DNA of 64,000 bases, from NCBI GenBank assembly GCA_017558005.1, contig JAFYWN010000007.1, forward strand, positions 9,374 to 73,373, written 5' to 3'. Position numbers and translations under genes: made by a program. Below the pieces are notes generated by a model that was not told the DNA's origin, ran no database searches, and saw only the letters and a program-made list of their open reading frames with translations. Of this stretch, positions 1-64,000 are shown piece by piece. This DNA comes from Kiritimatiellia bacterium (GTDB lineage Bacteria; Verrucomicrobiota; Kiritimatiellia; RFP12; DVOR01). The stretch's first letter is position 1; each line of letters starts with the position of its first letter.

Positions 1-73
1 GGTCCTTCGAAGGCGGAAATGCGTTCTTCGCCCACGGTCACAGAAGCCTCTTTTACTCGCTGAACCAAAAATC

Positions 74-352
74 TCATTTTGCACGCTCCTGCTTCGCCGC
101 TGCCGCAAGCTCATCTCTCACATACGTCAAGTTTCGCACGGAGATTCGCATTGAGTTATACCGCACGAAGACCATGCCCTGCTTCATCTGCACCTCGGGT
201 GGTGTTTCATTGTCCAACGCCTGTAAGGCTTGTTGCAAAACAACGAAATCTACCCCCGTGGCAGGCTCAATCAAAGCCTCTTTCCAGTCTACCCGTCGGC
301 ATCCGACCAACAGTAAACCGCAGCAAAGCAAGCATCCCAACGTCCGATTCAT
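74..352 (-). CDS. Small putative lipoprotein (92 aa) downstream of ftsZ.
   Basis: The complete ORF has an N-terminal hydrophobic signal with a lipobox-like LLLVGC. Its start overlaps the ftsZ stop by 4 nt (349-352), suggesting translational coupling. I recognise no homology. Confidence 0.35.
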   Translation of the reverse strand: MNRTLGCLLCCGLLLVGCRRVDWKEALIEPATGVDFVVLQQALQALDNETPPEVQMKQGMVFVRYNSMRISVRNLTYVRDELAAAAKQERAK

Positions 353-1512
353 CGTTTCAACCGAATATTACGTCTCAAATAGGTCGGCTCGTCATAATTG
401 ACACCGTCGATAATCGTGCGCTCCACGTCATCAAAACGATCCTTCACCGCCGTCAAACCCTTTGCGCGCGCCTGGCGACTAGAACGTTTGCGCCCCACGG
501 GCTGCAGTGCATCTTCGCTTGAAAGCATCTCGGTGCCACTTTGCGTAAAGGCGAAAACGACCACCTCTAATTTCCCATTAAAGGAGGCATGGTTTACCGT
601 CCCTAAGAGGATTTCGGTTTGTTTATGGAAGAGGCCACGTAGCCCATTCATCAAAACATTTAATTCGCTCAAACGCAAATCTTCTCCCGCCAACACGCCC
701 ACGATTGCCGTACGCGCATTCGCGAGACAATTAATCCCGCGCAGTTTAAATCGAGAAGAGTCCGTAATCGCAGTGACCACTTCTGCTGCACGGGTCTCGC
801 CCACTGCCGAAGCATCAGAAAAGGTAAACGGTAGCGTCAGCGAACCTTCACGTTCCAATAATTGGCGCAGATGCTCTACATCAAATTGCAGATAACCCGG
901 ATGCACCAAAAGCGTCCAAAGCAAACTCACCCCCGCGGAAAGACGATCGGCGGCGTATTCAAACGACTGAGCCGCAGTTAATCCCTCTGGACCATCCTTC
1001 AGCAACGTCGCCAACGGCACCACAGTCGCGGCATTTGCATTCGCCATAATTGTGGGGACAACCACCGAAGCGCAGTGTTTACGATCATCCCCCTCAAAGG
1101 GTAATGGCTCTGTTGCAAAAACAATATTCGCAATGCCACGTTCATTCAACAAGCGCAACAAGGGTTCGCAAGCACCCGAAGTGCCACCACCACAGCAGGT
1201 CAAAACAATCGCCAAGCGCGGAGAGCCAATCTGTTGCAATAACGTCTGTGCATCATCACGGAAGGCACTCATGCCAAAGACATGGTCGCCACCAGTTCCC
1301 TTGCCGTCTAAACGTTGCGTGCCAAAAATTGTGACAGAGACACCTTCGATATGCGGATTGGTCACGGTTTGCAACACCGCATCATCTGTGTCTAATACCA
1401 AAAGTCGCATGGGCGGTTGGCTCGGGTCACGTCGCACATTCCCCGCGATTCGTCGCGCAATGCCCGCCGCAGCGCCACCTAACGAAATAAAAAGAAGATC
1501 GTCTGCTTTCAT
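349..1512 (-). CDS. ftsZ: Cell division GTPase FtsZ (divergent).
   Basis: It lies immediately downstream of ftsA in the dcw cluster. Tubulin/FtsZ-like blocks are present (ISLGGAAAGIARRI, LVLDTDD, CCGGGTSGACEP, VFATEPLPFEGDDRK), but the canonical GGGTGTG signature is replaced by GGGTSGA. Start chosen at MKADDLL (1510-1512), 2 nt after the ftsA stop. Confidence 0.75.
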   Translation of the reverse strand: MKADDLLFISLGGAAAGIARRIAGNVRRDPSQPPMRLLVLDTDDAVLQTVTNPHIEGVSVTIFGTQRLDGKGTGGDHVFGMSAFRDDAQTLLQQIGSPRLAIVLTCCGGGTSGACEPLLRLLNERGIANIVFATEPLPFEGDDRKHCASVVVPTIMANANAATVVPLATLLKDGPEGLTAAQSFEYAADRLSAGVSLLWTLLVHPGYLQFDVEHLRQLLEREGSLTLPFTFSDASAVGETRAAEVVTAITDSSRFKLRGINCLANARTAIVGVLAGEDLRLSELNVLMNGLRGLFHKQTEILLGTVNHASFNGKLEVVVFAFTQSGTEMLSSEDALQPVGRKRSSRQARAKGLTAVKDRFDDVERTIIDGVNYDEPTYLRRNIRLKR

Positions 1513-1516
1513 GCAA

Positions 1517-2719
1517 TTAACCCCTGAAGAAAGTACGAAGACGCGTAAACACGGACGGCTTATAAACCTCATGCGCCAAAGACTGCATGCGCCACTTCAA
1601 AAGACCAATAACCGTCGCGTAGCGATAAGGCGCCTTTTGCACCTCTTCTGGCAATTCTAATACATTGATTGGTACGCCGATTCTGCAGGGTGATTCCATG
1701 ATGGTGCTCACCTGCTCCGTAATATTGGGCAATGCCGCCGAACCACCGGTCAACCACACGCCGCCATGGAGGTTTGAGGGAAACACGCCCTGACGATGAA
1801 GAATGTCACGCAACAAATGAAGCGTTTCATTTACACGTTCAGTGGTCACCGTCTGGATGGCATGCATCGAAACGGTGCGATCCATGCTAAACGTTGAACG
1901 CAGGTTGTAACGTTCATTCGCCAAGTCTGGCTGAATTTGTGCCGCACCGCAATCAATCTTCATGCGTTCGGCAGTGTCTTGATTCACCTGAAAAGCATGC
2001 GCCAAATCATTCGTCAAATGTTGCCCACCGATACCTAACGTACCAGCGGCCACCACGATGCGATTGGAAATCGCTAGATAATCACACGTGCCAGCGCCAA
2101 AATTAATAACCAAGGCTCCATCCGAACGCGTCTGCGATTCCAATACCGCTGCCGCATCTGCACAACCCGTAAAAATTGTATCCACAGGACGCAAACCAGC
2201 TTGCGTAATCGCAGAAAGGAGCGCTTCAGAAGCGGTTCGTGGCACCGTCAATTCCAACAAGGAAGCCTCAAGCAGATTTCCCTTCATGCCTACCGGATTT
2301 TCCACCGATTGATCATTCACGCGAAAACGCTGCTTGAACCGTTGCAACAACACATCTGGCGAATTGGCCGACTCAGTGGAAAATGCTAATTCCTGCGCCT
2401 CTTCCGCATCTTCTTCCGTCATTACGGCGAGTGATACAAATGACTTCGTGCCGGTACGAGACGTCGTCTTAATGTCTTGCGCAGAGAGACAGGTCACCAC
2501 ATCGTAAATATCCACGTTGTAACGCGAACTCATCTCCGTAAAGACCTTACGAATTGACTTCGCCACATCGCCAATGTTACGAACAACCCCCTTCTTTACA
2601 CCATAGGTCGGCGTTGAGACCACGTGCAATACACGCAGTTGCCCCTCTTCCATCTCACCCGCAGCAAGCGTGGTTGTTTGCGTGCCAACGTCAAGTGCAC
2701 CTAAAAGCTGTGTAGCCAT
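1517..2719 (-). CDS. ftsA: Cell division protein FtsA (actin-like ATPase).
   Basis: The N-terminus LGALDVGT resembles the FtsA phosphate-1 motif, and the protein is 400 aa. It sits between ftsQ and ftsZ. Confidence 0.85.
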   Translation of the reverse strand: MATQLLGALDVGTQTTTLAAGEMEEGQLRVLHVVSTPTYGVKKGVVRNIGDVAKSIRKVFTEMSSRYNVDIYDVVTCLSAQDIKTTSRTGTKSFVSLAVMTEEDAEEAQELAFSTESANSPDVLLQRFKQRFRVNDQSVENPVGMKGNLLEASLLELTVPRTASEALLSAITQAGLRPVDTIFTGCADAAAVLESQTRSDGALVINFGAGTCDYLAISNRIVVAAGTLGIGGQHLTNDLAHAFQVNQDTAERMKIDCGAAQIQPDLANERYNLRSTFSMDRTVSMHAIQTVTTERVNETLHLLRDILHRQGVFPSNLHGGVWLTGGSAALPNITEQVSTIMESPCRIGVPINVLELPEEVQKAPYRYATVIGLLKWRMQSLAHEVYKPSVFTRLRTFFRG

Positions 2720-2731
2720 AACCTCAAAATC

Positions 2732-3619
2732 CTATTCTGAAACCGTCACACGATCCGGAGCCATCGCATTAAAATGCGTCATCCCCTCCGCCGCAGAAGA
2801 ACGCAATACACGCGCAATTTTGTGCAATCGATCCACCATTCCCTCAGAAATAGCCGTCTCTGTGGCCATCCCATCCCAGGCAATGTCAATCTTGCGCCCG
2901 TCCACAAGTGTAACCTTCAAACCATCATCTGGATCAATCCCAAGCAATGAAACACGTTTAACAGCACTCGGGAAAAATTTTGTCGTATCCGATGCCACAG
3001 AGAGCAAGCGTAACATACAGTGCAGCGACTCGGGCAACTTCTGTCCTGGGCACAACACCTCATCAGGCAAATCGAATCCCCCGACTTCAGGATAGCCTCC
3101 TGTCGCACGTGAATAGATGAAGATCATCCCCTCCTCATCCACCACCAATGGCGGGCGAATGTCACCTGCGATTTGCGCTAAAGGCATACGCTCTTCCACC
3201 CAAATCTCCAACTTCCCGCCGACCGTATAGGTCATCTTTGCATCTTTCAAAATCGGCATTCGCTGACAAAGACGTTGCACGATATCCGATTGCACCAACT
3301 CATACCCATTTCGAGGCTTTGTGATATCAAAACACTGGAGGATATACTCTTGCGTAACGGTTGAATTACCTCTTACAACAATATCTTCTGGCGCAATCAT
3401 AAACGCATCATTACTGTGGTAGTAAATCTTTAGCCCCCAAATAACTAATGCCACCATCGCAAGGCAGAGAACCAGCCCCTTAAAGCGCAACAACACCTGC
3501 TGGAGTCCCGCCATGCAGAGTGCCAAAAACTGCACAATCTTACCGCGCGACTGCGTCTTCGCCTTCGTGGATTTTCCTCGGCGTTTACCAATCGTATTCA
3601 GATCATCCATTCCGCTCAA
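2732..3619 (-). CDS. ftsQ: Cell division protein FtsQ/DivIB-like (POTRA-containing).
   Basis: It lies between ddl and ftsA. A basic N-terminus is followed by a single TM segment (LLRFKGLVLCLAMVALVIWGL) and then a periplasmic domain, as expected for FtsQ. Confidence 0.6.
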   Translation of the reverse strand: MSGMDDLNTIGKRRGKSTKAKTQSRGKIVQFLALCMAGLQQVLLRFKGLVLCLAMVALVIWGLKIYYHSNDAFMIAPEDIVVRGNSTVTQEYILQCFDITKPRNGYELVQSDIVQRLCQRMPILKDAKMTYTVGGKLEIWVEERMPLAQIAGDIRPPLVVDEEGMIFIYSRATGGYPEVGGFDLPDEVLCPGQKLPESLHCMLRLLSVASDTTKFFPSAVKRVSLLGIDPDDGLKVTLVDGRKIDIAWDGMATETAISEGMVDRLHKIARVLRSSAAEGMTHFNAMAPDRVTVSE

Positions 3620-4521
3620 TCCACCCGATCAAATTCTGCACGCTCAATCAACTGCGCACATAACGTTGGGAAATCCATCCCCGCGCGAGCCGCCGCCTCT
3701 GGCAGAAGACTCGTCGCCGTACATCCAGGCGTAGTATTAATCTCAAGGATGTAAGCCTCACCCTCATCTGTCACACGGAAATCAACGCGTACAGCACCAC
3801 GACACTTCGTTGCGGCCGCTGCTGCCACTGCAATTTTTTGCACCCGTTCCGTCAATTCAGAGGTCTCAGGATAAACATGGCGCGAGCCACCAGCAGCATA
3901 CTTCGCCGTAAAGTCATACCATCCGTTCGGCGCAATAATTTCAATCACTGGCAAGGCCTGACCATTTACCACCCCCACGGCCAATTCACGACCAGGGATA
4001 TAAACCTCTGCCAATGCCTCACCCGCAGCATCCTGCGCACAAGCTAAACGCACGGCATCAGCCCACTGGCAGGCCTCCGTTACCTTAGAAAGTCCAACAC
4101 TTGACCCATCCCGTGGCGGCTTCACCACTGCAGGCAATGGCAATGGACACGGAGCATCCGCTTCAGCAGCCGTCACCGTTACCCCTTGAGGTGTCTTAAT
4201 TCCAGCCGCTTCCAATACACGCTTCGTTGCCACCTTATCCATGCACAACTCGCTCGTCCAAGCGCCAGGACCTGTGTAGGGAATTTGACGAGCATCAAGA
4301 TCACGTTGAATACCGCCATTCTCGCCGTATCCACCATGCAAAGCAATAAAGACCGCCTCCACCCCATCTGGAAGCTCATCCAAAGACTCTTGAGTCAATC
4401 TCACTGGCAGCACTTCATACCCAGCATCACACAATGCCTTTGTCACTGCCTCACCTGAGCGTAAAGAAATCTCTGCTTCATGGGAAACACCGCCCATGAC
4501 TACCGCTATACGTTTTCGCAT
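3616..4521 (-). CDS. ddl: D-alanine--D-alanine ligase.
   Basis: The N-terminus RIAVVMGGVSHEAEISLRSG is Ddl-like, and the C-terminus carries an ATP-grasp block (EINTTPG). It occupies the expected position upstream of ftsQ. Start trimmed to MRKRIAVV (4519-4521). Confidence 0.85.
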   Translation of the reverse strand: MRKRIAVVMGGVSHEAEISLRSGEAVTKALCDAGYEVLPVRLTQESLDELPDGVEAVFIALHGGYGENGGIQRDLDARQIPYTGPGAWTSELCMDKVATKRVLEAAGIKTPQGVTVTAAEADAPCPLPLPAVVKPPRDGSSVGLSKVTEACQWADAVRLACAQDAAGEALAEVYIPGRELAVGVVNGQALPVIEIIAPNGWYDFTAKYAAGGSRHVYPETSELTERVQKIAVAAAAATKCRGAVRVDFRVTDEGEAYILEINTTPGCTATSLLPEAAARAGMDFPTLCAQLIERAEFDRVD

Positions 4522-4702
4522 GCCGAAATCCTCTATAAACGTTGCTATTTTATCAAATTTAACCCCATTCCACGAGCCCCACCCCCACATTTACCCCTAA
4601 AAATACGAAAAACAACAAAAAACAAGCCCCTTGACGCACATCAAGGGGCTCCTAAAAGTAATTGCATTGTAAGGCATCTAATAAGATTGGACACCTACGA
4701 CA

Positions 4703-5149
4703 TTACTTACCCAACTTGGCATTCAATGCTGCGTTTGCCTTGCGAGCACGAATTGCTTGTGCCATGTCGGTGCTGACGATACGTTTGCCCAACGGGTTAA
4801 ACGATGCTGCTGCAAGCTTGAAGGAGGCGATACCGAAAGGAATACCCACGATGGTGCAGAAGTAGCAGAGGCCCAAAAGACCATATGCGATCGCCGCCCA
4901 CAATCCATAAAAGATAATCCAAAGAACGGCCGCAATTCCGGTTCCTGCAACACGTTTTTCACCTACGTCTTCTGCATTCACCAACTCTTTTCCAAACGGG
5001 AAAAAGCCAAACATAGCCAAGCGGAAGGTAGCCACCCCGAACGGGATACCGATAATCGTGATGCACCACAATGCACCGGCGAGAATCATAGAAAGGCCCA
5101 TAGCCCAACCGCCTAAAATGAACCACAGCAAATTACCAACAAACGCCAT
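4703..5149 (-). CDS. YccF-like inner membrane protein (DUF307).
   Basis: There are two repeats of the GIPFG membrane motif (IIGIPFGVATFRLA and IVGIPFGIASFKLA), with size and hydrophobicity typical of YccF. Start trimmed to MAFVGNLLWF. Confidence 0.7.
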   Translation of the reverse strand: MAFVGNLLWFILGGWAMGLSMILAGALWCITIIGIPFGVATFRLAMFGFFPFGKELVNAEDVGEKRVAGTGIAAVLWIIFYGLWAAIAYGLLGLCYFCTIVGIPFGIASFKLAAASFNPLGKRIVSTDMAQAIRARKANAALNAKLGK

Positions 5150-5374
5150 AACTACCTCTTTGTAATTGCCCCGAAGTAACTTCTTTGATATAGATGGAGC
5201 ACTCTCAACCAAAGCTCTTGATGATCCAAAATGGTCTTCAAAGATTAATAGATACTATACTACCCTCATCCAACGTATGTCAAATATTTTTTGCGCCGAA
5301 TGACAACCACGCTCTAACACCTTATACATTGCATGAAGCAGTAAGCATCATAAGTGTATTCAGCATAAAAAAAC

Positions 5375-5874
5375 TCCTCCTCTCTACGCACACTAAAAGT
5401 GTAGCAAAATGGAGACAAGTAGTCAACTCTACCGACCCAGGTAAGCGAAAATTTCGCGGTAGGTAGGCGAAATTTTCGCTTGAAAATCGGCGACTTTGGT
5501 CACCCAATTTCGCTGACTTTGCTCAGGAATTTCGCTGATATTGCTCGCCAATTTCGCTGATATTGACCCGAAATTGTTTTAGCTTTCCCCAAAAAAGCTG
5601 CTACTTGTTGATAACTTTTCTAGCACCTCTACCCCAAAATTTCGCAAGGAAGCGACTGTAGCGGAGTTAATCTTGCCCTATTTTTGATTTATCTCTTTAT
5701 TTTTCAATGAGTTATGACCTTTTAACGAGATTGAGCAAAAAGGCCAAAAATCCGACAATCCGCCGAAGATTTTTCAAAAAACTGCGTCGAAAAAAGTGAA
5801 TTGTTGATAACTTGTTGATAACTCAAAAAAGTTTTCAACAGCCGAAAAATCGATAAAAAAGTACAAAAAGTGAC
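5375..5874. repeat. Copy A of a ~500-bp non-coding repeat element, with an inverted partner at 39046-39537.
   Basis: Reverse-complement alignment to 39046-39537 gives roughly 80-90% identity by eye. Three 22-bp direct iterons (AATTTCGCTGA at 5506, 5528 and 5550) are present. TGTTGATAA occurs at 5606-5614, 5802-5810 and 5813-5821. There are near-palindromes GCGAAAATTTCGC and an AT-rich tract (5680-5720). Confidence 0.8.
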
Positions 5875-6268
5875 AAACCTGCGTAAGGAAAATTTGAAGG
5901 GATTGAAGGGATAAAAGCGATAAGAGCGATAGAAGGGATGATGTGGGGACGCCGCCGCCCCACTCCTCTGTGAGAGCGCAGCTTATCGTAGCCCCTGCCC
6001 ACCGCGGCAGAGGTGAGTCCTGCACGCTACGCATCCTAGCGGATGCTTTTACTGGTGCTCTCGAGGAGGAAAGAGAGGAAGCTCCGAGGTGCGGCGGAGG
6101 CCGAAGAGCGCTTCGCAGGGGGGGGTCACGGGGAGGTGTGGCTGCGCGTAATGTACGGATAACACCGCTTGATTTTTTCGCATGGACGCATTTTTTGAAT
6201 GCGCAGTTATTGGCAAGTTTGGTATGATATTTATGTTTAATTTATTACAATTAAAGTAAGGAACGATT

Positions 6269-7441
6269 ATGAAGTTGCTGAATCAAACTGTTACAGCCAT
6301 CGCCCCTTCTGCGACACTTGCAATTACAAGCAAGGCTGCCGAACTTAAAGCCCAGGGTATCCAGGTCTGCGCATTTGCCGCAGGTGAGCCCGATTTTAAC
6401 ACTCCCGATTGCATTAAAAACGCTTGTGAAGCGGCATTAGACGAACACAAAACGCGTTATGTCGCCGCTGCTGGTTTGCCGGAATTACGTACGGCACTCA
6501 GCGAAAAGCTCCAGGCCGAAAATGGTGTGAGCTACGAACCCTCTCAGATTTTGGTTGCCAATGGTGGTAAACATGCCTTAGCACAGGTCTTCCAGACGTT
6601 GATTAATCCGGGTGACGAGGTGATCATTCCTGCGCCATTCTGGTTGTCCTACCCCGAAATGGTGCGCGTGGCGGGTGGTGTGCCGGTCTTTGTGAAGACT
6701 TCGGTTGAAGACGGCTTCTTGATGAGCCCCGAACAACTCGAGGCCGCCATCACGCCCAAGACTGTGGCCGTGGTGATGAATTCTCCCTCCAACCCCACCG
6801 GCATGATGTACACGCCCGAACAGCTCCGTGCAATCGGCGAAGTGGCGATCAAGCATGATATTTGGGTGGTCTCCGACGAAATTTACGAAAAGATGGTCTA
6901 TGGCGGCGTGGAACAGGCTTCCATTGCAGCCTTTGGTCCTGAATTTTATGACCACACCATCACGGTGAACGGCTTCTCCAAGACCTTCGCAATGACCGGT
7001 TGGCGCCTGGGTTATGCCGCAGGTCCAAAGCCCTTTATGAAGGCGCTTTTTGCTCTCCAGAGCCACTTAGCATCCGCACCGAACACCTTTGCACAGTGGG
7101 GCGCAATTGCCGCACTGAAGGAAGCAGGTCCTGATGTTGCAACGATGGTGAAGGCATTCGCTGAACGTCGCGAACGCATCTACGCCTTGATGTCGGCGAT
7201 TCCTGGCGTAAAGTGCCCGAAGCCGGAAGGCGCTTTCTATGTCTTCCCTGACATCTCCTCCTTCGGCATGACCTCGCTTGAGTTCGCTCAGCGCCTCTTG
7301 GAAGAACACCATGTGGCCGTGGTGCCTGGTATTGCATTCGGCGACGACACCTGCGTCCGCTTGAGCTATGCCTGCTCGATGGACAACATTGAAGAAGGTA
7401 TGCGTCGCTTCACGGCATTCTGTGCTTCTTTGAAGAAATAA
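6269..7441 (+). CDS. Class-I (fold type I) aminotransferase, aspartate aminotransferase-like.
   Basis: The motifs NSPSNPTGMMYT and FSKTFAMTGWRLGY (the PLP-lysine region) are typical of AspC/AAT-like enzymes. An AAGGA RBS lies 7 nt upstream. Confidence 0.85.
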   Translation: MKLLNQTVTAIAPSATLAITSKAAELKAQGIQVCAFAAGEPDFNTPDCIKNACEAALDEHKTRYVAAAGLPELRTALSEKLQAENGVSYEPSQILVANGGKHALAQVFQTLINPGDEVIIPAPFWLSYPEMVRVAGGVPVFVKTSVEDGFLMSPEQLEAAITPKTVAVVMNSPSNPTGMMYTPEQLRAIGEVAIKHDIWVVSDEIYEKMVYGGVEQASIAAFGPEFYDHTITVNGFSKTFAMTGWRLGYAAGPKPFMKALFALQSHLASAPNTFAQWGAIAALKEAGPDVATMVKAFAERRERIYALMSAIPGVKCPKPEGAFYVFPDISSFGMTSLEFAQRLLEEHHVAVVPGIAFGDDTCVRLSYACSMDNIEEGMRRFTAFCASLKK

Positions 7442-7457
7442 TCTCGGAGAAATCCAA

Positions 7458-9608
7458 ATGTACTGTCACAAGTTTTTCCGCATGGCGCGCACCATGCAGG
7501 CGGCTCTGACTTGCGGTGCAGACGTCGAACACTTAAAAGAGCTCGGCCGTCGTTATTGGTTAGTACTCTCCTGCCCTGTTGCCGCAGTCGGCGATAATGT
7601 TGCGGCACCGTTGCTTGATACTGACCATGATGGACGCGTCCAGATTCCTGAAGTCTTGGCAGCGATTGAGTGGTTGAAGCCACGCTTGAGCTCCTTTGAT
7701 GTGCTCTTCACCGCAGCGGAAGGACTTGTGGCAGATGACATTTGTGCGGATACCGCAGAAGGTGCAGTCCTACGAAAGCTCTTTGATTCGCTTTCTGGCG
7801 GTAAGATGCTCTCCTCTGCCGATCTAACGACTGCAATTGGCGCCTTCCAAGCGGGCGCGGCGAATGGCGATGGCGTCATTCCGGTAAGTGCAGTAGATAC
7901 GAAATTTGCGCCGTTGGCCGAAGCGATGCTCGCAGTTACTGGTGGTACAGCGGGATGCGACGGTAAGAACGGAATCGCGGCAAAGGACGTTGAAGCCTTT
8001 CGTGCCGCACGTGAAGCCTACTTAAAGTGGACAGCCGACAAACCTGAAATCGGCGAATCGCTCAATGGCATTGCGCCAGCAGATGCGGTGGGATGCGTTG
8101 AACGCTTAACCGCCAAGGTTGAAGCCTTCTTTGCGGCAGGTGAATTGCTCCGTTACAATCCGGCTGCACAGGAAACCTTTGCCTTGCCGACGACCCCTGA
8201 GGCGCTCGTTGAGGCGCCCCTTGCCAAGCTCACCCCTGAAGCAACCGCGATCCCTGTCTCACAAGGCGTCAACCCTGCGTGGGCTAAGAATTTGGCAATG
8301 TTGGGTAAGCTCTTGGATGAAGAGTGCATTACCCCTGTGCTTTGGGAAAAAGCACAGGCGCTCGTCGCCCCATATAGCGCATGGGCCACCGCCAAGCCAC
8401 AGGGTGCAGACTGTTTCGCGGGCATGGACGAACACCTCTTCGCCATGGCAGGCGAGCCTGCTGTCCTTAAGACCATTACGGACGCCATTGATGCAGATAG
8501 CGCCAATGCTCCGCTCGCAGCGGCCTTTGAAGACCTTAAGAAGTTGACAGCGCTACGTACAGACCTATTACCCTTCTTGCAGAACTTCGTCAACGTTGAA
8601 GCGCTCTATCCGCCGAAGGCAAAGCCCCTCTTCTTGACGGGTTCCCTCTACATGGATGAACGAGCTTGCTCGCTCTGTTTCCCGATTGAAAAAGCTGCCG
8701 CCGCGCATGCTGCCGCTGCAACCGCTTCAAAGTGTTGCCTCGTTTACTGCACGCTGACGCGTCCTGCCGACAAGGCTACGCGCACCATTTTGGCTGTCTT
8801 CACCACCGGCACGGTCAACAACCTCACGGTCGGCAAGCGCGGTCTCTTCTTTGACCTTGAAGGCAAAACGTGGGAAGCGGTCGTTTGCCATGTCGTGCCC
8901 AACGTCATTAGCCTAACCGAGGCCTTCTTCACCCCGTGGCGTAAGGTGGGCGAGGCCATTACGGGCACCTTGCACAAGTTTATTGCAAGCAAAAACGATG
9001 TAGCCACGGCGGCATTAACGACAAAGGCCACCGCTACCACAACCGCCGTCACCTCTGGAACTGCCACACCTGCCGCAGCTCCTAATAACAGTGCGATGAT
9101 GGCCTCCGTCGCCACCCTTGGCATTGCACTCTCGTTTGTGGCATCCGCCGTGGCAGGGATTGCCTCTGCCTTGACGCAGACACCACTCTGGAAGACGGCC
9201 CTGGTCGTGCTCGGATTCATCTGCATTGTTTCGGTGCCGAACGTCATTCTCACGTGGATCAAGTTGAGAGCACGCGACCTCGCGCCCATCTTAAATGCAT
9301 CTGACTGGGCAATTAACCGTACGATTGGCTTCACGGCTGGGCTTGGCAGGTTCTTTACGCAGCGCGCATCATACGTTGGTAAGCGCTTGATTTGCCCGCC
9401 GATGAAAACGGCTCATCCTGTTCGCAACACCCTCTTCATTGTGGTCATTGTAGCCGCAGCGCTGACTGCCGCTTGGTGGTACTGCTGCCCAACTTCGCCT
9501 CGCAATAAGGTTGAGCCCCAAGCAGAAGCGCCTGCCGAAACGACTACAACTGCCCCCGCAACTGAAGTGGCTCCGGCGGCTACAGCAGTCGCCACGGAGG
9601 CCCAGTAA
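7458..9608 (+). CDS. Hypothetical Ala-rich protein with three C-terminal TM helices and a Thr/Ala/Pro-rich tail.
   Basis: It is a long ORF (716 aa) with a GGAG RBS 8 nt upstream. The C-terminus has three hydrophobic helices followed by a low-complexity APAETTTTAPATEVAPAATAVATEAQ tail. I recognise no family. Confidence 0.6.
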   Translation: MYCHKFFRMARTMQAALTCGADVEHLKELGRRYWLVLSCPVAAVGDNVAAPLLDTDHDGRVQIPEVLAAIEWLKPRLSSFDVLFTAAEGLVADDICADTAEGAVLRKLFDSLSGGKMLSSADLTTAIGAFQAGAANGDGVIPVSAVDTKFAPLAEAMLAVTGGTAGCDGKNGIAAKDVEAFRAAREAYLKWTADKPEIGESLNGIAPADAVGCVERLTAKVEAFFAAGELLRYNPAAQETFALPTTPEALVEAPLAKLTPEATAIPVSQGVNPAWAKNLAMLGKLLDEECITPVLWEKAQALVAPYSAWATAKPQGADCFAGMDEHLFAMAGEPAVLKTITDAIDADSANAPLAAAFEDLKKLTALRTDLLPFLQNFVNVEALYPPKAKPLFLTGSLYMDERACSLCFPIEKAAAAHAAAATASKCCLVYCTLTRPADKATRTILAVFTTGTVNNLTVGKRGLFFDLEGKTWEAVVCHVVPNVISLTEAFFTPWRKVGEAITGTLHKFIASKNDVATAALTTKATATTTAVTSGTATPAAAPNNSAMMASVATLGIALSFVASAVAGIASALTQTPLWKTALVVLGFICIVSVPNVILTWIKLRARDLAPILNASDWAINRTIGFTAGLGRFFTQRASYVGKRLICPPMKTAHPVRNTLFIVVIVAAALTAAWWYCCPTSPRNKVEPQAEAPAETTTTAPATEVAPAATAVATEAQ

Positions 9609-10490
9609 ATGTCTACCACCGTCACGCCTTTTTTGGGTTCTGAACACCCGCCCGTCGCAAAGACGGAAGCACGGTTTCACGTTATTCCTGTACCGATGGA
9701 ACTCTCTGTCTCCTACGGATCAGGAGCGGCTGAAGGGCCCTCAGCCATTCTGAACGCCTCCGATCAATTGGAAGCGTATGAAGCAGGTGAATTTCCCTGC
9801 GATGGCGGCATTTACACCACAGCGCCTGTTCAACCCGCAGAGGCGGAGCGTAGTAACCCCGAAGCGTGGTTGGACGCAATCGAAGCGGCCGTGGGTGAAG
9901 CATTGGATTGTGGCGCGAAGCCGGTGATGTTGGGGGGTGAGCACACGGTTACCTTGGGTGCTATTCGTGCATTTAAAGCACGTGGCGAAGAAATCGGAAT
10001 TGTTCACTTTGATGCACATGCCGACCTGAGAGACACATATGAGGGAACCAAATTCTCCCATGCATGCGTCTTACGGCGCTGCCATGAGCTCGGCTTCCCG
10101 ATCGTTCAGTTCGCCACACGTGCCTATTGTAAGGAAGAAGCCGACTACCGTGCCGCCCATCCGAAGACCCTCTTCGCAATGGACGCAGAGAAGTTGGCAC
10201 TCAAAGGGCCGCCCTCCCCGATTCTTCCCAAACATTTTCCCAAGCGAATCTATGTCACCTTTGACGTAGATGGATTAGATCCGTCTGTAATGCCAAGCAC
10301 GGGCACACCTGTGCCGGGTGGATTGCTTTGGTACTCAGCACTCTTTATGTTGCGCGAAATTGCGGTAGACCACGAAATTGTGGGATGCGATGTAAATGAA
10401 TTGGCGCCGATTCCGGGATTACATCACGCCGACTTTACCGCCGCAAAGCTGACCCAACGTTTGATGGGATTGATGCAACCCAACTCCTAA
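9609..10490 (+). CDS. Agmatinase/arginase-family ureohydrolase.
   Basis: The Mn-binding motifs GGEHTVT, HFDAHADL and DVDGLDPSVMPSTGTPVPGGL are present. Its ATG abuts the previous stop. Confidence 0.8.
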   Translation: MSTTVTPFLGSEHPPVAKTEARFHVIPVPMELSVSYGSGAAEGPSAILNASDQLEAYEAGEFPCDGGIYTTAPVQPAEAERSNPEAWLDAIEAAVGEALDCGAKPVMLGGEHTVTLGAIRAFKARGEEIGIVHFDAHADLRDTYEGTKFSHACVLRRCHELGFPIVQFATRAYCKEEADYRAAHPKTLFAMDAEKLALKGPPSPILPKHFPKRIYVTFDVDGLDPSVMPSTGTPVPGGLLWYSALFMLREIAVDHEIVGCDVNELAPIPGLHHADFTAAKLTQRLMGLMQPNS

Positions 10491-10516
10491 GCACCTCGTT
10501 TCACCCGAATCAACCG

Positions 10517-11518
10517 ATGACCGTAGTCTCGCCTACTCCTCAAAACACCCCGCCCCCTGAAGACATCCTCAAGGCGGCCTTACTCCGTTTTGAGGGGGCA
10601 AATCTCTCCTTTGTGGATGGGGTGTGGGTAAACGAATCGGTCCGCGGGCGTGACTTAAAGTACTATGTCTTTGACTGGGATGACAATGTCCTCTGCATGC
10701 CGACCCGCATCCATATGGAACGCCGCACCGCTTCTGGAGAATGGGTGCCCCATCTCTGCTCGACGGCGGCCTACAGCATCATTCGTAAAGACACCGACCA
10801 CTATCGTTATCCACAAAACCAACGTGAAATGGCCTTTGTGGAATTTCAAGACGAATTCACCCATTTGGGCGGTGGCAATTTCATCAAAGATTTAGATTTA
10901 GCTTTAGACGAGATTCTTTCCGGACGAAAAGCGCCGCCGCCGAGTTTTGCCACCTTTCGCAAAACCCTCATCGAAGGGCGCCTCTTTGCGATTGTAACGG
11001 CACGTGGTCACCACGAAAAGACCCTCCGCGCGGGCGTTCAACGCTTCATTGAACGTGCACTGACGCCCGTAGAGCGCGAAGTCATGTTGATCAACCTGCG
11101 TGGGTACGACTACTGCTTTGACCACGTACAGTCCTTCCCATCGCAAACTGAAGTATTGCAACACTACCTCTCCCTCTGTCACTACCACGCCATTACCTCT
11201 CCCGACTTTAAAGCGCGCATCGCAGATGAGGCGCCAGAGGCACAGGCGAGTGAAGAGCTCAAGCAATTTGCCATTCAAGACTTCATCGATCACTTAGTCT
11301 CCATCTTGGATAAAACAGGTATGGCGGCTTTGCGATTGCCAATCTCTATTGGCTTCTCGGACGACGACCGTCACAACGTTGCGGCGGTGCGCGACTACAT
11401 TGAAAATGTCCTTATTCGGCGCTTCCCCACCGTCAAATTCTGCATTTACGACACCTCCGATGGCGCTGGCGCTCACAAAATGATGATTTCGGGCCAGATG
11501 GAATTGGCATTGGAGTAA
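10517..11518 (+). CDS. Hypothetical protein (333 aa), possibly HAD-like.
   Basis: It is a long ORF in an operon context. YVFDWDDNVL is reminiscent of a HAD motif I but not canonical. Confidence 0.55.
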   Translation: MTVVSPTPQNTPPPEDILKAALLRFEGANLSFVDGVWVNESVRGRDLKYYVFDWDDNVLCMPTRIHMERRTASGEWVPHLCSTAAYSIIRKDTDHYRYPQNQREMAFVEFQDEFTHLGGGNFIKDLDLALDEILSGRKAPPPSFATFRKTLIEGRLFAIVTARGHHEKTLRAGVQRFIERALTPVEREVMLINLRGYDYCFDHVQSFPSQTEVLQHYLSLCHYHAITSPDFKARIADEAPEAQASEELKQFAIQDFIDHLVSILDKTGMAALRLPISIGFSDDDRHNVAAVRDYIENVLIRRFPTVKFCIYDTSDGAGAHKMMISGQMELALE

Positions 11519-11524
11519 AATACG

Positions 11525-12550
11525 ATGTCGGCCTCTTCCTCCATTGGTGTAGCGTTTTCTGGTGGCGTGGACTCTGCCGTCTGCGTGCGACTCTTGCAAG
11601 AACAAGGCTATGACGTTACGGCGTGGCATATGTTAACTTGCCGACCCGAAGTGGATGAAGCCACCGTCTCCCTCGCGCAAGCACTCAATGTCCCCCTCAA
11701 GGTGATAGATTTACACGAGACCTTTGAGCGCGAAGTCGTAGCACCCTTCTTCAATGCCTATGCTAATGGATTTACGCCCAATCCCTGTTTGGCGTGCAAT
11801 GCACGGCTTAAATTTGGACGATTACGTGAAGCGATTGCGGGCCCAATGGCGACAGGCCACTATGTCCGCATTGAACCCGATCCGCAAAGTGGCGAAGTAA
11901 CCCTTCGAAGTGGGATTGATCCTGCTAAAGATCAAAGTTACTTCCTCTATGATATCCCCAAAGAAGTCCTACAATCGGTTCACTTTCCCTTAGGAAACAT
12001 GACCCGCGCGCAGGTGGTGGAACTCGCCAAAGCATGGCAATTACCCATCCCCGAAAAACGACTTGCTGCGGGGAGTCAAGACATCTGCTTCTTGCCAGAA
12101 GGTGACTATCGCCCAGAATTGCGCCGTCGTCACCCCGAAACCGCACGCCCAGGTAATGTTTTGGACATGAATGGCAAGGTGATTGGTCGCCACGAAGGCC
12201 TCGCCAATGTAACCCGTGGCCAACGCAAAGGACTCGGGATTGCAACGGGTGGGCGCGCCTTTGCCGTTGGGTTTGACCGACAGGCAAATACACTCACCTT
12301 GGGTCCCAAGGAAGCACTTGAGGTCACCTCTTTTAAAGTGGAACGGCTGAATTGGATGGTGACACCAGTCTTCCCCCTACACTGCCTCGCCGTTACGCGC
12401 TATCACCATCGCCCCGTCGCCTGCCAAGTCCTTGAAGATGGCACTGTTCTGCCAGAGCACCCCCTTACCCTCGTCACGCCAGGTCAAGCCTGCGTCTTCT
12501 ATCGCGATGAATGGGTGCTCGGCGGCGGTCTCATTCAAGCGTTAAACTAA
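11525..12550 (+). CDS. mnmA: tRNA-specific 2-thiouridylase MnmA.
   Basis: It has a PP-loop (GVAFSGGVDSAV) and conserved MnmA blocks (NPCLACN, DQSYFL). Confidence 0.9.
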   Translation: MSASSSIGVAFSGGVDSAVCVRLLQEQGYDVTAWHMLTCRPEVDEATVSLAQALNVPLKVIDLHETFEREVVAPFFNAYANGFTPNPCLACNARLKFGRLREAIAGPMATGHYVRIEPDPQSGEVTLRSGIDPAKDQSYFLYDIPKEVLQSVHFPLGNMTRAQVVELAKAWQLPIPEKRLAAGSQDICFLPEGDYRPELRRRHPETARPGNVLDMNGKVIGRHEGLANVTRGQRKGLGIATGGRAFAVGFDRQANTLTLGPKEALEVTSFKVERLNWMVTPVFPLHCLAVTRYHHRPVACQVLEDGTVLPEHPLTLVTPGQACVFYRDEWVLGGGLIQALN

Positions 12551-12574
12551 GGCTACTATTTCCGAAAGGCTTTT

Positions 12575-13285
12575 ATGAAAAATTCCTTTCGTCAACTTAC
12601 GATTAATCTCCCTTGGCTCATTGATGCACTCCTATCACTCGGCGGTGCGATACTCTTTTTCGCCCTTTTCTTTTGGGGCATTGCAGGGTCCAAACTCAAT
12701 TTAAAACTCCTCCTCTTTTCAATATTTGGGCTATTGGTGCTCGGTGTTTTTTCCACCTTCCTTATTCGCGACATCATTGCATGGATGCGAGCAATGCGAC
12801 GCCCGCTAACGCCTCACGTCCTCCCGCTTACATTGCCGAGCGACCACCTCAAAGAACGCCTAACGCAACTCCGTGAACTGTTGCGTTCACTCAACATCGC
12901 AGAAGATGCCCCCATGCAGGTGTACTTAACCGATAAGCGTGCCTACTGGACAAATGATTTTACGATAGACCTTCACTTCCTTAAACACAAATGGTGTGCA
13001 GGCGTTAGTCTCACAGCTGGCGGGACACTTTTACCCCTACAACTCAAGCGAATTGCCACTCTCCTCCCTTGCAAACTCCCCGAACGCTTTCTTACCTCCC
13101 AACTAACCTCATGCATTCTCTCGTGGGAAAAGAACCAACTTCACATCTTCCCTGCAGATGTCGCACCCAATCTCTTAAGCGAATTAATTCCGGGACTGCT
13201 ATCAGAAAAGCAAGCCGATTTTGAAGAATGGCTTAAAGCTTACAAACAAACGTTGATTGAAGACAGAGAAACGGAAGCGCAGTAA
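12575..13285 (+). CDS. Hypothetical membrane protein (236 aa).
   Basis: It has two N-terminal TM helices. I see no recognisable family. Confidence 0.5.
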   Translation: MKNSFRQLTINLPWLIDALLSLGGAILFFALFFWGIAGSKLNLKLLLFSIFGLLVLGVFSTFLIRDIIAWMRAMRRPLTPHVLPLTLPSDHLKERLTQLRELLRSLNIAEDAPMQVYLTDKRAYWTNDFTIDLHFLKHKWCAGVSLTAGGTLLPLQLKRIATLLPCKLPERFLTSQLTSCILSWEKNQLHIFPADVAPNLLSELIPGLLSEKQADFEEWLKAYKQTLIEDRETEAQ

Positions 13286-13297
13286 CGCTTCCGTTTC
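13262..13297 (+). terminator. Hairpin overlapping the stop codon of the 12575-13285 gene.
   Basis: A 12-bp perfect stem (GAAACGGAAGCG/CGCTTCCGTTTC) has a 6-nt loop that contains the TAA stop. A weak T-tract (GTTTCTGTT) follows. Confidence 0.35.
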
Positions 13298-13346
13298 TGT
13301 TAAAAGGTAGACTCAGGCGACCGTGTCGCCGCACTAATCTCAGTAA

Positions 13347-14438
13347 TTACTTACGCGCCAGTCGGTCACGAATCCACAGTACACCCGTTAAAAGCGTCAC
13401 CGCAGCCATCGTTTCTACTATCCCATAAATGGGCGAGTCAACCCACTTGGCAAGACCATGCGTGAGCGTTTGCGCCGTCACCTTTAGAGGGTACCAAAAG
13501 AGCGTGCCACACAGATAGGCGGTCAAAGCCCAACGTCCATAGAGCGTTAGAAGCCCCCACCCACGATTTAGGCGGCACACATCGATTACAACGTAGAGCA
13601 TCCCTAACGTTAACACGCCATATCCCATCGCTTGCGCCGTAAAGCTGACGGTGTAAATGCGTTTAATTGCGGGCTCCCAAATGCCCAAAAGAAGTCCACC
13701 CAAAAGTAAAGAGACTCCGAAGATTGCCAACGTAAACACCTTCCGCTTTGCCGTTTGTGCCGATCGCAACACCTCCGTGCAAAAGAGTCCGCAGGCCGTC
13801 ATCGCACCAAACATCAATGAGGTAAGCACCCAACTGTAGCCATCATGATTGGAAGGGAAGAGAATGTTTTCCACACGAATAGCGAGATTACCTGTCGGTG
13901 TGTAATCCCCACCAAGGGCCAACGCCACCCCATATCCCGTAGCCATGAGGAGTGGTAAAGCATAGCGCACACCCCGATTCGGCACGAGATAGAGCAGAGC
14001 CGCAATGAAGTAACCCGCCGCAATCGCCTGGAGTGTGTTGTTGTAAAATTGCAGGTATTCCCACTTTAAATGGAGCAAATTCCCCTGCACTACCATGCCT
14101 AATACCCACAGCGTCAGCACCCGCACAAATACATGACGCCAATAGCGCCACCCCGCCTTACCCTCCTCCATCTGTTTAGGCAATGCAAAGGGAATCGCTG
14201 CGCCACACATAAAGATAAACCACGGCATAATCAAATCCCATGCCGTCAATCCTGCCCAATCCACGTGATGCAACTGATCACTTAGCCATGTGGGCAAACC
14301 AAAGGCGCGGTGCCATGCAGCGCACAGAGGTCCCACCACCACAAGGAAGAATATATCCAATCCGCGCATCACATCCAATGAGCATAGGCGTCCTTGAGGC
14401 TTAACATCTTTATGGCACTGATCCATCTTTGTCTCCAC
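13347..14438 (-). CDS. DUF5009/HGSNAT-like membrane acyltransferase-family protein.
   Basis: The N-terminal RLCSLDVMRGLDIFFLVVVG motif matches the DUF1624/DUF5009 signature. The protein is polytopic, with about 10 TM helices. Confidence 0.65.
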   Translation of the reverse strand: METKMDQCHKDVKPQGRLCSLDVMRGLDIFFLVVVGPLCAAWHRAFGLPTWLSDQLHHVDWAGLTAWDLIMPWFIFMCGAAIPFALPKQMEEGKAGWRYWRHVFVRVLTLWVLGMVVQGNLLHLKWEYLQFYNNTLQAIAAGYFIAALLYLVPNRGVRYALPLLMATGYGVALALGGDYTPTGNLAIRVENILFPSNHDGYSWVLTSLMFGAMTACGLFCTEVLRSAQTAKRKVFTLAIFGVSLLLGGLLLGIWEPAIKRIYTVSFTAQAMGYGVLTLGMLYVVIDVCRLNRGWGLLTLYGRWALTAYLCGTLFWYPLKVTAQTLTHGLAKWVDSPIYGIVETMAAVTLLTGVLWIRDRLARK

Positions 14439-14440
14439 CT

Positions 14441-14481
14441 TGTAAAAGAAAGCCGCCCGCAGGAAAACTGTTAGGCGGCTT
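14441..14481 (-). terminator. Rho-independent terminator after the 654-aa gene.
   Basis: On the minus strand the stem AAGCCGCC/GGCGGCTT is followed by TCTTTTAC. Confidence 0.5.
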
Positions 14482-14514
14482 CACTGTTATCGGTCGTTAG
14501 CCGATTAAGCCCAA

Positions 14515-16479
14515 TTAAAAGTCGATATAATCACGCAAATGCACCGCAAGCGCATGAGCATTCACCGCATCTAAACGTTGCAAGACGCATCGCCAACGAT
14601 AGGCCATTGAGCCATTTTCATCAACTTGATGGTCACGGAAAAGTGCATCAAAGCCTGCGCGGTGTTCACGATACATCCGTTGAATACGCGTCAATTCATC
14701 TTCAAATGCATTGAGGAAGATTCGCGCCATTGCCTCAAAGTTTCGCACCAAATGCTTACGTTTATTCAAAGCCTTTGCGTAATCTGCAATGGTTTCGGTG
14801 TAAGCGCGACGATAATTGGTGAACGAACCTGTGGGTTCTGAAAGCACTAAGCGTTCGGGTAAGCCCAAGGCATTCATGATAATGACTTCGTCACCATCAT
14901 CAAAGATCGTTTTTCCACTCTCAACCGCAGCGCGCCCCACCACTAAATTGGGGGCAGCGGCCTGCCCTAACAGACGGAAAAAGCACTGACAGAAGGCATC
15001 AGAAGCGTAAAGATTTTCAGGAATCTTGTCGGTCGCACATCCGGAGATATAGTCGCGCTCAAAATAACCCGTCCAAACGTGGTGGCAGGTCCCATTGCGA
15101 TCGCAGACCGTTTCGCGGAAGGTGCGCGGGATCATCGCCGCAGGCAAGTGCATGCCCAATTGACGTGCGCCAAGACGACGGTCCATCACGTAGTCCGTGT
15201 AATCCTCCGCCTCCAACATCGACTGCAAGAGCGGTTTCCCCTCGGCTAAGTGAGAGGCCACGGTCCACCGTTGGATACGCACAATCTTCACGCTGGGTTG
15301 CGGACGATGACGTTCCTTCATCTCCACGATATAAACCAATGCGCGCGGTCCCTGCCCCTTACGTCCAGAGAGCGAACGGCGCGTACGGCCAATATTGACA
15401 TACTCAATTTGAGAATATTCACGCAAGTAATTGAAGAGAATTGCACGGGCACGATGGTCGCACATTCGTCGCAACTGTTCATCCTCCGGATGTGCATCCG
15501 CCTCGGCAAAAACTGGGTCAAAGAAGAGTTCGCCCTCTTCCACTCGGCCACCAGGGAGCCATTCAATCTGCATAAAGAACTCAGGCGAGAGCCCTTCAAT
15601 CACGGCAGAGACGCCCGTCTCATTGGCCTTCTGCACCAAAACCGCCGACAACGCCTTTCGCCAGCCCGGATCATCCGGGTCATCGCGCATCAAGCAGACT
15701 TCGTGCACCGATGATTCAAAGATCCCGAGCAAGCGCTCATATGCCGAACGCACCTCTGCATCGGCCATCGTTTCAAGGTCATACTTGGCGAAGAGATCCG
15801 CAGAAATTGCACCGCGCGGCAAAATATCCACTTCAGGATTCATGAAGCGATTGCGGCGCGTGAGGTTTTTAGAAATTTCCAATAAGTGCGCACGCAATTC
15901 CGCATCGGAGAGCTTCCCCAACGAACGGAAGTTGGTCAACGTCAAGAAACGCGTACCCGTCAAATGGTTGTAGAAGTAAATTGCCCGCCCATCAATGCCG
16001 ACGCGGGAGTTCTCAATCATCGTACGGATTTCTTCTTCAAAGCGTGGCACCGGCGCCATACGCCATGCCTCACCACGCGTGCGAAGTGCATCACGGACGA
16101 GTTGGTTCTGAATGTTCAGATAACGAATCTTGCGTTTGGAGACAAATTGTTGCAGAAATTCATCGCCACGCAAAGCTAAGGGCATATTTCGCGGGTCAGG
16201 GCGAATCAAAGCATAGTTTTCATCAAAAAGCAAGTCCACGCTCTCGGCGATTTCGGCATCGACCTCGGCATCCGTTAACGGGGGCTCACCCTTCTCTTCG
16301 CGGCGGCGATTCAGTTCCTCAATGAAGGCCATGCGCTGCATCGCATGGATACCCTTCAGTGTCACAAAGCCCGGCGTTCGCAAAAACACCGTGCCAATGC
16401 GCGAGGCCAGCATCCCCTTTGCGTCGCGCGCAAAAGGTTCTGGACCTAAGCGAATAATGCCACTTTTAGATTCACTCAT
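14515..16479 (-). CDS. Large conserved hypothetical protein (654 aa).
   Basis: It is a long uninterrupted ORF, and its start overlaps the folD stop. I could not confidently match it to any family. Confidence 0.6.
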
Positions 16480-17369
16480 GACTGTTCCTGAAGCGTGCGG
16501 ATTGCTGCTTGATACGTATTTTCAAGCAACATCGTAATCGTCATTGGGCCCACACCCCCTGGCACCGGTGTCAACTTCGAAGCGACTTGTGCCACAGAAT
16601 CAAAATCACAATCACCGCACAGACGGTAGCCCGTCTTCGTGCCTTCGCAAGGTACACGGTTGACCCCGACATCAATCACGACTGCGCCAGGCTTTACCAT
16701 CTCGCCTGTCACCGTATTCGGACGGCCAGAAGCCACAACTAAAATGTCCGCCTGACGTGTAAACGATGCCAAATCACGCGTTCCTGTATGGCACAGCGTC
16801 ACCGTGGCATTACCACCAGGAGCCTTACGTGCCAACAACTGAGCCACGGGCTTCCCAACGATATTACTGCGACCAATCACCACCGCATGCGCACCAGCCG
16901 TTTCCACACCCGAGCGCAAGAGCATTTGGATAATTCCGTGTGGCGTACACGGCAAGAAACAGGGTTCGCCAATCATCATGCGCCCCACGTTTACAGGTGT
17001 AAATCCATCCACATCCTTCTCTGGGGCAATCGCACGAATCACCGCCGCCTCATCTAAACCCTTTGGCAACGGCAATTGCACCAAAATACCATGCACCTCT
17101 GGCATCGTATTAAGACGTTCAATGACTGCGAGTAACTCCTCTTGCGTTGTTGTCGCAGGCAGGCGGATATCTTCAGAATGCATTCCCGCCGCGGCGAGTG
17201 CCTGTTCCTTCGCGGTAACATAAGAGCGTGATGCTGGGTCATCCCCCACAAGCACCACGCCCAAGCCGGGTACAACACCCGTTTTAGCCTTCAACTCCGC
17301 CACTTTCTGGCGAATTTCTTCACGCATTGTCGCTGCAAGCGCCTTACCATCAATCAACTCTGCTGCCAT
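16476..17369 (-). CDS. folD: Bifunctional methylenetetrahydrofolate dehydrogenase/cyclohydrolase FolD.
   Basis: The N-terminus [13 protein letters not shown] and a Rossmann GxSxxxGxP block ([17 protein letters not shown]) are present. The protein is about 297 aa. Confidence 0.9.
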
Positions 17370-17553
17370 ATCAAGCAACTCCCATTGGATATTCTTACCC
17401 ATAGGGTAACAAATTCCACCCTATCATGCAACAAACATTTCAAGAACCCCTTAATTTTCAGCACCCGTTTCTGAAAAAATACCATCAAATTCTTTTCTCT
17501 GCTTACCTGTGAACCCTCTCGAGTGTGACGTAATTACGTGGCACCTCTATCCT

Positions 17554-17592
17554 ACAAAAAAGCCACCCCATAATCCGCTATGGATTGAGGTG
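17554..17592 (-). terminator. Putative terminator after azlCD.
   Basis: On the minus strand a split stem (CCACC...GGTGG with inner CCATA/TATGG) is followed by CTTTTTTG. Confidence 0.45.
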
Positions 17593-17630
17593 GAAATGTG
17601 CAAGATTTAGTGTGAACAATCGCGAGGTGA

Positions 17631-17939
17631 TTAGAGAAGCGTAATGAGCCAGATGGCAAAAGAGGCGATGGCTGCGACAAGGACCATTGAGACACCACGA
17701 AGAGCGAGAAGGATCGCCACAATGATGCCAACAAATCCTGCCAATAGACTGGGAGCGCCCGTGATGGCGGCGGGAATGGTCATCGCACTTAGCGTAGCAT
17801 ACGGCACATAGTGCAAGAATGCACGGATGACGGGGTGTCGAATTTCTCGTCGAAGGAGAATGAGCGGCAGGAGGCGGATGGCATAAGTTACGCTCGCCAT
17901 GACAGCAATGCTCAACCAAATTGAGGAGGCGTTAGGCAT
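17631..17939 (-). CDS. azlD: Branched-chain amino acid exporter small subunit AzlD.
   Basis: It is about 100 aa, highly hydrophobic, and lies immediately downstream of and overlapping azlC. Confidence 0.65.
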   Translation of the reverse strand: MPNASSIWLSIAVMASVTYAIRLLPLILLRREIRHPVIRAFLHYVPYATLSAMTIPAAITGAPSLLAGFVGIIVAILLALRGVSMVLVAAIASFAIWLITLL

Positions 17940-18660
17940 TTTTGGTTTCCTCCTTCATTGGGAACAACCACGCCGCAATCCCTGCAACAATCAAGGTCAC
18001 GAGAATAATCCGCGTACCACTTGAAATCTTCTCAAGGATGGGGCAATAGGTAAAGAAGAGGCTGAGGAGGGCCGCCGAAATAGAGACGGCAAAGATCTTA
18101 CGATCTCGGCTCGCGGCAGGGACAACGATTGCCACGAACATGCCATAGAGAGCGATGCTCAGTGCGGCGGTGACCGAGTCTGGGAGGATATTACCTGCGA
18201 GTGCGCCGCAGAGCGTACCGAAGGCCCACCCAGGCCAAGCCACTACGGTTTGGCCATAGTGATAGTACGGCGAAAGCCAACCATTGACGCTCACACTAAC
18301 GCCAAAGATTTCATCTGTCACACCGCAAGCCATCAGAAAACGATGGAAGAAAGGTGTTTCAGGGGAGAGTTTTTGTGAGAGTGCGCAGGACATCAAGCAG
18401 TAACGAAGATTGATGACCAACTGCGTCAAGGCGAGTGTTGCGAGCGCTCCCGCACTTTCAATAACCGCAAGCCCCGCAAACTGCCCCGCACTGGTGAGGT
18501 TGGAGCCCGAAAGACAGAAGGCTTGAAATGCAGAAATGCCCGCTGCTCGCGCCTGAATGCCAAAGGCAAACGAGACGGCAAAGTAGCCCAATCCTATTGG
18601 AATACCTGCATACATACCGCGCATAAACGCGGAAAGATTTCGCAAAAATTGACGATTCAT
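17932..18660 (-). CDS. azlC: Branched-chain amino acid exporter AzlC.
   Basis: Its size, TM pattern and conserved AzlC blocks match the family (FAFGIQARAAG, NLRYCLMS). Confidence 0.8.
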   Translation of the reverse strand: MNRQFLRNLSAFMRGMYAGIPIGLGYFAVSFAFGIQARAAGISAFQAFCLSGSNLTSAGQFAGLAVIESAGALATLALTQLVINLRYCLMSCALSQKLSPETPFFHRFLMACGVTDEIFGVSVSVNGWLSPYYHYGQTVVAWPGWAFGTLCGALAGNILPDSVTAALSIALYGMFVAIVVPAASRDRKIFAVSISAALLSLFFTYCPILEKISSGTRIILVTLIVAGIAAWLFPMKEETKNA

Positions 18661-19586
18661 GAGCGGTTATTCTCCCGACAAAATGCCAAGTCTTCAAGAA
18701 TTTGCGCATGTAAGGCGGTTAAAGACTCAAATTTACGTTCTGCACGAACACGCGGTTTTTCAATTTGGAGCGTCACGGTGCAACCGTAAAAATCATCGGA
18801 AACATCTAAGAGATGCACCTCAAAGAGGGGATGTTCTAATCCCTTAATACTCGGTGCAGTGCCAAAATTAATCAATGCTTGATAGGTTTTTGGCGCGCCA
18901 GTGGCTTGATGAATGGTGGCAGTGCCATGGTAAACACCATGCGCCAAGGGGACCAACATCTCCCCTGCCCGACCCTGATAAGGCAAATTAAGGGTTGGCA
19001 CGCCAAAGGTCTTTCCCGCCAAGGCGCGACCGTGTTGGACCACACCACAAAAAGCCCAAGGCCGACCCAACATCGCAGTCGCATCATCCATCGCCCCCGC
19101 TGTAAGCGCTGCGCGAATACGTGTGGAGGAGATGCGTTCGCCCTTATACTGTGCGTAAGGAACCAGGTGGGTAGCAATCTTGTGTTCTTTCAAGAAAGCA
19201 ATGTCCCCCTGCGCCCCTTTTCCAAAGCGCCAATCATCACCACAAAAGACCTCTGCACCCTTTAAACGCGTCAAGAAATCTGCGGCCGAAATCGCAGAAA
19301 AGGCGGAGGTAAAGGGTTGGCGAATCAAGGTCGCGCCGCTTTCAAGCAGATAATGCGTTTGAAGGGCGGCATCATAAATGCGAGCAGGCGCTGGATTAGA
19401 TGAAGCACTTAACGTGGGCGCCCCCTCAAAGGTCAGAATCCAAGGAGCTTTCCCGGAGTCATGCGCCACCGAAAGCATCTGTTGGAGAATCGCTTGATGT
19501 CCACGATGGACGCCATCAAAGGCACCAACCGCCAACGCGGTTGCGGGCGGAAGAGCATCAAGCGAATCAAAGAACAGTGGCTTCAT
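18657..19586 (-). CDS. ribF: Bifunctional riboflavin kinase/FAD synthetase RibF.
   Basis: The N-terminal FAD-synthetase block GAFDGVHRGHQ is present. The C-terminal riboflavin kinase domain carries GxY and PTLN motifs (GKTFGVPTLN). Confidence 0.9.
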   Translation of the reverse strand: MKPLFFDSLDALPPATALAVGAFDGVHRGHQAILQQMLSVAHDSGKAPWILTFEGAPTLSASSNPAPARIYDAALQTHYLLESGATLIRQPFTSAFSAISAADFLTRLKGAEVFCGDDWRFGKGAQGDIAFLKEHKIATHLVPYAQYKGERISSTRIRAALTAGAMDDATAMLGRPWAFCGVVQHGRALAGKTFGVPTLNLPYQGRAGEMLVPLAHGVYHGTATIHQATGAPKTYQALINFGTAPSIKGLEHPLFEVHLLDVSDDFYGCTVTLQIEKPRVRAERKFESLTALHAQILEDLAFCRENNRS

Positions 19587-19593
19587 GGGAAAT

Positions 19594-20331
19594 TTAGAAG
19601 GAGCCTTCGAGGTAATTCATACACGGAATAACACGTTGCTCAATAGCAACACGAGGCATCTCCAACAACGCTGCAAACGGCGTTGCGTGTTGCAGAGTAA
19701 CCTTTCCAGAGGCTGTACGGCGCAAGGCGCAGAGGTGTGCACCCGTTCCAAGGAGTTGACCAAGATCGTGTGCCAACGTACGAATGTAGGTCCCCTTCGT
19801 GCAACGCACCTCAAAATCCGCCTCTGCACGCTCTGCATTGGGACGGAAGGCGGTAATGGCAAATTTGTAAATGTGTACAAACCGCTCTTCGCGTTCACAT
19901 TCTTCACCGCGAACGGCAAGCTTATAGAGCGGCTGACCTGCAATTTTAACGGCGGAGTACATCGGTGGCTTTTGAAAGAGGTCGCCCACAAACTCGGCTT
20001 GGATTGCGGAGCGCACAGCCTCTTCCGTGAGGTGTTCTGTGGAGTGTTCTTCCGTAATCTCACCAAGACGATCCTGTGTCGTGGTCGCCGCACCGAAACG
20101 AATCGTGCCGATGTAGGTTTTGTCACCTCCCATTACGCGATCTGAAATCTTCGTTCCCTTGCCAAGCAAAATGAGCAACAACCCCGTTGCATCGGGGTCA
20201 AGCGTGCCACCATGGCCGACCTTTGCAAAGCCAAATTTCTTTCGAAGCGTGGTCACGATCACATGAGATGGCATTCCTGCAGGCTTATCCACCGGCAAAA
20301 TCCCATCCGGATCTGCATAAACTTCACTCAC
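19594..20331 (-). CDS. truB: tRNA pseudouridine(55) synthase TruB.
   Basis: The catalytic motif HGGTLDPDATG and a PUA-like C-terminal end are present. Confidence 0.9.
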   Translation of the reverse strand: MSEVYADPDGILPVDKPAGMPSHVIVTTLRKKFGFAKVGHGGTLDPDATGLLLILLGKGTKISDRVMGGDKTYIGTIRFGAATTTQDRLGEITEEHSTEHLTEEAVRSAIQAEFVGDLFQKPPMYSAVKIAGQPLYKLAVRGEECEREERFVHIYKFAITAFRPNAERAEADFEVRCTKGTYIRTLAHDLGQLLGTGAHLCALRRTASGKVTLQHATPFAALLEMPRVAIEQRVIPCMNYLEGSF

Positions 20332-20364
20332 AATAACAATCCTCTGTGTGAAATCCTATACCGA

Positions 20365-20407
20365 TATAAAAAAACGGGGAAAGCGAAACCTTACGCGAAT
20401 CCCCGTT
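20365..20407 (-). terminator. Rho-independent terminator between rbfA and truB.
   Basis: On the minus strand the stem ACGGGGA...TCCCCGT is followed by TTTTTTTAT. Confidence 0.6.
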
Positions 20408-20462
20408 ATTGATACGGAAAAGCCGAGTCGCAACACGGTGCGCCCGGCCTATAACTTCAAAA

Positions 20463-20834
20463 TTATTGTTCCGTTTCCGCGTCCTGAGGAATCTCTAAGT
20501 GATTTAAGATATCCAAGACACGGTCGCCCTTTGCGATGCCGGTATCCAAGCGGAATCGCAATTTCGGCGTGTAGTGCAACGTCATATTGCGGTTAATCAA
20601 CGTCTGGATTTCCTTGGCATGCTTAGACAAGCGGCGCAACCACGTGGGGTGTTCCGCGGCATCCATAATTGACACCCAAACATCAGCCGACCGCAAATTC
20701 GGCGCACATTCAACCTTTGTTACGGTAATGCCTGCCACATCTACTTCCGGCTCCGATTGAAGGACCCGGAAGAGATCATCGGCAATTTCTCGCAACAGTA
20801 ACGCGTTGACGCGATCGAGACGATTCACTGACAT
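20463..20834 (-). CDS. rbfA: Ribosome-binding factor A.
   Basis: It starts MSVNRLDRVNALLLREI, is 123 aa, and sits downstream of infB. Confidence 0.85.
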   Translation of the reverse strand: MSVNRLDRVNALLLREIADDLFRVLQSEPEVDVAGITVTKVECAPNLRSADVWVSIMDAAEHPTWLRRLSKHAKEIQTLINRNMTLHYTPKLRFRLDTGIAKGDRVLDILNHLEIPQDAETEQ

Positions 20835-20844
20835 GTGTTAAATC

Positions 20845-23568
20845 CTAGAGCGACTTCGGCAATTCTTCCATTTCGTAGCACTCGACGATATCACCTTCTT
20901 GGAAGGCTTCAAAGGAACCGAATCCGAGACCGCATTCCTGCGCCGGAGCAATTTCCTTCACGTCTTCCTTGAAGTGCTTCATCGTTTCTACTGCGCCATC
21001 GAAAATCTGCTGACGACCGCGGAAAATGCGGAAGCGGCCCTTGAAGCGCAGCGTACCATCGAGCATCTGACAACCGGCAATTCGGCCCAACTTGCTGATG
21101 TCGAAGATCTGACGAATCTCCGCATGACCGCGCACGACTTCCTTGTATTCCGGCGGAATCAATTCCAGCATGCAACGCTTCACGTGTTCGATGAGTTCGT
21201 AAATGATGCGGAAGGTGTTGATACGCACACCATTCTGACGCGCCATGCTCTGCACACCCGGCTCACAGTTCACGCCAAAGCCAACAATCGTTGCGCCCTT
21301 GGCACGCTGAACGTCTGCCGACGTCACAGAACCCACGCCAGAATAAAGCACCTTGAGCGAGACCTTCTGCGATTCAATCGAATTCAAACATTCGACCACC
21401 GCTTCAGCCGTACCCTGCGTATCTGCCTTAACGATTACATTCAATTCAGCGGTTTCATTGGAGCCGAGTTTCTTCGACCAATCTGCCATCGAAGCGGACT
21501 GTGCAGCAGAAAGAGATTCCAACTTGTTGACTTCTGCCGCCTTTTCTGCCAAAGCGCGAGCACGCTTTTCATTCAACATCACGCGGAATTCAGAACCAGC
21601 TTCTGGCACACCAGAGAGACCCGTACACTTCACGGCGATGGAGGGACCTGCGGATTTCACCGGCTTGCCACGTTCATCAATCAACGTACGCACCTTGCCG
21701 TAGTGTTCGCCACAGAGAACCACGTCACCCACCTTGAGGGTACCTCCCTGCACGAGGAAGGTTGCCGTCGGGCCGAGGCCCTGCTCCAACTGCGATTCAA
21801 TCACTGCGCCATTTGCACGACGATTCGGATTGGCCTGGAGTTCCAAGACGTCAGCCTGAATCAGAATCGTTTCAAGCAAGTCTTCCACGCCCGCACCGGT
21901 GGTACCAGAGACTTCGCAACATTCAATGTCGCCACCCCAAGTACTCGGCGTCAAACCTTCCGCCTGCAACATCTGATAGACGCGCATCGGATTGGCTTCC
22001 GGCTTATCGCACTTCGTCACTGCGACCAACATCTGAACGCCCGCATTACGTGCATGCTTGATTGCTTCACGCGTCTGCGGCATCACGCCGTCATCTGCTG
22101 CAACGATGATCACTGCAATGTCCGTGATATTTGCGCCACGAGCACGCATCGATTCAAATGCCGAGTGACCGGGAGTATCCACGAAGGTAATCAAACGACG
22201 ATTACCATTGTCATCGCGTTGATCCAATTCAATTGTGTAAGCGGCAATGTGCTGCGTAATACCACCTGCTTCACCAGCGGCCACGTGCGCACTACGGATG
22301 TAGTCCATCAACGTCGTCTTACCATGGTCAACGTGACCGAGGAAGGTCACCACCGGCGGACGGAGCTTCATGTCTTCAGGACGATCTTCAGGAATATCGT
22401 CATCAGCATCTTCGCTCTTCAGCTGCGGCTTACGCTCTGCAGAACGCTGCTTTGCGCGTTCGGCAGTTTCTGCCACATAGCCATACTTTTCTGCAATCTT
22501 CTGAACGATGCCGAGCTCCAACGTCTGGTTAATAGAAGCCAAGACGTTCAACTTCATGAGGTCGGTAATCAAAAGGTTCGGACGCGTACCGAGCAATTCG
22601 GCAAGTTCCTTCACCGTGACCGGGCCCTGGAGTTGCAACGTCTTTCCTTCCACGCTCACTGCAGGTGCAGCGGTAGGCGCCGGAGTGGAGACGCGCGGCG
22701 GAATCACATTCTTACGATTGTTGCGATCATTTGCACCACGCGAAGGCTGATTGCCCTTACGTTCTTCCTGCTGGCGACGATTATCGCGACCATTACGGCC
22801 TGCATTGCGATCTGCATTACGATCATTGCGATCGTTGCGCTGACCCTCCTTATTCGGACGCGCATTAGGCGCCTTCGTCGGAGAAAGACCGAGCGAAACG
22901 GGGCGTGCAGGTTCAGGCTTCGACGGACGCTGTGCAGTGGGCTTCAAGGTCGGCGTCAAAGTGGGCTTCAAGGTCGGCTTTTCCTTCGGCTGTTCCGCCT
23001 TCGGTGCTTCACCCTTCTTCGGTGCGGGTGCAGGAGCCTTTGTTGCGGCGGGAGCCTTAGCAGCCTTAGCCGGTTCCGCGGGCTTTGCGGGAGCTTCAGG
23101 CTGCGCTTCTGCCTCAACCTTCACCTCTGCTTCAGGCTTAGTTTCAGGCTTCACCTCAGGCTTGGCCTCCACCTTCACCTCGGGCTTCGCTTCAGGAGCC
23201 GCAGGTGCCGCGACCGGTGCTACAGGTGCCACTTCAACAGGCATCTCCACCTTCTTCATAGGCTTGCCTGCTTCAGCATCGAGCGCAATACGACGATGGG
23301 CTTCAACGGCTTCACGATTCTTGCGCACTTCTTCCAAGCGGACCTGTTCGCCCTTGGCCTTGCGGGACTTACGCGAAGCTTCGTGTTCAGCAAGCAGACG
23401 TTCACGATCTTCTGCGGAAAGCGTATCCGTCCAACCGCGCAAAGCGGCAATATCACTGTCATCCAAGCTGGAAAGCGTAGAGGACACTTCTAATTCAAGT
23501 TGCTTGGCCTTAGCCAACAGAATACCTGCAGGCAACCCAAGCGTTTTAGCAAATTCAGACAATCTCAT
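20845..23568 (-). CDS. infB: Translation initiation factor IF-2.
   Basis: The G domain motifs [18 protein letters not shown] and NKCD-like TKCDK are present. It has a long Pro/Ala/Lys-rich low-complexity N-terminal region. Confidence 0.95.
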
Positions 23569-23573
23569 TCGAA

Positions 23574-24881
23574 TTATTCTCCCTTAGCCTCTACCGCCAT
23601 ACGAGCACGATCATAGATGTCCTGCAACAACAAATCGGAGACTTCAATCTTGCTCTTCAAATACGCAGGTTCCGCATAAAGGATACCTTCCGGAGTGTGG
23701 AAACCATTTTCAAAAAGCTGTTCGGCGAGTTCCATCGGGATATCCTTCAACGCCGCCGCAAGATCGCGCATCATCGTTGCACGCTTATTTTCAAAAGCCT
23801 GCTTATCCAAAACGTCCTGCGCGTCTTCCTGGTCCATTTCATCAAAATCAGCATCCTTATCGGCCGTGATTTCAATCTTCCAACCCGTCAACTTGGTGGC
23901 GAGACGAACATTTTGACCCTTCGCACCGATTGCAAGCGAGAGCTTGTCTGCCGGGACCGTTGCGTGAACCGTGTGCGTTTCGTCATCCACGTAAATCGTG
24001 GTCAATTCTGCAGGCTTCAATGCTTCAGCAACGTAGATTTCAGGATCTTCGCTGTACTTGACGATGTCCAACTTTTCGTTGTTGAGTTCCTGAACCACTG
24101 CACGAACACGCGAGCCACGCGTACCAATGCAAGCACTTGCAGGATCCACGCGCATATCGAGGGAGCGAACCGCCACCTTCGAACGGCGACCCGGATCACG
24201 TGCCACTGCCATGATTTCCACCGTGCCATCAGCCACTTCAGAAACTTCCTGCTTAAAAAGCGCTCTCACAAAATCAGGGCAAGCGCGAGAAAGCGTCACT
24301 GCAGGGCCAGAGGATTCATTCTGCACACGCATCACATAAGCGCGAATCGTATCGCCTGCGTTGTAATCTTCCGTCGGGATGCGCTCCTTTGCGGGCATCA
24401 CGGCTTCCGTCTTACCAAGTTCAACAAAAACGTCCTTACGAGCGACCAACTTCACAGAGCCAGAAACGATATCGCCGACGCGATCCTTATATTCATTGTA
24501 TACGTTGGCACGTTCAGCGTCACGGATCTTCTGCATAATCGTCTGCTTTGCGGTCTGCGCTGCAATACGACCGAGCATCGAGGCGGGCATCGGAATCTTC
24601 ACCGTGTCACCGTCATTCACAGAGGGGTCAAAGCGACGTGCCTGTTCCACCGTCACGATGCCAATGCCACGTTCCGTGTCAGAAACTGCATACACGTCCC
24701 AAGCCTTGATTTCGAGCGTCTTGCGATCAATACGCACCGTGAAGTCTGTAGACACGCGGGCATTCTTACGTGCAGCCTGTTCCACCGAACTTTCAATGGC
24801 CTGCAACACCGTCTCACGGTCTACCCCGCGCTCACGCTCCAGGTAGGTAACCACTGTCGCAAAATCTGCATTTGCTGCCAT
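23574..24881 (-). CDS. nusA: Transcription termination/antitermination factor NusA.
   Basis: The N-terminal domain is followed by S1 and two KH domains (GACIGTRGSRV, IGAKGQNVRLA). An AAGGAG RBS sits upstream of MAANADF. Confidence 0.9.
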   Translation of the reverse strand: MAANADFATVVTYLERERGVDRETVLQAIESSVEQAARKNARVSTDFTVRIDRKTLEIKAWDVYAVSDTERGIGIVTVEQARRFDPSVNDGDTVKIPMPASMLGRIAAQTAKQTIMQKIRDAERANVYNEYKDRVGDIVSGSVKLVARKDVFVELGKTEAVMPAKERIPTEDYNAGDTIRAYVMRVQNESSGPAVTLSRACPDFVRALFKQEVSEVADGTVEIMAVARDPGRRSKVAVRSLDMRVDPASACIGTRGSRVRAVVQELNNEKLDIVKYSEDPEIYVAEALKPAELTTIYVDDETHTVHATVPADKLSLAIGAKGQNVRLATKLTGWKIEITADKDADFDEMDQEDAQDVLDKQAFENKRATMMRDLAAALKDIPMELAEQLFENGFHTPEGILYAEPAYLKSKIEVSDLLLQDIYDRARMAVEAKGE

Positions 24882-25123
24882 CGCTCTGACTCCTTCTCGC
24901 TTCTCTTTAATAACCAAAAAAGCGCAGGCTTCCGCCCACGCTTCTACTTCAAAATAGAAAACTGGGGCGCATTATAGACGTATTCCCCCGAACTTGTCAA
25001 GTATTTTCACACGTTATCCCCTTAAAATTAGGTAAATAGCGATTTTTGGGCAAGTTTTTTGGGGTTAAGGTGCCTTTTAATAGGAAATCTGCTATAATTT
25101 CAGTGTTAACACAAGGATATATC

Positions 25124-26023
25124 ATGCGTTTTAGAATTTCCGTTCCCGCAACAAGCGCCAACGTCGGGCCTGGTTTTGACGTCATGGGGCTTGCGTTTGA
25201 CATGTATAATCGTTTTACATTCAATACCGATTGCCCCGAAAAGTTACAGATTGAAGGATGTATGCCTGAATTTGCGGTGGCAGAAAATAATCTGCTGTAC
25301 ATGACGCTCTCTCAGGTTTTGGCGCAACATGGCCGATTGGTTCCGAATCTTCACATTACCTTTGACACCGACTTGCCGGTTTGCTCTGGCTTGGGTTCAA
25401 GCTCCACGTGTATTGTGGCTGGCGTAATGGCGGCCAATATCATCGGGAATCTCTCGATGGACACAGAGCAGATTTTGCGCACGGCGACGCAGATTGAAGG
25501 CCACCCCGATAACGTGGCACCTGCCATCTTAGGCGGATTTGTTGCCGCTATCGTTGAGGATGGCCTTGTTTACTGGCATCGCTATCCGATTAGTGATCGC
25601 GTAAGTTTCTACGCAATTATGCCCGAAGTTCGCGTCCCCACCGAAGCGGCTCGTGCCGCACTTCCGAAGACCTACACGCTGACGGATTGTATTTACAACC
25701 TCTCACGTGTGCCGATCTTGGTTGAAGGCTTGGAACGCGCCGACCCTCGTTTAATCCGTGCTGGATGCAAGGACCGAATCCACCAAGAGTATCGCTTACA
25801 ATTGATCCCCCAGGGCGAAGATGTCATGCGCTTCGTGACTGAAGAAACGGATGCTGTTGCCGTCTACATCTCTGGTGCGGGCCCGACGATTGTTGCGGTC
25901 GTCATTGATGATGACGATGCCTTCTTGAAGCAGATTAATCGTTTCACTTCAAATCTGACTCTTAAATGGAACACGCGTAAGATGCATCTCCAACGTCAAG
26001 GTGCACACGTTCGTCTCCTTTGA
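25124..26023 (+). CDS. thrB: Homoserine kinase.
   Basis: GHMP-kinase motifs match ThrB (PATSANVGPGFD, LPVCSGLGSSS, HPDNVAPAILGG). An AAGGA RBS is present. Confidence 0.85.
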   Translation: MRFRISVPATSANVGPGFDVMGLAFDMYNRFTFNTDCPEKLQIEGCMPEFAVAENNLLYMTLSQVLAQHGRLVPNLHITFDTDLPVCSGLGSSSTCIVAGVMAANIIGNLSMDTEQILRTATQIEGHPDNVAPAILGGFVAAIVEDGLVYWHRYPISDRVSFYAIMPEVRVPTEAARAALPKTYTLTDCIYNLSRVPILVEGLERADPRLIRAGCKDRIHQEYRLQLIPQGEDVMRFVTEETDAVAVYISGAGPTIVAVVIDDDDAFLKQINRFTSNLTLKWNTRKMHLQRQGAHVRLL

Positions 26024-27183
26024 GTTCATCACCTATGGCACGGGTCCTTTACCTCTATTCTCAAGTCCTCCGCGCAGATAGCCCACATGCGCGGCGAACC
26101 TTCCAAATGCTCGCCTTACTAAAGGAGGCGGGATTTAAGGCAGATTTGCTCACGCTGCCTGGAGGGGACCCGTGGCCAACTGGTCTTGCCGAACACATCT
26201 ACGTCACCTCGCGTGTCCCCTTAACGCGCACGCTTCAACCTTACGGCATTGGCTTTAGGCGCATTTGGGCTACCGTGGTGATGGCTTTGACTACGGTGCG
26301 GCTCTTTTTGCAACATCGTTACGAGATTGTACACTGCTCCGACCGTGCCATTCGAATCGGCGGCTTGATTGCTTGGCTATTCGGCACACGCTTTGTCTTT
26401 GAATGGCGCAGTGCATCTGGGCATGACTTAATCCGTTGGGCGCGTTGGCGCACACGTCGTTTTCGCAACTCGGTCAGCCTTGTCATCACGGATACGACCT
26501 ACTCGGTGACGCAATTGCGCAATTCTGGGCTATATGGCAAGATTGCCTCCATTCAGGCGTTGCCCAATCCCTCTCTAACGCCTCTCCCGCCTCCCGCAAT
26601 TCGTACAGCTCCCTCCACGCGTCAATTTCGTATCACGGCGTTTTCTTACAATGACAAATTGACCGACTTATCGTTGTTCTGTGACGCACTTCCATTACTT
26701 TTACGCCACCCCAATATCCGCATTACCTTTGTGGGGGGCACCGCAGCAACGATTGAACGTTTACGCCAACGCCTAATTCACCGCTTCCCCAATGCCTCAA
26801 GTTCGCTCATCTTCCGCCCCAAGTCGGTTGACATTCCTGATTTTGTGGATAGCATTACAGAGGCTGACCTCGTCTTTTTACCTGTTTGTTCTGGCATTAC
26901 GCCCCCGCCCCTCCTCTTGGATACGATGGCTTGTGGGCGTGCGATTATGGCAACCCGTTGCCCTGCGTATAAGGCATTGCTGACGCCTCAAAATGCAGCT
27001 TTAGTGGGTGCCGATGTCGCAGAGATTGCAGACTGCATCCGCTACCATTTAACGGCCTCCACGCGCTGTGCCGAACTCGCCCGCTTGGCGGCTGAGACTG
27101 TGGCGAAAGAACGCAATCCCGCATCCGCCATTTCCGCATTACGCAGTTGCTACACCTTCATCCTTTTGGAGCCTCGCGAATGA
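26020..27183 (+). CDS. GT-B fold glycosyltransferase (group-1-like).
   Basis: Its start overlaps the thrB stop (ATGA). The C-terminal half has a GT4-like nucleotide-sugar-binding region (LLLDTMACGRAIMATRCPAY). Confidence 0.55.
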   Translation: MSSSPMARVLYLYSQVLRADSPHARRTFQMLALLKEAGFKADLLTLPGGDPWPTGLAEHIYVTSRVPLTRTLQPYGIGFRRIWATVVMALTTVRLFLQHRYEIVHCSDRAIRIGGLIAWLFGTRFVFEWRSASGHDLIRWARWRTRRFRNSVSLVITDTTYSVTQLRNSGLYGKIASIQALPNPSLTPLPPPAIRTAPSTRQFRITAFSYNDKLTDLSLFCDALPLLLRHPNIRITFVGGTAATIERLRQRLIHRFPNASSSLIFRPKSVDIPDFVDSITEADLVFLPVCSGITPPPLLLDTMACGRAIMATRCPAYKALLTPQNAALVGADVAEIADCIRYHLTASTRCAELARLAAETVAKERNPASAISALRSCYTFILLEPRE

Positions 27184-28658
27184 GTTCTGCGCCACGCATT
27201 GCCCTTTTTACTGACAGTGCACCGCAGCTCTTAGCGCGAGAATTGCAGGCGCAGGCACAAGCTTTCGGCGGCATTCAATTACAAACCTACGCCTTTACCT
27301 CTCCGCTTGCTGTCCAGGAGGAATTAACCGCATTTGCGCCCGATGTGGTCATTGTGTGGTTATGCGCTGAAGCGGTAAATGACGTCTGCCCCGAACTCCC
27401 CGAAGCGCTCTTCTCTCTCCCCTACACCTTTATTGTTAGCACCATGGTGTCACGTGATGACGGCACCTGCGGAAGTGCAGCGTTAACGTGGCACCATAGC
27501 CTCAAACGGCGCATCTTGCAATGGAACTCGCGCCTGATGCAGTTGGCGGAATCGCACAACAATCTCCATCTCGTTGACCTGGATGCCATTCAATCGCGCC
27601 TTGGCCGCACGACAACCTTTGACCCTAGACTCTGGGAGGCGGCCTCCATTGCCCTTACCCCAAAGGCGACCGAGCTCTTTGCAAAGGCAATCTTGCAGAC
27701 CATCGCCGCGCTTCGGGGGTCCATTAAAAAAGTCGTCGTAACAGACTTGGATAATACGTTTTGGGGTGGTATCACTGGCGAGAGCGGCGCAGATGCCGTC
27801 AATCCTGACGCGCCAGGTCATCCTGCTTACCGCGCATGGTTGCGTACACTGGCCAAACGAGGCATCTTGCTCGCCATTGCGTCACACAATGATCGTCCAG
27901 CGGTTGAGGCGCTCTTTCAGACCCATCCGCTCGGCTTCACATTAGATGATTTTCAGGCTTGCGAAATCAATTGGGATCCCAAGGCTCAAATGCTGACGCG
28001 TATTGCGGCGGCATTGAATGTCAGTACCGATGCGCTCGTTTTTATTGATGACCGTAAAGAGCAACGCGAACAAGTGCGTGCCGCCCTTCCTGAGGTCACC
28101 GTTCCAGAGATGCCAAGTGACCCTGCCAACTGGATTGAGTTCCTTGCCGCAGAAAATCTCTTTGAAATTCCACAGATTACTGAAGATGACACGCTTCGTG
28201 TGCAGACGTTTAAAGATGCCACGTTGCGCGCCTCTATGGCAGAAACGCTCTCGCGTGAGGCCTACATTGCCTCTTTAGAGCAAACCCTTATCGCCGAACC
28301 GCTCAACGCCACCAACTGCGAACGTGCCGCGCAATTAACGCAACGGTGCAATCGTTTTAACATGCGTGGCACGCGTCATACTGCCGCTGATTTAGCCCAT
28401 CGCACGGGCTGGGTCTATCGTTTGCGTGATCGATTTGGCGAGATGGGCATCATCAGCGCAGTCATCTTGGAGGGGGATATCATTGAAACCTGGGTGATGA
28501 GTTGCCGCGTATTCAATCGTGATGTGGAGCGTCTCATCCTTGAACACTTAAAAGGCGTCGCCCCCATCCGCGGGGACTATGTGCCCACCGAACGCAATAC
28601 CCTTTGCGCATCCATCTACCAAACGTATGGCATCCCCCCTGCCACTCCCACCCTTTAA
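27180..28658 (+). CDS. FkbH-like protein (HAD-IIIC phosphatase-type, glyceryl-ACP synthase family).
   Basis: The HAD motif I VVVTDLDNTFWGG is characteristic of FkbH/HAD-IIIC. The start ATGA overlaps the GT stop. Confidence 0.75.
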   Translation: MSSAPRIALFTDSAPQLLARELQAQAQAFGGIQLQTYAFTSPLAVQEELTAFAPDVVIVWLCAEAVNDVCPELPEALFSLPYTFIVSTMVSRDDGTCGSAALTWHHSLKRRILQWNSRLMQLAESHNNLHLVDLDAIQSRLGRTTTFDPRLWEAASIALTPKATELFAKAILQTIAALRGSIKKVVVTDLDNTFWGGITGESGADAVNPDAPGHPAYRAWLRTLAKRGILLAIASHNDRPAVEALFQTHPLGFTLDDFQACEINWDPKAQMLTRIAAALNVSTDALVFIDDRKEQREQVRAALPEVTVPEMPSDPANWIEFLAAENLFEIPQITEDDTLRVQTFKDATLRASMAETLSREAYIASLEQTLIAEPLNATNCERAAQLTQRCNRFNMRGTRHTAADLAHRTGWVYRLRDRFGEMGIISAVILEGDIIETWVMSCRVFNRDVERLILEHLKGVAPIRGDYVPTERNTLCASIYQTYGIPPATPTL

Positions 28659-28675
28659 CCTTAAATGGCCCCTCT

Positions 28676-28903
28676 ATGATTGCAGCCTTACGTACCGTTT
28701 TTGAAGAAGTGTTACGCCAGCCGATGCCTGAATTGACGAGCGAGACGGCCTTCGCGGATTTGCCGGGCTGGGACTCTGTTACGCATTTGGCGTTGCTCCT
28801 CGCTGTTGAACGCCACTTTAATATTGCCTTTACCTCTGCTCAAATGGTCAATATGAAGCAGGTCGGCGAAATGGTTGCCGCACTGGAGGGTGCCAATGGT
28901 TGA
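28676..28903 (+). CDS. Acyl carrier protein (discrete).
   Basis: It is about 75 aa with the phosphopantetheine attachment motif GWDSVTHL. Confidence 0.75.
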   Translation: MIAALRTVFEEVLRQPMPELTSETAFADLPGWDSVTHLALLLAVERHFNIAFTSAQMVNMKQVGEMVAALEGANG

Positions 28904-29873
28904 GCGGTTTACTGGTCTTACCTTAAAAGCGCTCGCGTGTGCACTCCCTGCACAAACGCGTGACCTTACGGAATTTGAAGCTCGCTTCGGTAAGGAAAAG
29001 GTTGAGCGGTTCCGTGAAGTGGTCGGCATCCACCGTTACCACGAGGCGCCCCTTGAAACAAAGACCTCCGATTTGGCCGTAGCCGCCGCAGAAAATCTCT
29101 TCGCTTCGGGCACAGTCCAACGTGAAGAGATTGACGCCTTACTCTTCATTACACAAACGCCTGATGCCATCGCCCCCGCGACCTCTGCGCTCTTACAAGC
29201 GCGCCTCCATCTCCCCGAAAGGCTCTTGGCGCTTGATATCAATCAAGGGTGCGCAGGTTTCTTAACGGGTCTCTTAACTGCGGCGCATCTATTGGCTTCC
29301 CCAACGATTCGTAATGTCTTAGTACTGGGTGGTGACACCCTCACTCGATGCGTTGATCAAACGGATCCTGCCACTGCTATGCTCTTTGGAGATGCAGGGT
29401 TTGCGGCGATTTTTGGTCGTGATTCGCAGGCAGACACATGGCACATCGCAAATGGGGTTAGCTCATCTGAGGCGATTACGATTCCACATGGTAAACCCTT
29501 TGCAATGTCGGGAACAGAGGTCTTTAATTTTACAATTACCAAGGTACCCGAACAAATCCAAGCAGTCTTACAGGCAGCCAACCTCTCCGCCGAAAACCTT
29601 GATTGGCTTTTACTGCATCAGGCTAACGCATTTATTGTGCGCCAAGTCGCGCGTATGTGTCGCTTGCCCGAGGAAAAGGTCCCCTGTCGCATTGCAAATC
29701 GTGGCAATACCTCTGTTGCAAGCCTCCCGCTTCTCCTATGTGATTTGAAAGCAGAAGGCATTTCTGGTAAGCAACGCGTCGTACTATCGGCATTTGGCGT
29801 AGGTCTCACTTGGGTAACCGTGGCGCTCACGCTTGATTTTGACGTTTGCCAACCGCCCCTTTTGCTCCCCTAA
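28896..29873 (+). CDS. FabH-like 3-oxoacyl-ACP synthase III (KAS III).
   Basis: The active-site Cys block INQGCAGFLTGL and a thiolase fold are present. Its start overlaps the ACP stop by 8 nt. Confidence 0.8.
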   Translation: MVERFTGLTLKALACALPAQTRDLTEFEARFGKEKVERFREVVGIHRYHEAPLETKTSDLAVAAAENLFASGTVQREEIDALLFITQTPDAIAPATSALLQARLHLPERLLALDINQGCAGFLTGLLTAAHLLASPTIRNVLVLGGDTLTRCVDQTDPATAMLFGDAGFAAIFGRDSQADTWHIANGVSSSEAITIPHGKPFAMSGTEVFNFTITKVPEQIQAVLQAANLSAENLDWLLLHQANAFIVRQVARMCRLPEEKVPCRIANRGNTSVASLPLLLCDLKAEGISGKQRVVLSAFGVGLTWVTVALTLDFDVCQPPLLLP

Positions 29874-29914
29874 GTTTCCAATATCGCCCCCTGCTCTTTT
29901 GAAAGAAGGCGCAC

Positions 29915-30139
29915 ATGACTCAATCTGAAATTCTTGAAGAACTTGCCGACATCCTTGGCGCCACCCCAGGCTCGCTGACCCCTGAAACACGCCTTGATGC
30001 GGAGGGGATTCGTTGGGATTCAATGGCTCTCCTCGCCTACCTTGCCTTCTTACGATTTCACTTCGGAAAGACGCGTTCGGGCATTTCATGCGCCGCATTC
30101 ACAACGGTTGCCGATCTTTTAGCTGAAATTCAGCCATAA
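29915..30139 (+). CDS. Second acyl carrier protein.
   Basis: It is 74 aa with a GIRWDSMALL phosphopantetheine-site motif. Confidence 0.7.
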   Translation: MTQSEILEELADILGATPGSLTPETRLDAEGIRWDSMALLAYLAFLRFHFGKTRSGISCAAFTTVADLLAEIQP

Positions 30140-30162
30140 TCCTTTTTCCATTAAACAAACAA

Positions 30163-30194
30163 AAGCCACCGTTCTTCGGTGGCTTTTCTTGTTT
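30163..30194. terminator. Bidirectional rho-independent terminator between the ACP operon and nadK.
   Basis: The stem AGCCACCG/CGGTGGCT has loop TTCTT. It is followed by TTTCTTGTTT on the plus strand and TTTTGTTTGTTT on the minus strand. Confidence 0.6.
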
Positions 30195-30210
30195 GATTCA
30201 TAACGTGTGC

Positions 30211-31089
30211 TTAACGCACAAAGGCAGCGCCCCAGCGCAGTTTCCGTGAAAGTGGCAGATAGGGATTTCCATTCTCTGGAAGCATAATCTTGACGGGGTG
30301 TGGCGAACGTGTCACTTCCACACGGTCTGCCGCACTCACAATCGCTTGACGAATTCCATCTGCGTACACCGCAGCGGATGCGGTCTCATCATCAATGCGT
30401 AAGGTCACCCGCGTGGTATCGGGCACAACGAGTGGACGTGCGCTCAACGTGTGCGGTGCGATGACGTTAATGACCGTCACATTCGCCGAGGGCACCACCA
30501 CTGGCCCACCCACAGAAAGTGAATACGCCGTACTCCCCGTGGGCGTCGAAAGGATGACCCCATCGCAGATCCACCGCGCCACAGGGCATCCATCCAGTTC
30601 GAGACAGACGGCAATCGCACTGCCCCCTTCTGCCCGTGAGAGCACCACGTCATTTAAGGCTTCGGGCGTAACCGCGACCGCACCCGTCGGCCGACGAATG
30701 ACTGAGGATAATGTTGTCCGCGCTTCCAAGGCATATTTTCCTGCCGCGAGATCGGCCAACATTTGCCCAAAGCCCTCTTCGTTGACCGCCGTCAAATAGC
30801 CCAAATGACCGATATTTAATCCAATCAGAGGCAAAGATGCACCCGCGAGTGCATGGGAGGCGGCGAGGAAGGAGCCATCGCCGCCCAAAGAAATCACCCC
30901 TTGTGCGCCATTTGCCGAAAAATCCCCGATATCACAGGGTTGGATTTCGTCAGAAATGGCGGCCGTCTCTGGGGGAGCAAGTAAGGTGACACCTGCTTCA
31001 CGTGCAGCCGTTAGCAAGGCTTCCAATCCCTCACGCACATGAGGGCGAGTGAAGTTAACCAAAAGTCCAAGTCGCGAAACAGGTGTCAT
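30211..31089 (-). CDS. nadK: NAD+ kinase.
   Basis: The GGDGS motif is present, with the NAD kinase fold conserved blocks (VISLGGDGSFL and NDVVLSR). Confidence 0.85.
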   Translation of the reverse strand: MTPVSRLGLLVNFTRPHVREGLEALLTAAREAGVTLLAPPETAAISDEIQPCDIGDFSANGAQGVISLGGDGSFLAASHALAGASLPLIGLNIGHLGYLTAVNEEGFGQMLADLAAGKYALEARTTLSSVIRRPTGAVAVTPEALNDVVLSRAEGGSAIAVCLELDGCPVARWICDGVILSTPTGSTAYSLSVGGPVVVPSANVTVINVIAPHTLSARPLVVPDTTRVTLRIDDETASAAVYADGIRQAIVSAADRVEVTRSPHPVKIMLPENGNPYLPLSRKLRWGAAFVR

Positions 31090-31096
31090 TTCAAAC

Positions 31097-31561
31097 TCAC
31101 AGACGGACTTTCAAGACGACCTTACGCACCTTGTCGCAACCCGGCACGCGGTGACCCGGTGCATGAGCATCCTGCGGGTAGAGCACAAAGAAGGTTCCCT
31201 TGGAGAACGGCACCAGCGCACCTTCACCCTTCACGAAGCCGATGTCGGATTCAGCATTGTAGGGCTTGAGTTCTTCAAGGTCTGCCGTGAGCGGACGATA
31301 GCCAATGGCTTCACAACCTTCGAAGAGATACTGGATATCAACATAGTCACGATGATATTCCAAAGAGCAATCTTCCGGTGCGCGGGTGTTGTACTCCTGA
31401 ACGTTGGCGTAGAGCAATTCCGTGCCGTCTGCGGCCTGTTCAATCACATGATGCCCCGTAGGAAGGGTGGCATTTGCGGGGTCATTCAACCATGCAAAGG
31501 CCTTATCAAAAAGCGGACCCAAGTTCAACTTTCCCGCATTTTCGAGTGTATCGATAATCAT
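31097..31561 (-). CDS. YhcH/YjgK/YiaL family protein (DUF386).
   Basis: Its size and sequence resemble this beta-sandwich family. Start chosen at MIIDTLEN with an AAGGAT RBS. Confidence 0.55.
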   Translation of the reverse strand: MIIDTLENAGKLNLGPLFDKAFAWLNDPANATLPTGHHVIEQAADGTELLYANVQEYNTRAPEDCSLEYHRDYVDIQYLFEGCEAIGYRPLTADLEELKPYNAESDIGFVKGEGALVPFSKGTFFVLYPQDAHAPGHRVPGCDKVRKVVLKVRL

Positions 31562-31633
31562 TTGTGTATCCTTTCTTATGATGTGTGAAATCAAATTGCG
31601 TGAGGGTTAGGCAGTCTAATGACGCACCAAACC

Positions 31634-31876
31634 TCAATTAAAGGGCTCACGTAAGAGCGTGCCATCGGTTTCGGAGGCCTTAATCTTCTCCACGCGTTGT
31701 TGCACTTCGGAGAGCTTGGCATTACAAAATGCCACTAATTTGCGACCTTCTTCAAAAGCATCCATCATCTGATCCAACGGCAACGTACCACTTTCCATCG
31801 CCGTAATCAGTTCATCCAAACGTGCAGATGCCGCTTCAAAGGTAGTGGGCTCTTTTTTGGCTTTTGCAGTACTCAT
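31634..31876 (-). CDS. xseB: Exodeoxyribonuclease VII small subunit.
   Basis: It is 80 aa with the XseB-like helical hairpin (FEAASARLDELITAMESGTLPLDQMMDAFEEG). Confidence 0.8.
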   Translation of the reverse strand: MSTAKAKKEPTTFEAASARLDELITAMESGTLPLDQMMDAFEEGRKLVAFCNAKLSEVQQRVEKIKASETDGTLLREPFN

Positions 31877-31883
31877 GGCGCTT

Positions 31884-34172
31884 TTACTCCGTCACGTTGT
31901 AACGTTCTTTTAATTCCTGACGCAAACGCTCCGCTTCGCGGGTACGACCCTCCGCTGTGAGCAATGCAATCGCTTCACGAAATGCGGGAGTGACGCGTTC
32001 CTTGTCGTCAAAGAAGATAATCAGGCTCATATTGGCGCGAAGGGCTTCCGCATTCTGCCCCAGCGCCTTACATGCCGCTGCCAAACCGCCATATGCCTTG
32101 GCGCGATTCAAGCGTCCCTCGGCAGTGTCCATGTCGGCTGCAGAGATTGCGCGCGTAAAGGCAGCTTTCGCCTTTTCACAATCGCCTTCAGCCAAGCGCA
32201 ATTCACCCAAACCAACCGCCGCTTCGGCGTCATAGGCAGTCTTTTCGGCGCTGATATTCAACGCCGCTTCGTAGGCCGCTAAGGCCGTTGCGGCCTGACC
32301 GCGCCCTTGCGCCGCCTTACCAATCAACGTCTGTGCGAGCACTTTGTCAGCCGCCGTTGCCGAAGGCTTTGCCGCTAATACGCGTGCCGCCGCTTCTGCT
32401 TCTGCCCACTCTGCGCGCTCCAAACGGAAATCTGCGAGCCAACGCAAATAGGTCGGCGCCAAGGTCTCTGCGTCCTTCATGCCCAAAAGCGGTTGCAACA
32501 AAGCCGCCGCTTCATCATTCTGTCCGAGGGAGTGCAGTGCTTGCGCGCGACGCATCGCCGCATCAATGCGGCGGGCATGACCCAGCGGTGTGCGATTCTC
32601 ATCGCCATTTACCGCGAGTGCCTTTGCTAAATGATTTGCCGCAGCTTGGAAATCCTGCGCATTGAAGAAGATTAAACCACGCAAATAGGCCGCTTCTGCC
32701 ACTGCCTTCCCCTGCGGGAAACGGGTCAGATATTCATCCAGGGCCGCCGTTGCGCCCGCCACATCTTGTTCACTTAAAGCATCACGTGCTCGCAAAAGTA
32801 AGGCATCGGGCACCACCATCGCATCACCCGAAGCTAATGCTAAAGCAAGTGCCTGCTCTGCGCGATCTTTCATCTCTGCCTGACGGAATGCACAGGCTGC
32901 CGCAAATGCCGAACGTCCCGCGCAGGGCATCGTGGGCCACGTCTCAGCTGTGCGCAACCAGATTTCACCCGCCGCCGCATAATTCTTTTCCTTATGCTCT
33001 AATGCGCCAAGACGATACGAGGCTTCTGCCGCCTGTTCTGCAGGAGCGTGTTCCATCAACCAAGTCGCCGCGGCACGTGTGTGAACGACATTCGCCGTTT
33101 GGAGTGCCGCATCCAGACGATACCACATCAAAACCGAATAGGCCTTTTCGGGCAGAATCGTTGCGACGCGTGCATAGGCTTTGAGGAATGCCGCAGGATC
33201 GCCAGCGCGTGCACGCAGGGTCAACATCGCCTCTGCGGCAGAGGGTGCCTGCGGGTCATTGGGGAATTCGCTTAAGAGACGTTCATATGCCGTAATCGCA
33301 CCGATTTCATCGCCGAGGGCCGTGAAGACTGCGCCTTCTAAGACCAAGCGACCTGGCGTAGCCGCCGCATTCACGACCTTATCTGCAGAGAGCCAAATGC
33401 GCGCTTCATCGGGACGATTCGCACGTAACGCCGCCCAAGAGGCGGGCAACAATAAGGTGTGTTTCGCCAAGAGCTTCTCGCCGACTTCTTTTGCAAAGCT
33501 GGCCGCTTCGGGATAGCGTGCCGAACGATAGGCACCCGAAAATGCAGCTAAAGCCACCTCTTTTTTGCGGTCAGGATTGGTTTCTGCGGCAAGAATTTCG
33601 CGGTACAACTTTTCCGCTTCTTCATGACGGCTTGCCGTCTTTGCGATTAAGGTCGCCTGAGTCAAGCGCGCATGGGCCGCATACTTTCCCTTTTGGGAGG
33701 CGATGTATTTGTACAAAGCCTCCGCATCGCGAGGACGATTCACCGCCTCATAGCAAACCGCCAGGCGATACTGAGCCGCTTCACGGATATCCTTTGAGTC
33801 GCGATTGACCGAAAGGGTGTCTAAAATCGGCAAAGCCTGAGCCGCTTCATTATTTTCAAGCAACGAAATGGCTAAGCGTAACTTCGCCGCCGCGGCGCGT
33901 TCGCCCTTGGCCAATTCGGAGACCTTTTTGTAAAGCGCACGAGCCTCTTTGTCACGCCCCAAGCGTTCATAGCACTCTGCAAGGTTGAAGCGCACCTCAT
34001 TCTGCAAGTCATCAGAAGCCGAGCCGGGCGCCTTCAAAAAGGCTTCATACTCTGTGGCCGCCTGTTCTGACAAGCCTCGACGGAAGAGACCTTCGGCAAA
34101 GGTTAAGCGTTCATCTGCGGCGTGCAACATCGCCACGCAAAAACAACACAATAAACAACAAATTAGACGCAT
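31884..34172 (-). CDS. Secreted TPR-repeat protein (about 760 aa).
   Basis: It carries many Ala/Leu-rich TPR-like repeats. Start chosen at MRLICCLLCCFCVAMLHAADERL (a signal peptide). The upstream ORF extension lacks coding character. Confidence 0.7.
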   Translation of the reverse strand: MRLICCLLCCFCVAMLHAADERLTFAEGLFRRGLSEQAATEYEAFLKAPGSASDDLQNEVRFNLAECYERLGRDKEARALYKKVSELAKGERAAAAKLRLAISLLENNEAAQALPILDTLSVNRDSKDIREAAQYRLAVCYEAVNRPRDAEALYKYIASQKGKYAAHARLTQATLIAKTASRHEEAEKLYREILAAETNPDRKKEVALAAFSGAYRSARYPEAASFAKEVGEKLLAKHTLLLPASWAALRANRPDEARIWLSADKVVNAAATPGRLVLEGAVFTALGDEIGAITAYERLLSEFPNDPQAPSAAEAMLTLRARAGDPAAFLKAYARVATILPEKAYSVLMWYRLDAALQTANVVHTRAAATWLMEHAPAEQAAEASYRLGALEHKEKNYAAAGEIWLRTAETWPTMPCAGRSAFAAACAFRQAEMKDRAEQALALALASGDAMVVPDALLLRARDALSEQDVAGATAALDEYLTRFPQGKAVAEAAYLRGLIFFNAQDFQAAANHLAKALAVNGDENRTPLGHARRIDAAMRRAQALHSLGQNDEAAALLQPLLGMKDAETLAPTYLRWLADFRLERAEWAEAEAAARVLAAKPSATAADKVLAQTLIGKAAQGRGQAATALAAYEAALNISAEKTAYDAEAAVGLGELRLAEGDCEKAKAAFTRAISAADMDTAEGRLNRAKAYGGLAAACKALGQNAEALRANMSLIIFFDDKERVTPAFREAIALLTAEGRTREAERLRQELKERYNVTE

Positions 34173-34191
34173 AGTATTCCAATAAACAACA

Positions 34192-34803
34192 TTAGCCGAT
34201 GATGACTCGACGTCCCTCAATGCGCAAACGCCCCGCTGCGAGATGACGGAGGGCTTCTGGGAAGGCGATGTGCTCCTGCACTTGAATGCGCGCATGGAGC
34301 GTCTCAGGGGTGTCCCCCTCCTCCACAGGCACGCACTTCTGCACAATAATCGGTCCGCTATCGGTGCCCGCATCCACAAAGTGTACCGTGCATCCCGCCA
34401 CCTTTGTGCCATAATCAAGTGCTTGCTTCCAAGAGTGCAAGCCTGGGAAGGCTGGCAAAAGTGCAGGATGGATGTTTAAGACGCGATTGGGGAAGGCAGC
34501 CAAAAGGCCTGGCTTCACAATACGCATAAAGCCTGCGAGCACCACGGTGTCTGCGCCTGCTTCCTTCATAATGCGAATGTATTCTTGTTCGGCTTCGCCA
34601 TCCAGCTTCGTCTTAAACGGTGCGCAGGAGACATAGCGTCCCGGCAAACCGTGCTTGGCCGCGCGCTCAAGAATCTTCGCATCTGGCACGTCTGCCAAGA
34701 CGCACACAATTTCTGCATCCAAAGTTCCAGCTTCAATCGCGTCCACGATGGACTGCATATTGCTTCCAGAACCAGAACCCAATACTGCAAGCTTCAATTT
34801 CAC
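34192..34803 (-). CDS. purN: Phosphoribosylglycinamide formyltransferase PurN.
   Basis: The motifs LAVLGSGSGSNMQ and NIHPALLP are present. A GTG start has a GGAGG RBS 7 nt upstream. The start overlaps the cmk stop (GTGA). Confidence 0.85.
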   Translation of the reverse strand: MKLKLAVLGSGSGSNMQSIVDAIEAGTLDAEIVCVLADVPDAKILERAAKHGLPGRYVSCAPFKTKLDGEAEQEYIRIMKEAGADTVVLAGFMRIVKPGLLAAFPNRVLNIHPALLPAFPGLHSWKQALDYGTKVAGCTVHFVDAGTDSGPIIVQKCVPVEEGDTPETLHARIQVQEHIAFPEALRHLAAGRLRIEGRRVIIG

Positions 34804-35519
34804 TTTGTTTCCTCCGTGGTTGCAGCCGGGGTCTTCCAATCTTCAGGCAGTGCATCAATCACGGTCTGCACCACTTGTTCCAACGTCAAATAGGTCGAAT
34901 CAATCGCCACCACGCCATCTGCCTTACGCAGCGGAGCGCATGCACGCGAAGAGTCAATGCGGTCACGTGCCAAAAGCGATTCCTTCACCGCTTCCACGTC
35001 CTGATTGGCGATACCCTTCTGCACTTCTTCGAGTTGGCGACGGGCCGCACGCACCGCCGGATCTGCTTCGAGGTAGAAACGTGCAGGCGAGTCTGGGAAG
35101 ACGGCCGTGGTAATATCGCGACCTTCGATAATCAGATTGCCAAAACGGGTGAGGCTGCGAAGTCCTGCGGTAATCTTTTCACGCACAGCAGGCACCGTTG
35201 CCACAGGAGAGGCATGGGCATTAATGCGCGGTTCACGCAGTTCCTTGTCGGGGCGAATTCCACCCACTTCATAGACCACGCGACCATCTTCTGCCTTACA
35301 GTCGATTGCCAAATCCTTGGCCAAAGCGGCCACGGCTTCTGGATTAGCCGTATCCACGCCCTGCTCCAAGCACTGCCACGTCACAATGCGATACAGAGCA
35401 CCAGAGTCAACGTGAAGGTAACCCAAACGGCGGCCCACCTCCTTGGATACGGAGGATTTACCGGCACCACTGGGGCCATCAATAGCGATTACGCGTGCGG
35501 AAGGATTTTCTGTTGTCAT
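34800..35519 (-). CDS. cmk: Cytidylate kinase domain, in frame with ftsH with no stop between.
   Basis: The P-loop IAIDGPSGAGKSS and a cmk-like remainder are present. It is preceded in the same frame by ...[12 protein letters not shown] with no intervening stop. Confidence 0.8.
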   Translation of the reverse strand: MTTENPSARVIAIDGPSGAGKSSVSKEVGRRLGYLHVDSGALYRIVTWQCLEQGVDTANPEAVAALAKDLAIDCKAEDGRVVYEVGGIRPDKELREPRINAHASPVATVPAVREKITAGLRSLTRFGNLIIEGRDITTAVFPDSPARFYLEADPAVRAARRQLEEVQKGIANQDVEAVKESLLARDRIDSSRACAPLRKADGVVAIDSTYLTLEQVVQTVIDALPEDWKTPAATTEETK

Positions 35520-37529
35520 AGTCTGCTGCTCCTCTTCTGCCGAAAGACGCTTCACTTCAGGCTTGATTCCCGTTTGAATCAAACGCTCCACGTCGCGACC
35601 GTCGGCGGTTTCCACTTCTAAAAGATACTCAACTAAAAGTTCAAGTTTGTCACGATTCGCGCCAATGATTTCCTCACCACGGCGATATGCTGCTTCCACG
35701 AGCTGCGTCACTTCTTCATCAATTGCGCGCGCAGTGGCTTCGGAGTGATCCTGTTTGCGACCAATTTCTCGACCGAGATAGATCTGCTCTTCGTTATCCC
35801 CGAAGGCTTGGAAGCCAAATCGTTCGCTCATGCCATAGGCGCAGACCATCTGACGAGCCAGGCGGGTCGCCATCTTAATGTCTTGCGATGCACCAGTCGA
35901 GCGTTCGCCCGTAAAATACTTTTCGGCGATACGCCCGGCCGTCAAGACCACGAGCATATCCTTCATTTCATTCTCAGTGCGATTCAAAACGTCTCGCTCA
36001 GGCAGGGTCATCGTTGCACCCAGTGCGCGACCACGCGGGATGATTGTCACTTTGTGCAAGGGTTCCGTGTGCTCCAAAAGCACCTGCGCCAAGGCATGAC
36101 CACCTTCATGCCACGCCGTAATGCGGCGATCCTTATCGGCCATCGTGTGCGAACGACGTTCACGGCCCCACAGGACCTTGTCGCGCGCCTCTTCTAAGTC
36201 GGCATGAGTCACCTTTGTGCGACGAGCACGTGCCGCCAATAGTGCCGCTTCATTCAGCAAGTTGGCGAGGTCTGCACCAGAAAAACCTGGCGTACCGCGC
36301 GCAACGCGTTCCAAATCCACGTCTTCGCCCAACTTCACCTTATCGGCGTGCACCTTCAAAATCGCCACACGCCCCTCGACCGTGGGCAAGTCAACGACAA
36401 TCTGGCGGTCGAAACGGCCCGGGCGCGTCAATGCGGGGTCAAGCACGTCCACACGGTTGGTCGCTGCCATGACAATCACGCCACTATTGCCCTCAAAGCC
36501 ATCCATCTCCACGAGCATCGCATTCAACGTCTGTTCGCGTTCGTCATGCCCACCGCCGATGCCGGTAAAGCGCGTACGGCCAATCGCATCAATTTCGTCA
36601 ATGAAGAGGATACACGGCGCATTCTTCTTGGCCTGATCAAACATGTCGCGCACGCGGCTCGCGCCGACGCCCACAAACATTTCCACAAAGTCAGAACCCG
36701 AAATGGAGAAGAAAGGCACCTCTGCTTCACCTGCGATTGCCTTCGCGAGCAACGTCTTACCCGTGCCAGGAGGCCCCATCAAGAGAACACCTTTCGGCAC
36801 CTTACCACCCACCGCTTCAAAGCGCGCAGGCTCCTTCAAGAAATCAACAATTTCCTGCACCTCTTCCTTCGCCTCATCCACGCCAGCGACGTCCTTGAAG
36901 CGAATCTTCGCATCTTCCTTGTTCATCATCTTGGCGCGTGATTTACCAAAGGCAAAGGGGCCATCATTGCCACCGCCCATTCTGCGCATGAAGAGCACGT
37001 AAAAGAGCACAAAGAAGAGAATGATTGGCAGAAGCGAAACCATAATCGGTCCCCACCAACTGCGATTATTCTCTTGAATCGTGCGCACACCAGCCTGCGC
37101 CAAACGCGTCTCGAGCCCTTCAGTGTCAAGCAGATTCAGCTTAAAGGATTCACCCTGTGCCTTCGGGTCAACTTGCGCGCCGTCCGCAGTAGGCTTGGGC
37201 AACCACTGCCCTTGCAAAAAGGTCTCATCTTCTCCTTCTCGGATTAACTTCACCTCTGCAAGTGCCGCATTTCCCTTCACGCCCCCTGCTTCATCTTTGA
37301 CGACACCCGCCTCAACGCGTTGCCAGAAATCCAACTGCGAAAGCGGGGCCTCCGCTTTACTCAGGTTTAATCCCTCGCCACCGCCATTGAACAAGGCAAT
37401 CAAAGAGAAGATAAAGACCGCCAAAAGAACCCACACCATCACAGGTGCGCGCCAATGGGGTTTCTTATCCTTGTTATCGGGGGTATTCTCTTTTTTTCCG
37501 GGATTCGGCTTCTTTTCGTCTTTCGACAT
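35520..37529 (-). CDS. ftsH: ATP-dependent zinc metalloprotease FtsH, fused read-through into cmk.
   Basis: It has two N-terminal TM segments, AAA+ motifs (GPPGTGKT, the DEIDA Walker B, the second region of homology) and the HEGGH zinc motif. Start at MSKDEKK has a GAGGAG RBS. Confidence 0.9.
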
Positions 37530-37530
37530 C

Positions 37531-38466
37531 TTAGCTCCTCTGAACTTCGCGTCCCTTTTCCTGCGAGACGAGAATTTCAAACATTTGATCATTTTGCTTC
37601 TTACAGGCACCCAAAATCAACCCCACGCCATAGGAAAGCAAACCCGCCATGGCGAGGAAGCCGGAGAAGTTCAACGTCGGCTGACGCGGCACTTCGCCGA
37701 TCTTAAAGTATTCAATCAACACCGGCACAAACAATGCCATTGCGCAGAGCAATAACACCGTACCGACGACTCCAAAGAAGAACTCCGGACGATAAAAACG
37801 GAAGAGATTGAAAATCGTCTTCAGTACGCGAATACCATCGCTCACAGTGTTCAACTTCGAGACACTGCCCTCAGGACGATCGCGATACTGCACCGGCACT
37901 TCAATCAAGCTCATACGCTTATCAATCGTGTGCAGCGTCATCTCGGTTTCAATCTCAAAGCCCTGCGCCAAAACTGGGCAACTCTTCACGAAGAGACGGC
38001 TAAATGCACGATAACCCGTCATCACGTCATTCACACGCTGGCCCCACAAAAGGCGAATCAACGTGCAGACCAACGTATTCCCGAAATTATGTCCAGGGCG
38101 CTTATTCTCCTGCATGTACGTTGACGAGAGACGGTCACCATTGACCATATCCGCCTCGCCATCAAGGACAGGCTTAATCAACTTATGCACCTCATCTGCC
38201 GGATAAGTGTCATCAGAGTCCACCATCACATAGACATCTGCATCCACCTCCTGGAACATACGACGCACCACATGGCCCTTACCCTGTTGCGGCACGCGAC
38301 GAACGAATGCACCTGCAGCCTGAGCCAAGTCCGCAGACCCGTCAGAACTGTTATTGTCATAAACCCAAATATCCGCATCCGGCAACTCCGCGCGAAAATC
38401 CCGCACCACCTTCTCAATCGTCAAGGCTTCATTGTAACAAGGCAACAATACGGCGACCTTTGGCAT
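37531..38466 (-). CDS. GT2-family glycosyltransferase (dolichyl-phosphate mannosyltransferase-like).
   Basis: The N-terminal blocks VAVLLPCYNE and VYDNNSSDGS, the DSDD motif and C-terminal TM helices are present. An AGGAGG RBS precedes MPKVAV. Confidence 0.8.
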   Translation of the reverse strand: MPKVAVLLPCYNEALTIEKVVRDFRAELPDADIWVYDNNSSDGSADLAQAAGAFVRRVPQQGKGHVVRRMFQEVDADVYVMVDSDDTYPADEVHKLIKPVLDGEADMVNGDRLSSTYMQENKRPGHNFGNTLVCTLIRLLWGQRVNDVMTGYRAFSRLFVKSCPVLAQGFEIETEMTLHTIDKRMSLIEVPVQYRDRPEGSVSKLNTVSDGIRVLKTIFNLFRFYRPEFFFGVVGTVLLLCAMALFVPVLIEYFKIGEVPRQPTLNFSGFLAMAGLLSYGVGLILGACKKQNDQMFEILVSQEKGREVQRS

Positions 38467-38638
38467 AGTCTTCCTCCTTATAAAATTCCGCCCAAAATTA
38501 TACCACATTTCCCCCAACTCAAATATTTATTTTAATTAATGTATGTAAAAGATTCAGCCAAACTCGCCTCAAAATCCCCTGCGAGTGCTGGGCACAGGTG
38601 CCCGACAGTGGCCAATCGACAGTTGGCGCCTCTGGCGC

Positions 38639-38707
38639 TGGTTGACGGCGCTTCGCACCGTGGTTAAGCGGCAGAGCCGCTGGTTGACGAGCTCGCTCGT
38701 GGTTAAT
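38639..38707 (+). repeat. Four direct TGGTTRA repeats spaced about 20 bp apart, each preceded by a short GC hairpin.
   Basis: TGGTTGAC occurs at 38639, TGGTTAAG at 38661, TGGTTGAC at 38681 and TGGTTAAT at 38700. The array lies 170-240 bp upstream of the GT2/ftsH operon start. Confidence 0.4.
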
Positions 38708-39045
38708 GCCTAACGGCATGGATGGTGGCTTTGCCACAGGACTGCCAGTGTGGGGGTCTCCACGAGTCGCACAGTCATGCACGCTGCGTCGCACGGGCAC
38801 ATATCCGTGCTCCGCCAGCGTGCGCTTGTCTCTTCTTACTCCTCTCTTCTCACTTCTTACTACAAGGGCGCAGCCGCTTAACTGGGGAATATGCGCTCGA
38901 GCACGAAGTGCTGAGAAACAGGCAACTCAAGTGAGCTTAGCGAACGAAACTTAGAACTTGTGGCGTAGCCACCCCGTGGACTCTAAAATTCGTATAAATT
39001 CGTAAAATTCGTGGTTAAAATCCCGTGCGCGAAAAGTTCACTTTT

Positions 39046-39537
39046 TCCATTTTTTCATCGATTTTTCGCTTGTTGAAAACTTTTTTTAGTTATCAACAAG
39101 TTATCAACAATTCACATTTCACGACGCAGTTTTTTGAAATTTTATGGCAGATCAACGGATTTTCGGCGTTTTTGCTCAACCTTGTTAAAAATGCATAACT
39201 CATTGAGTAGTATGGAGATAAAGCAAAAATAGAGCAAAATTAACTCCGCTACAGTCGCTTCCTTGCGAAATTTTGGACCCAGAGTGATAGAAAAGTTATC
39301 AACAAGTAGCAGCTTTTTGGGAGAAAGCTAAAGCAATTCCGGGTCAATATCAGCGAAATTGGTGAGCAGTATCAGCGAAATTGATGAGCAATATCAGCGA
39401 TTTCGGGTGACCAAAATCAGCGATTTTCAGGCGGAATTTTCGCTTACTTATCGCGAAATTTTCGCTTACCTGGTTCGGTAGAGTTGACTACTTGGCTCCG
39501 GTTTGCTACACTTTTAATGTGTGTAGAGAGAAGAGAT
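39046..39537. repeat. Copy B of the ~500-bp repeat element, inverted relative to copy A.
   Basis: It is the reverse complement of 5375-5874. Iterons TCAGCGAAATT occur at 39350, 39372, 39394 and 39417. TTATCAACA occurs at 39088, 39099 and 39296. Imperfect 32-50-bp direct repeats lie 216 bp outside each end (38795-38826 and 39754-39786). Confidence 0.8.
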
Positions 39538-39874
39538 TGGCTTCGCCATGTTTCGGGGTTTTGGGTTCTGGGTTCGGGGTTCGCGCCTGCGGCGCAGGAC
39601 GACGTGTGTTTAGGTTTTCCACGGTGGAGCACAATCTTGACGTTCGCTACCGCTCTCTGCCTCTCCTTGCGGAGATGGCCGACGGATTCGGCACTCCTCG
39701 CTACGGACAGGCGTCCTACTGCGGGCCCTCACCGTTGTCACGCTGCGAGAAATGGGCACATATCCATTTCTTCGCCAGCGTGCGCTCACCAAGATCTAAG
39801 GCGGCGTCCCTTTGCCCCTTCGTATTCGCCGCCCAACCAGGAACGCTCAACTGCAAGGGTATTGAATGGATAAA

Positions 39875-39919
39875 GAAAAACCCGCATAGCAGAACTCCAC
39901 GACAGAACTGCTATGCGGG
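39875..39919 (-). terminator. Rho-independent terminator on the minus strand at the left edge of the AT-rich island.
   Basis: A 12-bp perfect stem (CCCGCATAGCAG/CTGCTATGCGGG) with a 15-nt loop is followed on the minus strand by TTTTTCTTTAT. Confidence 0.55.
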
Positions 39920-40227
39920 ACCCAAACCAAAGGATTCCTTTGAAAAAAGGCAACCAATGATGGCGGGAAGCATATCAAAAGAATGGTAAAAGTGAAGCCA
40001 GAATTTTAAAAATTATTGCCTTTGAGTAATTACGGCAATGAGTTGTGATTTTTCCATAAAAAACCGATGCACCTATTAATTAATGTAAGAAACCCTCTTT
40101 CGGTTATGGGATAATTTTGATAGAATACTTTACTGTAAGGCTTGCAGAAAATGGCTTGCATTTTAGAGGCTATTTTGCCTGCAAAATGAGTGAATTTTGA
40201 GAGGGAGCATGCGAAAACGCATGTAGG

Positions 40228-41214
40228 TTGATGACTGAGATTAAAGAGTTTCATTTATTTGCAGGTATTGGTGGCGGGATTTATGGTGGTGAATTATTAG
40301 GCCACAAATGCTGTGCAGGTGTTGAAATCATGCCATATGCACAAAAAGTACTCAAGCAACGTCAAGAGGATGGTTGGTTGCCTAAATTCCCGATTTATGG
40401 TGACTTGTGTGTATTGGATGGAACGCCGTTTAAAGGTAAATTTGACATCCTTTGTGGCGGTTTCCCGTGTCAGGCGTTTAGTACTGCAGCACATGGGAAA
40501 AATATCGCGGCAAAGAATCTTTGGGGTGAAATGCTCCGTTTTGTAAAAGAGTCCGATGCTCCAATTGTATTTGGTGAAAATGTTGTTTTACGTGCAATTG
40601 AACAAGCAAAAGTTGACTTAGAAGCGATTGGTTACAAGGTTGAGCGTATTCGTTTGAGTTGTTCTGATATTGGTGCTGACCATCAACGTAACCGTTTTTG
40701 GGTACTGGCAGTAAAAGATTATGCTGTTTTTGAAAAAATTGCAGCCCATTTGAAACAATTGCCGAAGTTGACTGGTGATTGTTGGACGAAGAGTCCTTCT
40801 GAGACGGGTGCCCCTGTTGAAGTGAAGGTGGGTGACCGCCGAGATCAATTACTTGGTGTCGGTAATGCACAGTCTCCGTTTGTTGCAGCTACAGCATTTC
40901 GTATCTTGGTGAATCGCCATTTGAATCATATAGATAGGCGGTCTGAACTCGTCTCGGCTAAAGAATTGGATGCAGTGTTTGAGAAGCGTGAGACGTGGAT
41001 TCAGAAGACGTTTAATAACATTGGACTTGTACATACTCCGACAACAATGGCTAATTATGCATGTCCTTCAATGATGAAACATCAAGGGTGTCGTAATTTT
41101 ACTGTTGTTTTTGGGCGTCCACAACCTGAAAATGCCGAATACTTAATGGGCTTTCCTTTAGGCGCGAGTTCGCCAAATCCATTGCCTATAACAAACTTCA
41201 AGCGTTGGAGATGA
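40228..41214 (+). CDS. DNA (cytosine-5)-methyltransferase.
   Basis: The m5C MTase motifs are present: I (LFAGIGG), IV (GFPCQAFS), VI (ENV) and VIII (QRNRFW). The protein is 328 aa. Confidence 0.85.
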   Translation: MMTEIKEFHLFAGIGGGIYGGELLGHKCCAGVEIMPYAQKVLKQRQEDGWLPKFPIYGDLCVLDGTPFKGKFDILCGGFPCQAFSTAAHGKNIAAKNLWGEMLRFVKESDAPIVFGENVVLRAIEQAKVDLEAIGYKVERIRLSCSDIGADHQRNRFWVLAVKDYAVFEKIAAHLKQLPKLTGDCWTKSPSETGAPVEVKVGDRRDQLLGVGNAQSPFVAATAFRILVNRHLNHIDRRSELVSAKELDAVFEKRETWIQKTFNNIGLVHTPTTMANYACPSMMKHQGCRNFTVVFGRPQPENAEYLMGFPLGASSPNPLPITNFKRWR

Positions 41215-41561
41215 TTATGAGTGCAGGTCGGATTTTAGAGTCATTGGGTAAAAGGCGTATGAAGCCTTGGACTTATCCAAATTCATATGCAATCATTAAA
41301 CCCGCGAGTTTAATGGCTGAGCAATCAACAAATAGAGATTCGGCTTCTTGGAAAAAAGCTGAGTATATCGTAATTGATGAAGTTCAGTATGGCCAGGGGA
41401 AACACCTAATTCCTGCATGGTGTTATTTCACTGCGGCTGATCCAGATGGTGCGGCAGGCTTTCAAAAGTTGTTGATTAACATTGGCGGTGGCCAATATGC
41501 TATGTATGACAATATGGGGTGTGGTCCCAAAATCGGTACTTTACGTGAATTGGTAAAGTAA
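41205..41561 (+). CDS. Small protein paralogous to the N-terminal domain of the downstream McrB-like protein.
   Basis: WKKAEYIVIDEVQ and AADPDGAAGFQKLLINIGGGQYAMYDN align to WRTAEYIVVDEFNQ and DADPDKHHKIQKMLIRTGNNQYDLYNH of the next ORF. Its start overlaps the MTase stop. Confidence 0.6.
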   Translation: MEMIMSAGRILESLGKRRMKPWTYPNSYAIIKPASLMAEQSTNRDSASWKKAEYIVIDEVQYGQGKHLIPAWCYFTAADPDGAAGFQKLLINIGGGQYAMYDNMGCGPKIGTLRELVK

Positions 41562-41601
41562 TAGAAGTCGTTTGCTTACTTTTAAGGGAAGGAATAACAC
41601 G

Positions 41602-43962
41602 ATGGGGCGCGGTGGAAAGGCAAAAATTAGTGCAGCCGTTTGTGAAATGTTTGAACGGCTTGGAATTAAACGATTAGAGGCTTGGACACATTCAAACTCT
41701 TTTTCTGGGGCAACAATTTCTAATTTTACGTCACCGGATAACCAAAATCGTGCTAATCGCGGTCAATCAAATTGGAGAACCGCAGAGTATATTGTAGTTG
41801 ATGAGTTTAACCAAGAGAGCGAAGAGATTGATCAGAGCGAAGAGATTGATCTTTCTATATGGAAAGAGATTACGGATGCTGACCCTGACAAACATCATAA
41901 AATTCAAAAAATGTTAATTCGTACAGGTAATAATCAGTATGATTTGTATAATCATGATGCGAATAAAATTGCGTCAGGAAGTTTAGAAGAAATTGAGAAC
42001 TTTATACGAATAAACAATACACAATTACAATCAAAACAATTAGTGGTTCAAGACCGCTTATTGGTTGCTTTACAGTTGTTTACAACGAAACGTGGTTCGT
42101 ATCAATTTAACCCTGTGTTACCTAACGAAGAGGTTACTGCAGAAAATTATTCTTACGAACATCTTGATAATTGGAAGGCCTTTTGCACGGAAGTGCAGGA
42201 GTCTCCATCGGATATTTCGGTTTGTTTCGCATCCAAGGTGGTCAAAGACCTTGGGATGCTCCCATCACTTCTAACACGTTTTTTAGTTCGTTTGGCGCCT
42301 TCAGTCTACGCTGCATGTTCAGAGCATACGGCAGAGGCATTGTATTTTCTTGAGTTGACGAAAACGAAGGTGTTACCTGAGGATTTGACAGCTGATGCGT
42401 ATGAGTCTTCTAAGGCAGTGCAGACGCAGATTCGTGATAAGATGCGTAAGATGAAGATTCTTTCTCAAGAGGGAAAAGAGGCGAATTATCTCACACTAGC
42501 AGAGTTTTTGTGGTTTGTTAATGACAACAAGGATTTGATCGAGGGTAAAGTTATGGAAAAGCAAATTAAGTCGGTTAATAAAACTAAGGTTAAAGAAGAT
42601 TCTCGCAAAGAGAAGCGTTTGAAGTGTAAGACTGCGGACGATGTTTTGATTTTCCGTTTAATGGCAACATTGCGCACGAAGCCTTTTGCCATTCTTGCGG
42701 GGCACTCGGGTACGGGTAAGAGCCGTTTGGTGCGTAAGTTGGCATACATGACGTGTAATGTGGAAGAACTTCAGAATACAGAGAAGAATTCCCCAGAGAA
42801 CTTTTGCATGGTGCAGGTGAAGCCGAATTGGCATGACTCTATGGATTTATTGGGGTATCGCAGTGCATTTGAAGATAAAAGTTATGTGACGACGGATGTG
42901 GTGAAGTTTATTTGTAAAGCGTATGCCTATCCTGAAACACCCTTTTTCCTTTGCTTAGATGAGATGAATCTTGCACCTGTTGAGCAATACTTTGCTGAAT
43001 TCTTAAGTGCGATGGAGTCGTTGCGAGAACTTAAAAGTTCTGACGAGGAGACATCTTCTGACGAGGAGACATCTTCTGACGAGAAGACATCTTCTGACGA
43101 GAAGACATCTTCTGACGAGGAGACATCTTCTGACGAGAAGATGTCTTACACCTCGGATACGCTTTTTACGTTGACTGACGATGAATTAAAGTCTCAAAGT
43201 AAGTTGTTTGATTTAGGGTGTGAAACCGGTGTGGGGCAAACGTATTTGACGAAACGTGGCGGTGTGACGATTCCAAAGAATCTCTTTGTCGTTGGCACTG
43301 TGAATATGGATGAAACCACATGCCAATTCTCTCGTAAGGTGCTTGACCGTGCGATGACGATTGAAATGACGGATGTAAACTTTGCCAATTTCGGCAAAGT
43401 GGCCGATCCAAGTTTTACGGACCTGCTTGCAGAAGAGATTGTTCAACTTTTGCTCAATGGAGACATTAAGGTTGAAAGCCTTGATACCGAGGATGTTGCT
43501 ACTGACTCAAAACTGTGTAAGCTTCAGCAACGTTTAGCGAAGACCTCTTTTGCGATTGCATATCGTTTTGCGAAGGAATACACGTTGTTTAAGAGAGCTA
43601 TTGAGGAATTTAAAAAACATATTTCAGGATCCCCTCAAAAATCTGAGGATGAATCTTCAGAAGTTGCTGAGACACCTGAAGACTCCAAGCCTTCAGAGGC
43701 CTCAAATTCTGGAATGCGTGAGACTGTGGACAACTTAGATGCCTTAGATCAAATGGTCTTAATGAAAGTGTTGCCACGTATTATGGGGAGAACTGAAGAC
43801 GTTAAGGCAATATTCACAGGGGTGCGCGATTTTAATCCTGAGGGTTCAAAAGAGCCTATGTCGGATTCACTTTTAGGCATTTTTGGGAAAACGTCTGAGT
43901 CAGGCAAGAAGATGATTGAGATTATGGAGCGAGGTGGCTCACATTTGACTTTTTGGCCGTAA
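41602..43962 (+). CDS. McrB-like AAA+ GTPase with a variable N-terminal domain and an acidic tandem-repeat insertion.
   Basis: The Walker A ILAGHSGTGKSRL and Walker B FFLCLDEMNL are present. McrB-like blocks NWHDSMDLLGY and VVGTVNMDETT are present. A GGAAGGA RBS precedes MGRGG. Confidence 0.7.
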   Translation: MGRGGKAKISAAVCEMFERLGIKRLEAWTHSNSFSGATISNFTSPDNQNRANRGQSNWRTAEYIVVDEFNQESEEIDQSEEIDLSIWKEITDADPDKHHKIQKMLIRTGNNQYDLYNHDANKIASGSLEEIENFIRINNTQLQSKQLVVQDRLLVALQLFTTKRGSYQFNPVLPNEEVTAENYSYEHLDNWKAFCTEVQESPSDISVCFASKVVKDLGMLPSLLTRFLVRLAPSVYAACSEHTAEALYFLELTKTKVLPEDLTADAYESSKAVQTQIRDKMRKMKILSQEGKEANYLTLAEFLWFVNDNKDLIEGKVMEKQIKSVNKTKVKEDSRKEKRLKCKTADDVLIFRLMATLRTKPFAILAGHSGTGKSRLVRKLAYMTCNVEELQNTEKNSPENFCMVQVKPNWHDSMDLLGYRSAFEDKSYVTTDVVKFICKAYAYPETPFFLCLDEMNLAPVEQYFAEFLSAMESLRELKSSDEETSSDEETSSDEKTSSDEKTSSDEETSSDEKMSYTSDTLFTLTDDELKSQSKLFDLGCETGVGQTYLTKRGGVTIPKNLFVVGTVNMDETTCQFSRKVLDRAMTIEMTDVNFANFGKVADPSFTDLLAEEIVQLLLNGDIKVESLDTEDVATDSKLCKLQQRLAKTSFAIAYRFAKEYTLFKRAIEEFKKHISGSPQKSEDESSEVAETPEDSKPSEASNSGMRETVDNLDALDQMVLMKVLPRIMGRTEDVKAIFTGVRDFNPEGSKEPMSDSLLGIFGKTSESGKKMIEIMERGGSHLTFWP
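43036..43146 (+). repeat. Six 18-bp tandem repeats encoding (SSDEET/SSDEKT)n inside the McrB-like gene.
   Basis: The direct nucleotide repeat TCTTCTGACGAGGAGACA occurs 6 times with G/A variation. Confidence 0.8.
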
Positions 43963-46224
43963 GTGTGTGAAAGACTGATGAAACAAAAAAAAGTTTTTGC
44001 GTTTGAGATTCCAGGGCTGTTGAGCTTCTGCGTCACAGGGAATAACACTGGACGCGTGGAGCGTTATTGTAAGCGTATTAAGTGCACATCTCAAGACGAT
44101 AAAGCGAAGGTTTTGTTTCAGGCAAATCGCAAAGGGACGTGGCATTTTTTTGAACCGAAAAGTGAGACTGTTGAGGAGAATGTTACTGCAAGCGCTTTAC
44201 CTGTCTTTTATGAAACGACTTATCAAGTAAAATGCAAGTTTGAGCGCAAGGTGAAAGATGTGCGTGTGTCGCACAAATTGGTGAGCGTGGCGGACGAGTT
44301 CTACTATGACGAAGAGGATTGTTGTCTTTCGGGGCCGCTCAATTTCATTAATACACCCGGTAAATTTGCCTTTGAGATAAATATTGAGATGGCAACAGGG
44401 GAAACGACTACATTGAAATTAGAGTGGTGGGTCGTCTCCGAGAAGATGAATGTTATTGAGGATTATAGTGCCATTGTAGAAAAGGTGTCTTCAGTGAAGC
44501 CCGAATTGGTGTATGCCTTTTTGGCTAAGACCATGAATGAGAGTGGGCTTTCTTCTGAAAAGGGACAGTCGGATGCAGTGTGGTATGATATTTTTCAAAC
44601 GCTTGTCTCAACGTATCGTTCGGCTTGTGAACATGTGGTTCATAATCCGCATTTAAGGTATGTGGAGCATGAGCAGTATTTGCGTGTGAACCAAATACGG
44701 CGATGGACGCCAGCGTTAATGCAACGTTACCAACAGACGGATAAGTCTGTACGTGAAATGCGTCATTTTCACGCAACAGAAGTCGTCCCAGAGGTGGATA
44801 CTGTTGAAAATCGGTTTGTGCTGTTTACGTTAACAAAGATTGCAGAACGATTGCGAGATTTCGCAAAACGTTGCCGAGAAGAGGGTGGCGGTAAGATTAG
44901 TGAAGACTTCATCAAGCAGATGGAGGTTGATGCGACATCATTTGAAGAGATGACTTATCATCCATTCTTCCGTGAGGTGGGGCATTATAATGGTGTTGTG
45001 CAAGAGAGTTTGGCACTTCTTCGAAAGCGTGGATATGCCGAGATTTACGACACATGGTTGAAATTAAAACATTCGTTAGACCTCACTGGAAGCGGCATTG
45101 ATGTGGGAAATAATCCCATTTGGAAGTTGTATGAGTTCTGGTGCTTCTTGATGATTCGAGATTGGTTAATGGAGCGTTATCCAGATCCCAAGGGCTCATT
45201 AGGAGATGTCGTAGAAACATCGGATATTTTTGAAGACCCATATGATGAAGCCACAGGAGAAACGAAACAACCTGCTGGAAGTAAAAAGTGTGAGTATGTA
45301 TTTAAAGATGAAATGGGCAATCGTGAGATTGTGCTCACCTATCAGCTTTCGTATGGTCATGGAAAGAATGGCTCTGAGGATGTGTCAGGGCATCTTTCTT
45401 ATGTGGTAGAGCAGATTCCTGATATTGTGATGACAATTAAGGACTTAGGCATTGCACAGAATGAGCATACCTATCTCTTTGATGCGAAGTATCGCATTAT
45501 GCAGTATCCATCGGCAACAGACCATCAAAAAGACGCATCTCCTCATGCTGCAATAAATGACATGCATCGTTATCGTGATGCGATTCTTTATCGTAGTCAA
45601 AAAAGCGGGAAGCTTTCGCGTGAAGTGATTGGTGCGTATGTACTTTTTCCTGGACGGCTGGGAGAGTCTTACGATTATACAGAAATCATTAGAAATGAGA
45701 ATATCGGTGCGATCCCTCTCTTACCTGGTGAAGAGGGGACGAAAGCACTATTAGCATTCCTTGAAGAGATTATTACCCGTGGCACACCAAAAGAGCACCT
45801 TGAAAAGGTAATCCCCACGCGTGGTACTTCGGCGGTCTTGGGTGACGATATGCCGTTAGGATTCCCCAAAGGGGAGAATATTATTCGCATTTCCTCAACA
45901 GAGAAACGGCCATACTACGAGTATTTTAATGAATTAAGAGGCTCAACAATACCAACATTCTTCTATTTGACGCAATTGGCATGTGAATATGATGGTAATA
46001 CTTCTGAGCAAAATGCCTCCCAAAAACAGATGGTCATCATTTGGGCAGAGACGGATAAACGTCTTCCCATTCGAGTATTGTTGGGAAAATATCATGGATG
46101 TCAGAAATACGATAAAGAATCTATTTACAGATTAGATAATAATTTTTCGGGTGGAAATTCATTAGAAGTCGCTTTGGAAAAGAGTGATAAGGTTTATGTT
46201 TGGGAGATTATAAGTGTGGAGTGA
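43963..46224 (+). CDS. McrC-like nuclease subunit (PD-(D/E)xK).
   Basis: It lies immediately downstream of and abutting the McrB-like gene. Its C-terminal region carries a PD...D-x-K arrangement (EQIPDIVMT ... LFDAKYR). The protein is 753 aa. Confidence 0.6.
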   Translation: MCERLMKQKKVFAFEIPGLLSFCVTGNNTGRVERYCKRIKCTSQDDKAKVLFQANRKGTWHFFEPKSETVEENVTASALPVFYETTYQVKCKFERKVKDVRVSHKLVSVADEFYYDEEDCCLSGPLNFINTPGKFAFEINIEMATGETTTLKLEWWVVSEKMNVIEDYSAIVEKVSSVKPELVYAFLAKTMNESGLSSEKGQSDAVWYDIFQTLVSTYRSACEHVVHNPHLRYVEHEQYLRVNQIRRWTPALMQRYQQTDKSVREMRHFHATEVVPEVDTVENRFVLFTLTKIAERLRDFAKRCREEGGGKISEDFIKQMEVDATSFEEMTYHPFFREVGHYNGVVQESLALLRKRGYAEIYDTWLKLKHSLDLTGSGIDVGNNPIWKLYEFWCFLMIRDWLMERYPDPKGSLGDVVETSDIFEDPYDEATGETKQPAGSKKCEYVFKDEMGNREIVLTYQLSYGHGKNGSEDVSGHLSYVVEQIPDIVMTIKDLGIAQNEHTYLFDAKYRIMQYPSATDHQKDASPHAAINDMHRYRDAILYRSQKSGKLSREVIGAYVLFPGRLGESYDYTEIIRNENIGAIPLLPGEEGTKALLAFLEEIITRGTPKEHLEKVIPTRGTSAVLGDDMPLGFPKGENIIRISSTEKRPYYEYFNELRGSTIPTFFYLTQLACEYDGNTSEQNASQKQMVIIWAETDKRLPIRVLLGKYHGCQKYDKESIYRLDNNFSGGNSLEVALEKSDKVYVWEIISVE

Positions 46225-46374
46225 TTTTAAAATGGTTTGACATGAGGTAAGGTATTTGCTTTATTTAAGTTAATGGTTAATCATTGAAGAAGTAGCATTT
46301 AGGGTAACGGTTGAGCTGCAAGCAAAGTAATAAAACTTTTTGCAACGATTGAGTTTACATTTTAGGAGATAAAC

Positions 46375-47985
46375 ATGGCGAGTCATCTTCATTTTCAAAC
46401 AGCTTTCTCGGTAAAGCCCACGGGGGTGCATTCTGCGCGAGAATTGTTTTCGAAGCTGCAAACAGTTATTTTTAATTGGGTTTGTCAAAAGCAGAATAAA
46501 CATGGTTATAAGCAAATAGATATTGATGCATTCAAGAAGAAGCTTGAAGTGCAGGGGTTTGTCAATGGTGCGAAATTGAAAACCGTTTCTTGCTTTATGG
46601 ATGATGAGATATCTTGGGCAATGCGTTTTGAGGAGCTTGACACCTCGGATGCATCGCGTCCATGGACAACAGAGGTGGGGATGTATTTAAGTGATGAAAA
46701 TGGAGCTGTTAACTTTTCCTATACAACATACTATAGGACGTCGGTGGCGGAGGAGTTTGAAAAGCCTATTAAGCCAACATACAAGTTTCCACATTTGATT
46801 AAATTAATTTTGGAAATACCAGGAACACAAGTCTATTTTAGCGGAGGATTACCCTTAACGTCATCCTACACTAAAATTAGGACTTCACAAGAGGCATTAA
46901 ACTTTATTTCCGCAGCGAATGATGGGAATCGAGAGGATTCGCTTGTTTTAGTAATGGGAGCTTCGCGTGAAAATGAAATGCGGGCAAGAAATCTAGCACA
47001 GACACTTTATGGAAAGGTGTGCGTCTTTCTTGCAGATAGAACGCCAGAAGTGCTTGAGACATTTTGTAACAAAAAACATACTTTTAACCTTGGTCAAATA
47101 AGGATTTATTATCCACGTAAAAGTCGAGGGTCAAAAGACTACTCAAAAGATAAATTAAACGAGCTTGACAATGCAATAGCACAATTATTAAAAATCCCTG
47201 CGATAAAGACTCCGACTTCGGTTCGAACCCTTTCAGATGTGATGCATCGTCGCCTATTCATAAAGCTTACTGGGCTTAATGAGTTTTTTAATAAATTAAA
47301 AAAGGCTGCGCAGAGTGAACTGAAGCGCGAAGAGGTTGATATGGATTTTATCAATCTGGTGCAAGAGACAAATGAAGAACTGCAAAAGGAAAATGAGAAG
47401 TTGCGAAATGAAATAGAGACTATTGAAGCGGTCGCAGAATCAGAAATGAAAGAATTGAGAGACGTGTTTGCGAAGAAAGAAGCTGAGTATTTGGCTCAGA
47501 TTAGAAGTCAAAAAAAGACACCTTCGCTACCACGTGAATTTCCTGCCAAACTTACAGATGTCTTAGCGTGGGCTAAACTTTTGCCGAATCTAATGATTGC
47601 ACAGAGTGCTCATGCTTCAGCTAAGAAGTATGAGCAATTCAAAGAGTTTAGTGTAGCATGGGATATGCTACTTGCACTGAATAGCGTTTTGTTTAGGTTA
47701 AAATTTACTGAAAATAAAAGTAATTTCTGGACAGAATTTCAGGATCGTACAGGTTATGAATTTGCGAAAGGTGAAGGACCTAAGACAAATAGTGATACTG
47801 CTTTGGTCAAGCTTCGTCAATTCCAGCATAATGGGAAATCATATGAAGGGTGGATGCACTTAAAGTATGGAAATCAACCCAATAAGCTTCTTCGTATTCA
47901 TTTTGATTTTGATGAAGAATTGCGAAAAATTGTAGTGCTTCATGTGGGAGATCATATCCCTAATGCCACAACCGGTAAACTTTAA
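46375..47985 (+). CDS. Hypothetical coiled-coil protein, paralog A (536 aa).
   Basis: A long ORF in the AT-rich island is homologous over its full length to the next ORF. It has a central coiled coil and a conserved C-terminal module (HLKYG...LRIHFDFDEELRKIVVLHVGDH). Confidence 0.65.
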   Translation: MASHLHFQTAFSVKPTGVHSARELFSKLQTVIFNWVCQKQNKHGYKQIDIDAFKKKLEVQGFVNGAKLKTVSCFMDDEISWAMRFEELDTSDASRPWTTEVGMYLSDENGAVNFSYTTYYRTSVAEEFEKPIKPTYKFPHLIKLILEIPGTQVYFSGGLPLTSSYTKIRTSQEALNFISAANDGNREDSLVLVMGASRENEMRARNLAQTLYGKVCVFLADRTPEVLETFCNKKHTFNLGQIRIYYPRKSRGSKDYSKDKLNELDNAIAQLLKIPAIKTPTSVRTLSDVMHRRLFIKLTGLNEFFNKLKKAAQSELKREEVDMDFINLVQETNEELQKENEKLRNEIETIEAVAESEMKELRDVFAKKEAEYLAQIRSQKKTPSLPREFPAKLTDVLAWAKLLPNLMIAQSAHASAKKYEQFKEFSVAWDMLLALNSVLFRLKFTENKSNFWTEFQDRTGYEFAKGEGPKTNSDTALVKLRQFQHNGKSYEGWMHLKYGNQPNKLLRIHFDFDEELRKIVVLHVGDHIPNATTGKL

Positions 47986-48004
47986 TGCCTAAGGGAATAG
48001 TGTT

Positions 48005-49690
48005 ATGCCAAAATTAAATGACAAAAATATTAATTATCACGCTTCATTCGTGATTGATCATCAAGATTCAAAGCAGACGTTTCATGCCATTCTTGAAATT
48101 TTAAAGAAATGGCTGAAGGAGAAAGAGCGTAGTTTTAAGAATCCTAAGATGAAAGATGTGTATGGGGTATTCTCTACATTTGATCAATCTCAATCTGCAA
48201 CATTTGGTAGCAGAACTGAAACGCGACATTTGAAGATTCAATCCGCAGAAAATAAGGAAAAGAAATTATGGGGATTTGAATATTCGCATCCTCAATTTAA
48301 CAATCGCAAGTCAATGCTGATTCGGTATTGGTATGTAGAAGTCTATATCACATCCTTTAAAAATACAAATAATGTCGCGGTGTATGTCTGTGTTTCATAT
48401 AGTTGGAATCGAACAAAGATGCTTGAAGAAGATGATGCACGTCTTCCAACGCCCACAGTTCCAGGCTTTATGAAAAACTTGGTAAAGACATTTAATCTTC
48501 ATATAGAGGGATGTCCGTTCAGTTTCTCGCCTAAACCTTATCTTTTAAACACAAAAGAAGATGTGGAGCCATTTATTGATTTGCTTAGGGATGATGATCG
48601 AAAAACATTTATTTTACTTTCAACATATTCGCCTACTTACCAAGCTGCAGAAGACTTTTTAAAACGATTGGCGGAAAAGGTATTAGGGAAAGCATTATTT
48701 TTTCACGTAGATCCTACAAAGGAGGCGTTTAAGTATCTAAAACGTGCAAATGTTTTTGAGAAGCTTGAATCGAATACCATCTACATTATTTCAGAGATGA
48801 GGAAAGGCCGTTTAGGAATTCAATGGATATTATCACCTCCTGGTCCTACTGAGGCTTATTTTGATAATACATCTAACCGATTGCAAGAGTTCTTTTATCG
48901 AAATCAGATTGTACTTGCTGATGGCGCAATAACCTCTTTTTCTGCAATTTTTTCTGCGGATTTGTTTGAGCGTTTTCAAAAGGAGCGTGATGCTAAACTG
49001 TCTGCGCAAGGCGCTAAAGAAGAGGCAATTGGCAATGCTCATGCTGCGGAGGAATTGTTTGAAGATTTATACGTGCGTAACGAGAATACAGTGAATGAAA
49101 ACAAGACCCTTAAAGATGAGAATAAGGATTTAAAGAATAGACTCGCACATGAGCAACGAGAACACAAGCGAAAAGAGAATGAACTAAAAACTCAAGTTGA
49201 TAACGCAGAGTCTCGTCTTGTAACAGCTTTCTACAACTCTGCGCAATGTAAAAAGTTGCGAGATAAAGTGGAGTGTTTAAAAGAGATTTTATCCCCAAGG
49301 CTTGTATTTACAGATAAATCACTCTCAAGTTTAGAGCGGTGTACAAGAGAAAATGAAGCAGAATTGATAGAGGGATTAATAGCCTTGTATCATATTTTGT
49401 GGCCAATTCATATTAAGGGCGCAATTGGACAACGTATAGAAGATGTCTTTAAGAGTACAAAATTTAAGTATGCGCCTCAAGAAAATCAGGAAACAATGGA
49501 TGTTCTAGACTATCGAAAAGATCGTACGGTCACGTATAATGGTAAAGATTATGTTTGCGAGAGTCATCTTAAGTTTGACAAAAATGGACGTATCTATTTT
49601 AAGTTTTCAGAGGAGTTAAAGAAGATAGTGTTATGTGTTCTTGGAGTTCACCTAGATACTGCAGGCACAAAACGTAAAAGTATTAATTGA
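48005..49690 (+). CDS. Hypothetical coiled-coil protein, paralog B (561 aa).
   Basis: It is the tandem paralog of 46375-47985. The C-terminal module HLKFDKNGRIYFKFSEELKKIVLCVLGVH is shared. No known domain is recognised. Confidence 0.65.
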   Translation: MPKLNDKNINYHASFVIDHQDSKQTFHAILEILKKWLKEKERSFKNPKMKDVYGVFSTFDQSQSATFGSRTETRHLKIQSAENKEKKLWGFEYSHPQFNNRKSMLIRYWYVEVYITSFKNTNNVAVYVCVSYSWNRTKMLEEDDARLPTPTVPGFMKNLVKTFNLHIEGCPFSFSPKPYLLNTKEDVEPFIDLLRDDDRKTFILLSTYSPTYQAAEDFLKRLAEKVLGKALFFHVDPTKEAFKYLKRANVFEKLESNTIYIISEMRKGRLGIQWILSPPGPTEAYFDNTSNRLQEFFYRNQIVLADGAITSFSAIFSADLFERFQKERDAKLSAQGAKEEAIGNAHAAEELFEDLYVRNENTVNENKTLKDENKDLKNRLAHEQREHKRKENELKTQVDNAESRLVTAFYNSAQCKKLRDKVECLKEILSPRLVFTDKSLSSLERCTRENEAELIEGLIALYHILWPIHIKGAIGQRIEDVFKSTKFKYAPQENQETMDVLDYRKDRTVTYNGKDYVCESHLKFDKNGRIYFKFSEELKKIVLCVLGVHLDTAGTKRKSIN

Positions 49691-50015
49691 TGGGTTATCA
49701 CCATGATAAGGAGTCTGCCTTTTAGGCTTGTAAGAACTAGGTCACACGTTAAGATTGGACGGGGTTGTGATTTGAACATATTTGATTTGTAATGAGAGCT
49801 GTCCGTCCAATTAAAATTGATGCTCCTCATTTTGTGATGCGCGTAAAAGAAGACAACACAAGTACTTTTTCTGTAAATTTGAGTTGACTCATAGTTTTTC
49901 AATCAACAGTTCCTTTTCAAAGGCGATTTAACAATAAAATCTTATCTTTTTTGTTGCATTTTAGATTTTACTTTGTTATTATTATGCCGTTTCAAACATT
50001 CTCCTACACAGACAC

Positions 50016-50058
50016 ACAACCCCACCCCGCCACGAACATTGTTCGGGCGGGTTTTTCT
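50016..50058 (+). terminator. Rho-independent terminator at the right edge of the island.
   Basis: The stem CCCGCCACGAACA/TGTTCGGGCGGG is followed by TTTTTCTTTCGTTT. Confidence 0.45.
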
Positions 50059-50078
50059 TTCGTTTCTAAGGATGTGAA

Positions 50079-53000
50079 TTAGGACAAGAGGTCTTCGATT
50101 TCTGCCATGGTCAGTGTGGAGACGATGGAGGCGTCGGTGGCATTGACGGTGGCTTCGATGAGGGCCTGCTTTTTGCGTTGCATCTCAAGCACTTTTTCTT
50201 CAATGGTGTCTTGTGCAATGAGTTTGATGGCTTGTACGGTTCGCTTTTGTCCAATACGATGCGCTCGGTCGGTGGCTTGTTCTTCTGCGGCAGGGTTCCA
50301 CCATGGATCAAAGTGCACAACCATGTCGGCACCCGTCAAATTTAGGCCTGTGCCACCAGCTTTCAGGGAGATTAAGAAGACGGAGATGGTGGTGTCTTGA
50401 TTGAAGCGCGCACATTCGTCTAACCGATTTTTTGTTGAGCCGTCTAAGTAGCAGAAGCGAATTTCTTCTTCGGTTAGGCGCGCAGCAATCCGTTTGAGCA
50501 TTGAGGTGAATTGGGAGAAGATGAGCATTCGGTGGCCACCTGAACGCGCTTCTGCGAGTAATTCCATCAAGGTATTTAGTTTGGCCGAGGTTTCTTCGCC
50601 ATCGGCCACTTTGTAGTCTGGCATGAGGCAGGCATCGCAACAAATTTGACGCAATCGCATGAGGTCTGCCAAGACTTCAAAGCGTGACTTTTCAAATCCT
50701 TTTTCTTTCACAAGGTTACGCATGCGGGTGCGGACGTGTTCACGAATGCGGTCGTAGGCATTCCGCTGAGAAGGCGTTAACTCGCAATACATCACGGTGC
50801 GGATCTTATCGGGCAAATCTGGCGCCACTTCTTTTTTCACACGGCGAAGTAAGAAGGGATGGAGTTTTTTCCGCAGTTGGTCTTGTGCAAGCTCGGCGGC
50901 TCGTCCTCCTAATGCCACGGCATCTTCGTAACGCAGCTTAAAGGCGTCATATTTCCCGAGGTAATCTGGCATGAGGAAGTCCATGATGCTCCAGAGGTCT
51001 GAAACACCATTTTCAATCGGTGTACCAGAGAGGACCAGACGCGTATCGGAGCGCAACTGTTTGACGGCTTGCGCATTTTGCGTTCGCTGATTTTTAATTG
51101 CTTGCGCTTCGTCTAATACGACAGCGGAATAGGCACATTTTGTGTGGAATTCGGTGTCTCTACGAATTAAAGCATAACTTGTTATGACCAAATCGCTCTC
51201 GGGTACTTTTTTAAATTTATTGAAGCGATCGGGCCCAGATAAGACTAAGCAACGCAACCAGGGCACAAATTTCAGTGCTTCACGTCGCCAGTTTTCTACC
51301 AAAGAGGTTGGGCAGATAATCAATGCGGGGGCGCGTCTAGCTTCTTCACGATAGCGTGGTAATTGCAGCCAGGTCAACGTTTGAAGGGTTTTACCTAAGC
51401 CCATCTCGTCGGCAAGGATGCCACAAAATCCACAGGTTTCCAAAAAGCGCAACCAATAGACACCTTCTTTTTGATAGGGACGCAAGGTCTCTTCAAGGCG
51501 ACCTAAGGGAACGGGTTCTGGCTTTTCTTCACGATTTTGGGCGGCAGCCCGTTTACGCCAGTCTGGGTGTGTTTCAAAATCAATCCCATCCAAGCTCGCA
51601 AGAACCGCCTCAACAAATGGCACGTGTACTGCTTCTACGCAAGAACTGCCGGGTGTTTTCCCTGCCGTAGCATGGCACGAAGCGAGGGTCTTTCGTAGGG
51701 TTCGCAATGCATTGATATCAATTAATGCAAGTGCGCCCTCTTTTTCAATATACGCATTTCCATGCGACAAGGCGCGTTCTATCTCTGCGGCGCTAACGGA
51801 GAGCTTGCCTTGGGGGGACTCGTAAACAGTGGTTAATTCAAAAGAGGTGCCTGTCGCAGAGGGTTTCACAGAGACCACGGGTACAATCATTTCTGCTCGT
51901 TCAAAGCAGTCATTTATGGCCCCAGATAAAATCACGCGCCACCCCACACGGCGAACGGCGGGGATGTGTTCGCCCAAGAGATTGCGAATGGCACGTGTAC
52001 CGCTTACGGTCCCTAAATGTTTGCCATCGGAGCCATAAAATCCCATTGCTTGGGTGTATTCCAAGGCGGCGCGCTCTGCTTCACGATTGCGAACGTAACA
52101 ATGATAGAAGTCGTCTGGATCGGGTTGGGAGACCTCTTCTTTTGAACCAACGGTTACATAGTTATTTCCATAACAGGCTTTTAGGCGCGCTGTTACGTAA
52201 TTCTCATCCCCATCAAGTTCTAATACAAATCGTGGTTCGCCTGGGGTCGTTGTGAAAAGTTCAAAGGGAACACTTTCTTCATCCAAAGGTAATGCCGCCG
52301 TCATCTGCGGCAGTTCATTACGATAAAAGTGTACTAATGCCCCACGAGAGACTTGTACAGGTTCGCAATAGACTGCTTGATAGGGTAAAGGCAAGGTGCT
52401 CGCCACTGGGTGCGCATCGGCTCCCTCAATTAAAAAGCCTTGCGTGCCATGCACCAACAAAACGCCTGCTTGTGGTGCACCAATTGAGACGATTAGCGAA
52501 TCGGTCTCCAAGTTTGGACGCAAGCGAATCGGCGTTTGTACAGGTTCTTTACACATTCGAATTTGTTTACGCTCCGTAGCGAACCCTACCCAACTCTTTG
52601 CAGCGCATCGAATGATTGAGAGGGTGTCTGCCTGCGAGAGGTCAATGGTATCTGTAAATGCTCCCTCAGTAATATCCTCAAAGATACCAATTAAATCCTC
52701 ATCTCCCTCGGAGAAGGCGTAACGCTCCTTCGGCAGCTCTTGCGGTTTCCATGCCTTCCCTGCCACATAGATGCGAATGCCAATGCGCACCGTGCCATTG
52801 TAAAAGGCCTCACGCAACGATTGTAACGAAGGAAGGAAGACGCGTAACAATGCAGGACGGCCATGAGGGTCTCGCTGGATCAAATCTTTCGCTTGTGACA
52901 AACGCGCCATCCGTGAACGTTCTTCGTCGCATTGTTGGCGACGGGATTCACTTCCATAAAGATGCATCACTGCGAGCATCCCCGCCACGATGTGTTCACA

Positions 53001-53540
53001 CAAGAGGCCTCGATCCCGTGAATCCGAACAAAGACACTTCCCCTCAGCGAGCCCATTGGGAAGCATTTTAAATGTAATTGGCAATTTTACATGGTTGCCC
53101 GCAACGGTTGCCTGTCCATTTGGATAAGCAAAACTTACTTGTGAGACTGCCCCCGACTTGAGTAAGCGCGTCGCACGGACCAAGGTTGTGGCATCAGCCC
53201 ACTTTTCAATTTGGGCTAATGATGGGGCGCGCTCAGCAGAAAAGGTTACCGAATCTGCCGAACCTCGCTGCTGATCCACCCATGCCAAAGCAACGGCTAT
53301 CGCGTGTGCACACATGCCCTCTTTTTGCGCGGCGGCACAAACACACTGCACCTTAGGACGGCCCTCTGTTAATGTAATGCGCGGCACGATACGCGCGGCG
53401 CCAATCTTCAGTGAGGCGGCAATTGTAGAACCGCTACTTTGCACCTTCCCCTGCAATGCGCCAGAAGTGTACAGCCGATGCCCTTGTTCAGCCATTTCCA
53501 AGTTTGCCCACGTGGCAATTTGTTCGCGCGTCAATCTCAT
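50079..53540 (-). CDS. SWIM zinc-finger / SNF2-family helicase.
   Basis: There are two N-terminal SWIM CxC...CxH motifs (VQCVCAAAQKEGMCAHAIAV and CLCSDSRDRGLLCEHIVAGM). SNF2 motifs follow (ILADEMGLGKTLQ, DEAQAIKN) with a C-terminal helicase domain. Confidence 0.9.
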   Translation of the reverse strand: MRLTREQIATWANLEMAEQGHRLYTSGALQGKVQSSGSTIAASLKIGAARIVPRITLTEGRPKVQCVCAAAQKEGMCAHAIAVALAWVDQQRGSADSVTFSAERAPSLAQIEKWADATTLVRATRLLKSGAVSQVSFAYPNGQATVAGNHVKLPITFKMLPNGLAEGKCLCSDSRDRGLLCEHIVAGMLAVMHLYGSESRRQQCDEERSRMARLSQAKDLIQRDPHGRPALLRVFLPSLQSLREAFYNGTVRIGIRIYVAGKAWKPQELPKERYAFSEGDEDLIGIFEDITEGAFTDTIDLSQADTLSIIRCAAKSWVGFATERKQIRMCKEPVQTPIRLRPNLETDSLIVSIGAPQAGVLLVHGTQGFLIEGADAHPVASTLPLPYQAVYCEPVQVSRGALVHFYRNELPQMTAALPLDEESVPFELFTTTPGEPRFVLELDGDENYVTARLKACYGNNYVTVGSKEEVSQPDPDDFYHCYVRNREAERAALEYTQAMGFYGSDGKHLGTVSGTRAIRNLLGEHIPAVRRVGWRVILSGAINDCFERAEMIVPVVSVKPSATGTSFELTTVYESPQGKLSVSAAEIERALSHGNAYIEKEGALALIDINALRTLRKTLASCHATAGKTPGSSCVEAVHVPFVEAVLASLDGIDFETHPDWRKRAAAQNREEKPEPVPLGRLEETLRPYQKEGVYWLRFLETCGFCGILADEMGLGKTLQTLTWLQLPRYREEARRAPALIICPTSLVENWRREALKFVPWLRCLVLSGPDRFNKFKKVPESDLVITSYALIRRDTEFHTKCAYSAVVLDEAQAIKNQRTQNAQAVKQLRSDTRLVLSGTPIENGVSDLWSIMDFLMPDYLGKYDAFKLRYEDAVALGGRAAELAQDQLRKKLHPFLLRRVKKEVAPDLPDKIRTVMYCELTPSQRNAYDRIREHVRTRMRNLVKEKGFEKSRFEVLADLMRLRQICCDACLMPDYKVADGEETSAKLNTLMELLAEARSGGHRMLIFSQFTSMLKRIAARLTEEEIRFCYLDGSTKNRLDECARFNQDTTISVFLISLKAGGTGLNLTGADMVVHFDPWWNPAAEEQATDRAHRIGQKRTVQAIKLIAQDTIEEKVLEMQRKKQALIEATVNATDASIVSTLTMAEIEDLLS

Positions 53541-53765
53541 AAATCTAAAAACTTCTCAGCATATTTCAGGGGCATCTCAATGCACCGCTTTATCTAACCG
53601 CAAGCATAACAAAAATAGTATGATTTCTCAACATCCTCCCTCGCATGATAGACCGTTTTAGCACACGAAGCCCCCATTTTCATTTCCCAAACCTAAAAAT
53701 AAGAGTAGTATCTTTTTTCTTTTTATGGTATGCTAACCGCATCAACCTTGAAAGGAGTTTGAATT

Positions 53766-55091
53766 ATGAGCGGCATTTTTAAAGCCTATGACATTCGTGG
53801 TATCTATGGTGAGGACTTAACTGAAGCGATTGCCTATGACATTGGCAAGGCCTATGTTACGTTTACGCAAGCAAAGAAAGTGGTGATCGGCCGTGACTGC
53901 CGTCCGCACTCCATTCCTTTGCAGGAAGCATTGACGCGTGGCATTACCGAAATGGGCGCTGACGTTGTGGATATCGGCGAATGCTCCACCCCGATGAATT
54001 ACTTTGCAAACGGCACGTTGAAGGCGGAAGGTTCGATCATGATTACGGCCTCCCACAATCCTGCCGAATGGAACGGATTTAAGCTCTGCCGTGCTGAAGC
54101 AGTGCCGATTTCTGGCGTGACTGGCATTGAAGACATTGAAGCCATTGTCAAGGCTCAGGCATTCAAGCCTGTGGCAGATACGACTGGCACTGTCAGCACC
54201 TATGACATCCTTCCTGAATATCGCGAACACATTCGCCCCTTCATGAACTTTGCTCGTCGTCCGAAGTTGGCCATTGACTACGCCAACGGCATGGGCATTC
54301 CCGAAGCAAAGACCTTTGAAGATGCAATTGACCAGACCCGCCTCTTCGGTGATATCGATGGTAGCTTCCCCAACCATGAAGCAAACCCCCTGCACCACGC
54401 TACCTTGGCTGACCTGCAGAAGGAAGTCCGCGCAGGCAAGTATGACTTCGGCGTTGCTTTCGACGGTGACGCAGACCGCGCAGGCTTCATCGATGAAAAG
54501 GGTGACATCATCCCGATGGACCTCATCACCGCACTCATCGCTCAGGATGTGCTGAGCCGCGAAAAGGGCGTTATCTTCTACGATCTGCGTTCGAGCCGCG
54601 TCGTTAAGGAAGTGATTGAAGCAGCGGGTGGCGTGCCGATGATGAGCCGCGTGGGCCATGCCTTCATTAAGGCACAGATGCGCGAACACAAGGCTATCTT
54701 CGCAGGCGAACTCTCTGGTCACTACTACTTCCGCGACAACTTTGTAGCAGAATCCTCCTCCATGGCAGTGATTGCACTCTGCAACATCGTGACCAATTCG
54801 GACAAGCCCCTCTCTGAACTCATCGCACCGCTGCGCAAGTATGCCTGCTCTGGCGAAATCAACACCAAGGTTTCCCGTGACCCGAAGGAAATCCTCGCCG
54901 AAATCAAGGAAAAGTATGCCGATGGCAATGTCTTTGAATTGGACGGCGTGAGCGTGGATTATCCCACTTGGTGGTTGAATGTGCGCTGCTCCAACACCGA
55001 ACCGCTCGTGCGTCTCAACCTCGAAAGCACCAAGAGCACCGAGGAAATGGAAGCCAAGCGCGATGAAGTGCTTGCCTTGATTCGCAAGTAA
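53766..55091 (+). CDS. Phosphomannomutase/phosphoglucomutase (alpha-D-phosphohexomutase).
   Basis: The N-terminus is FKAYDIRG, the active-site region is TASHNP, and GVAFDGDADR is the Mg-binding loop. Confidence 0.85.
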   Translation: MSGIFKAYDIRGIYGEDLTEAIAYDIGKAYVTFTQAKKVVIGRDCRPHSIPLQEALTRGITEMGADVVDIGECSTPMNYFANGTLKAEGSIMITASHNPAEWNGFKLCRAEAVPISGVTGIEDIEAIVKAQAFKPVADTTGTVSTYDILPEYREHIRPFMNFARRPKLAIDYANGMGIPEAKTFEDAIDQTRLFGDIDGSFPNHEANPLHHATLADLQKEVRAGKYDFGVAFDGDADRAGFIDEKGDIIPMDLITALIAQDVLSREKGVIFYDLRSSRVVKEVIEAAGGVPMMSRVGHAFIKAQMREHKAIFAGELSGHYYFRDNFVAESSSMAVIALCNIVTNSDKPLSELIAPLRKYACSGEINTKVSRDPKEILAEIKEKYADGNVFELDGVSVDYPTWWLNVRCSNTEPLVRLNLESTKSTEEMEAKRDEVLALIRK

Positions 55092-55103
55092 TCTTCTCTA
55101 CTA

Positions 55104-55143
55104 CGGGCCAGATGCTTCAACATCTGGCCCGTATCTATTTTCT
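55104..55143 (+). terminator. Rho-independent terminator after the phosphomannomutase gene.
   Basis: The stem CGGGCCAGATG/CATCTGGCCCG has loop CTTCAA and is followed by TATCTATTTTCT. Confidence 0.55.
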
Positions 55144-55167
55144 AAATTCAAGTTGAGAGAAACTCCA

Positions 55168-56343
55168 ATGATTAACGAACCTGTCTACAACGAATTGATT
55201 GAAAAGTATAAGGCGCATTATGGGAAGGCTCCTGAAGTTGTTTCCTACGCACCTGGTCGTATTGAAGTTTTGGGCAACCACACCGACTACAACGAAGGTT
55301 ATGTCTTCTCTGCCGCCATCAACTACGGTACCTTCTTTGCAATTTCTCGTAATGATGCCGGCGTCAATCGTATTGTGGCAGGCGACTTGATGCATGAAGT
55401 CACCTTCCCCTTGACGGGCGCCACTCCGGTGAAGGAAGATACGTGGGCAAACTACGTGATTGGCACTGTGGCGGGTTTGAATCAAATTAAGCAGCAGAAC
55501 ACAGGTTTTGACGCGATGTTTTTGGGTAATGTCCCGATGGGCTTCGGTCTCTCCTCCTCTGCCGCACTTGAAATGTGCACCGCAAAAGCCGTTTGCCAAC
55601 TCTACACGATTACGGCTGACAACGTCACCTTGGCAAAGGTTGGCCAGGCTGCAGAACGCGACTACGCAGGCTGCCCGTGTGGTCTTTTGGACCAAATCTC
55701 CTCGCTCTGTGGCGTGGAAGGCATGCTCGTGAAGACGGACTTCCGTTCGCTTGACGTTGAAACAGTGGATATGGGCCCGAGCGTCTGCTTCTTAATGTGC
55801 AATCCTCACGCCAAGCATGCGCTCGTGGATGGTCAGTATGCCACCCGCCGTCAGGCTTGCGAAGATGCCGCCGCCTACTTCGCTAAAGTGCTCCCCCACC
55901 CCGTGGCCGCACTCCGTGATGTCACGATGGCAGAATGGGAAGCCAACAAGGATGGCCTGGATCCAATCGTTGCCAACCGCGCAGCACACCCGATTGGCGA
56001 AGATGAACGTGTTCTCCTCGGTGCTCAGCTCTTGGAAAAGGGCGACCTTGAAGGTTTCGGTAAGTTGCTCTTCGACTCCCATGAAAGCTCTCGCACGATG
56101 TTTGAAAACTCCTGCGAAGAATTGGACAACGTGGTGGCCGTAGCCAAGACCGTCCCGGGTGTCTTGGGTGCTCGCCTCTCTGGTGGCGGCTTCGGTGGCT
56201 CTGCAGTGGTTTTGGTCAAGACCGAAGCGGCTGAAAGCGCAGCGAAGGCAATTGCCGAACAGTACAAGGCAAAGACCAATAAGGATTGCGAAGTCTCTAT
56301 GATTCAGCCCTCCATTGGCGCCTCAATCGTTTATACCGCATAA
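55168..56343 (+). CDS. galK: Galactokinase.
   Basis: The GalK signature APGRIEVLGNHTDYN and the GHMP motif PMGFGLSSSAA are present, with a C-terminal SGGGFGG. Confidence 0.85.
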   Translation: MINEPVYNELIEKYKAHYGKAPEVVSYAPGRIEVLGNHTDYNEGYVFSAAINYGTFFAISRNDAGVNRIVAGDLMHEVTFPLTGATPVKEDTWANYVIGTVAGLNQIKQQNTGFDAMFLGNVPMGFGLSSSAALEMCTAKAVCQLYTITADNVTLAKVGQAAERDYAGCPCGLLDQISSLCGVEGMLVKTDFRSLDVETVDMGPSVCFLMCNPHAKHALVDGQYATRRQACEDAAAYFAKVLPHPVAALRDVTMAEWEANKDGLDPIVANRAAHPIGEDERVLLGAQLLEKGDLEGFGKLLFDSHESSRTMFENSCEELDNVVAVAKTVPGVLGARLSGGGFGGSAVVLVKTEAAESAAKAIAEQYKAKTNKDCEVSMIQPSIGASIVYTA

Positions 56344-56368
56344 TGCTTATTCGGTAACGACAAATAAT

Positions 56369-56407
56369 AAATCGCCTTGAGGATTCTCAAGGCGATTTCT
56401 ATTTTTA
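56369..56407. terminator. Bidirectional terminator between galK and the MBL hydrolase gene.
   Basis: A 12-bp perfect stem (AAATCGCCTTGA/TCAAGGCGATTT) has a 6-nt loop. T-rich tracts lie on both sides. Confidence 0.6.
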
Positions 56408-56447
56408 CAAATGATTAGCTCACTTGGCTTTTAACGTCATTTGGCTT

Positions 56448-57092
56448 TTAAAATGCCTCTTCCTCACGAAGGTAAGGATTATGCTTCACTTCCCATGCCA
56501 TTGTAGAAGCCTCTTCATGGCCAGGAAGAATGGTTGTTTCGGGCGGCAAAATCTCCGCCAACATCTTTAATGACGCGTTCAATTTTAAGAATGAACCACC
56601 CGGCAAGTCTGTGCGGCCAATCGATGCCTTAAACAACGTATCTCCCGTGAAGCACAATGAAACGCCATCTTCACGTTCAAACCAAATGCACTGACCGCCA
56701 GGCGTATGCCCTGGCGTGTGCAAGAGGCGAGCGGTAAGTCCGCCGCATGTATAGGTTTCACCAGCGGCAACCAAGGTGGCGGGACGTTTTTGATGCATAT
56801 AGAAGGGCGGATACTGGTTAAAATTGTGCGTAAATGCCCACTCTGCATCCTCTTCTCGCATAACCACAGGCAACTCGGGCCACTGCTTAAGCAATGCATC
56901 CAACGCACCTAAGTGGTCAAAGTGTCCATGGGTCAACACAATGGCAACAGGTGTCAAATGGCGATTTTCCAATTCCGCAATGATGTCTTCTGCATCGGTG
57001 CCTGGATCAATAATCCAAGCGTTTGAATCTTTCCACACAAGATAACAATTTTCACCTAAGGGGCCCGTTACAATCGGATAAAACTCAAGCAT
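56448..57092 (-). CDS. MBL-fold metallo-hydrolase (glyoxalase II-like).
   Basis: The THGHFDHLG metal-binding motif is present. The protein is 214 aa. Confidence 0.8.
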   Translation of the reverse strand: MLEFYPIVTGPLGENCYLVWKDSNAWIIDPGTDAEDIIAELENRHLTPVAIVLTHGHFDHLGALDALLKQWPELPVVMREEDAEWAFTHNFNQYPPFYMHQKRPATLVAAGETYTCGGLTARLLHTPGHTPGGQCIWFEREDGVSLCFTGDTLFKASIGRTDLPGGSFLKLNASLKMLAEILPPETTILPGHEEASTMAWEVKHNPYLREEEAF

Positions 57093-57115
57093 CTTCTTTT
57101 CCTTTCAAAGAGTGA

Positions 57116-57991
57116 TTACGAACCTGAAAAGCGTCGCGCAGCGAGTAGCGCACCAATAAAACAACTGCAGAAAAAGAGCACGACCCATTTGCACCCGCTC
57201 TCATACATGGCCAAACAGCAGACGCACTGTAATGGAATTAAAAAGCGAATAAGTCCTGCCACTAATTCGGGAACACGAAGCGAACGGAATAAAAACGCGG
57301 CCAATCCTATGGCAACCACAATCGGCGGCCACCACATACCTCGATCAAACCACAGGAAAAGTGGCACTAACAAAAGGCACATTAAGGGTGCAAGAAAGCG
57401 TACTTTTCCCGTCTTTGCACCAGGAACCGCTTCATTTTTAGCAATAACAGAGACCAACACAATGTAACCCGTGAAAAACAACATCACCCACAAAAGTAGG
57501 GCTACAACAGGCGTCTCTCCCATGGGCCAACTTGTCGCCGCGCCAAGATAGATATTCATCCCGCGACAGCAACCCATTGTGATGACACCAATCCACGCGA
57601 TATGTTTTGCCAACACATTGTAAAAAAGAATCAAGCCCAATAAAACAAGCGCAACAGAAAATCCATTCCATGCCAAAAGCAAACCAACGCCTGCGAGCCC
57701 TACTCCCACAAGAAAGACCAACACCCGAGAGACGCGTCCAGAAGGAATCGGGCGCGAGGGGCGTTCTTTGGCATCAATTGATGCATCAAAGACATCATTC
57801 CACAAAAGACCTGCGGCATAAAAACAGAGCGAGGCCACCATCGAACAAATTGGAATGCCGCCTCGCATCCCAGAAAGCATCCATCCAACAAGAACATCAC
57901 CAGGCACCGTGAAGAGATTGGGCAACCGTAAGAGTTCGGCCCACGTATGCCAATGGCTACACCTTTTCTTCAAGGAGGACTTTTGCTTCAC
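57116..57991 (-). CDS. UbiA-family prenyltransferase.
   Basis: It is a polytopic membrane protein. The N-terminal LRLPNLFTVPGDVL and the Asp-rich NDVFDASIDA motif are typical of UbiA. Confidence 0.7.
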   Translation of the reverse strand: MKQKSSLKKRCSHWHTWAELLRLPNLFTVPGDVLVGWMLSGMRGGIPICSMVASLCFYAAGLLWNDVFDASIDAKERPSRPIPSGRVSRVLVFLVGVGLAGVGLLLAWNGFSVALVLLGLILFYNVLAKHIAWIGVITMGCCRGMNIYLGAATSWPMGETPVVALLLWVMLFFTGYIVLVSVIAKNEAVPGAKTGKVRFLAPLMCLLLVPLFLWFDRGMWWPPIVVAIGLAAFLFRSLRVPELVAGLIRFLIPLQCVCCLAMYESGCKWVVLFFCSCFIGALLAARRFSGS

Positions 57992-58072
57992 GTCAAAAAT
58001 TCTTGATTGATGGCAAATTACATTAAAATACCCCAGGCCATTAGCCTTGGGGTATTTCTAATCAACACGCGA

Positions 58073-58855
58073 TTACCAAACGATTTCGCGAGATTCAAAT
58101 ACAGGTCCATCCACGCAAACACGCGCCAAGACCTCATTGCCTGTGCCATCCTTGCGAATCTTTTGGACACAGGCCAAGCAAGCACCCACGCCGCACACCA
58201 TGTGTTTATCCAAGGAGAGCCAACCCTTAATGCCATGCGCGATGGCGCGTTCGCCCACGGCGCGCAACATCCCATCGGGGCCACAAGCATACAACTCAGC
58301 GGCAGGATTTGCATTCAAAGCTTCATCGAGGGGTAACGTCACCAAACCCTCTTGACCCAAAGAGCCATCTTGTGTGGCAATGCGAACTTCCCAACCAATC
58401 GTCTTGAAACGTTCCGTCTCTAAGATATCTGCGGCAGTACGTCCACCCACAAAGAGGATGCCCTTCTGCGGCAATCGCGTTGCCAAAAACCACAACGGTG
58501 CAACACCATAACCGCCACCCACCAAATAAGGCGTGCCAGTGGGATTTAACGGGAAGGGCTTTCCAATCGGACCAAGAATATTGAGCTGCGTACCAACCGT
58601 CAACTTCGCAAGACGCTGCGTGCCATAGCCCACCACTTTGTAGAGCACATACAGTTTGCCCGTGGCAGGATCTGCATCATAGATACTAAATGGACGACGC
58701 AGACGCGACGCCTCTAAGGTCGGAATCTGCACATGGACAAACTGACCAGGTTGTGCGAGCGTTGCAATCTCTGGCGCATCGAAGGTCAACACATTGTAGC
58801 CCTGTGCAAGGGGGCGGATATCAATCAATTTCGCAATCGTGTCTTGCATAATCAT
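58073..58855 (-). CDS. Dihydroorotate dehydrogenase electron-transfer subunit-like (PyrK-type FAD/[2Fe-2S] oxidoreductase).
   Basis: A ferredoxin-reductase fold has the RPFSIY FAD motif, GGGYGVAPL for NAD binding, and a C-terminal CGVGACLAC cluster. Confidence 0.7.
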   Translation of the reverse strand: MIMQDTIAKLIDIRPLAQGYNVLTFDAPEIATLAQPGQFVHVQIPTLEASRLRRPFSIYDADPATGKLYVLYKVVGYGTQRLAKLTVGTQLNILGPIGKPFPLNPTGTPYLVGGGYGVAPLWFLATRLPQKGILFVGGRTAADILETERFKTIGWEVRIATQDGSLGQEGLVTLPLDEALNANPAAELYACGPDGMLRAVGERAIAHGIKGWLSLDKHMVCGVGACLACVQKIRKDGTGNEVLARVCVDGPVFESREIVW

Positions 58856-58856
58856 C

Positions 58857-61787
58857 TCACTCCTGAATATCAGAGGTCTTTTTTGTTGCGTCCTGTTGAT
58901 TCTTAATCACTCCAGCAGGCGAAATCCCGCGTTCCAACGCAAGATAACGCGGTTCGGACTGGATTACTCGGATAATTTGATTCACGGTGGAGGCGGCATT
59001 CATCTGCCCCTGCTTCGTCAGATTTGACTTCAATGTCTCAAGCTTTGAGAGATAATTGCGATACACTTTGCGCTTTTCCGCATCGCAAGAATCTGTCACT
59101 GCGCGACGTTGTAAGAGGAAGGTCTCTTGGAGATGGTGGAGTTCTTCCGGGAATTCAATCAAATCCTCCGAGCGCAACTGCATTCCCTCTTCAAATCGTG
59201 CCAACTCTGCAGAGGCGGCCTCCCAAGCATTAAAATTACCAGACTGACGGAAGGTTTCCATCAATGTGCGTAGCGCTGCCACATACTGTTGCGGCCAATC
59301 GCCCAACGCCTCCGTGGATTTCCGATCAAGATGATCTAATTCCACGCGCAACGCATCACGAATATTCGCTAACATTTCCAAGTCTGGAGCCGAAGACACC
59401 GTCGACATTGTCGTGCCAGGAAGCGCAATCGCCCCCCCTACGCCAGCAGATTTCGCCAAAACGGCTTCACTTTCCGAGATAATCGGAATCGACTTAACGC
59501 GTTGGAGTTCCGCACTGATGCGACCTGCCACTTCCATTTCACCCTTTTGTGTATATCCCTTACGCAGGTCATCTAACACAGCGGTGTACTTTTTAGCGGC
59601 GGCAATAATTTGGCGTGCCGAAATGGTCGTCTGCTCTTCGCGAATTTGCATCATTGTTCGTTTGAGTAGCGCCAATTCTTCAATGTCGCTCTCACGGGGT
59701 TCACCCAACAAATTCGACTGAACATACTCCTCTAAGGCCTTATCCACCGAAATCACGCCTTCGTAATTTCCTTCACGCTGTACCGTTCGGCGCAGTTCGG
59801 CGAGGCTTTGGCGATATTGCAACAACAATTGCGATTCTTGTTGGCGACGGCGCAACACGAATTCATTTAACGTTGTTTCAAATGCGACACGCTTCTCTTC
59901 TGCACCCTCGGGAAGAAGTTCGCGCGGATGAATTACCACCTGTGACTTCTCTACAAACGGGAAATACGTATCAATCGTTGCGCCTTCATTACAGAAAGCG
60001 ATGTACTTGTTGTAGAGATGCGAAAGCCCAGGAATCGCAACCAATGCGCGCGCTGGCATGTAGAAAACGCGTAAAACAGGACCAAAGGGTTCCTGAGACA
60101 TACCGCCTATCAAAGGCAGCGAGAACAGATAAAGAAGTGAAGCGATGCCGCCGAAAATCCACCAGTACTTGCGACGTTGGCGATGCGTATGGGAAAGGAG
60201 CAACGCATTCACATCTTGAAATTCTGGCACGCTGCTATACTTTGTTGCCAATTTACAAGAAAGTTTCTTCGCCGTTAACCAGTCGTGACTACGCACACAG
60301 GTGCGAATTCGCGATAAATCTCTCCGCAAGATTTTATCTGGAATCTCACGCAACTCCTCTTCATAAACCGAGGCATCTTCATTCAACAAGCGAAACTCTT
60401 CGATGAACGCCTGCGCACGTTCATAGTTTTCGGCCTTTAGTTCATTTGGGATCAACGTCGCCAAACGATTACGACGCGCCACGCGCCGTTCGGCCTCTTC
60501 CACGCGTTCACGAGCTTCCATCAACATCTTACGGCCGCTCGGTCCTGCAGGTTCAAACCCATGGAGACGTCCAGCGATTGAAGCAATTCGTTCAAAATGG
60601 CGCTCTTCCCATGCGGTTTCGATCATCTTACGAATGGTTGCCACATGTTCATACATTCTGCAGTCAGCACCACACGCAGGACAATACTGTTGGCCAACGA
60701 AGATTTCAGCGCCACACTCACGGCACTGTTCGCTACCATCCCAACCGCACTCTGCACAGAACTTCGTGCTAATCGGATTCACCGCATCGCACCATTTGCA
60801 TCGCCAAGAGGTCTTAATCGTTGGGGCGACCGTACGGCCATGGCTAGCAGCTTCTGATAATGCACGCACGAAATCCTGAGCCGAGCGGTAACGCTGTTCA
60901 CGCTCAGTCTCCATGCTACGGCGTAAGACTTCACGCAGAAAAACCGGCACATCTTGTTCACGATAATAGCGCGGATTGCGCCCCGTCAACAAAAAGTAGA
61001 AGACGGCACCGAGCGAATAGACGTCGGCTCGCACGTCACTCACGGACGCATCTTGTTCCAACTCCGGTGCGGAATAACCAAGACTAATCAACTTTTCACC
61101 CGGCGCAGTCAAATCTTCCATGCGCGTCACGCCAGTTTGCGGCGTAATTCGGGCAAGTCCAAAGTCTACGAGCTTGGGCTCTTGGGTCGGATCTAAGAGG
61201 ATATTAGCGGGTTTTAAATCGCGATGAATCACACCACAACTGTGTGCATAGACAATGGTGCGCGCAATTTTAAGAATCATTGTCACCGCTTCTTCGGCGG
61301 TCATTGGGCCATTTCGCGAAATGAAATGTTCCAGCGTCATATTCGGTGGCGGAGCCGCATTGCCCTCATCTTGACGAACCACCTCTGTCTGTGCGGGACC
61401 AGAGACGTATTCCATTACGATATACGGCCCTAAGACATCTTCACCTAATGCGTAAATGTGCACAATGTACGCATGATTCAATGCTGCCACAGCACGCGCT
61501 TCATGCAAGAATCTCGTACGTAAGGCGGGATCCGCAAGTGCCTTATCATTCAATCGTTTGATGGCGACATAACGTCCTAAACGACGATCTTTCGCCAAAT
61601 AGACGACTCCCATTCCGCCATCGCCAATCTTTCCGCAGATGGCATAATCATCCGAAGGACTACCCGTAAATGCTGGCGGTTCAACATTACCACCTGCATC
61701 AGGCTTTATCACAACCGTTTTATCCGTACCACTTTCCGTAGCGCGGCTTATTTCAGTTTTGGGAATTGTTGAAGTTGTCTCTTCCAT
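58857..61787 (-). CDS. Hanks-type Ser/Thr protein kinase with a double zinc ribbon and a TM segment.
   Basis: Kinase subdomains are present (GKIGDGGMGVVYLAKD, HRDLKPANILL, DFGLAR). Cys-rich zinc ribbons are present (CKWCDAVN...CAECGW and CRECGA...CPACGA). A TM segment WWIFGGIASLLYLF follows. Confidence 0.85.
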   Translation of the reverse strand: MEETTSTIPKTEISRATESGTDKTVVIKPDAGGNVEPPAFTGSPSDDYAICGKIGDGGMGVVYLAKDRRLGRYVAIKRLNDKALADPALRTRFLHEARAVAALNHAYIVHIYALGEDVLGPYIVMEYVSGPAQTEVVRQDEGNAAPPPNMTLEHFISRNGPMTAEEAVTMILKIARTIVYAHSCGVIHRDLKPANILLDPTQEPKLVDFGLARITPQTGVTRMEDLTAPGEKLISLGYSAPELEQDASVSDVRADVYSLGAVFYFLLTGRNPRYYREQDVPVFLREVLRRSMETEREQRYRSAQDFVRALSEAASHGRTVAPTIKTSWRCKWCDAVNPISTKFCAECGWDGSEQCRECGAEIFVGQQYCPACGADCRMYEHVATIRKMIETAWEERHFERIASIAGRLHGFEPAGPSGRKMLMEARERVEEAERRVARRNRLATLIPNELKAENYERAQAFIEEFRLLNEDASVYEEELREIPDKILRRDLSRIRTCVRSHDWLTAKKLSCKLATKYSSVPEFQDVNALLLSHTHRQRRKYWWIFGGIASLLYLFSLPLIGGMSQEPFGPVLRVFYMPARALVAIPGLSHLYNKYIAFCNEGATIDTYFPFVEKSQVVIHPRELLPEGAEEKRVAFETTLNEFVLRRRQQESQLLLQYRQSLAELRRTVQREGNYEGVISVDKALEEYVQSNLLGEPRESDIEELALLKRTMMQIREEQTTISARQIIAAAKKYTAVLDDLRKGYTQKGEMEVAGRISAELQRVKSIPIISESEAVLAKSAGVGGAIALPGTTMSTVSSAPDLEMLANIRDALRVELDHLDRKSTEALGDWPQQYVAALRTLMETFRQSGNFNAWEAASAELARFEEGMQLRSEDLIEFPEELHHLQETFLLQRRAVTDSCDAEKRKVYRNYLSKLETLKSNLTKQGQMNAASTVNQIIRVIQSEPRYLALERGISPAGVIKNQQDATKKTSDIQE

Positions 61788-61808
61788 AACTCCACCTCCA
61801 ACTGTAGA

Positions 61809-62657
61809 TCAAGGTTGCCGTTGAAACGTTGTCGGATCCTGAGGAATAATATCAAAATTGGGCTTCCAATGAGGAGATGCCGAGTAAAAAGCCATTGGGG
61901 TGTCGTGCGTAATTGCCTCAATGACCGTCTCCGAGAAGCCATCTTGACGAAGACGATTAACGACCTTAATCAACGACAAGGGGTCACTGATTCCCCAGTC
62001 CGCCGAACCATTCACAATCACTCGCTCATGGCCGTGCTCACGAATCATTGCGCTAACGCGTTCTGGAGAAAGCTTCGAATACGGATAAACCGTCATGCCT
62101 GCATAGCACCCACTCTCAAGTGCCAAGGCAATGGTCTCTTCCACGTTATGGTCAATATCAATTCGTTCCGGCGTTAAGCCTTCACCCTTGATAATTTCCA
62201 AGACGCGCTTGATTCCCTTTAACTTGTTAAAGTGTGGCAAGTGAAGCACAATGGGCATCTTACGCTCTTCTGCCATGCGCAACTGTCGCACAAGCGCATA
62301 CTCTTCATTTGGCGTAATATTGTTGAAGCCAATCTCACCCAGTGCTACACAACGCGGATGGTCTAAATATTCACCCATCCCGTCAATCACCTCATCGGCA
62401 AGTTTACGATCTTCGGCTTCTTTGGGATTCATCCCAATTGCGCTCCAGTGGTCAACGCCAAAACGAGCTGCACGGGTGTGTTCAAATTCAAGCGACAACC
62501 GGAAATAGTCAAAAAACGTCCCAGCATAACGACGATTCGCACCTTGCCAAAAAGAGGGTTCAACGCATACACGAATCCCATTTTCACGCATCGCCATATA
62601 TTCATCGGTCGTACGCGAAATCATATGAATGTGCGGTTCAATGATTGGTTTCATCAC
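61809..62657 (-). CDS. TatD-family metal-dependent hydrolase.
   Basis: TatD-like motifs are present (IIEPHIHM, LGEIGFN, PIVLHLPH). The protein is 282 aa. Confidence 0.6.
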   Translation of the reverse strand: MMKPIIEPHIHMISRTTDEYMAMRENGIRVCVEPSFWQGANRRYAGTFFDYFRLSLEFEHTRAARFGVDHWSAIGMNPKEAEDRKLADEVIDGMGEYLDHPRCVALGEIGFNNITPNEEYALVRQLRMAEERKMPIVLHLPHFNKLKGIKRVLEIIKGEGLTPERIDIDHNVEETIALALESGCYAGMTVYPYSKLSPERVSAMIREHGHERVIVNGSADWGISDPLSLIKVVNRLRQDGFSETVIEAITHDTPMAFYSASPHWKPNFDIIPQDPTTFQRQP

Positions 62658-62742
62658 CCATTCACCTCATCTTGATAAAATTAACCCACCCACTTTCGCA
62701 GGAGCGGAATTTTCGTCAAAAGAATCATCATCCCCCACGAAA

Positions 62743-63918
62743 TCAGTAAGCCCGAAAGTGCCGAAAAAGGCACCAAGACTGCTGAAGGGATTTTTGCCTG
62801 AAAGAGAAAATAAGTTCCGGTAACAAACACGTAATGCATACAAAAGATGCCGACCCCATGTCGCCCAAAGGATTGCAAAGGCGCAAGCGTCCATACGGGT
62901 GTCTTACGAATTTGTTTAAACAATAAAAGACTGCTGCCGACATCATTGCCACAGGGAGCGAACAATACCACCAGAAATACTCGGCCATCTTCCAAGTAAA
63001 ATCAGGTGTGTTCCAAATCCAATGCGTGCCGTAGTAGACCACTAAATAACCTGTCACTAAAAGTGGCAAAGCAATGCAAAGTGTCCGCTTGAACGAAAGG
63101 GTTGCCGTCTTTAAAACATGCCCCAAGACCAAATAACCAATAAAGCCCGAGAACATGTGCAAGCCACCGTAAGTATTCCAATCACAAACACCCAAAATAG
63201 GAAAAGCATCAAAGCTCGTAGCATGAGCTAAAACAAAGGTTGGACTTCCCAAAAAGCGCACCACATAGTCTGCGAAAAAAGCTTGCCCCCATGCCGTCTG
63301 CATAGCACCATAAAGTGCCAAAGGCCAATACCATGCCAATAACGTAACACCCCAAATTGCCACGAAAATCCACTTTGCACGCAGCGTTGCCTCACGCAAC
63401 CATGCCGAAAGAATCGGCATAAAGAGATAGAGCCCAACTAAAAGATAAATGTACCACAACTGCACCGCATACTGATTGAATTGAATCAAGGATAAGAAGA
63501 AGGTCCGCACGATACTCATCGCATCCGTGTGAACTGGTGCTGCGAAGGGGAAAAAGACACGCTGGATTGACGTCTGCGAAACACCACAAAGGTGTAACAA
63601 CCAAGGCAATGCCGCATACACAGCATTCCAAAACAGGAACGGCAATAAGACGCGCTTAATGCGTTTGTGAAACATCCCACCAAAGGAGTCTGCCGTTGGC
63701 AAAAGCAAGACCCCCGTCATCATCACAAACAATGGCACACAGACACGAATCAGCGCACCATAAAACTCAATCCATGTCTTATCTTCTGAACGCCCAAATG
63801 CAGAAAGCGGATCACATGCATGGCAAGCGCACACCAAGAAGAGTGCTACCACCCGCATCCATCCCACCCAAGGGATGAATGTATCGCGCTTCACACTACA
63901 AGCTTGACTGCCCGCCAT
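62743..63918 (-). CDS. Acyltransferase family 3 membrane protein.
   Basis: It is polytopic. The N-terminus KRDTFIPWVGWMRVVALFLVCACHA resembles the acyltransferase_3 signature. Confidence 0.6.
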   Translation of the reverse strand: MAGSQACSVKRDTFIPWVGWMRVVALFLVCACHACDPLSAFGRSEDKTWIEFYGALIRVCVPLFVMMTGVLLLPTADSFGGMFHKRIKRVLLPFLFWNAVYAALPWLLHLCGVSQTSIQRVFFPFAAPVHTDAMSIVRTFFLSLIQFNQYAVQLWYIYLLVGLYLFMPILSAWLREATLRAKWIFVAIWGVTLLAWYWPLALYGAMQTAWGQAFFADYVVRFLGSPTFVLAHATSFDAFPILGVCDWNTYGGLHMFSGFIGYLVLGHVLKTATLSFKRTLCIALPLLVTGYLVVYYGTHWIWNTPDFTWKMAEYFWWYCSLPVAMMSAAVFYCLNKFVRHPYGRLRLCNPLGDMGSASFVCITCLLPELIFSFRQKSLQQSWCLFRHFRAY

Positions 63919-64000
63919 TGATATGCCTATTAATAATTACTGTGCTGGTGCGTAGGGATTACGGACGCCATACTTCTCAGAGAACGCTTCCATTCGCTTT

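Follow-up and report, generated by a model that had tools for sequence, protein, structure and literature searches.

The McrBC system of E. coli consists of an AAA+ motor whose signature loop is of the McrB type, a partner carrying DUF2357 and a PD-(D/E)xK domain, and an N-terminal reader, DUF3578 (ADAM, SRA-like). It is modification-dependent, has no methyltransferase (MTase) and is modulated by a truncated polypeptide, McrB-S, the motor half produced by internal initiation in the same gene. In all characterised McrB homologs, the N-terminal position is that of the DNA-recognition module (PMC7680126). MTase-associated McrBC systems are common and largely uncharacterised. In LlaJI, R1 is a B3 domain fused to a McrB-like NTPase, R2 is McrC-like, two m5C MTases are present, and the N-terminal domain recognises a specific sequence in its unmodified form. 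LlaI and BsuMI are three-gene McrBC systems accompanied by an MTase, with a DNA-binding protein (R1), a McrB-like motor without N-terminal domain (R2) and a McrC-like nuclease (R3); R1, of ~329 aa and two domains, one of them ERCC4-like, binds R2 in trans, and methylation blocks the site-specific targeting. Finally, in the NxD branch of McrB proteins the signature loop is reduced to NxD, with E or D as the usual next residue, and MTase association is frequent (Bell et al., 2024, eLife, PMC11090510). According to the census passages of that paper, no NxD-type enzyme has been characterised, the logic of MTase-associated McrBC is "surprising for a Type IV system" and the MTase-associated branches are deferred to a later publication; the same passages make no mention of a free-standing reader paralog or of the reader-domain family described here.

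Here, we analysed an MTase-linked McrBC locus in the window (the whole 64,000-nt stretch of DNA under study), in which the gene order is MTase, FREE, McrB, McrC (Table 1). With LlaI and BsuMI it has in common the MTase linkage, the McrC-like nuclease and a separate module gene 5′ of the motor, whose product would here also bind DNA. Unlike theirs, the window motor has the NxD signature and a ~335-aa N-terminal extension, which includes a paralog of FREE (FUS2). Moreover, FREE is a single domain of 114 aa with no detectable relation to R1; no match to LlaI.R1-type (ERCC4-family) folds was obtained by PDB-sequence or Foldseek searches, in a PDB copy that may omit the LlaI.R1 structure. FREE may be regarded as analogous to R1 of LlaI/BsuMI and unrelated to it in fold. 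LlaJI likewise has m5C methylation, a McrBC-like motor and a McrC-like nuclease in a single cassette, and its layout (MTase, domain-McrB fusion, McrC) is that of the Fibrobacter-type relatives described below; however, it has two MTases where the window has one, the window has the extra free reader, and the predicted fold of this reader is not B3, the model showing no LlaJI-type B3/EcoRII-N pseudobarrel. The motor, the nuclease partner and the N-terminal reader are also common to E. coli McrBC and the window, as is a truncated polypeptide, but FREE is the reader half encoded by its own gene, the window system is MTase-linked, and its reader domain is unrelated to DUF3578. With the NxD branch, as far as it is described in the census passages, the locus shares the NxD(E) signature, the MTase association and the inserts within the GTPase domain. 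The best explanation that we can offer, plausible though short of probable, is that FREE may be a detached, methylation-sensitive specificity subunit of an MTase-linked NxD-branch McrBC system.

Table 1. Features of the locus, with positions in the window unless given as residues.
Feature	Position	Strand	Remarks
Perfect inverted repeat CATGCG-AAAA-CGCATG	40208..40223	+	8 nt 5′ of MTase ATG 40231
Dcm-type C5-cytosine DNA methyltransferase (MTase)	40228..41214	+	328 aa from TTG 40228; probable start ATG 40231
GGAG, ribosome-binding site (RBS) of FREE	41207..41210	+	Read from sequence; 6 nt before ATG 41217
FREE (free-standing reader protein)	41217..41561	+	114 aa, pI 9.1, net charge +4
FREE loop motif NRDSASWKKAEY	aa 39-50 of FREE		
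RBS of McrB-like gene AAGGGAAGGA	5′ of 41602		
McrB-like AAA+ NTPase	41602..43962	+	786 aa: FUS2, ~200-aa variable linker, AAA+ motor (aa ~336-786)
FUS2, fused paralogous reader domain	41602..42006	+	aa 1-135 of McrB-like protein
Perfect 18-nt tandem duplication within FUS2	41816..41851	+	Codes SEEIDQ/SEEIDL; TRF score 72, 100% match
18-nt tandem repeat, 5.8 copies	43038..43141	+	TRF score 187; repeat family D1
NMDE, NxD(E) variant of McrB signature loop	43303..43314	+	Translation FVVGTVNMDETT, GTVNMDETT
McrC-like nuclease	43963..46224	+	753 aa, DUF2357 + PD-(D/E)xK; start abuts McrB stop

The methyltransferase, the motor and the upstream repeat

The MTase matches the profiles PF00145 (E = 1.8e-24, aa 8-166) and TIGR00675 (E = 4.6e-17), and its translation shows the motifs FAGIGGG, GFPCQAFS, ENV and QRNRFW. 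Only motifs I-VIII are covered by the Dcm profiles (aa 8-166); the C-terminal half is atypical, with ~130 aa, as counted by eye, between motif VIII and a motif-IX-like ENAEYLMGFP. The McrB-like protein matches PF07728 (AAA_5, E = 3.9e-6) and PADLOC PDC-M26A (E = 1.4e-36), as well as the E. coli McrB chains 6hz4 and 6ut6 (E = 4e-4 to 1e-3) and the McrB model NF008457 (E = 4e-5, far below cutoff). The Walker A motif GHSGTGKS and the NMDE loop can both be read in it, as expected of a McrB NTPase, and the product of the next gene matches PF09823 (E = 4.3e-36) and PF04411 (E = 1e-28), as expected of its McrC partner. The NMDE signature, together with the MTase encoded in this operon two genes before McrB, places the system in the NxD branch. 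The tandem repeat in the AAA+ region codes for an acidic (SSDEE/KT)n insert.

The inverted repeat upstream of the MTase occurs only once in the window and had 0 matches in 100 shuffles; it is possibly an operator or an RNA hairpin. Its location, and the presence of other inverted repeats of different sequence at the same place in loci L008-10, L014, L017, L021-25 and L028, would suit a role of FREE as a methylation-sensing transcriptional controller, similar to a C protein, which would set the timing or ratio of MTase and nuclease through a site in the control region. This role would be independent of the effector type. Transcription is elaborately controlled in LlaJI and LlaI, the latter of which has a controller protein of its own. 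We nevertheless consider it unlikely, since such repeats are also found in Fibrobacter-type loci without a free copy, and their sequences differ among loci while the loop of FREE is near-invariant. In addition, a Pfam search of FREE gave no helix-turn-helix (HTH) family match at E ≤ 0.1 nor any other match, and the pairing of an HTH with a C-box upstream of its own gene, as in R-M controller (C) proteins, was not found. Spacing between the genes is tight and leaves no obvious promoter inside the operon, a promoter scan having given 22 sites against 25 expected from shuffles in a host that is not a sigma-70-consensus organism, and the normal setting of the family is the targeting domain of a motor. 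Terminator counts were no better than in shuffles, and the window gave no match in Rfam or tRNA scans, so that no tRNA-linked integration site was found.

FREE and its fused paralog

FREE is deposited as MBR5591315.1, a hypothetical protein of 114 aa (Kiritimatiellae MAG). In the sequence-only reading, it began at TTG 41205 (118 aa) and its start overlapped the MTase stop. The likely start is instead ATG 41217, given the GGAG located 6 nt upstream, the equivalent ATG in the orthologues and the deposited 114-aa call. A 2-nt gap consequently follows the MTase stop (41212-41214): the overlap is lost, while the operon-like arrangement and an RBS for the small ORF are retained. As had been stated, FREE lacks the AAA+ module, and searches against Pfam, PADLOC and NCBIfam gave no match. 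A tblastn search of a plasmid collection was likewise without a match.

The proposed relationship with the N-terminal region of the McrB-like protein encoded downstream was confirmed by BLASTP, in which residues 10-116 of the small ORF, used as query, align with residues 16-131 of the 786-aa product (33% identity, 52% positives, 116 aa; E = 7e-18); the two peptide matches cited earlier both fall within this alignment. The Smith-Waterman score of 151 is far above that of 2000 shuffled controls (mean 30.7, SD 4.4, maximum 59; z = 27.6). The word "duplicate" used for FREE is nevertheless misleading, the two being old paralogs. In the neighbour-joining (NJ) tree, FREE and the adjacent FUS2 were grouped in 0 of 300 bootstraps, the free-standing clade was monophyletic in 217 of 300, and FUS2 clusters, apart from FREE, among N-domains from other long McrB proteins of the NxD type. 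Since the tree never places FREE beside the adjacent fused copy, FREE is not a recent local duplicate, and an origin by recent tandem duplication was ruled out.

Six free-standing orthologues of FREE (48-95% identity) were returned by protein homology search, more being present in metagenomes, and the same six proteins alone were found with the broader family alignment as query. Across the core free-standing clade FREE measures 112-117 aa. Its orthologues are 43-95% identical versus 29-63% for those of FUS2. Between the window and L001 the identities are 95% for FREE and 63% for FUS2, and between L028 and L027 they are 74% for FREE, 71% for the AAA+ region and 35% for FUS2. The dN/dS ratios tell a similar story: between the window and L001 they are 0.063 for FREE, 0.075 for the MTase and 0.43 for the N-terminal part of McrB, the usable pairs being the window with L001 and with L007, as most distant pairs are saturated at synonymous sites. 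These values indicate that FREE is under strong purifying selection, and the sequence comparisons place it in an orthologous lineage of its own, which evolves slowly and travels with the MTase. With a frozen FREE and a hypervariable FUS2 in one operon, the locus amounts to a natural experiment on how defence systems sub-functionalise. FUS2 itself is acidic (net charge -11, pI 4.7), its loop reads NRGQSNWRTAEY, and the alignment shows a 6-residue gap in L001 where the window copy carries the SEEIDQ/SEEIDL duplication.

The same data bear on the idea that FREE is a relic, either the leftover 5′ fragment of a reader-McrB fusion or a decaying recent tandem duplicate. Fused forms do occur beside the same MTase (L008-10, L021-26), the effectors 3′ of FREE have clearly been swapped, and free-standing copies seem to originate more than once in the NJ tree (L013; the L016/P0040 clade). 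This origin is very improbable, and selection and phylogeny have largely refuted it: dN/dS is 0.06, no bootstrap out of 300 joins FREE to the adjacent fused copy, and the members of the monophyletic core clade (112-117 aa, 43-95% identity) have their own RBS and stop. Moreover, the loop motif is near-invariant, and the four-gene architecture is kept down to 29% FREE identity.

The reader-domain family and its association with the methyltransferase

FREE and FUS2 belong to a family with the motif N-R-x4-W-x2-A-E ... W ... Q-K-L ... Y-x-Y-D in a profile of ~113 aa, which is either N-terminal or free-standing. In the window, the family HMM matches FREE (E = 1.7e-40) and FUS2 (E = 8e-31), the latter over aa 22-143 counted from TTG 41572, that is aa 12-133 from ATG 41602. 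At E ≤ 1e-3 it matches 59 representative clusters, at least three of which are spurious repeat proteins (P0014, P0034, P0047); overwhelmingly, the family is the N-terminus of McrB-like AAA+ proteins. The reader domain is an unannotated family, defined by the window locus and ~30 related contigs. The loop NRDSASWKKAE[YH] is near-invariant, being identical in 11 of 12 FREE and in 7 of 7 FUS1 sequences; FREE and the Fibrobacter-type FUS1 share it although their overall identity is only 36%. Among FUS2 copies this loop varies in sequence, and FUS2 retains the core residues of the family (N, R, W, Q).

AlphaFold2 models of the reader, built from alignments of 8 (pLDDT 71) and 41 sequences (pLDDT 77), predict with moderate confidence a mixed alpha/beta topology, with a beta-sheet plus helices. 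The comparison with DUF3578, SRA, YTH and EVE/PUA that the sequence-only reading had suggested gave no match, nor was there one to B3; for the modified-base reader folds (DUF3578/ADAM/SRA, YTH, EVE/PUA/ASCH) this holds for Pfam, NCBIfam, PDB-sequence and Foldseek searches. Comparing the models with the PDB (Foldseek, twice) and with BFVD (once) returned nothing below E = 0.1, the best PDB match having E = 0.16 and TM < 0.42, and the sole match of a PDB sequence-profile search (E = 1.9) is due to chance. Models of moderate pLDDT (71 and 77) with no match to a known DNA-binding fold count against FREE as a specificity subunit. Two candidate identities of the reader were discarded: a LlaJI-like B3 fold, since B3, EcoRII and BfiI entries were absent from the Foldseek matches, and a PD-(D/E)xK domain, evoked by a D...QK pattern, whose K varies across the family by eye and to which Foldseek lends no support.

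As the sequence-only reading had anticipated, other McrB-like loci carry a detached paralog of the N-domain: L001-4, L014/15, L016, L027, L028, L030-32 and probably L029, in which the C-terminal end of FREE alone is readable. Wherever the upstream region can be read, a Dcm-type MTase orthologue (55-92% identity; in L006 and L016, the last few MTase codons alone are readable) precedes the reader domain, whether this is free-standing or fused, in ~30 loci, a count which includes near-identical contigs and corresponds to far fewer independent lineages. The MTase stop and the reader start usually overlap or abut. In the Fibrobacter-type loci (L008-10, L021-26), the reader beside the MTase is the only N-domain of the motor. 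Each long NxD McrB that was examined and has an N-domain of this family is preceded by MTase and FREE (the window, L001-4, L014/15, L027, L028 and L030-32, with L029 partly readable). While MTase and FREE are constant, the downstream effectors vary among NxD-type McrBC, other McrB types and GmrSD: a long NxD McrB carrying FUS2, a McrB whose N-domain is a remote homolog (hhalign 92.9%, E = 3.6e-7), a McrB whose N-terminus is unrelated (L020) and GmrSD without any reader (L006, L018). The same four-gene architecture is retained down to 29% FREE identity. In L001-L004, an IS1595 insertion breaks McrB, and FREE and the MTase are intact and constrained.

FREE strictly adjoins the MTase and is often translationally coupled to it, and could accordingly be a partner of this enzyme, either as a subunit that recognises the target or stimulates the enzyme or as an S-like subunit shared by methylation and restriction (cf. 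Type I and Type III systems). The constraint on FREE, similar to that on the MTase, its maintenance where an IS disrupts McrB and the atypical C-terminal half of the MTase, with its Dcm profile match limited to aa 8-166, would all agree with this. Such a partnership is quite improbable, however, since the ~130 aa between motif VIII and ENAEYLMGFP suffice for the MTase's own target-recognition region. Moreover, the same locus pairs give 70-74% identity for the MTase versus 43-46% for FREE, and no sequence similarity between FREE and the MTase was found. C5-methyltransferases are not known to depend on a separate subunit for recognition.

Possible roles of FREE in targeting

The N-domain had been assumed to read a DNA modification. 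It more probably recognises an unmethylated sequence, since the system is MTase-linked like LlaJI, LlaI and BsuMI, unlike Type IV McrBC. If FREE is the specificity subunit, host DNA would be marked by the Dcm-type MTase at a target sequence, and FREE would bind the same sequence when unmethylated, as in foreign DNA, via the loop N39-R40...W45-K46-K47. Bound FREE would then license or recruit the NTP-driven nuclease, composed of a NxD-type McrB hexamer and the McrC PD-(D/E)xK protein, and FUS2 of the motor would be a second, fast-diversifying reader or a docking module rather than the MTase-cognate reader. We infer that FREE binds DNA, is sensitive to its methylation and communicates with the effector.

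Among the three roles suggested for the detached copy, that of a specificity determinant fits best, those of competitor and regulator being still conceivable. The Fibrobacter-type reader most likely has to direct its nuclease in a methylation-blockable manner, as otherwise its own host would be attacked. An effector-borne reader that is hypervariable or absent cannot link the effector to a conserved MTase, and FREE can; that FREE is conserved like the MTase by dN/dS also speaks in favour of the specificity subunit. The N-terminal place of the family on McrB-like motors, the MTase ahead of the reader in all readable loci, the loop common to FREE and the fused Fibrobacter-type domains, and the MTase-FREE pair ahead of the long NxD McrB genes argue the same way. 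Overall, FREE looks like the primary, MTase-cognate reader and FUS2 like the divergent one, and the separate R1 of LlaI/BsuMI offers, by analogy, a precedent for a FREE acting in trans. Other observations point elsewhere. The association of FREE with structurally unrelated effectors (two McrB types, GmrSD) makes a role at the DNA or MTase level easier to explain, and FUS2, which keeps the core N, R, W and Q, may be a competent reader, so that a second one would be redundant. Finally, an intact FREE and MTase beside an IS-broken McrB suit an MTase-linked function no less than a nuclease-linked one.

Alternatively, FREE could be an attenuator or competitor, occupying un- or hemimethylated cognate sites or capping the N-domain of the motor. 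It would thereby tone down restriction and let the host come through establishment, replication and repair unharmed, as a functional mirror image of E. coli McrB-S. Panne et al. reportedly described McrB-S as a truncated modulator in McrBC in 1998. As FREE is a reader without a motor, binding without cleavage is its simplest activity, and specific contacts with varied effectors would be unnecessary. FREE is also translated just ahead of the nuclease genes in the same operon, and McrB-S provides a precedent for a truncated modulator (PMC12707154). Yet attenuation requires that the effector itself reads this site in a methylation-sensitive way, whereas GmrSD has no reader, the N-terminus of the L020 McrB is unrelated and FUS2, whose loop differs, is hypervariable; it also leaves unexplained why FREE, and not FUS2, holds the loop of the sole Fibrobacter-type reader. 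We therefore judge attenuation rather unlikely.

If the specificity-subunit reading is correct, it would explain how a machine that looks modification-dependent has been turned into a classical restriction-modification system. The detached-R1 principle recently described for LlaI/BsuMI would then hold for a further McrB branch and for a new fold, here in a motor that additionally keeps a second, divergent reader, and FREE would be a 114-aa candidate module telling unmethylated from C5-methylated sites. In the window and ~30 related contigs, a conserved MTase-reader cassette is combined with different nucleases. A broader reading, possible but doubtful, is that MTase and FREE form a portable cassette of self-mark and mark-reader, with an undescribed DNA-reader fold, providing methylation-gated, sequence-specific targeting to unrelated nucleases. 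It would cover NxD McrBC, NxxD McrBC and GmrSD as effectors; its McrBC versions, which would work beside a second, fast-diversifying reader borne by the effector, would follow a two-reader logic, with a constant check of self versus non-self and a variable target selector.

As a minor observation, the two reader copies differ in charge in the window, where FREE is basic (+4) versus a net charge of -11 for FUS2; this contrast, which would favour FREE as the specificity subunit, concerns few sequences, and the family overall is not strongly basic.

A free-standing gene in a low-GC McrBC operon

The low-GC island at 39-50 kb of the window (36-46% GC vs ~52% in the flanks), on a contig of a Kiritimatiellae MAG, contains an operon in which a small ORF stands between a Dcm-type methyltransferase gene and a McrB-like gene (see the table). 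The sequence-only reading had taken this ORF, with a start at 41205 overlapping the methyltransferase stop, for a local duplicate of the McrB-like N-terminal domain. Its homology to that domain holds: BLASTP aligns it with the McrB-like protein over 116 aa (residues 16-131 of the latter) at 33% identity and E=7e-18, both peptide matches quoted earlier fall inside this alignment, and the Smith-Waterman score is 151 vs 30.7 ± 4.4 for 2000 shuffles. The start, however, is moved to the ATG at 41217 because of a GGAG 6 nt upstream, the same ATG in the orthologues and the same 114 residues in the deposited protein. The gene thus begins 2 nt past the stop codon of the methyltransferase gene, and 40 nt separate its end from the McrB start; no convincing terminator is found in the gaps separating the three genes.

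Between the window and its closest relative, locus L001, the gene of the free-standing protein (hereafter FREE) shows dN=0.023, dS=0.359 and dN/dS=0.063, and is equally constrained as the methyltransferase (dN/dS=0.075). Six free-standing homologs of 113-117 aa (48-95% identity) were retrieved from a collection of 5.8 billion proteins, and further ones occur in metagenome contigs. By these sequence measures the small ORF is a real gene, not debris.

Features of the island and its surroundings in the window
Feature	Position (nt)	Strand	Details
Apparent FtsH fusion	34800-37610	-	single ORF, 936 aa
Direct repeats	38780-38826 / 39739-39786		spacing 959-960 nt
22-nt tandem repeats	39345-39470		~5 copies, CAATATCAGCGAAATTGGTGAG-like
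14-nt perfect inverted repeat	39872-39885 / 50047-50060		AAAGAAAAACCCGC / GCGGGTTTTTCTTT
Inverted repeat	40208-40223		CATGCG-AAAA-CGCATG
Dcm-type C5-methyltransferase	40228-41214	+
Small ORF (FREE)	41217-41561	+	114 aa; MBR5591315.1, "hypothetical protein"
McrB-like AAA+ protein	41602-43962	+	786 aa
18-nt tandem duplication	41816-41851		perfect; SEEIDQ/SEEIDL
18-nt tandem repeat	43038-43141		5.8 copies
McrC-like protein	43963-46224	+	DUF2357 + PD-(D/E)xK
HEC-07-like gene	46375-47985	+	PADLOC
HEC-07-like gene	48005-49690	+	PADLOC

An unannotated domain family and its contexts

With a cutoff of E<=1e-3, a family profile search of 1.84 billion representatives returned 59 clusters, including at least three of spurious repeat proteins (P0014, P0034, P0047). 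Most clusters carry the domain at the very N-terminus of a McrB-like AAA+ protein of 440-680 aa, and a minority are proteins of ~113-118 aa; T19, N39, R40, W45, A48, W68, Q83, L85 and Y97 are near-invariant. Pfam, PADLOC and NCBIfam have no model for the domain, a sequence search of the PDB gave no relative, and two AlphaFold2 models (mixed alpha/beta, pLDDT 71 and 77) gave no Foldseek match in the PDB and BFVD libraries (best E=0.16, TM <0.42). Judging from these comparisons and from models of moderate confidence, the domain is not detectably DUF3578/SRA, YTH, EVE/PUA or B3. The open-access literature searched describes neither this domain family nor a free reader that has a paralog in the N-domain of the motor itself.

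In a neighbor-joining tree of 51 domains, FREE proteins grouped with the adjacent fused copies in 0 of 300 bootstraps, which argues against a local duplicate. A single clade unites the core free-standing proteins in 217 of 300 bootstraps, and the window's fused copy falls in a cluster with N-domains from other long NxD McrB proteins. Free-standing genes occupy two further positions in the tree: one is L013, and the other is the L016/P0040 clade, which has the same four-gene operon as the window. Selection and phylogeny together contradict the view that FREE is a relic, which is extremely improbable.

The fused copy changes faster than its neighbors: window and L001 share 92% identity in the methyltransferase, 95% in FREE and 63% in the fused N-domain (the AAA+ part was not compared, the gene being IS-split in L001), while L028 and L027 share 74% in FREE, 35% in the fused N-domain and 71% in AAA+ (methyltransferase not compared). 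The N-terminal part of McrB is a mosaic between window and L001, with divergent sequence of raised dS replacing the reader core (aa 20-100) and linker. Of 12 core free copies, 11 have the loop NRDSASWKKAE[YH] unchanged, as do all seven fused domains of the Fibrobacter type (form A, below), at an overall identity between the two groups of only 36%; in the other fused copies (form B) it is variable (NRGQSNWRTAE, NRDNTGWPCAE, NRPQSLWKMSL and others). In the window FREE is basic (+4, pI 9.1) and the fused paralog highly acidic (-11, pI 4.7), partly owing to the tandem duplication encoding SEEID, where the L001 alignment has a 6-residue gap.

The comparison covered 32 related contigs, of which several are near-identical. 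Wherever upstream sequence is readable, the domain directly follows an orthologous Dcm-type methyltransferase (55-92% identity), as a rule with overlapping or abutting stop and start. In form A (L008-10, L021-26; Fibrobacter and related metagenome contigs) the methyltransferase is followed by the domain fused to a NxxD-type McrB, then by McrC. In form B it is followed by a free domain and a variable effector: a long NxD-type McrB whose N-domain is a paralog, together with a DUF2357/PD-(D/E)xK McrC (window, L001-4, L014/15, L027, L028, L030-32, and L029, whose free copy is readable at its C-terminal end only); a McrB whose N-domain is a remote homolog (L005, L007, L017, L019; hhalign 92.9%, E=3.6e-7); a long McrB whose N-terminus has no family profile match at E<=1e-3 and no family motifs by eye (L020); or a GmrSD-family enzyme lacking a reader (L006, L018; PF03235, E=2e-30). 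Every checkable long NxD McrB with a family N-domain is preceded by methyltransferase and free copy. The window pairs FREE with a divergent fused paralog in a NxD-type McrBC operon. Across the sequences compared, FREE belongs to a family of small proteins that is conserved, has no annotation and makes up a cassette with the methyltransferase, a finding more structured than was first supposed.

Candidate roles of the free-standing protein

The form A motor has no targeting module other than this domain, which adjoins the methyltransferase; the domain would have to direct cleavage in a manner blocked by methylation, as happens in LlaJI (below). FREE has the same signature loop and is likewise tightly linked to that conserved methyltransferase. 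The form B effector-borne reader, being hypervariable, unrelated or absent, cannot couple the effector to that methyltransferase, and on these three grounds FREE is the best candidate reader. It would bind unmethylated cognate DNA and communicate with the effector, licensing the nuclease; we give this methylation-sensitive reader somewhat less than an even chance. The main difficulties are that it would need to work together with effectors that are unrelated, and that the family's core residues are retained in the fused copy. Moreover, in L001-L004 an IS1595-family transposase with ~2 kb of extra genes splits the McrB-like gene (L001:8386-12839), but the upstream methyltransferase and FREE are intact and still under purifying selection.

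Contact with the effector would be unnecessary if FREE were a site-occupying attenuator, the mirror image of McrB-S, but every effector must then bring its own reader, and we regard this as unlikely. A role as methyltransferase partner or shared S-like subunit fits the linkage, yet the methyltransferase apparently has its own recognition region, making such a role very unlikely. Mechanisms beyond these readings keep a small probability.

In most loci (window, L008-10, L014, L017, L021-25, L028) the methyltransferase start is directly preceded by inverted repeats of differing sequence, such as GTGAAC-TC-GTTCAC in Fibrobacter, AACTTGC-GCAAG-GCAAGTT in L014 and CCGTGATGC-AGAC-GCATCACGG in L028. 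These repeats may act as operators, methylation-sensitive sites or translational hairpins. The window's perfect repeat, 8 nt ahead of the methyltransferase ATG, and its counterparts elsewhere would suit a methylation-sensing controller; however, form A has them as well and their sequences differ where the FREE loop is invariant, so that this role is quite unlikely.

The NxD(E) signature GTVNMDETT places the McrB-like motor in the uncharacterised NxD branch, described by Bell et al. (PMC11090510) as often methyltransferase-associated. The proposed role of FREE would follow the "detached R1" principle established for LlaI and BsuMI, where R1, a DNA-binding protein distinct from the McrB-like motor, attaches to it in trans; in LlaJI, R1 binds the unmodified site. 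The window resembles the former in its methyltransferase and proposed detached reader, and the latter in its proposed methyltransferase-gated McrBC. It differs in that its motor is not N-domain-less, FREE is not detectably an R1 homolog, the predicted reader fold is not B3 and there is a single methyltransferase; it lies outside both groups.

Further features of the island

The Dcm profile match of the methyltransferase is limited to motifs I-VIII (aa 8-166). Read by eye, the remaining sequence has a motif-X-like GNAQSP at ~aa 219 and, after it, a motif-IX-like ENAEYLMGFP at ~aa 300, shortly before the protein ends. This suggests a permuted C-terminal motif order; the arrangement is kept in all orthologues seen. 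The 5.8-copy repeat in the McrB-like gene encodes an acidic, serine-rich (SSDEE/KT)n insert in the AAA+ region, between Walker B and the NxD loop.

Left of the island, the iteron-like 22-nt repeats sit in a ~1.2-kb stretch without a long ORF. The direct repeats (~47 nt span) comprise two adjacent segments of 27 and 17 nt, 81% and 94% identical, and the 14-nt inverted repeat (~0.3 such 14-mers expected by chance) lies almost exactly at the two GC-content boundaries; both may be insertion scars. Further left, judging from the translation alone, FtsH (AAA+ and peptidase) seems to be fused to a C-terminal cytidylate-kinase-like region (IAIDGPSGAGKSS...).

In the distant L014, of the same four-gene architecture, a HATPase_c gene and two genes of unknown function precede the operon (L014:134-2302) and an AbiH gene follows it (7882-8754); this arrangement recalls a remark in Bell et al. 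(PMC11090510) on "two-component genes in NxD operons". The window's low-GC defence island is completed by the HEC-07-like genes, which lie past the McrBC operon and are adjacent paralogs of 23% mutual identity; the first matches HEC-07 at E=3e-29, and the pair has a weak NsnC match.
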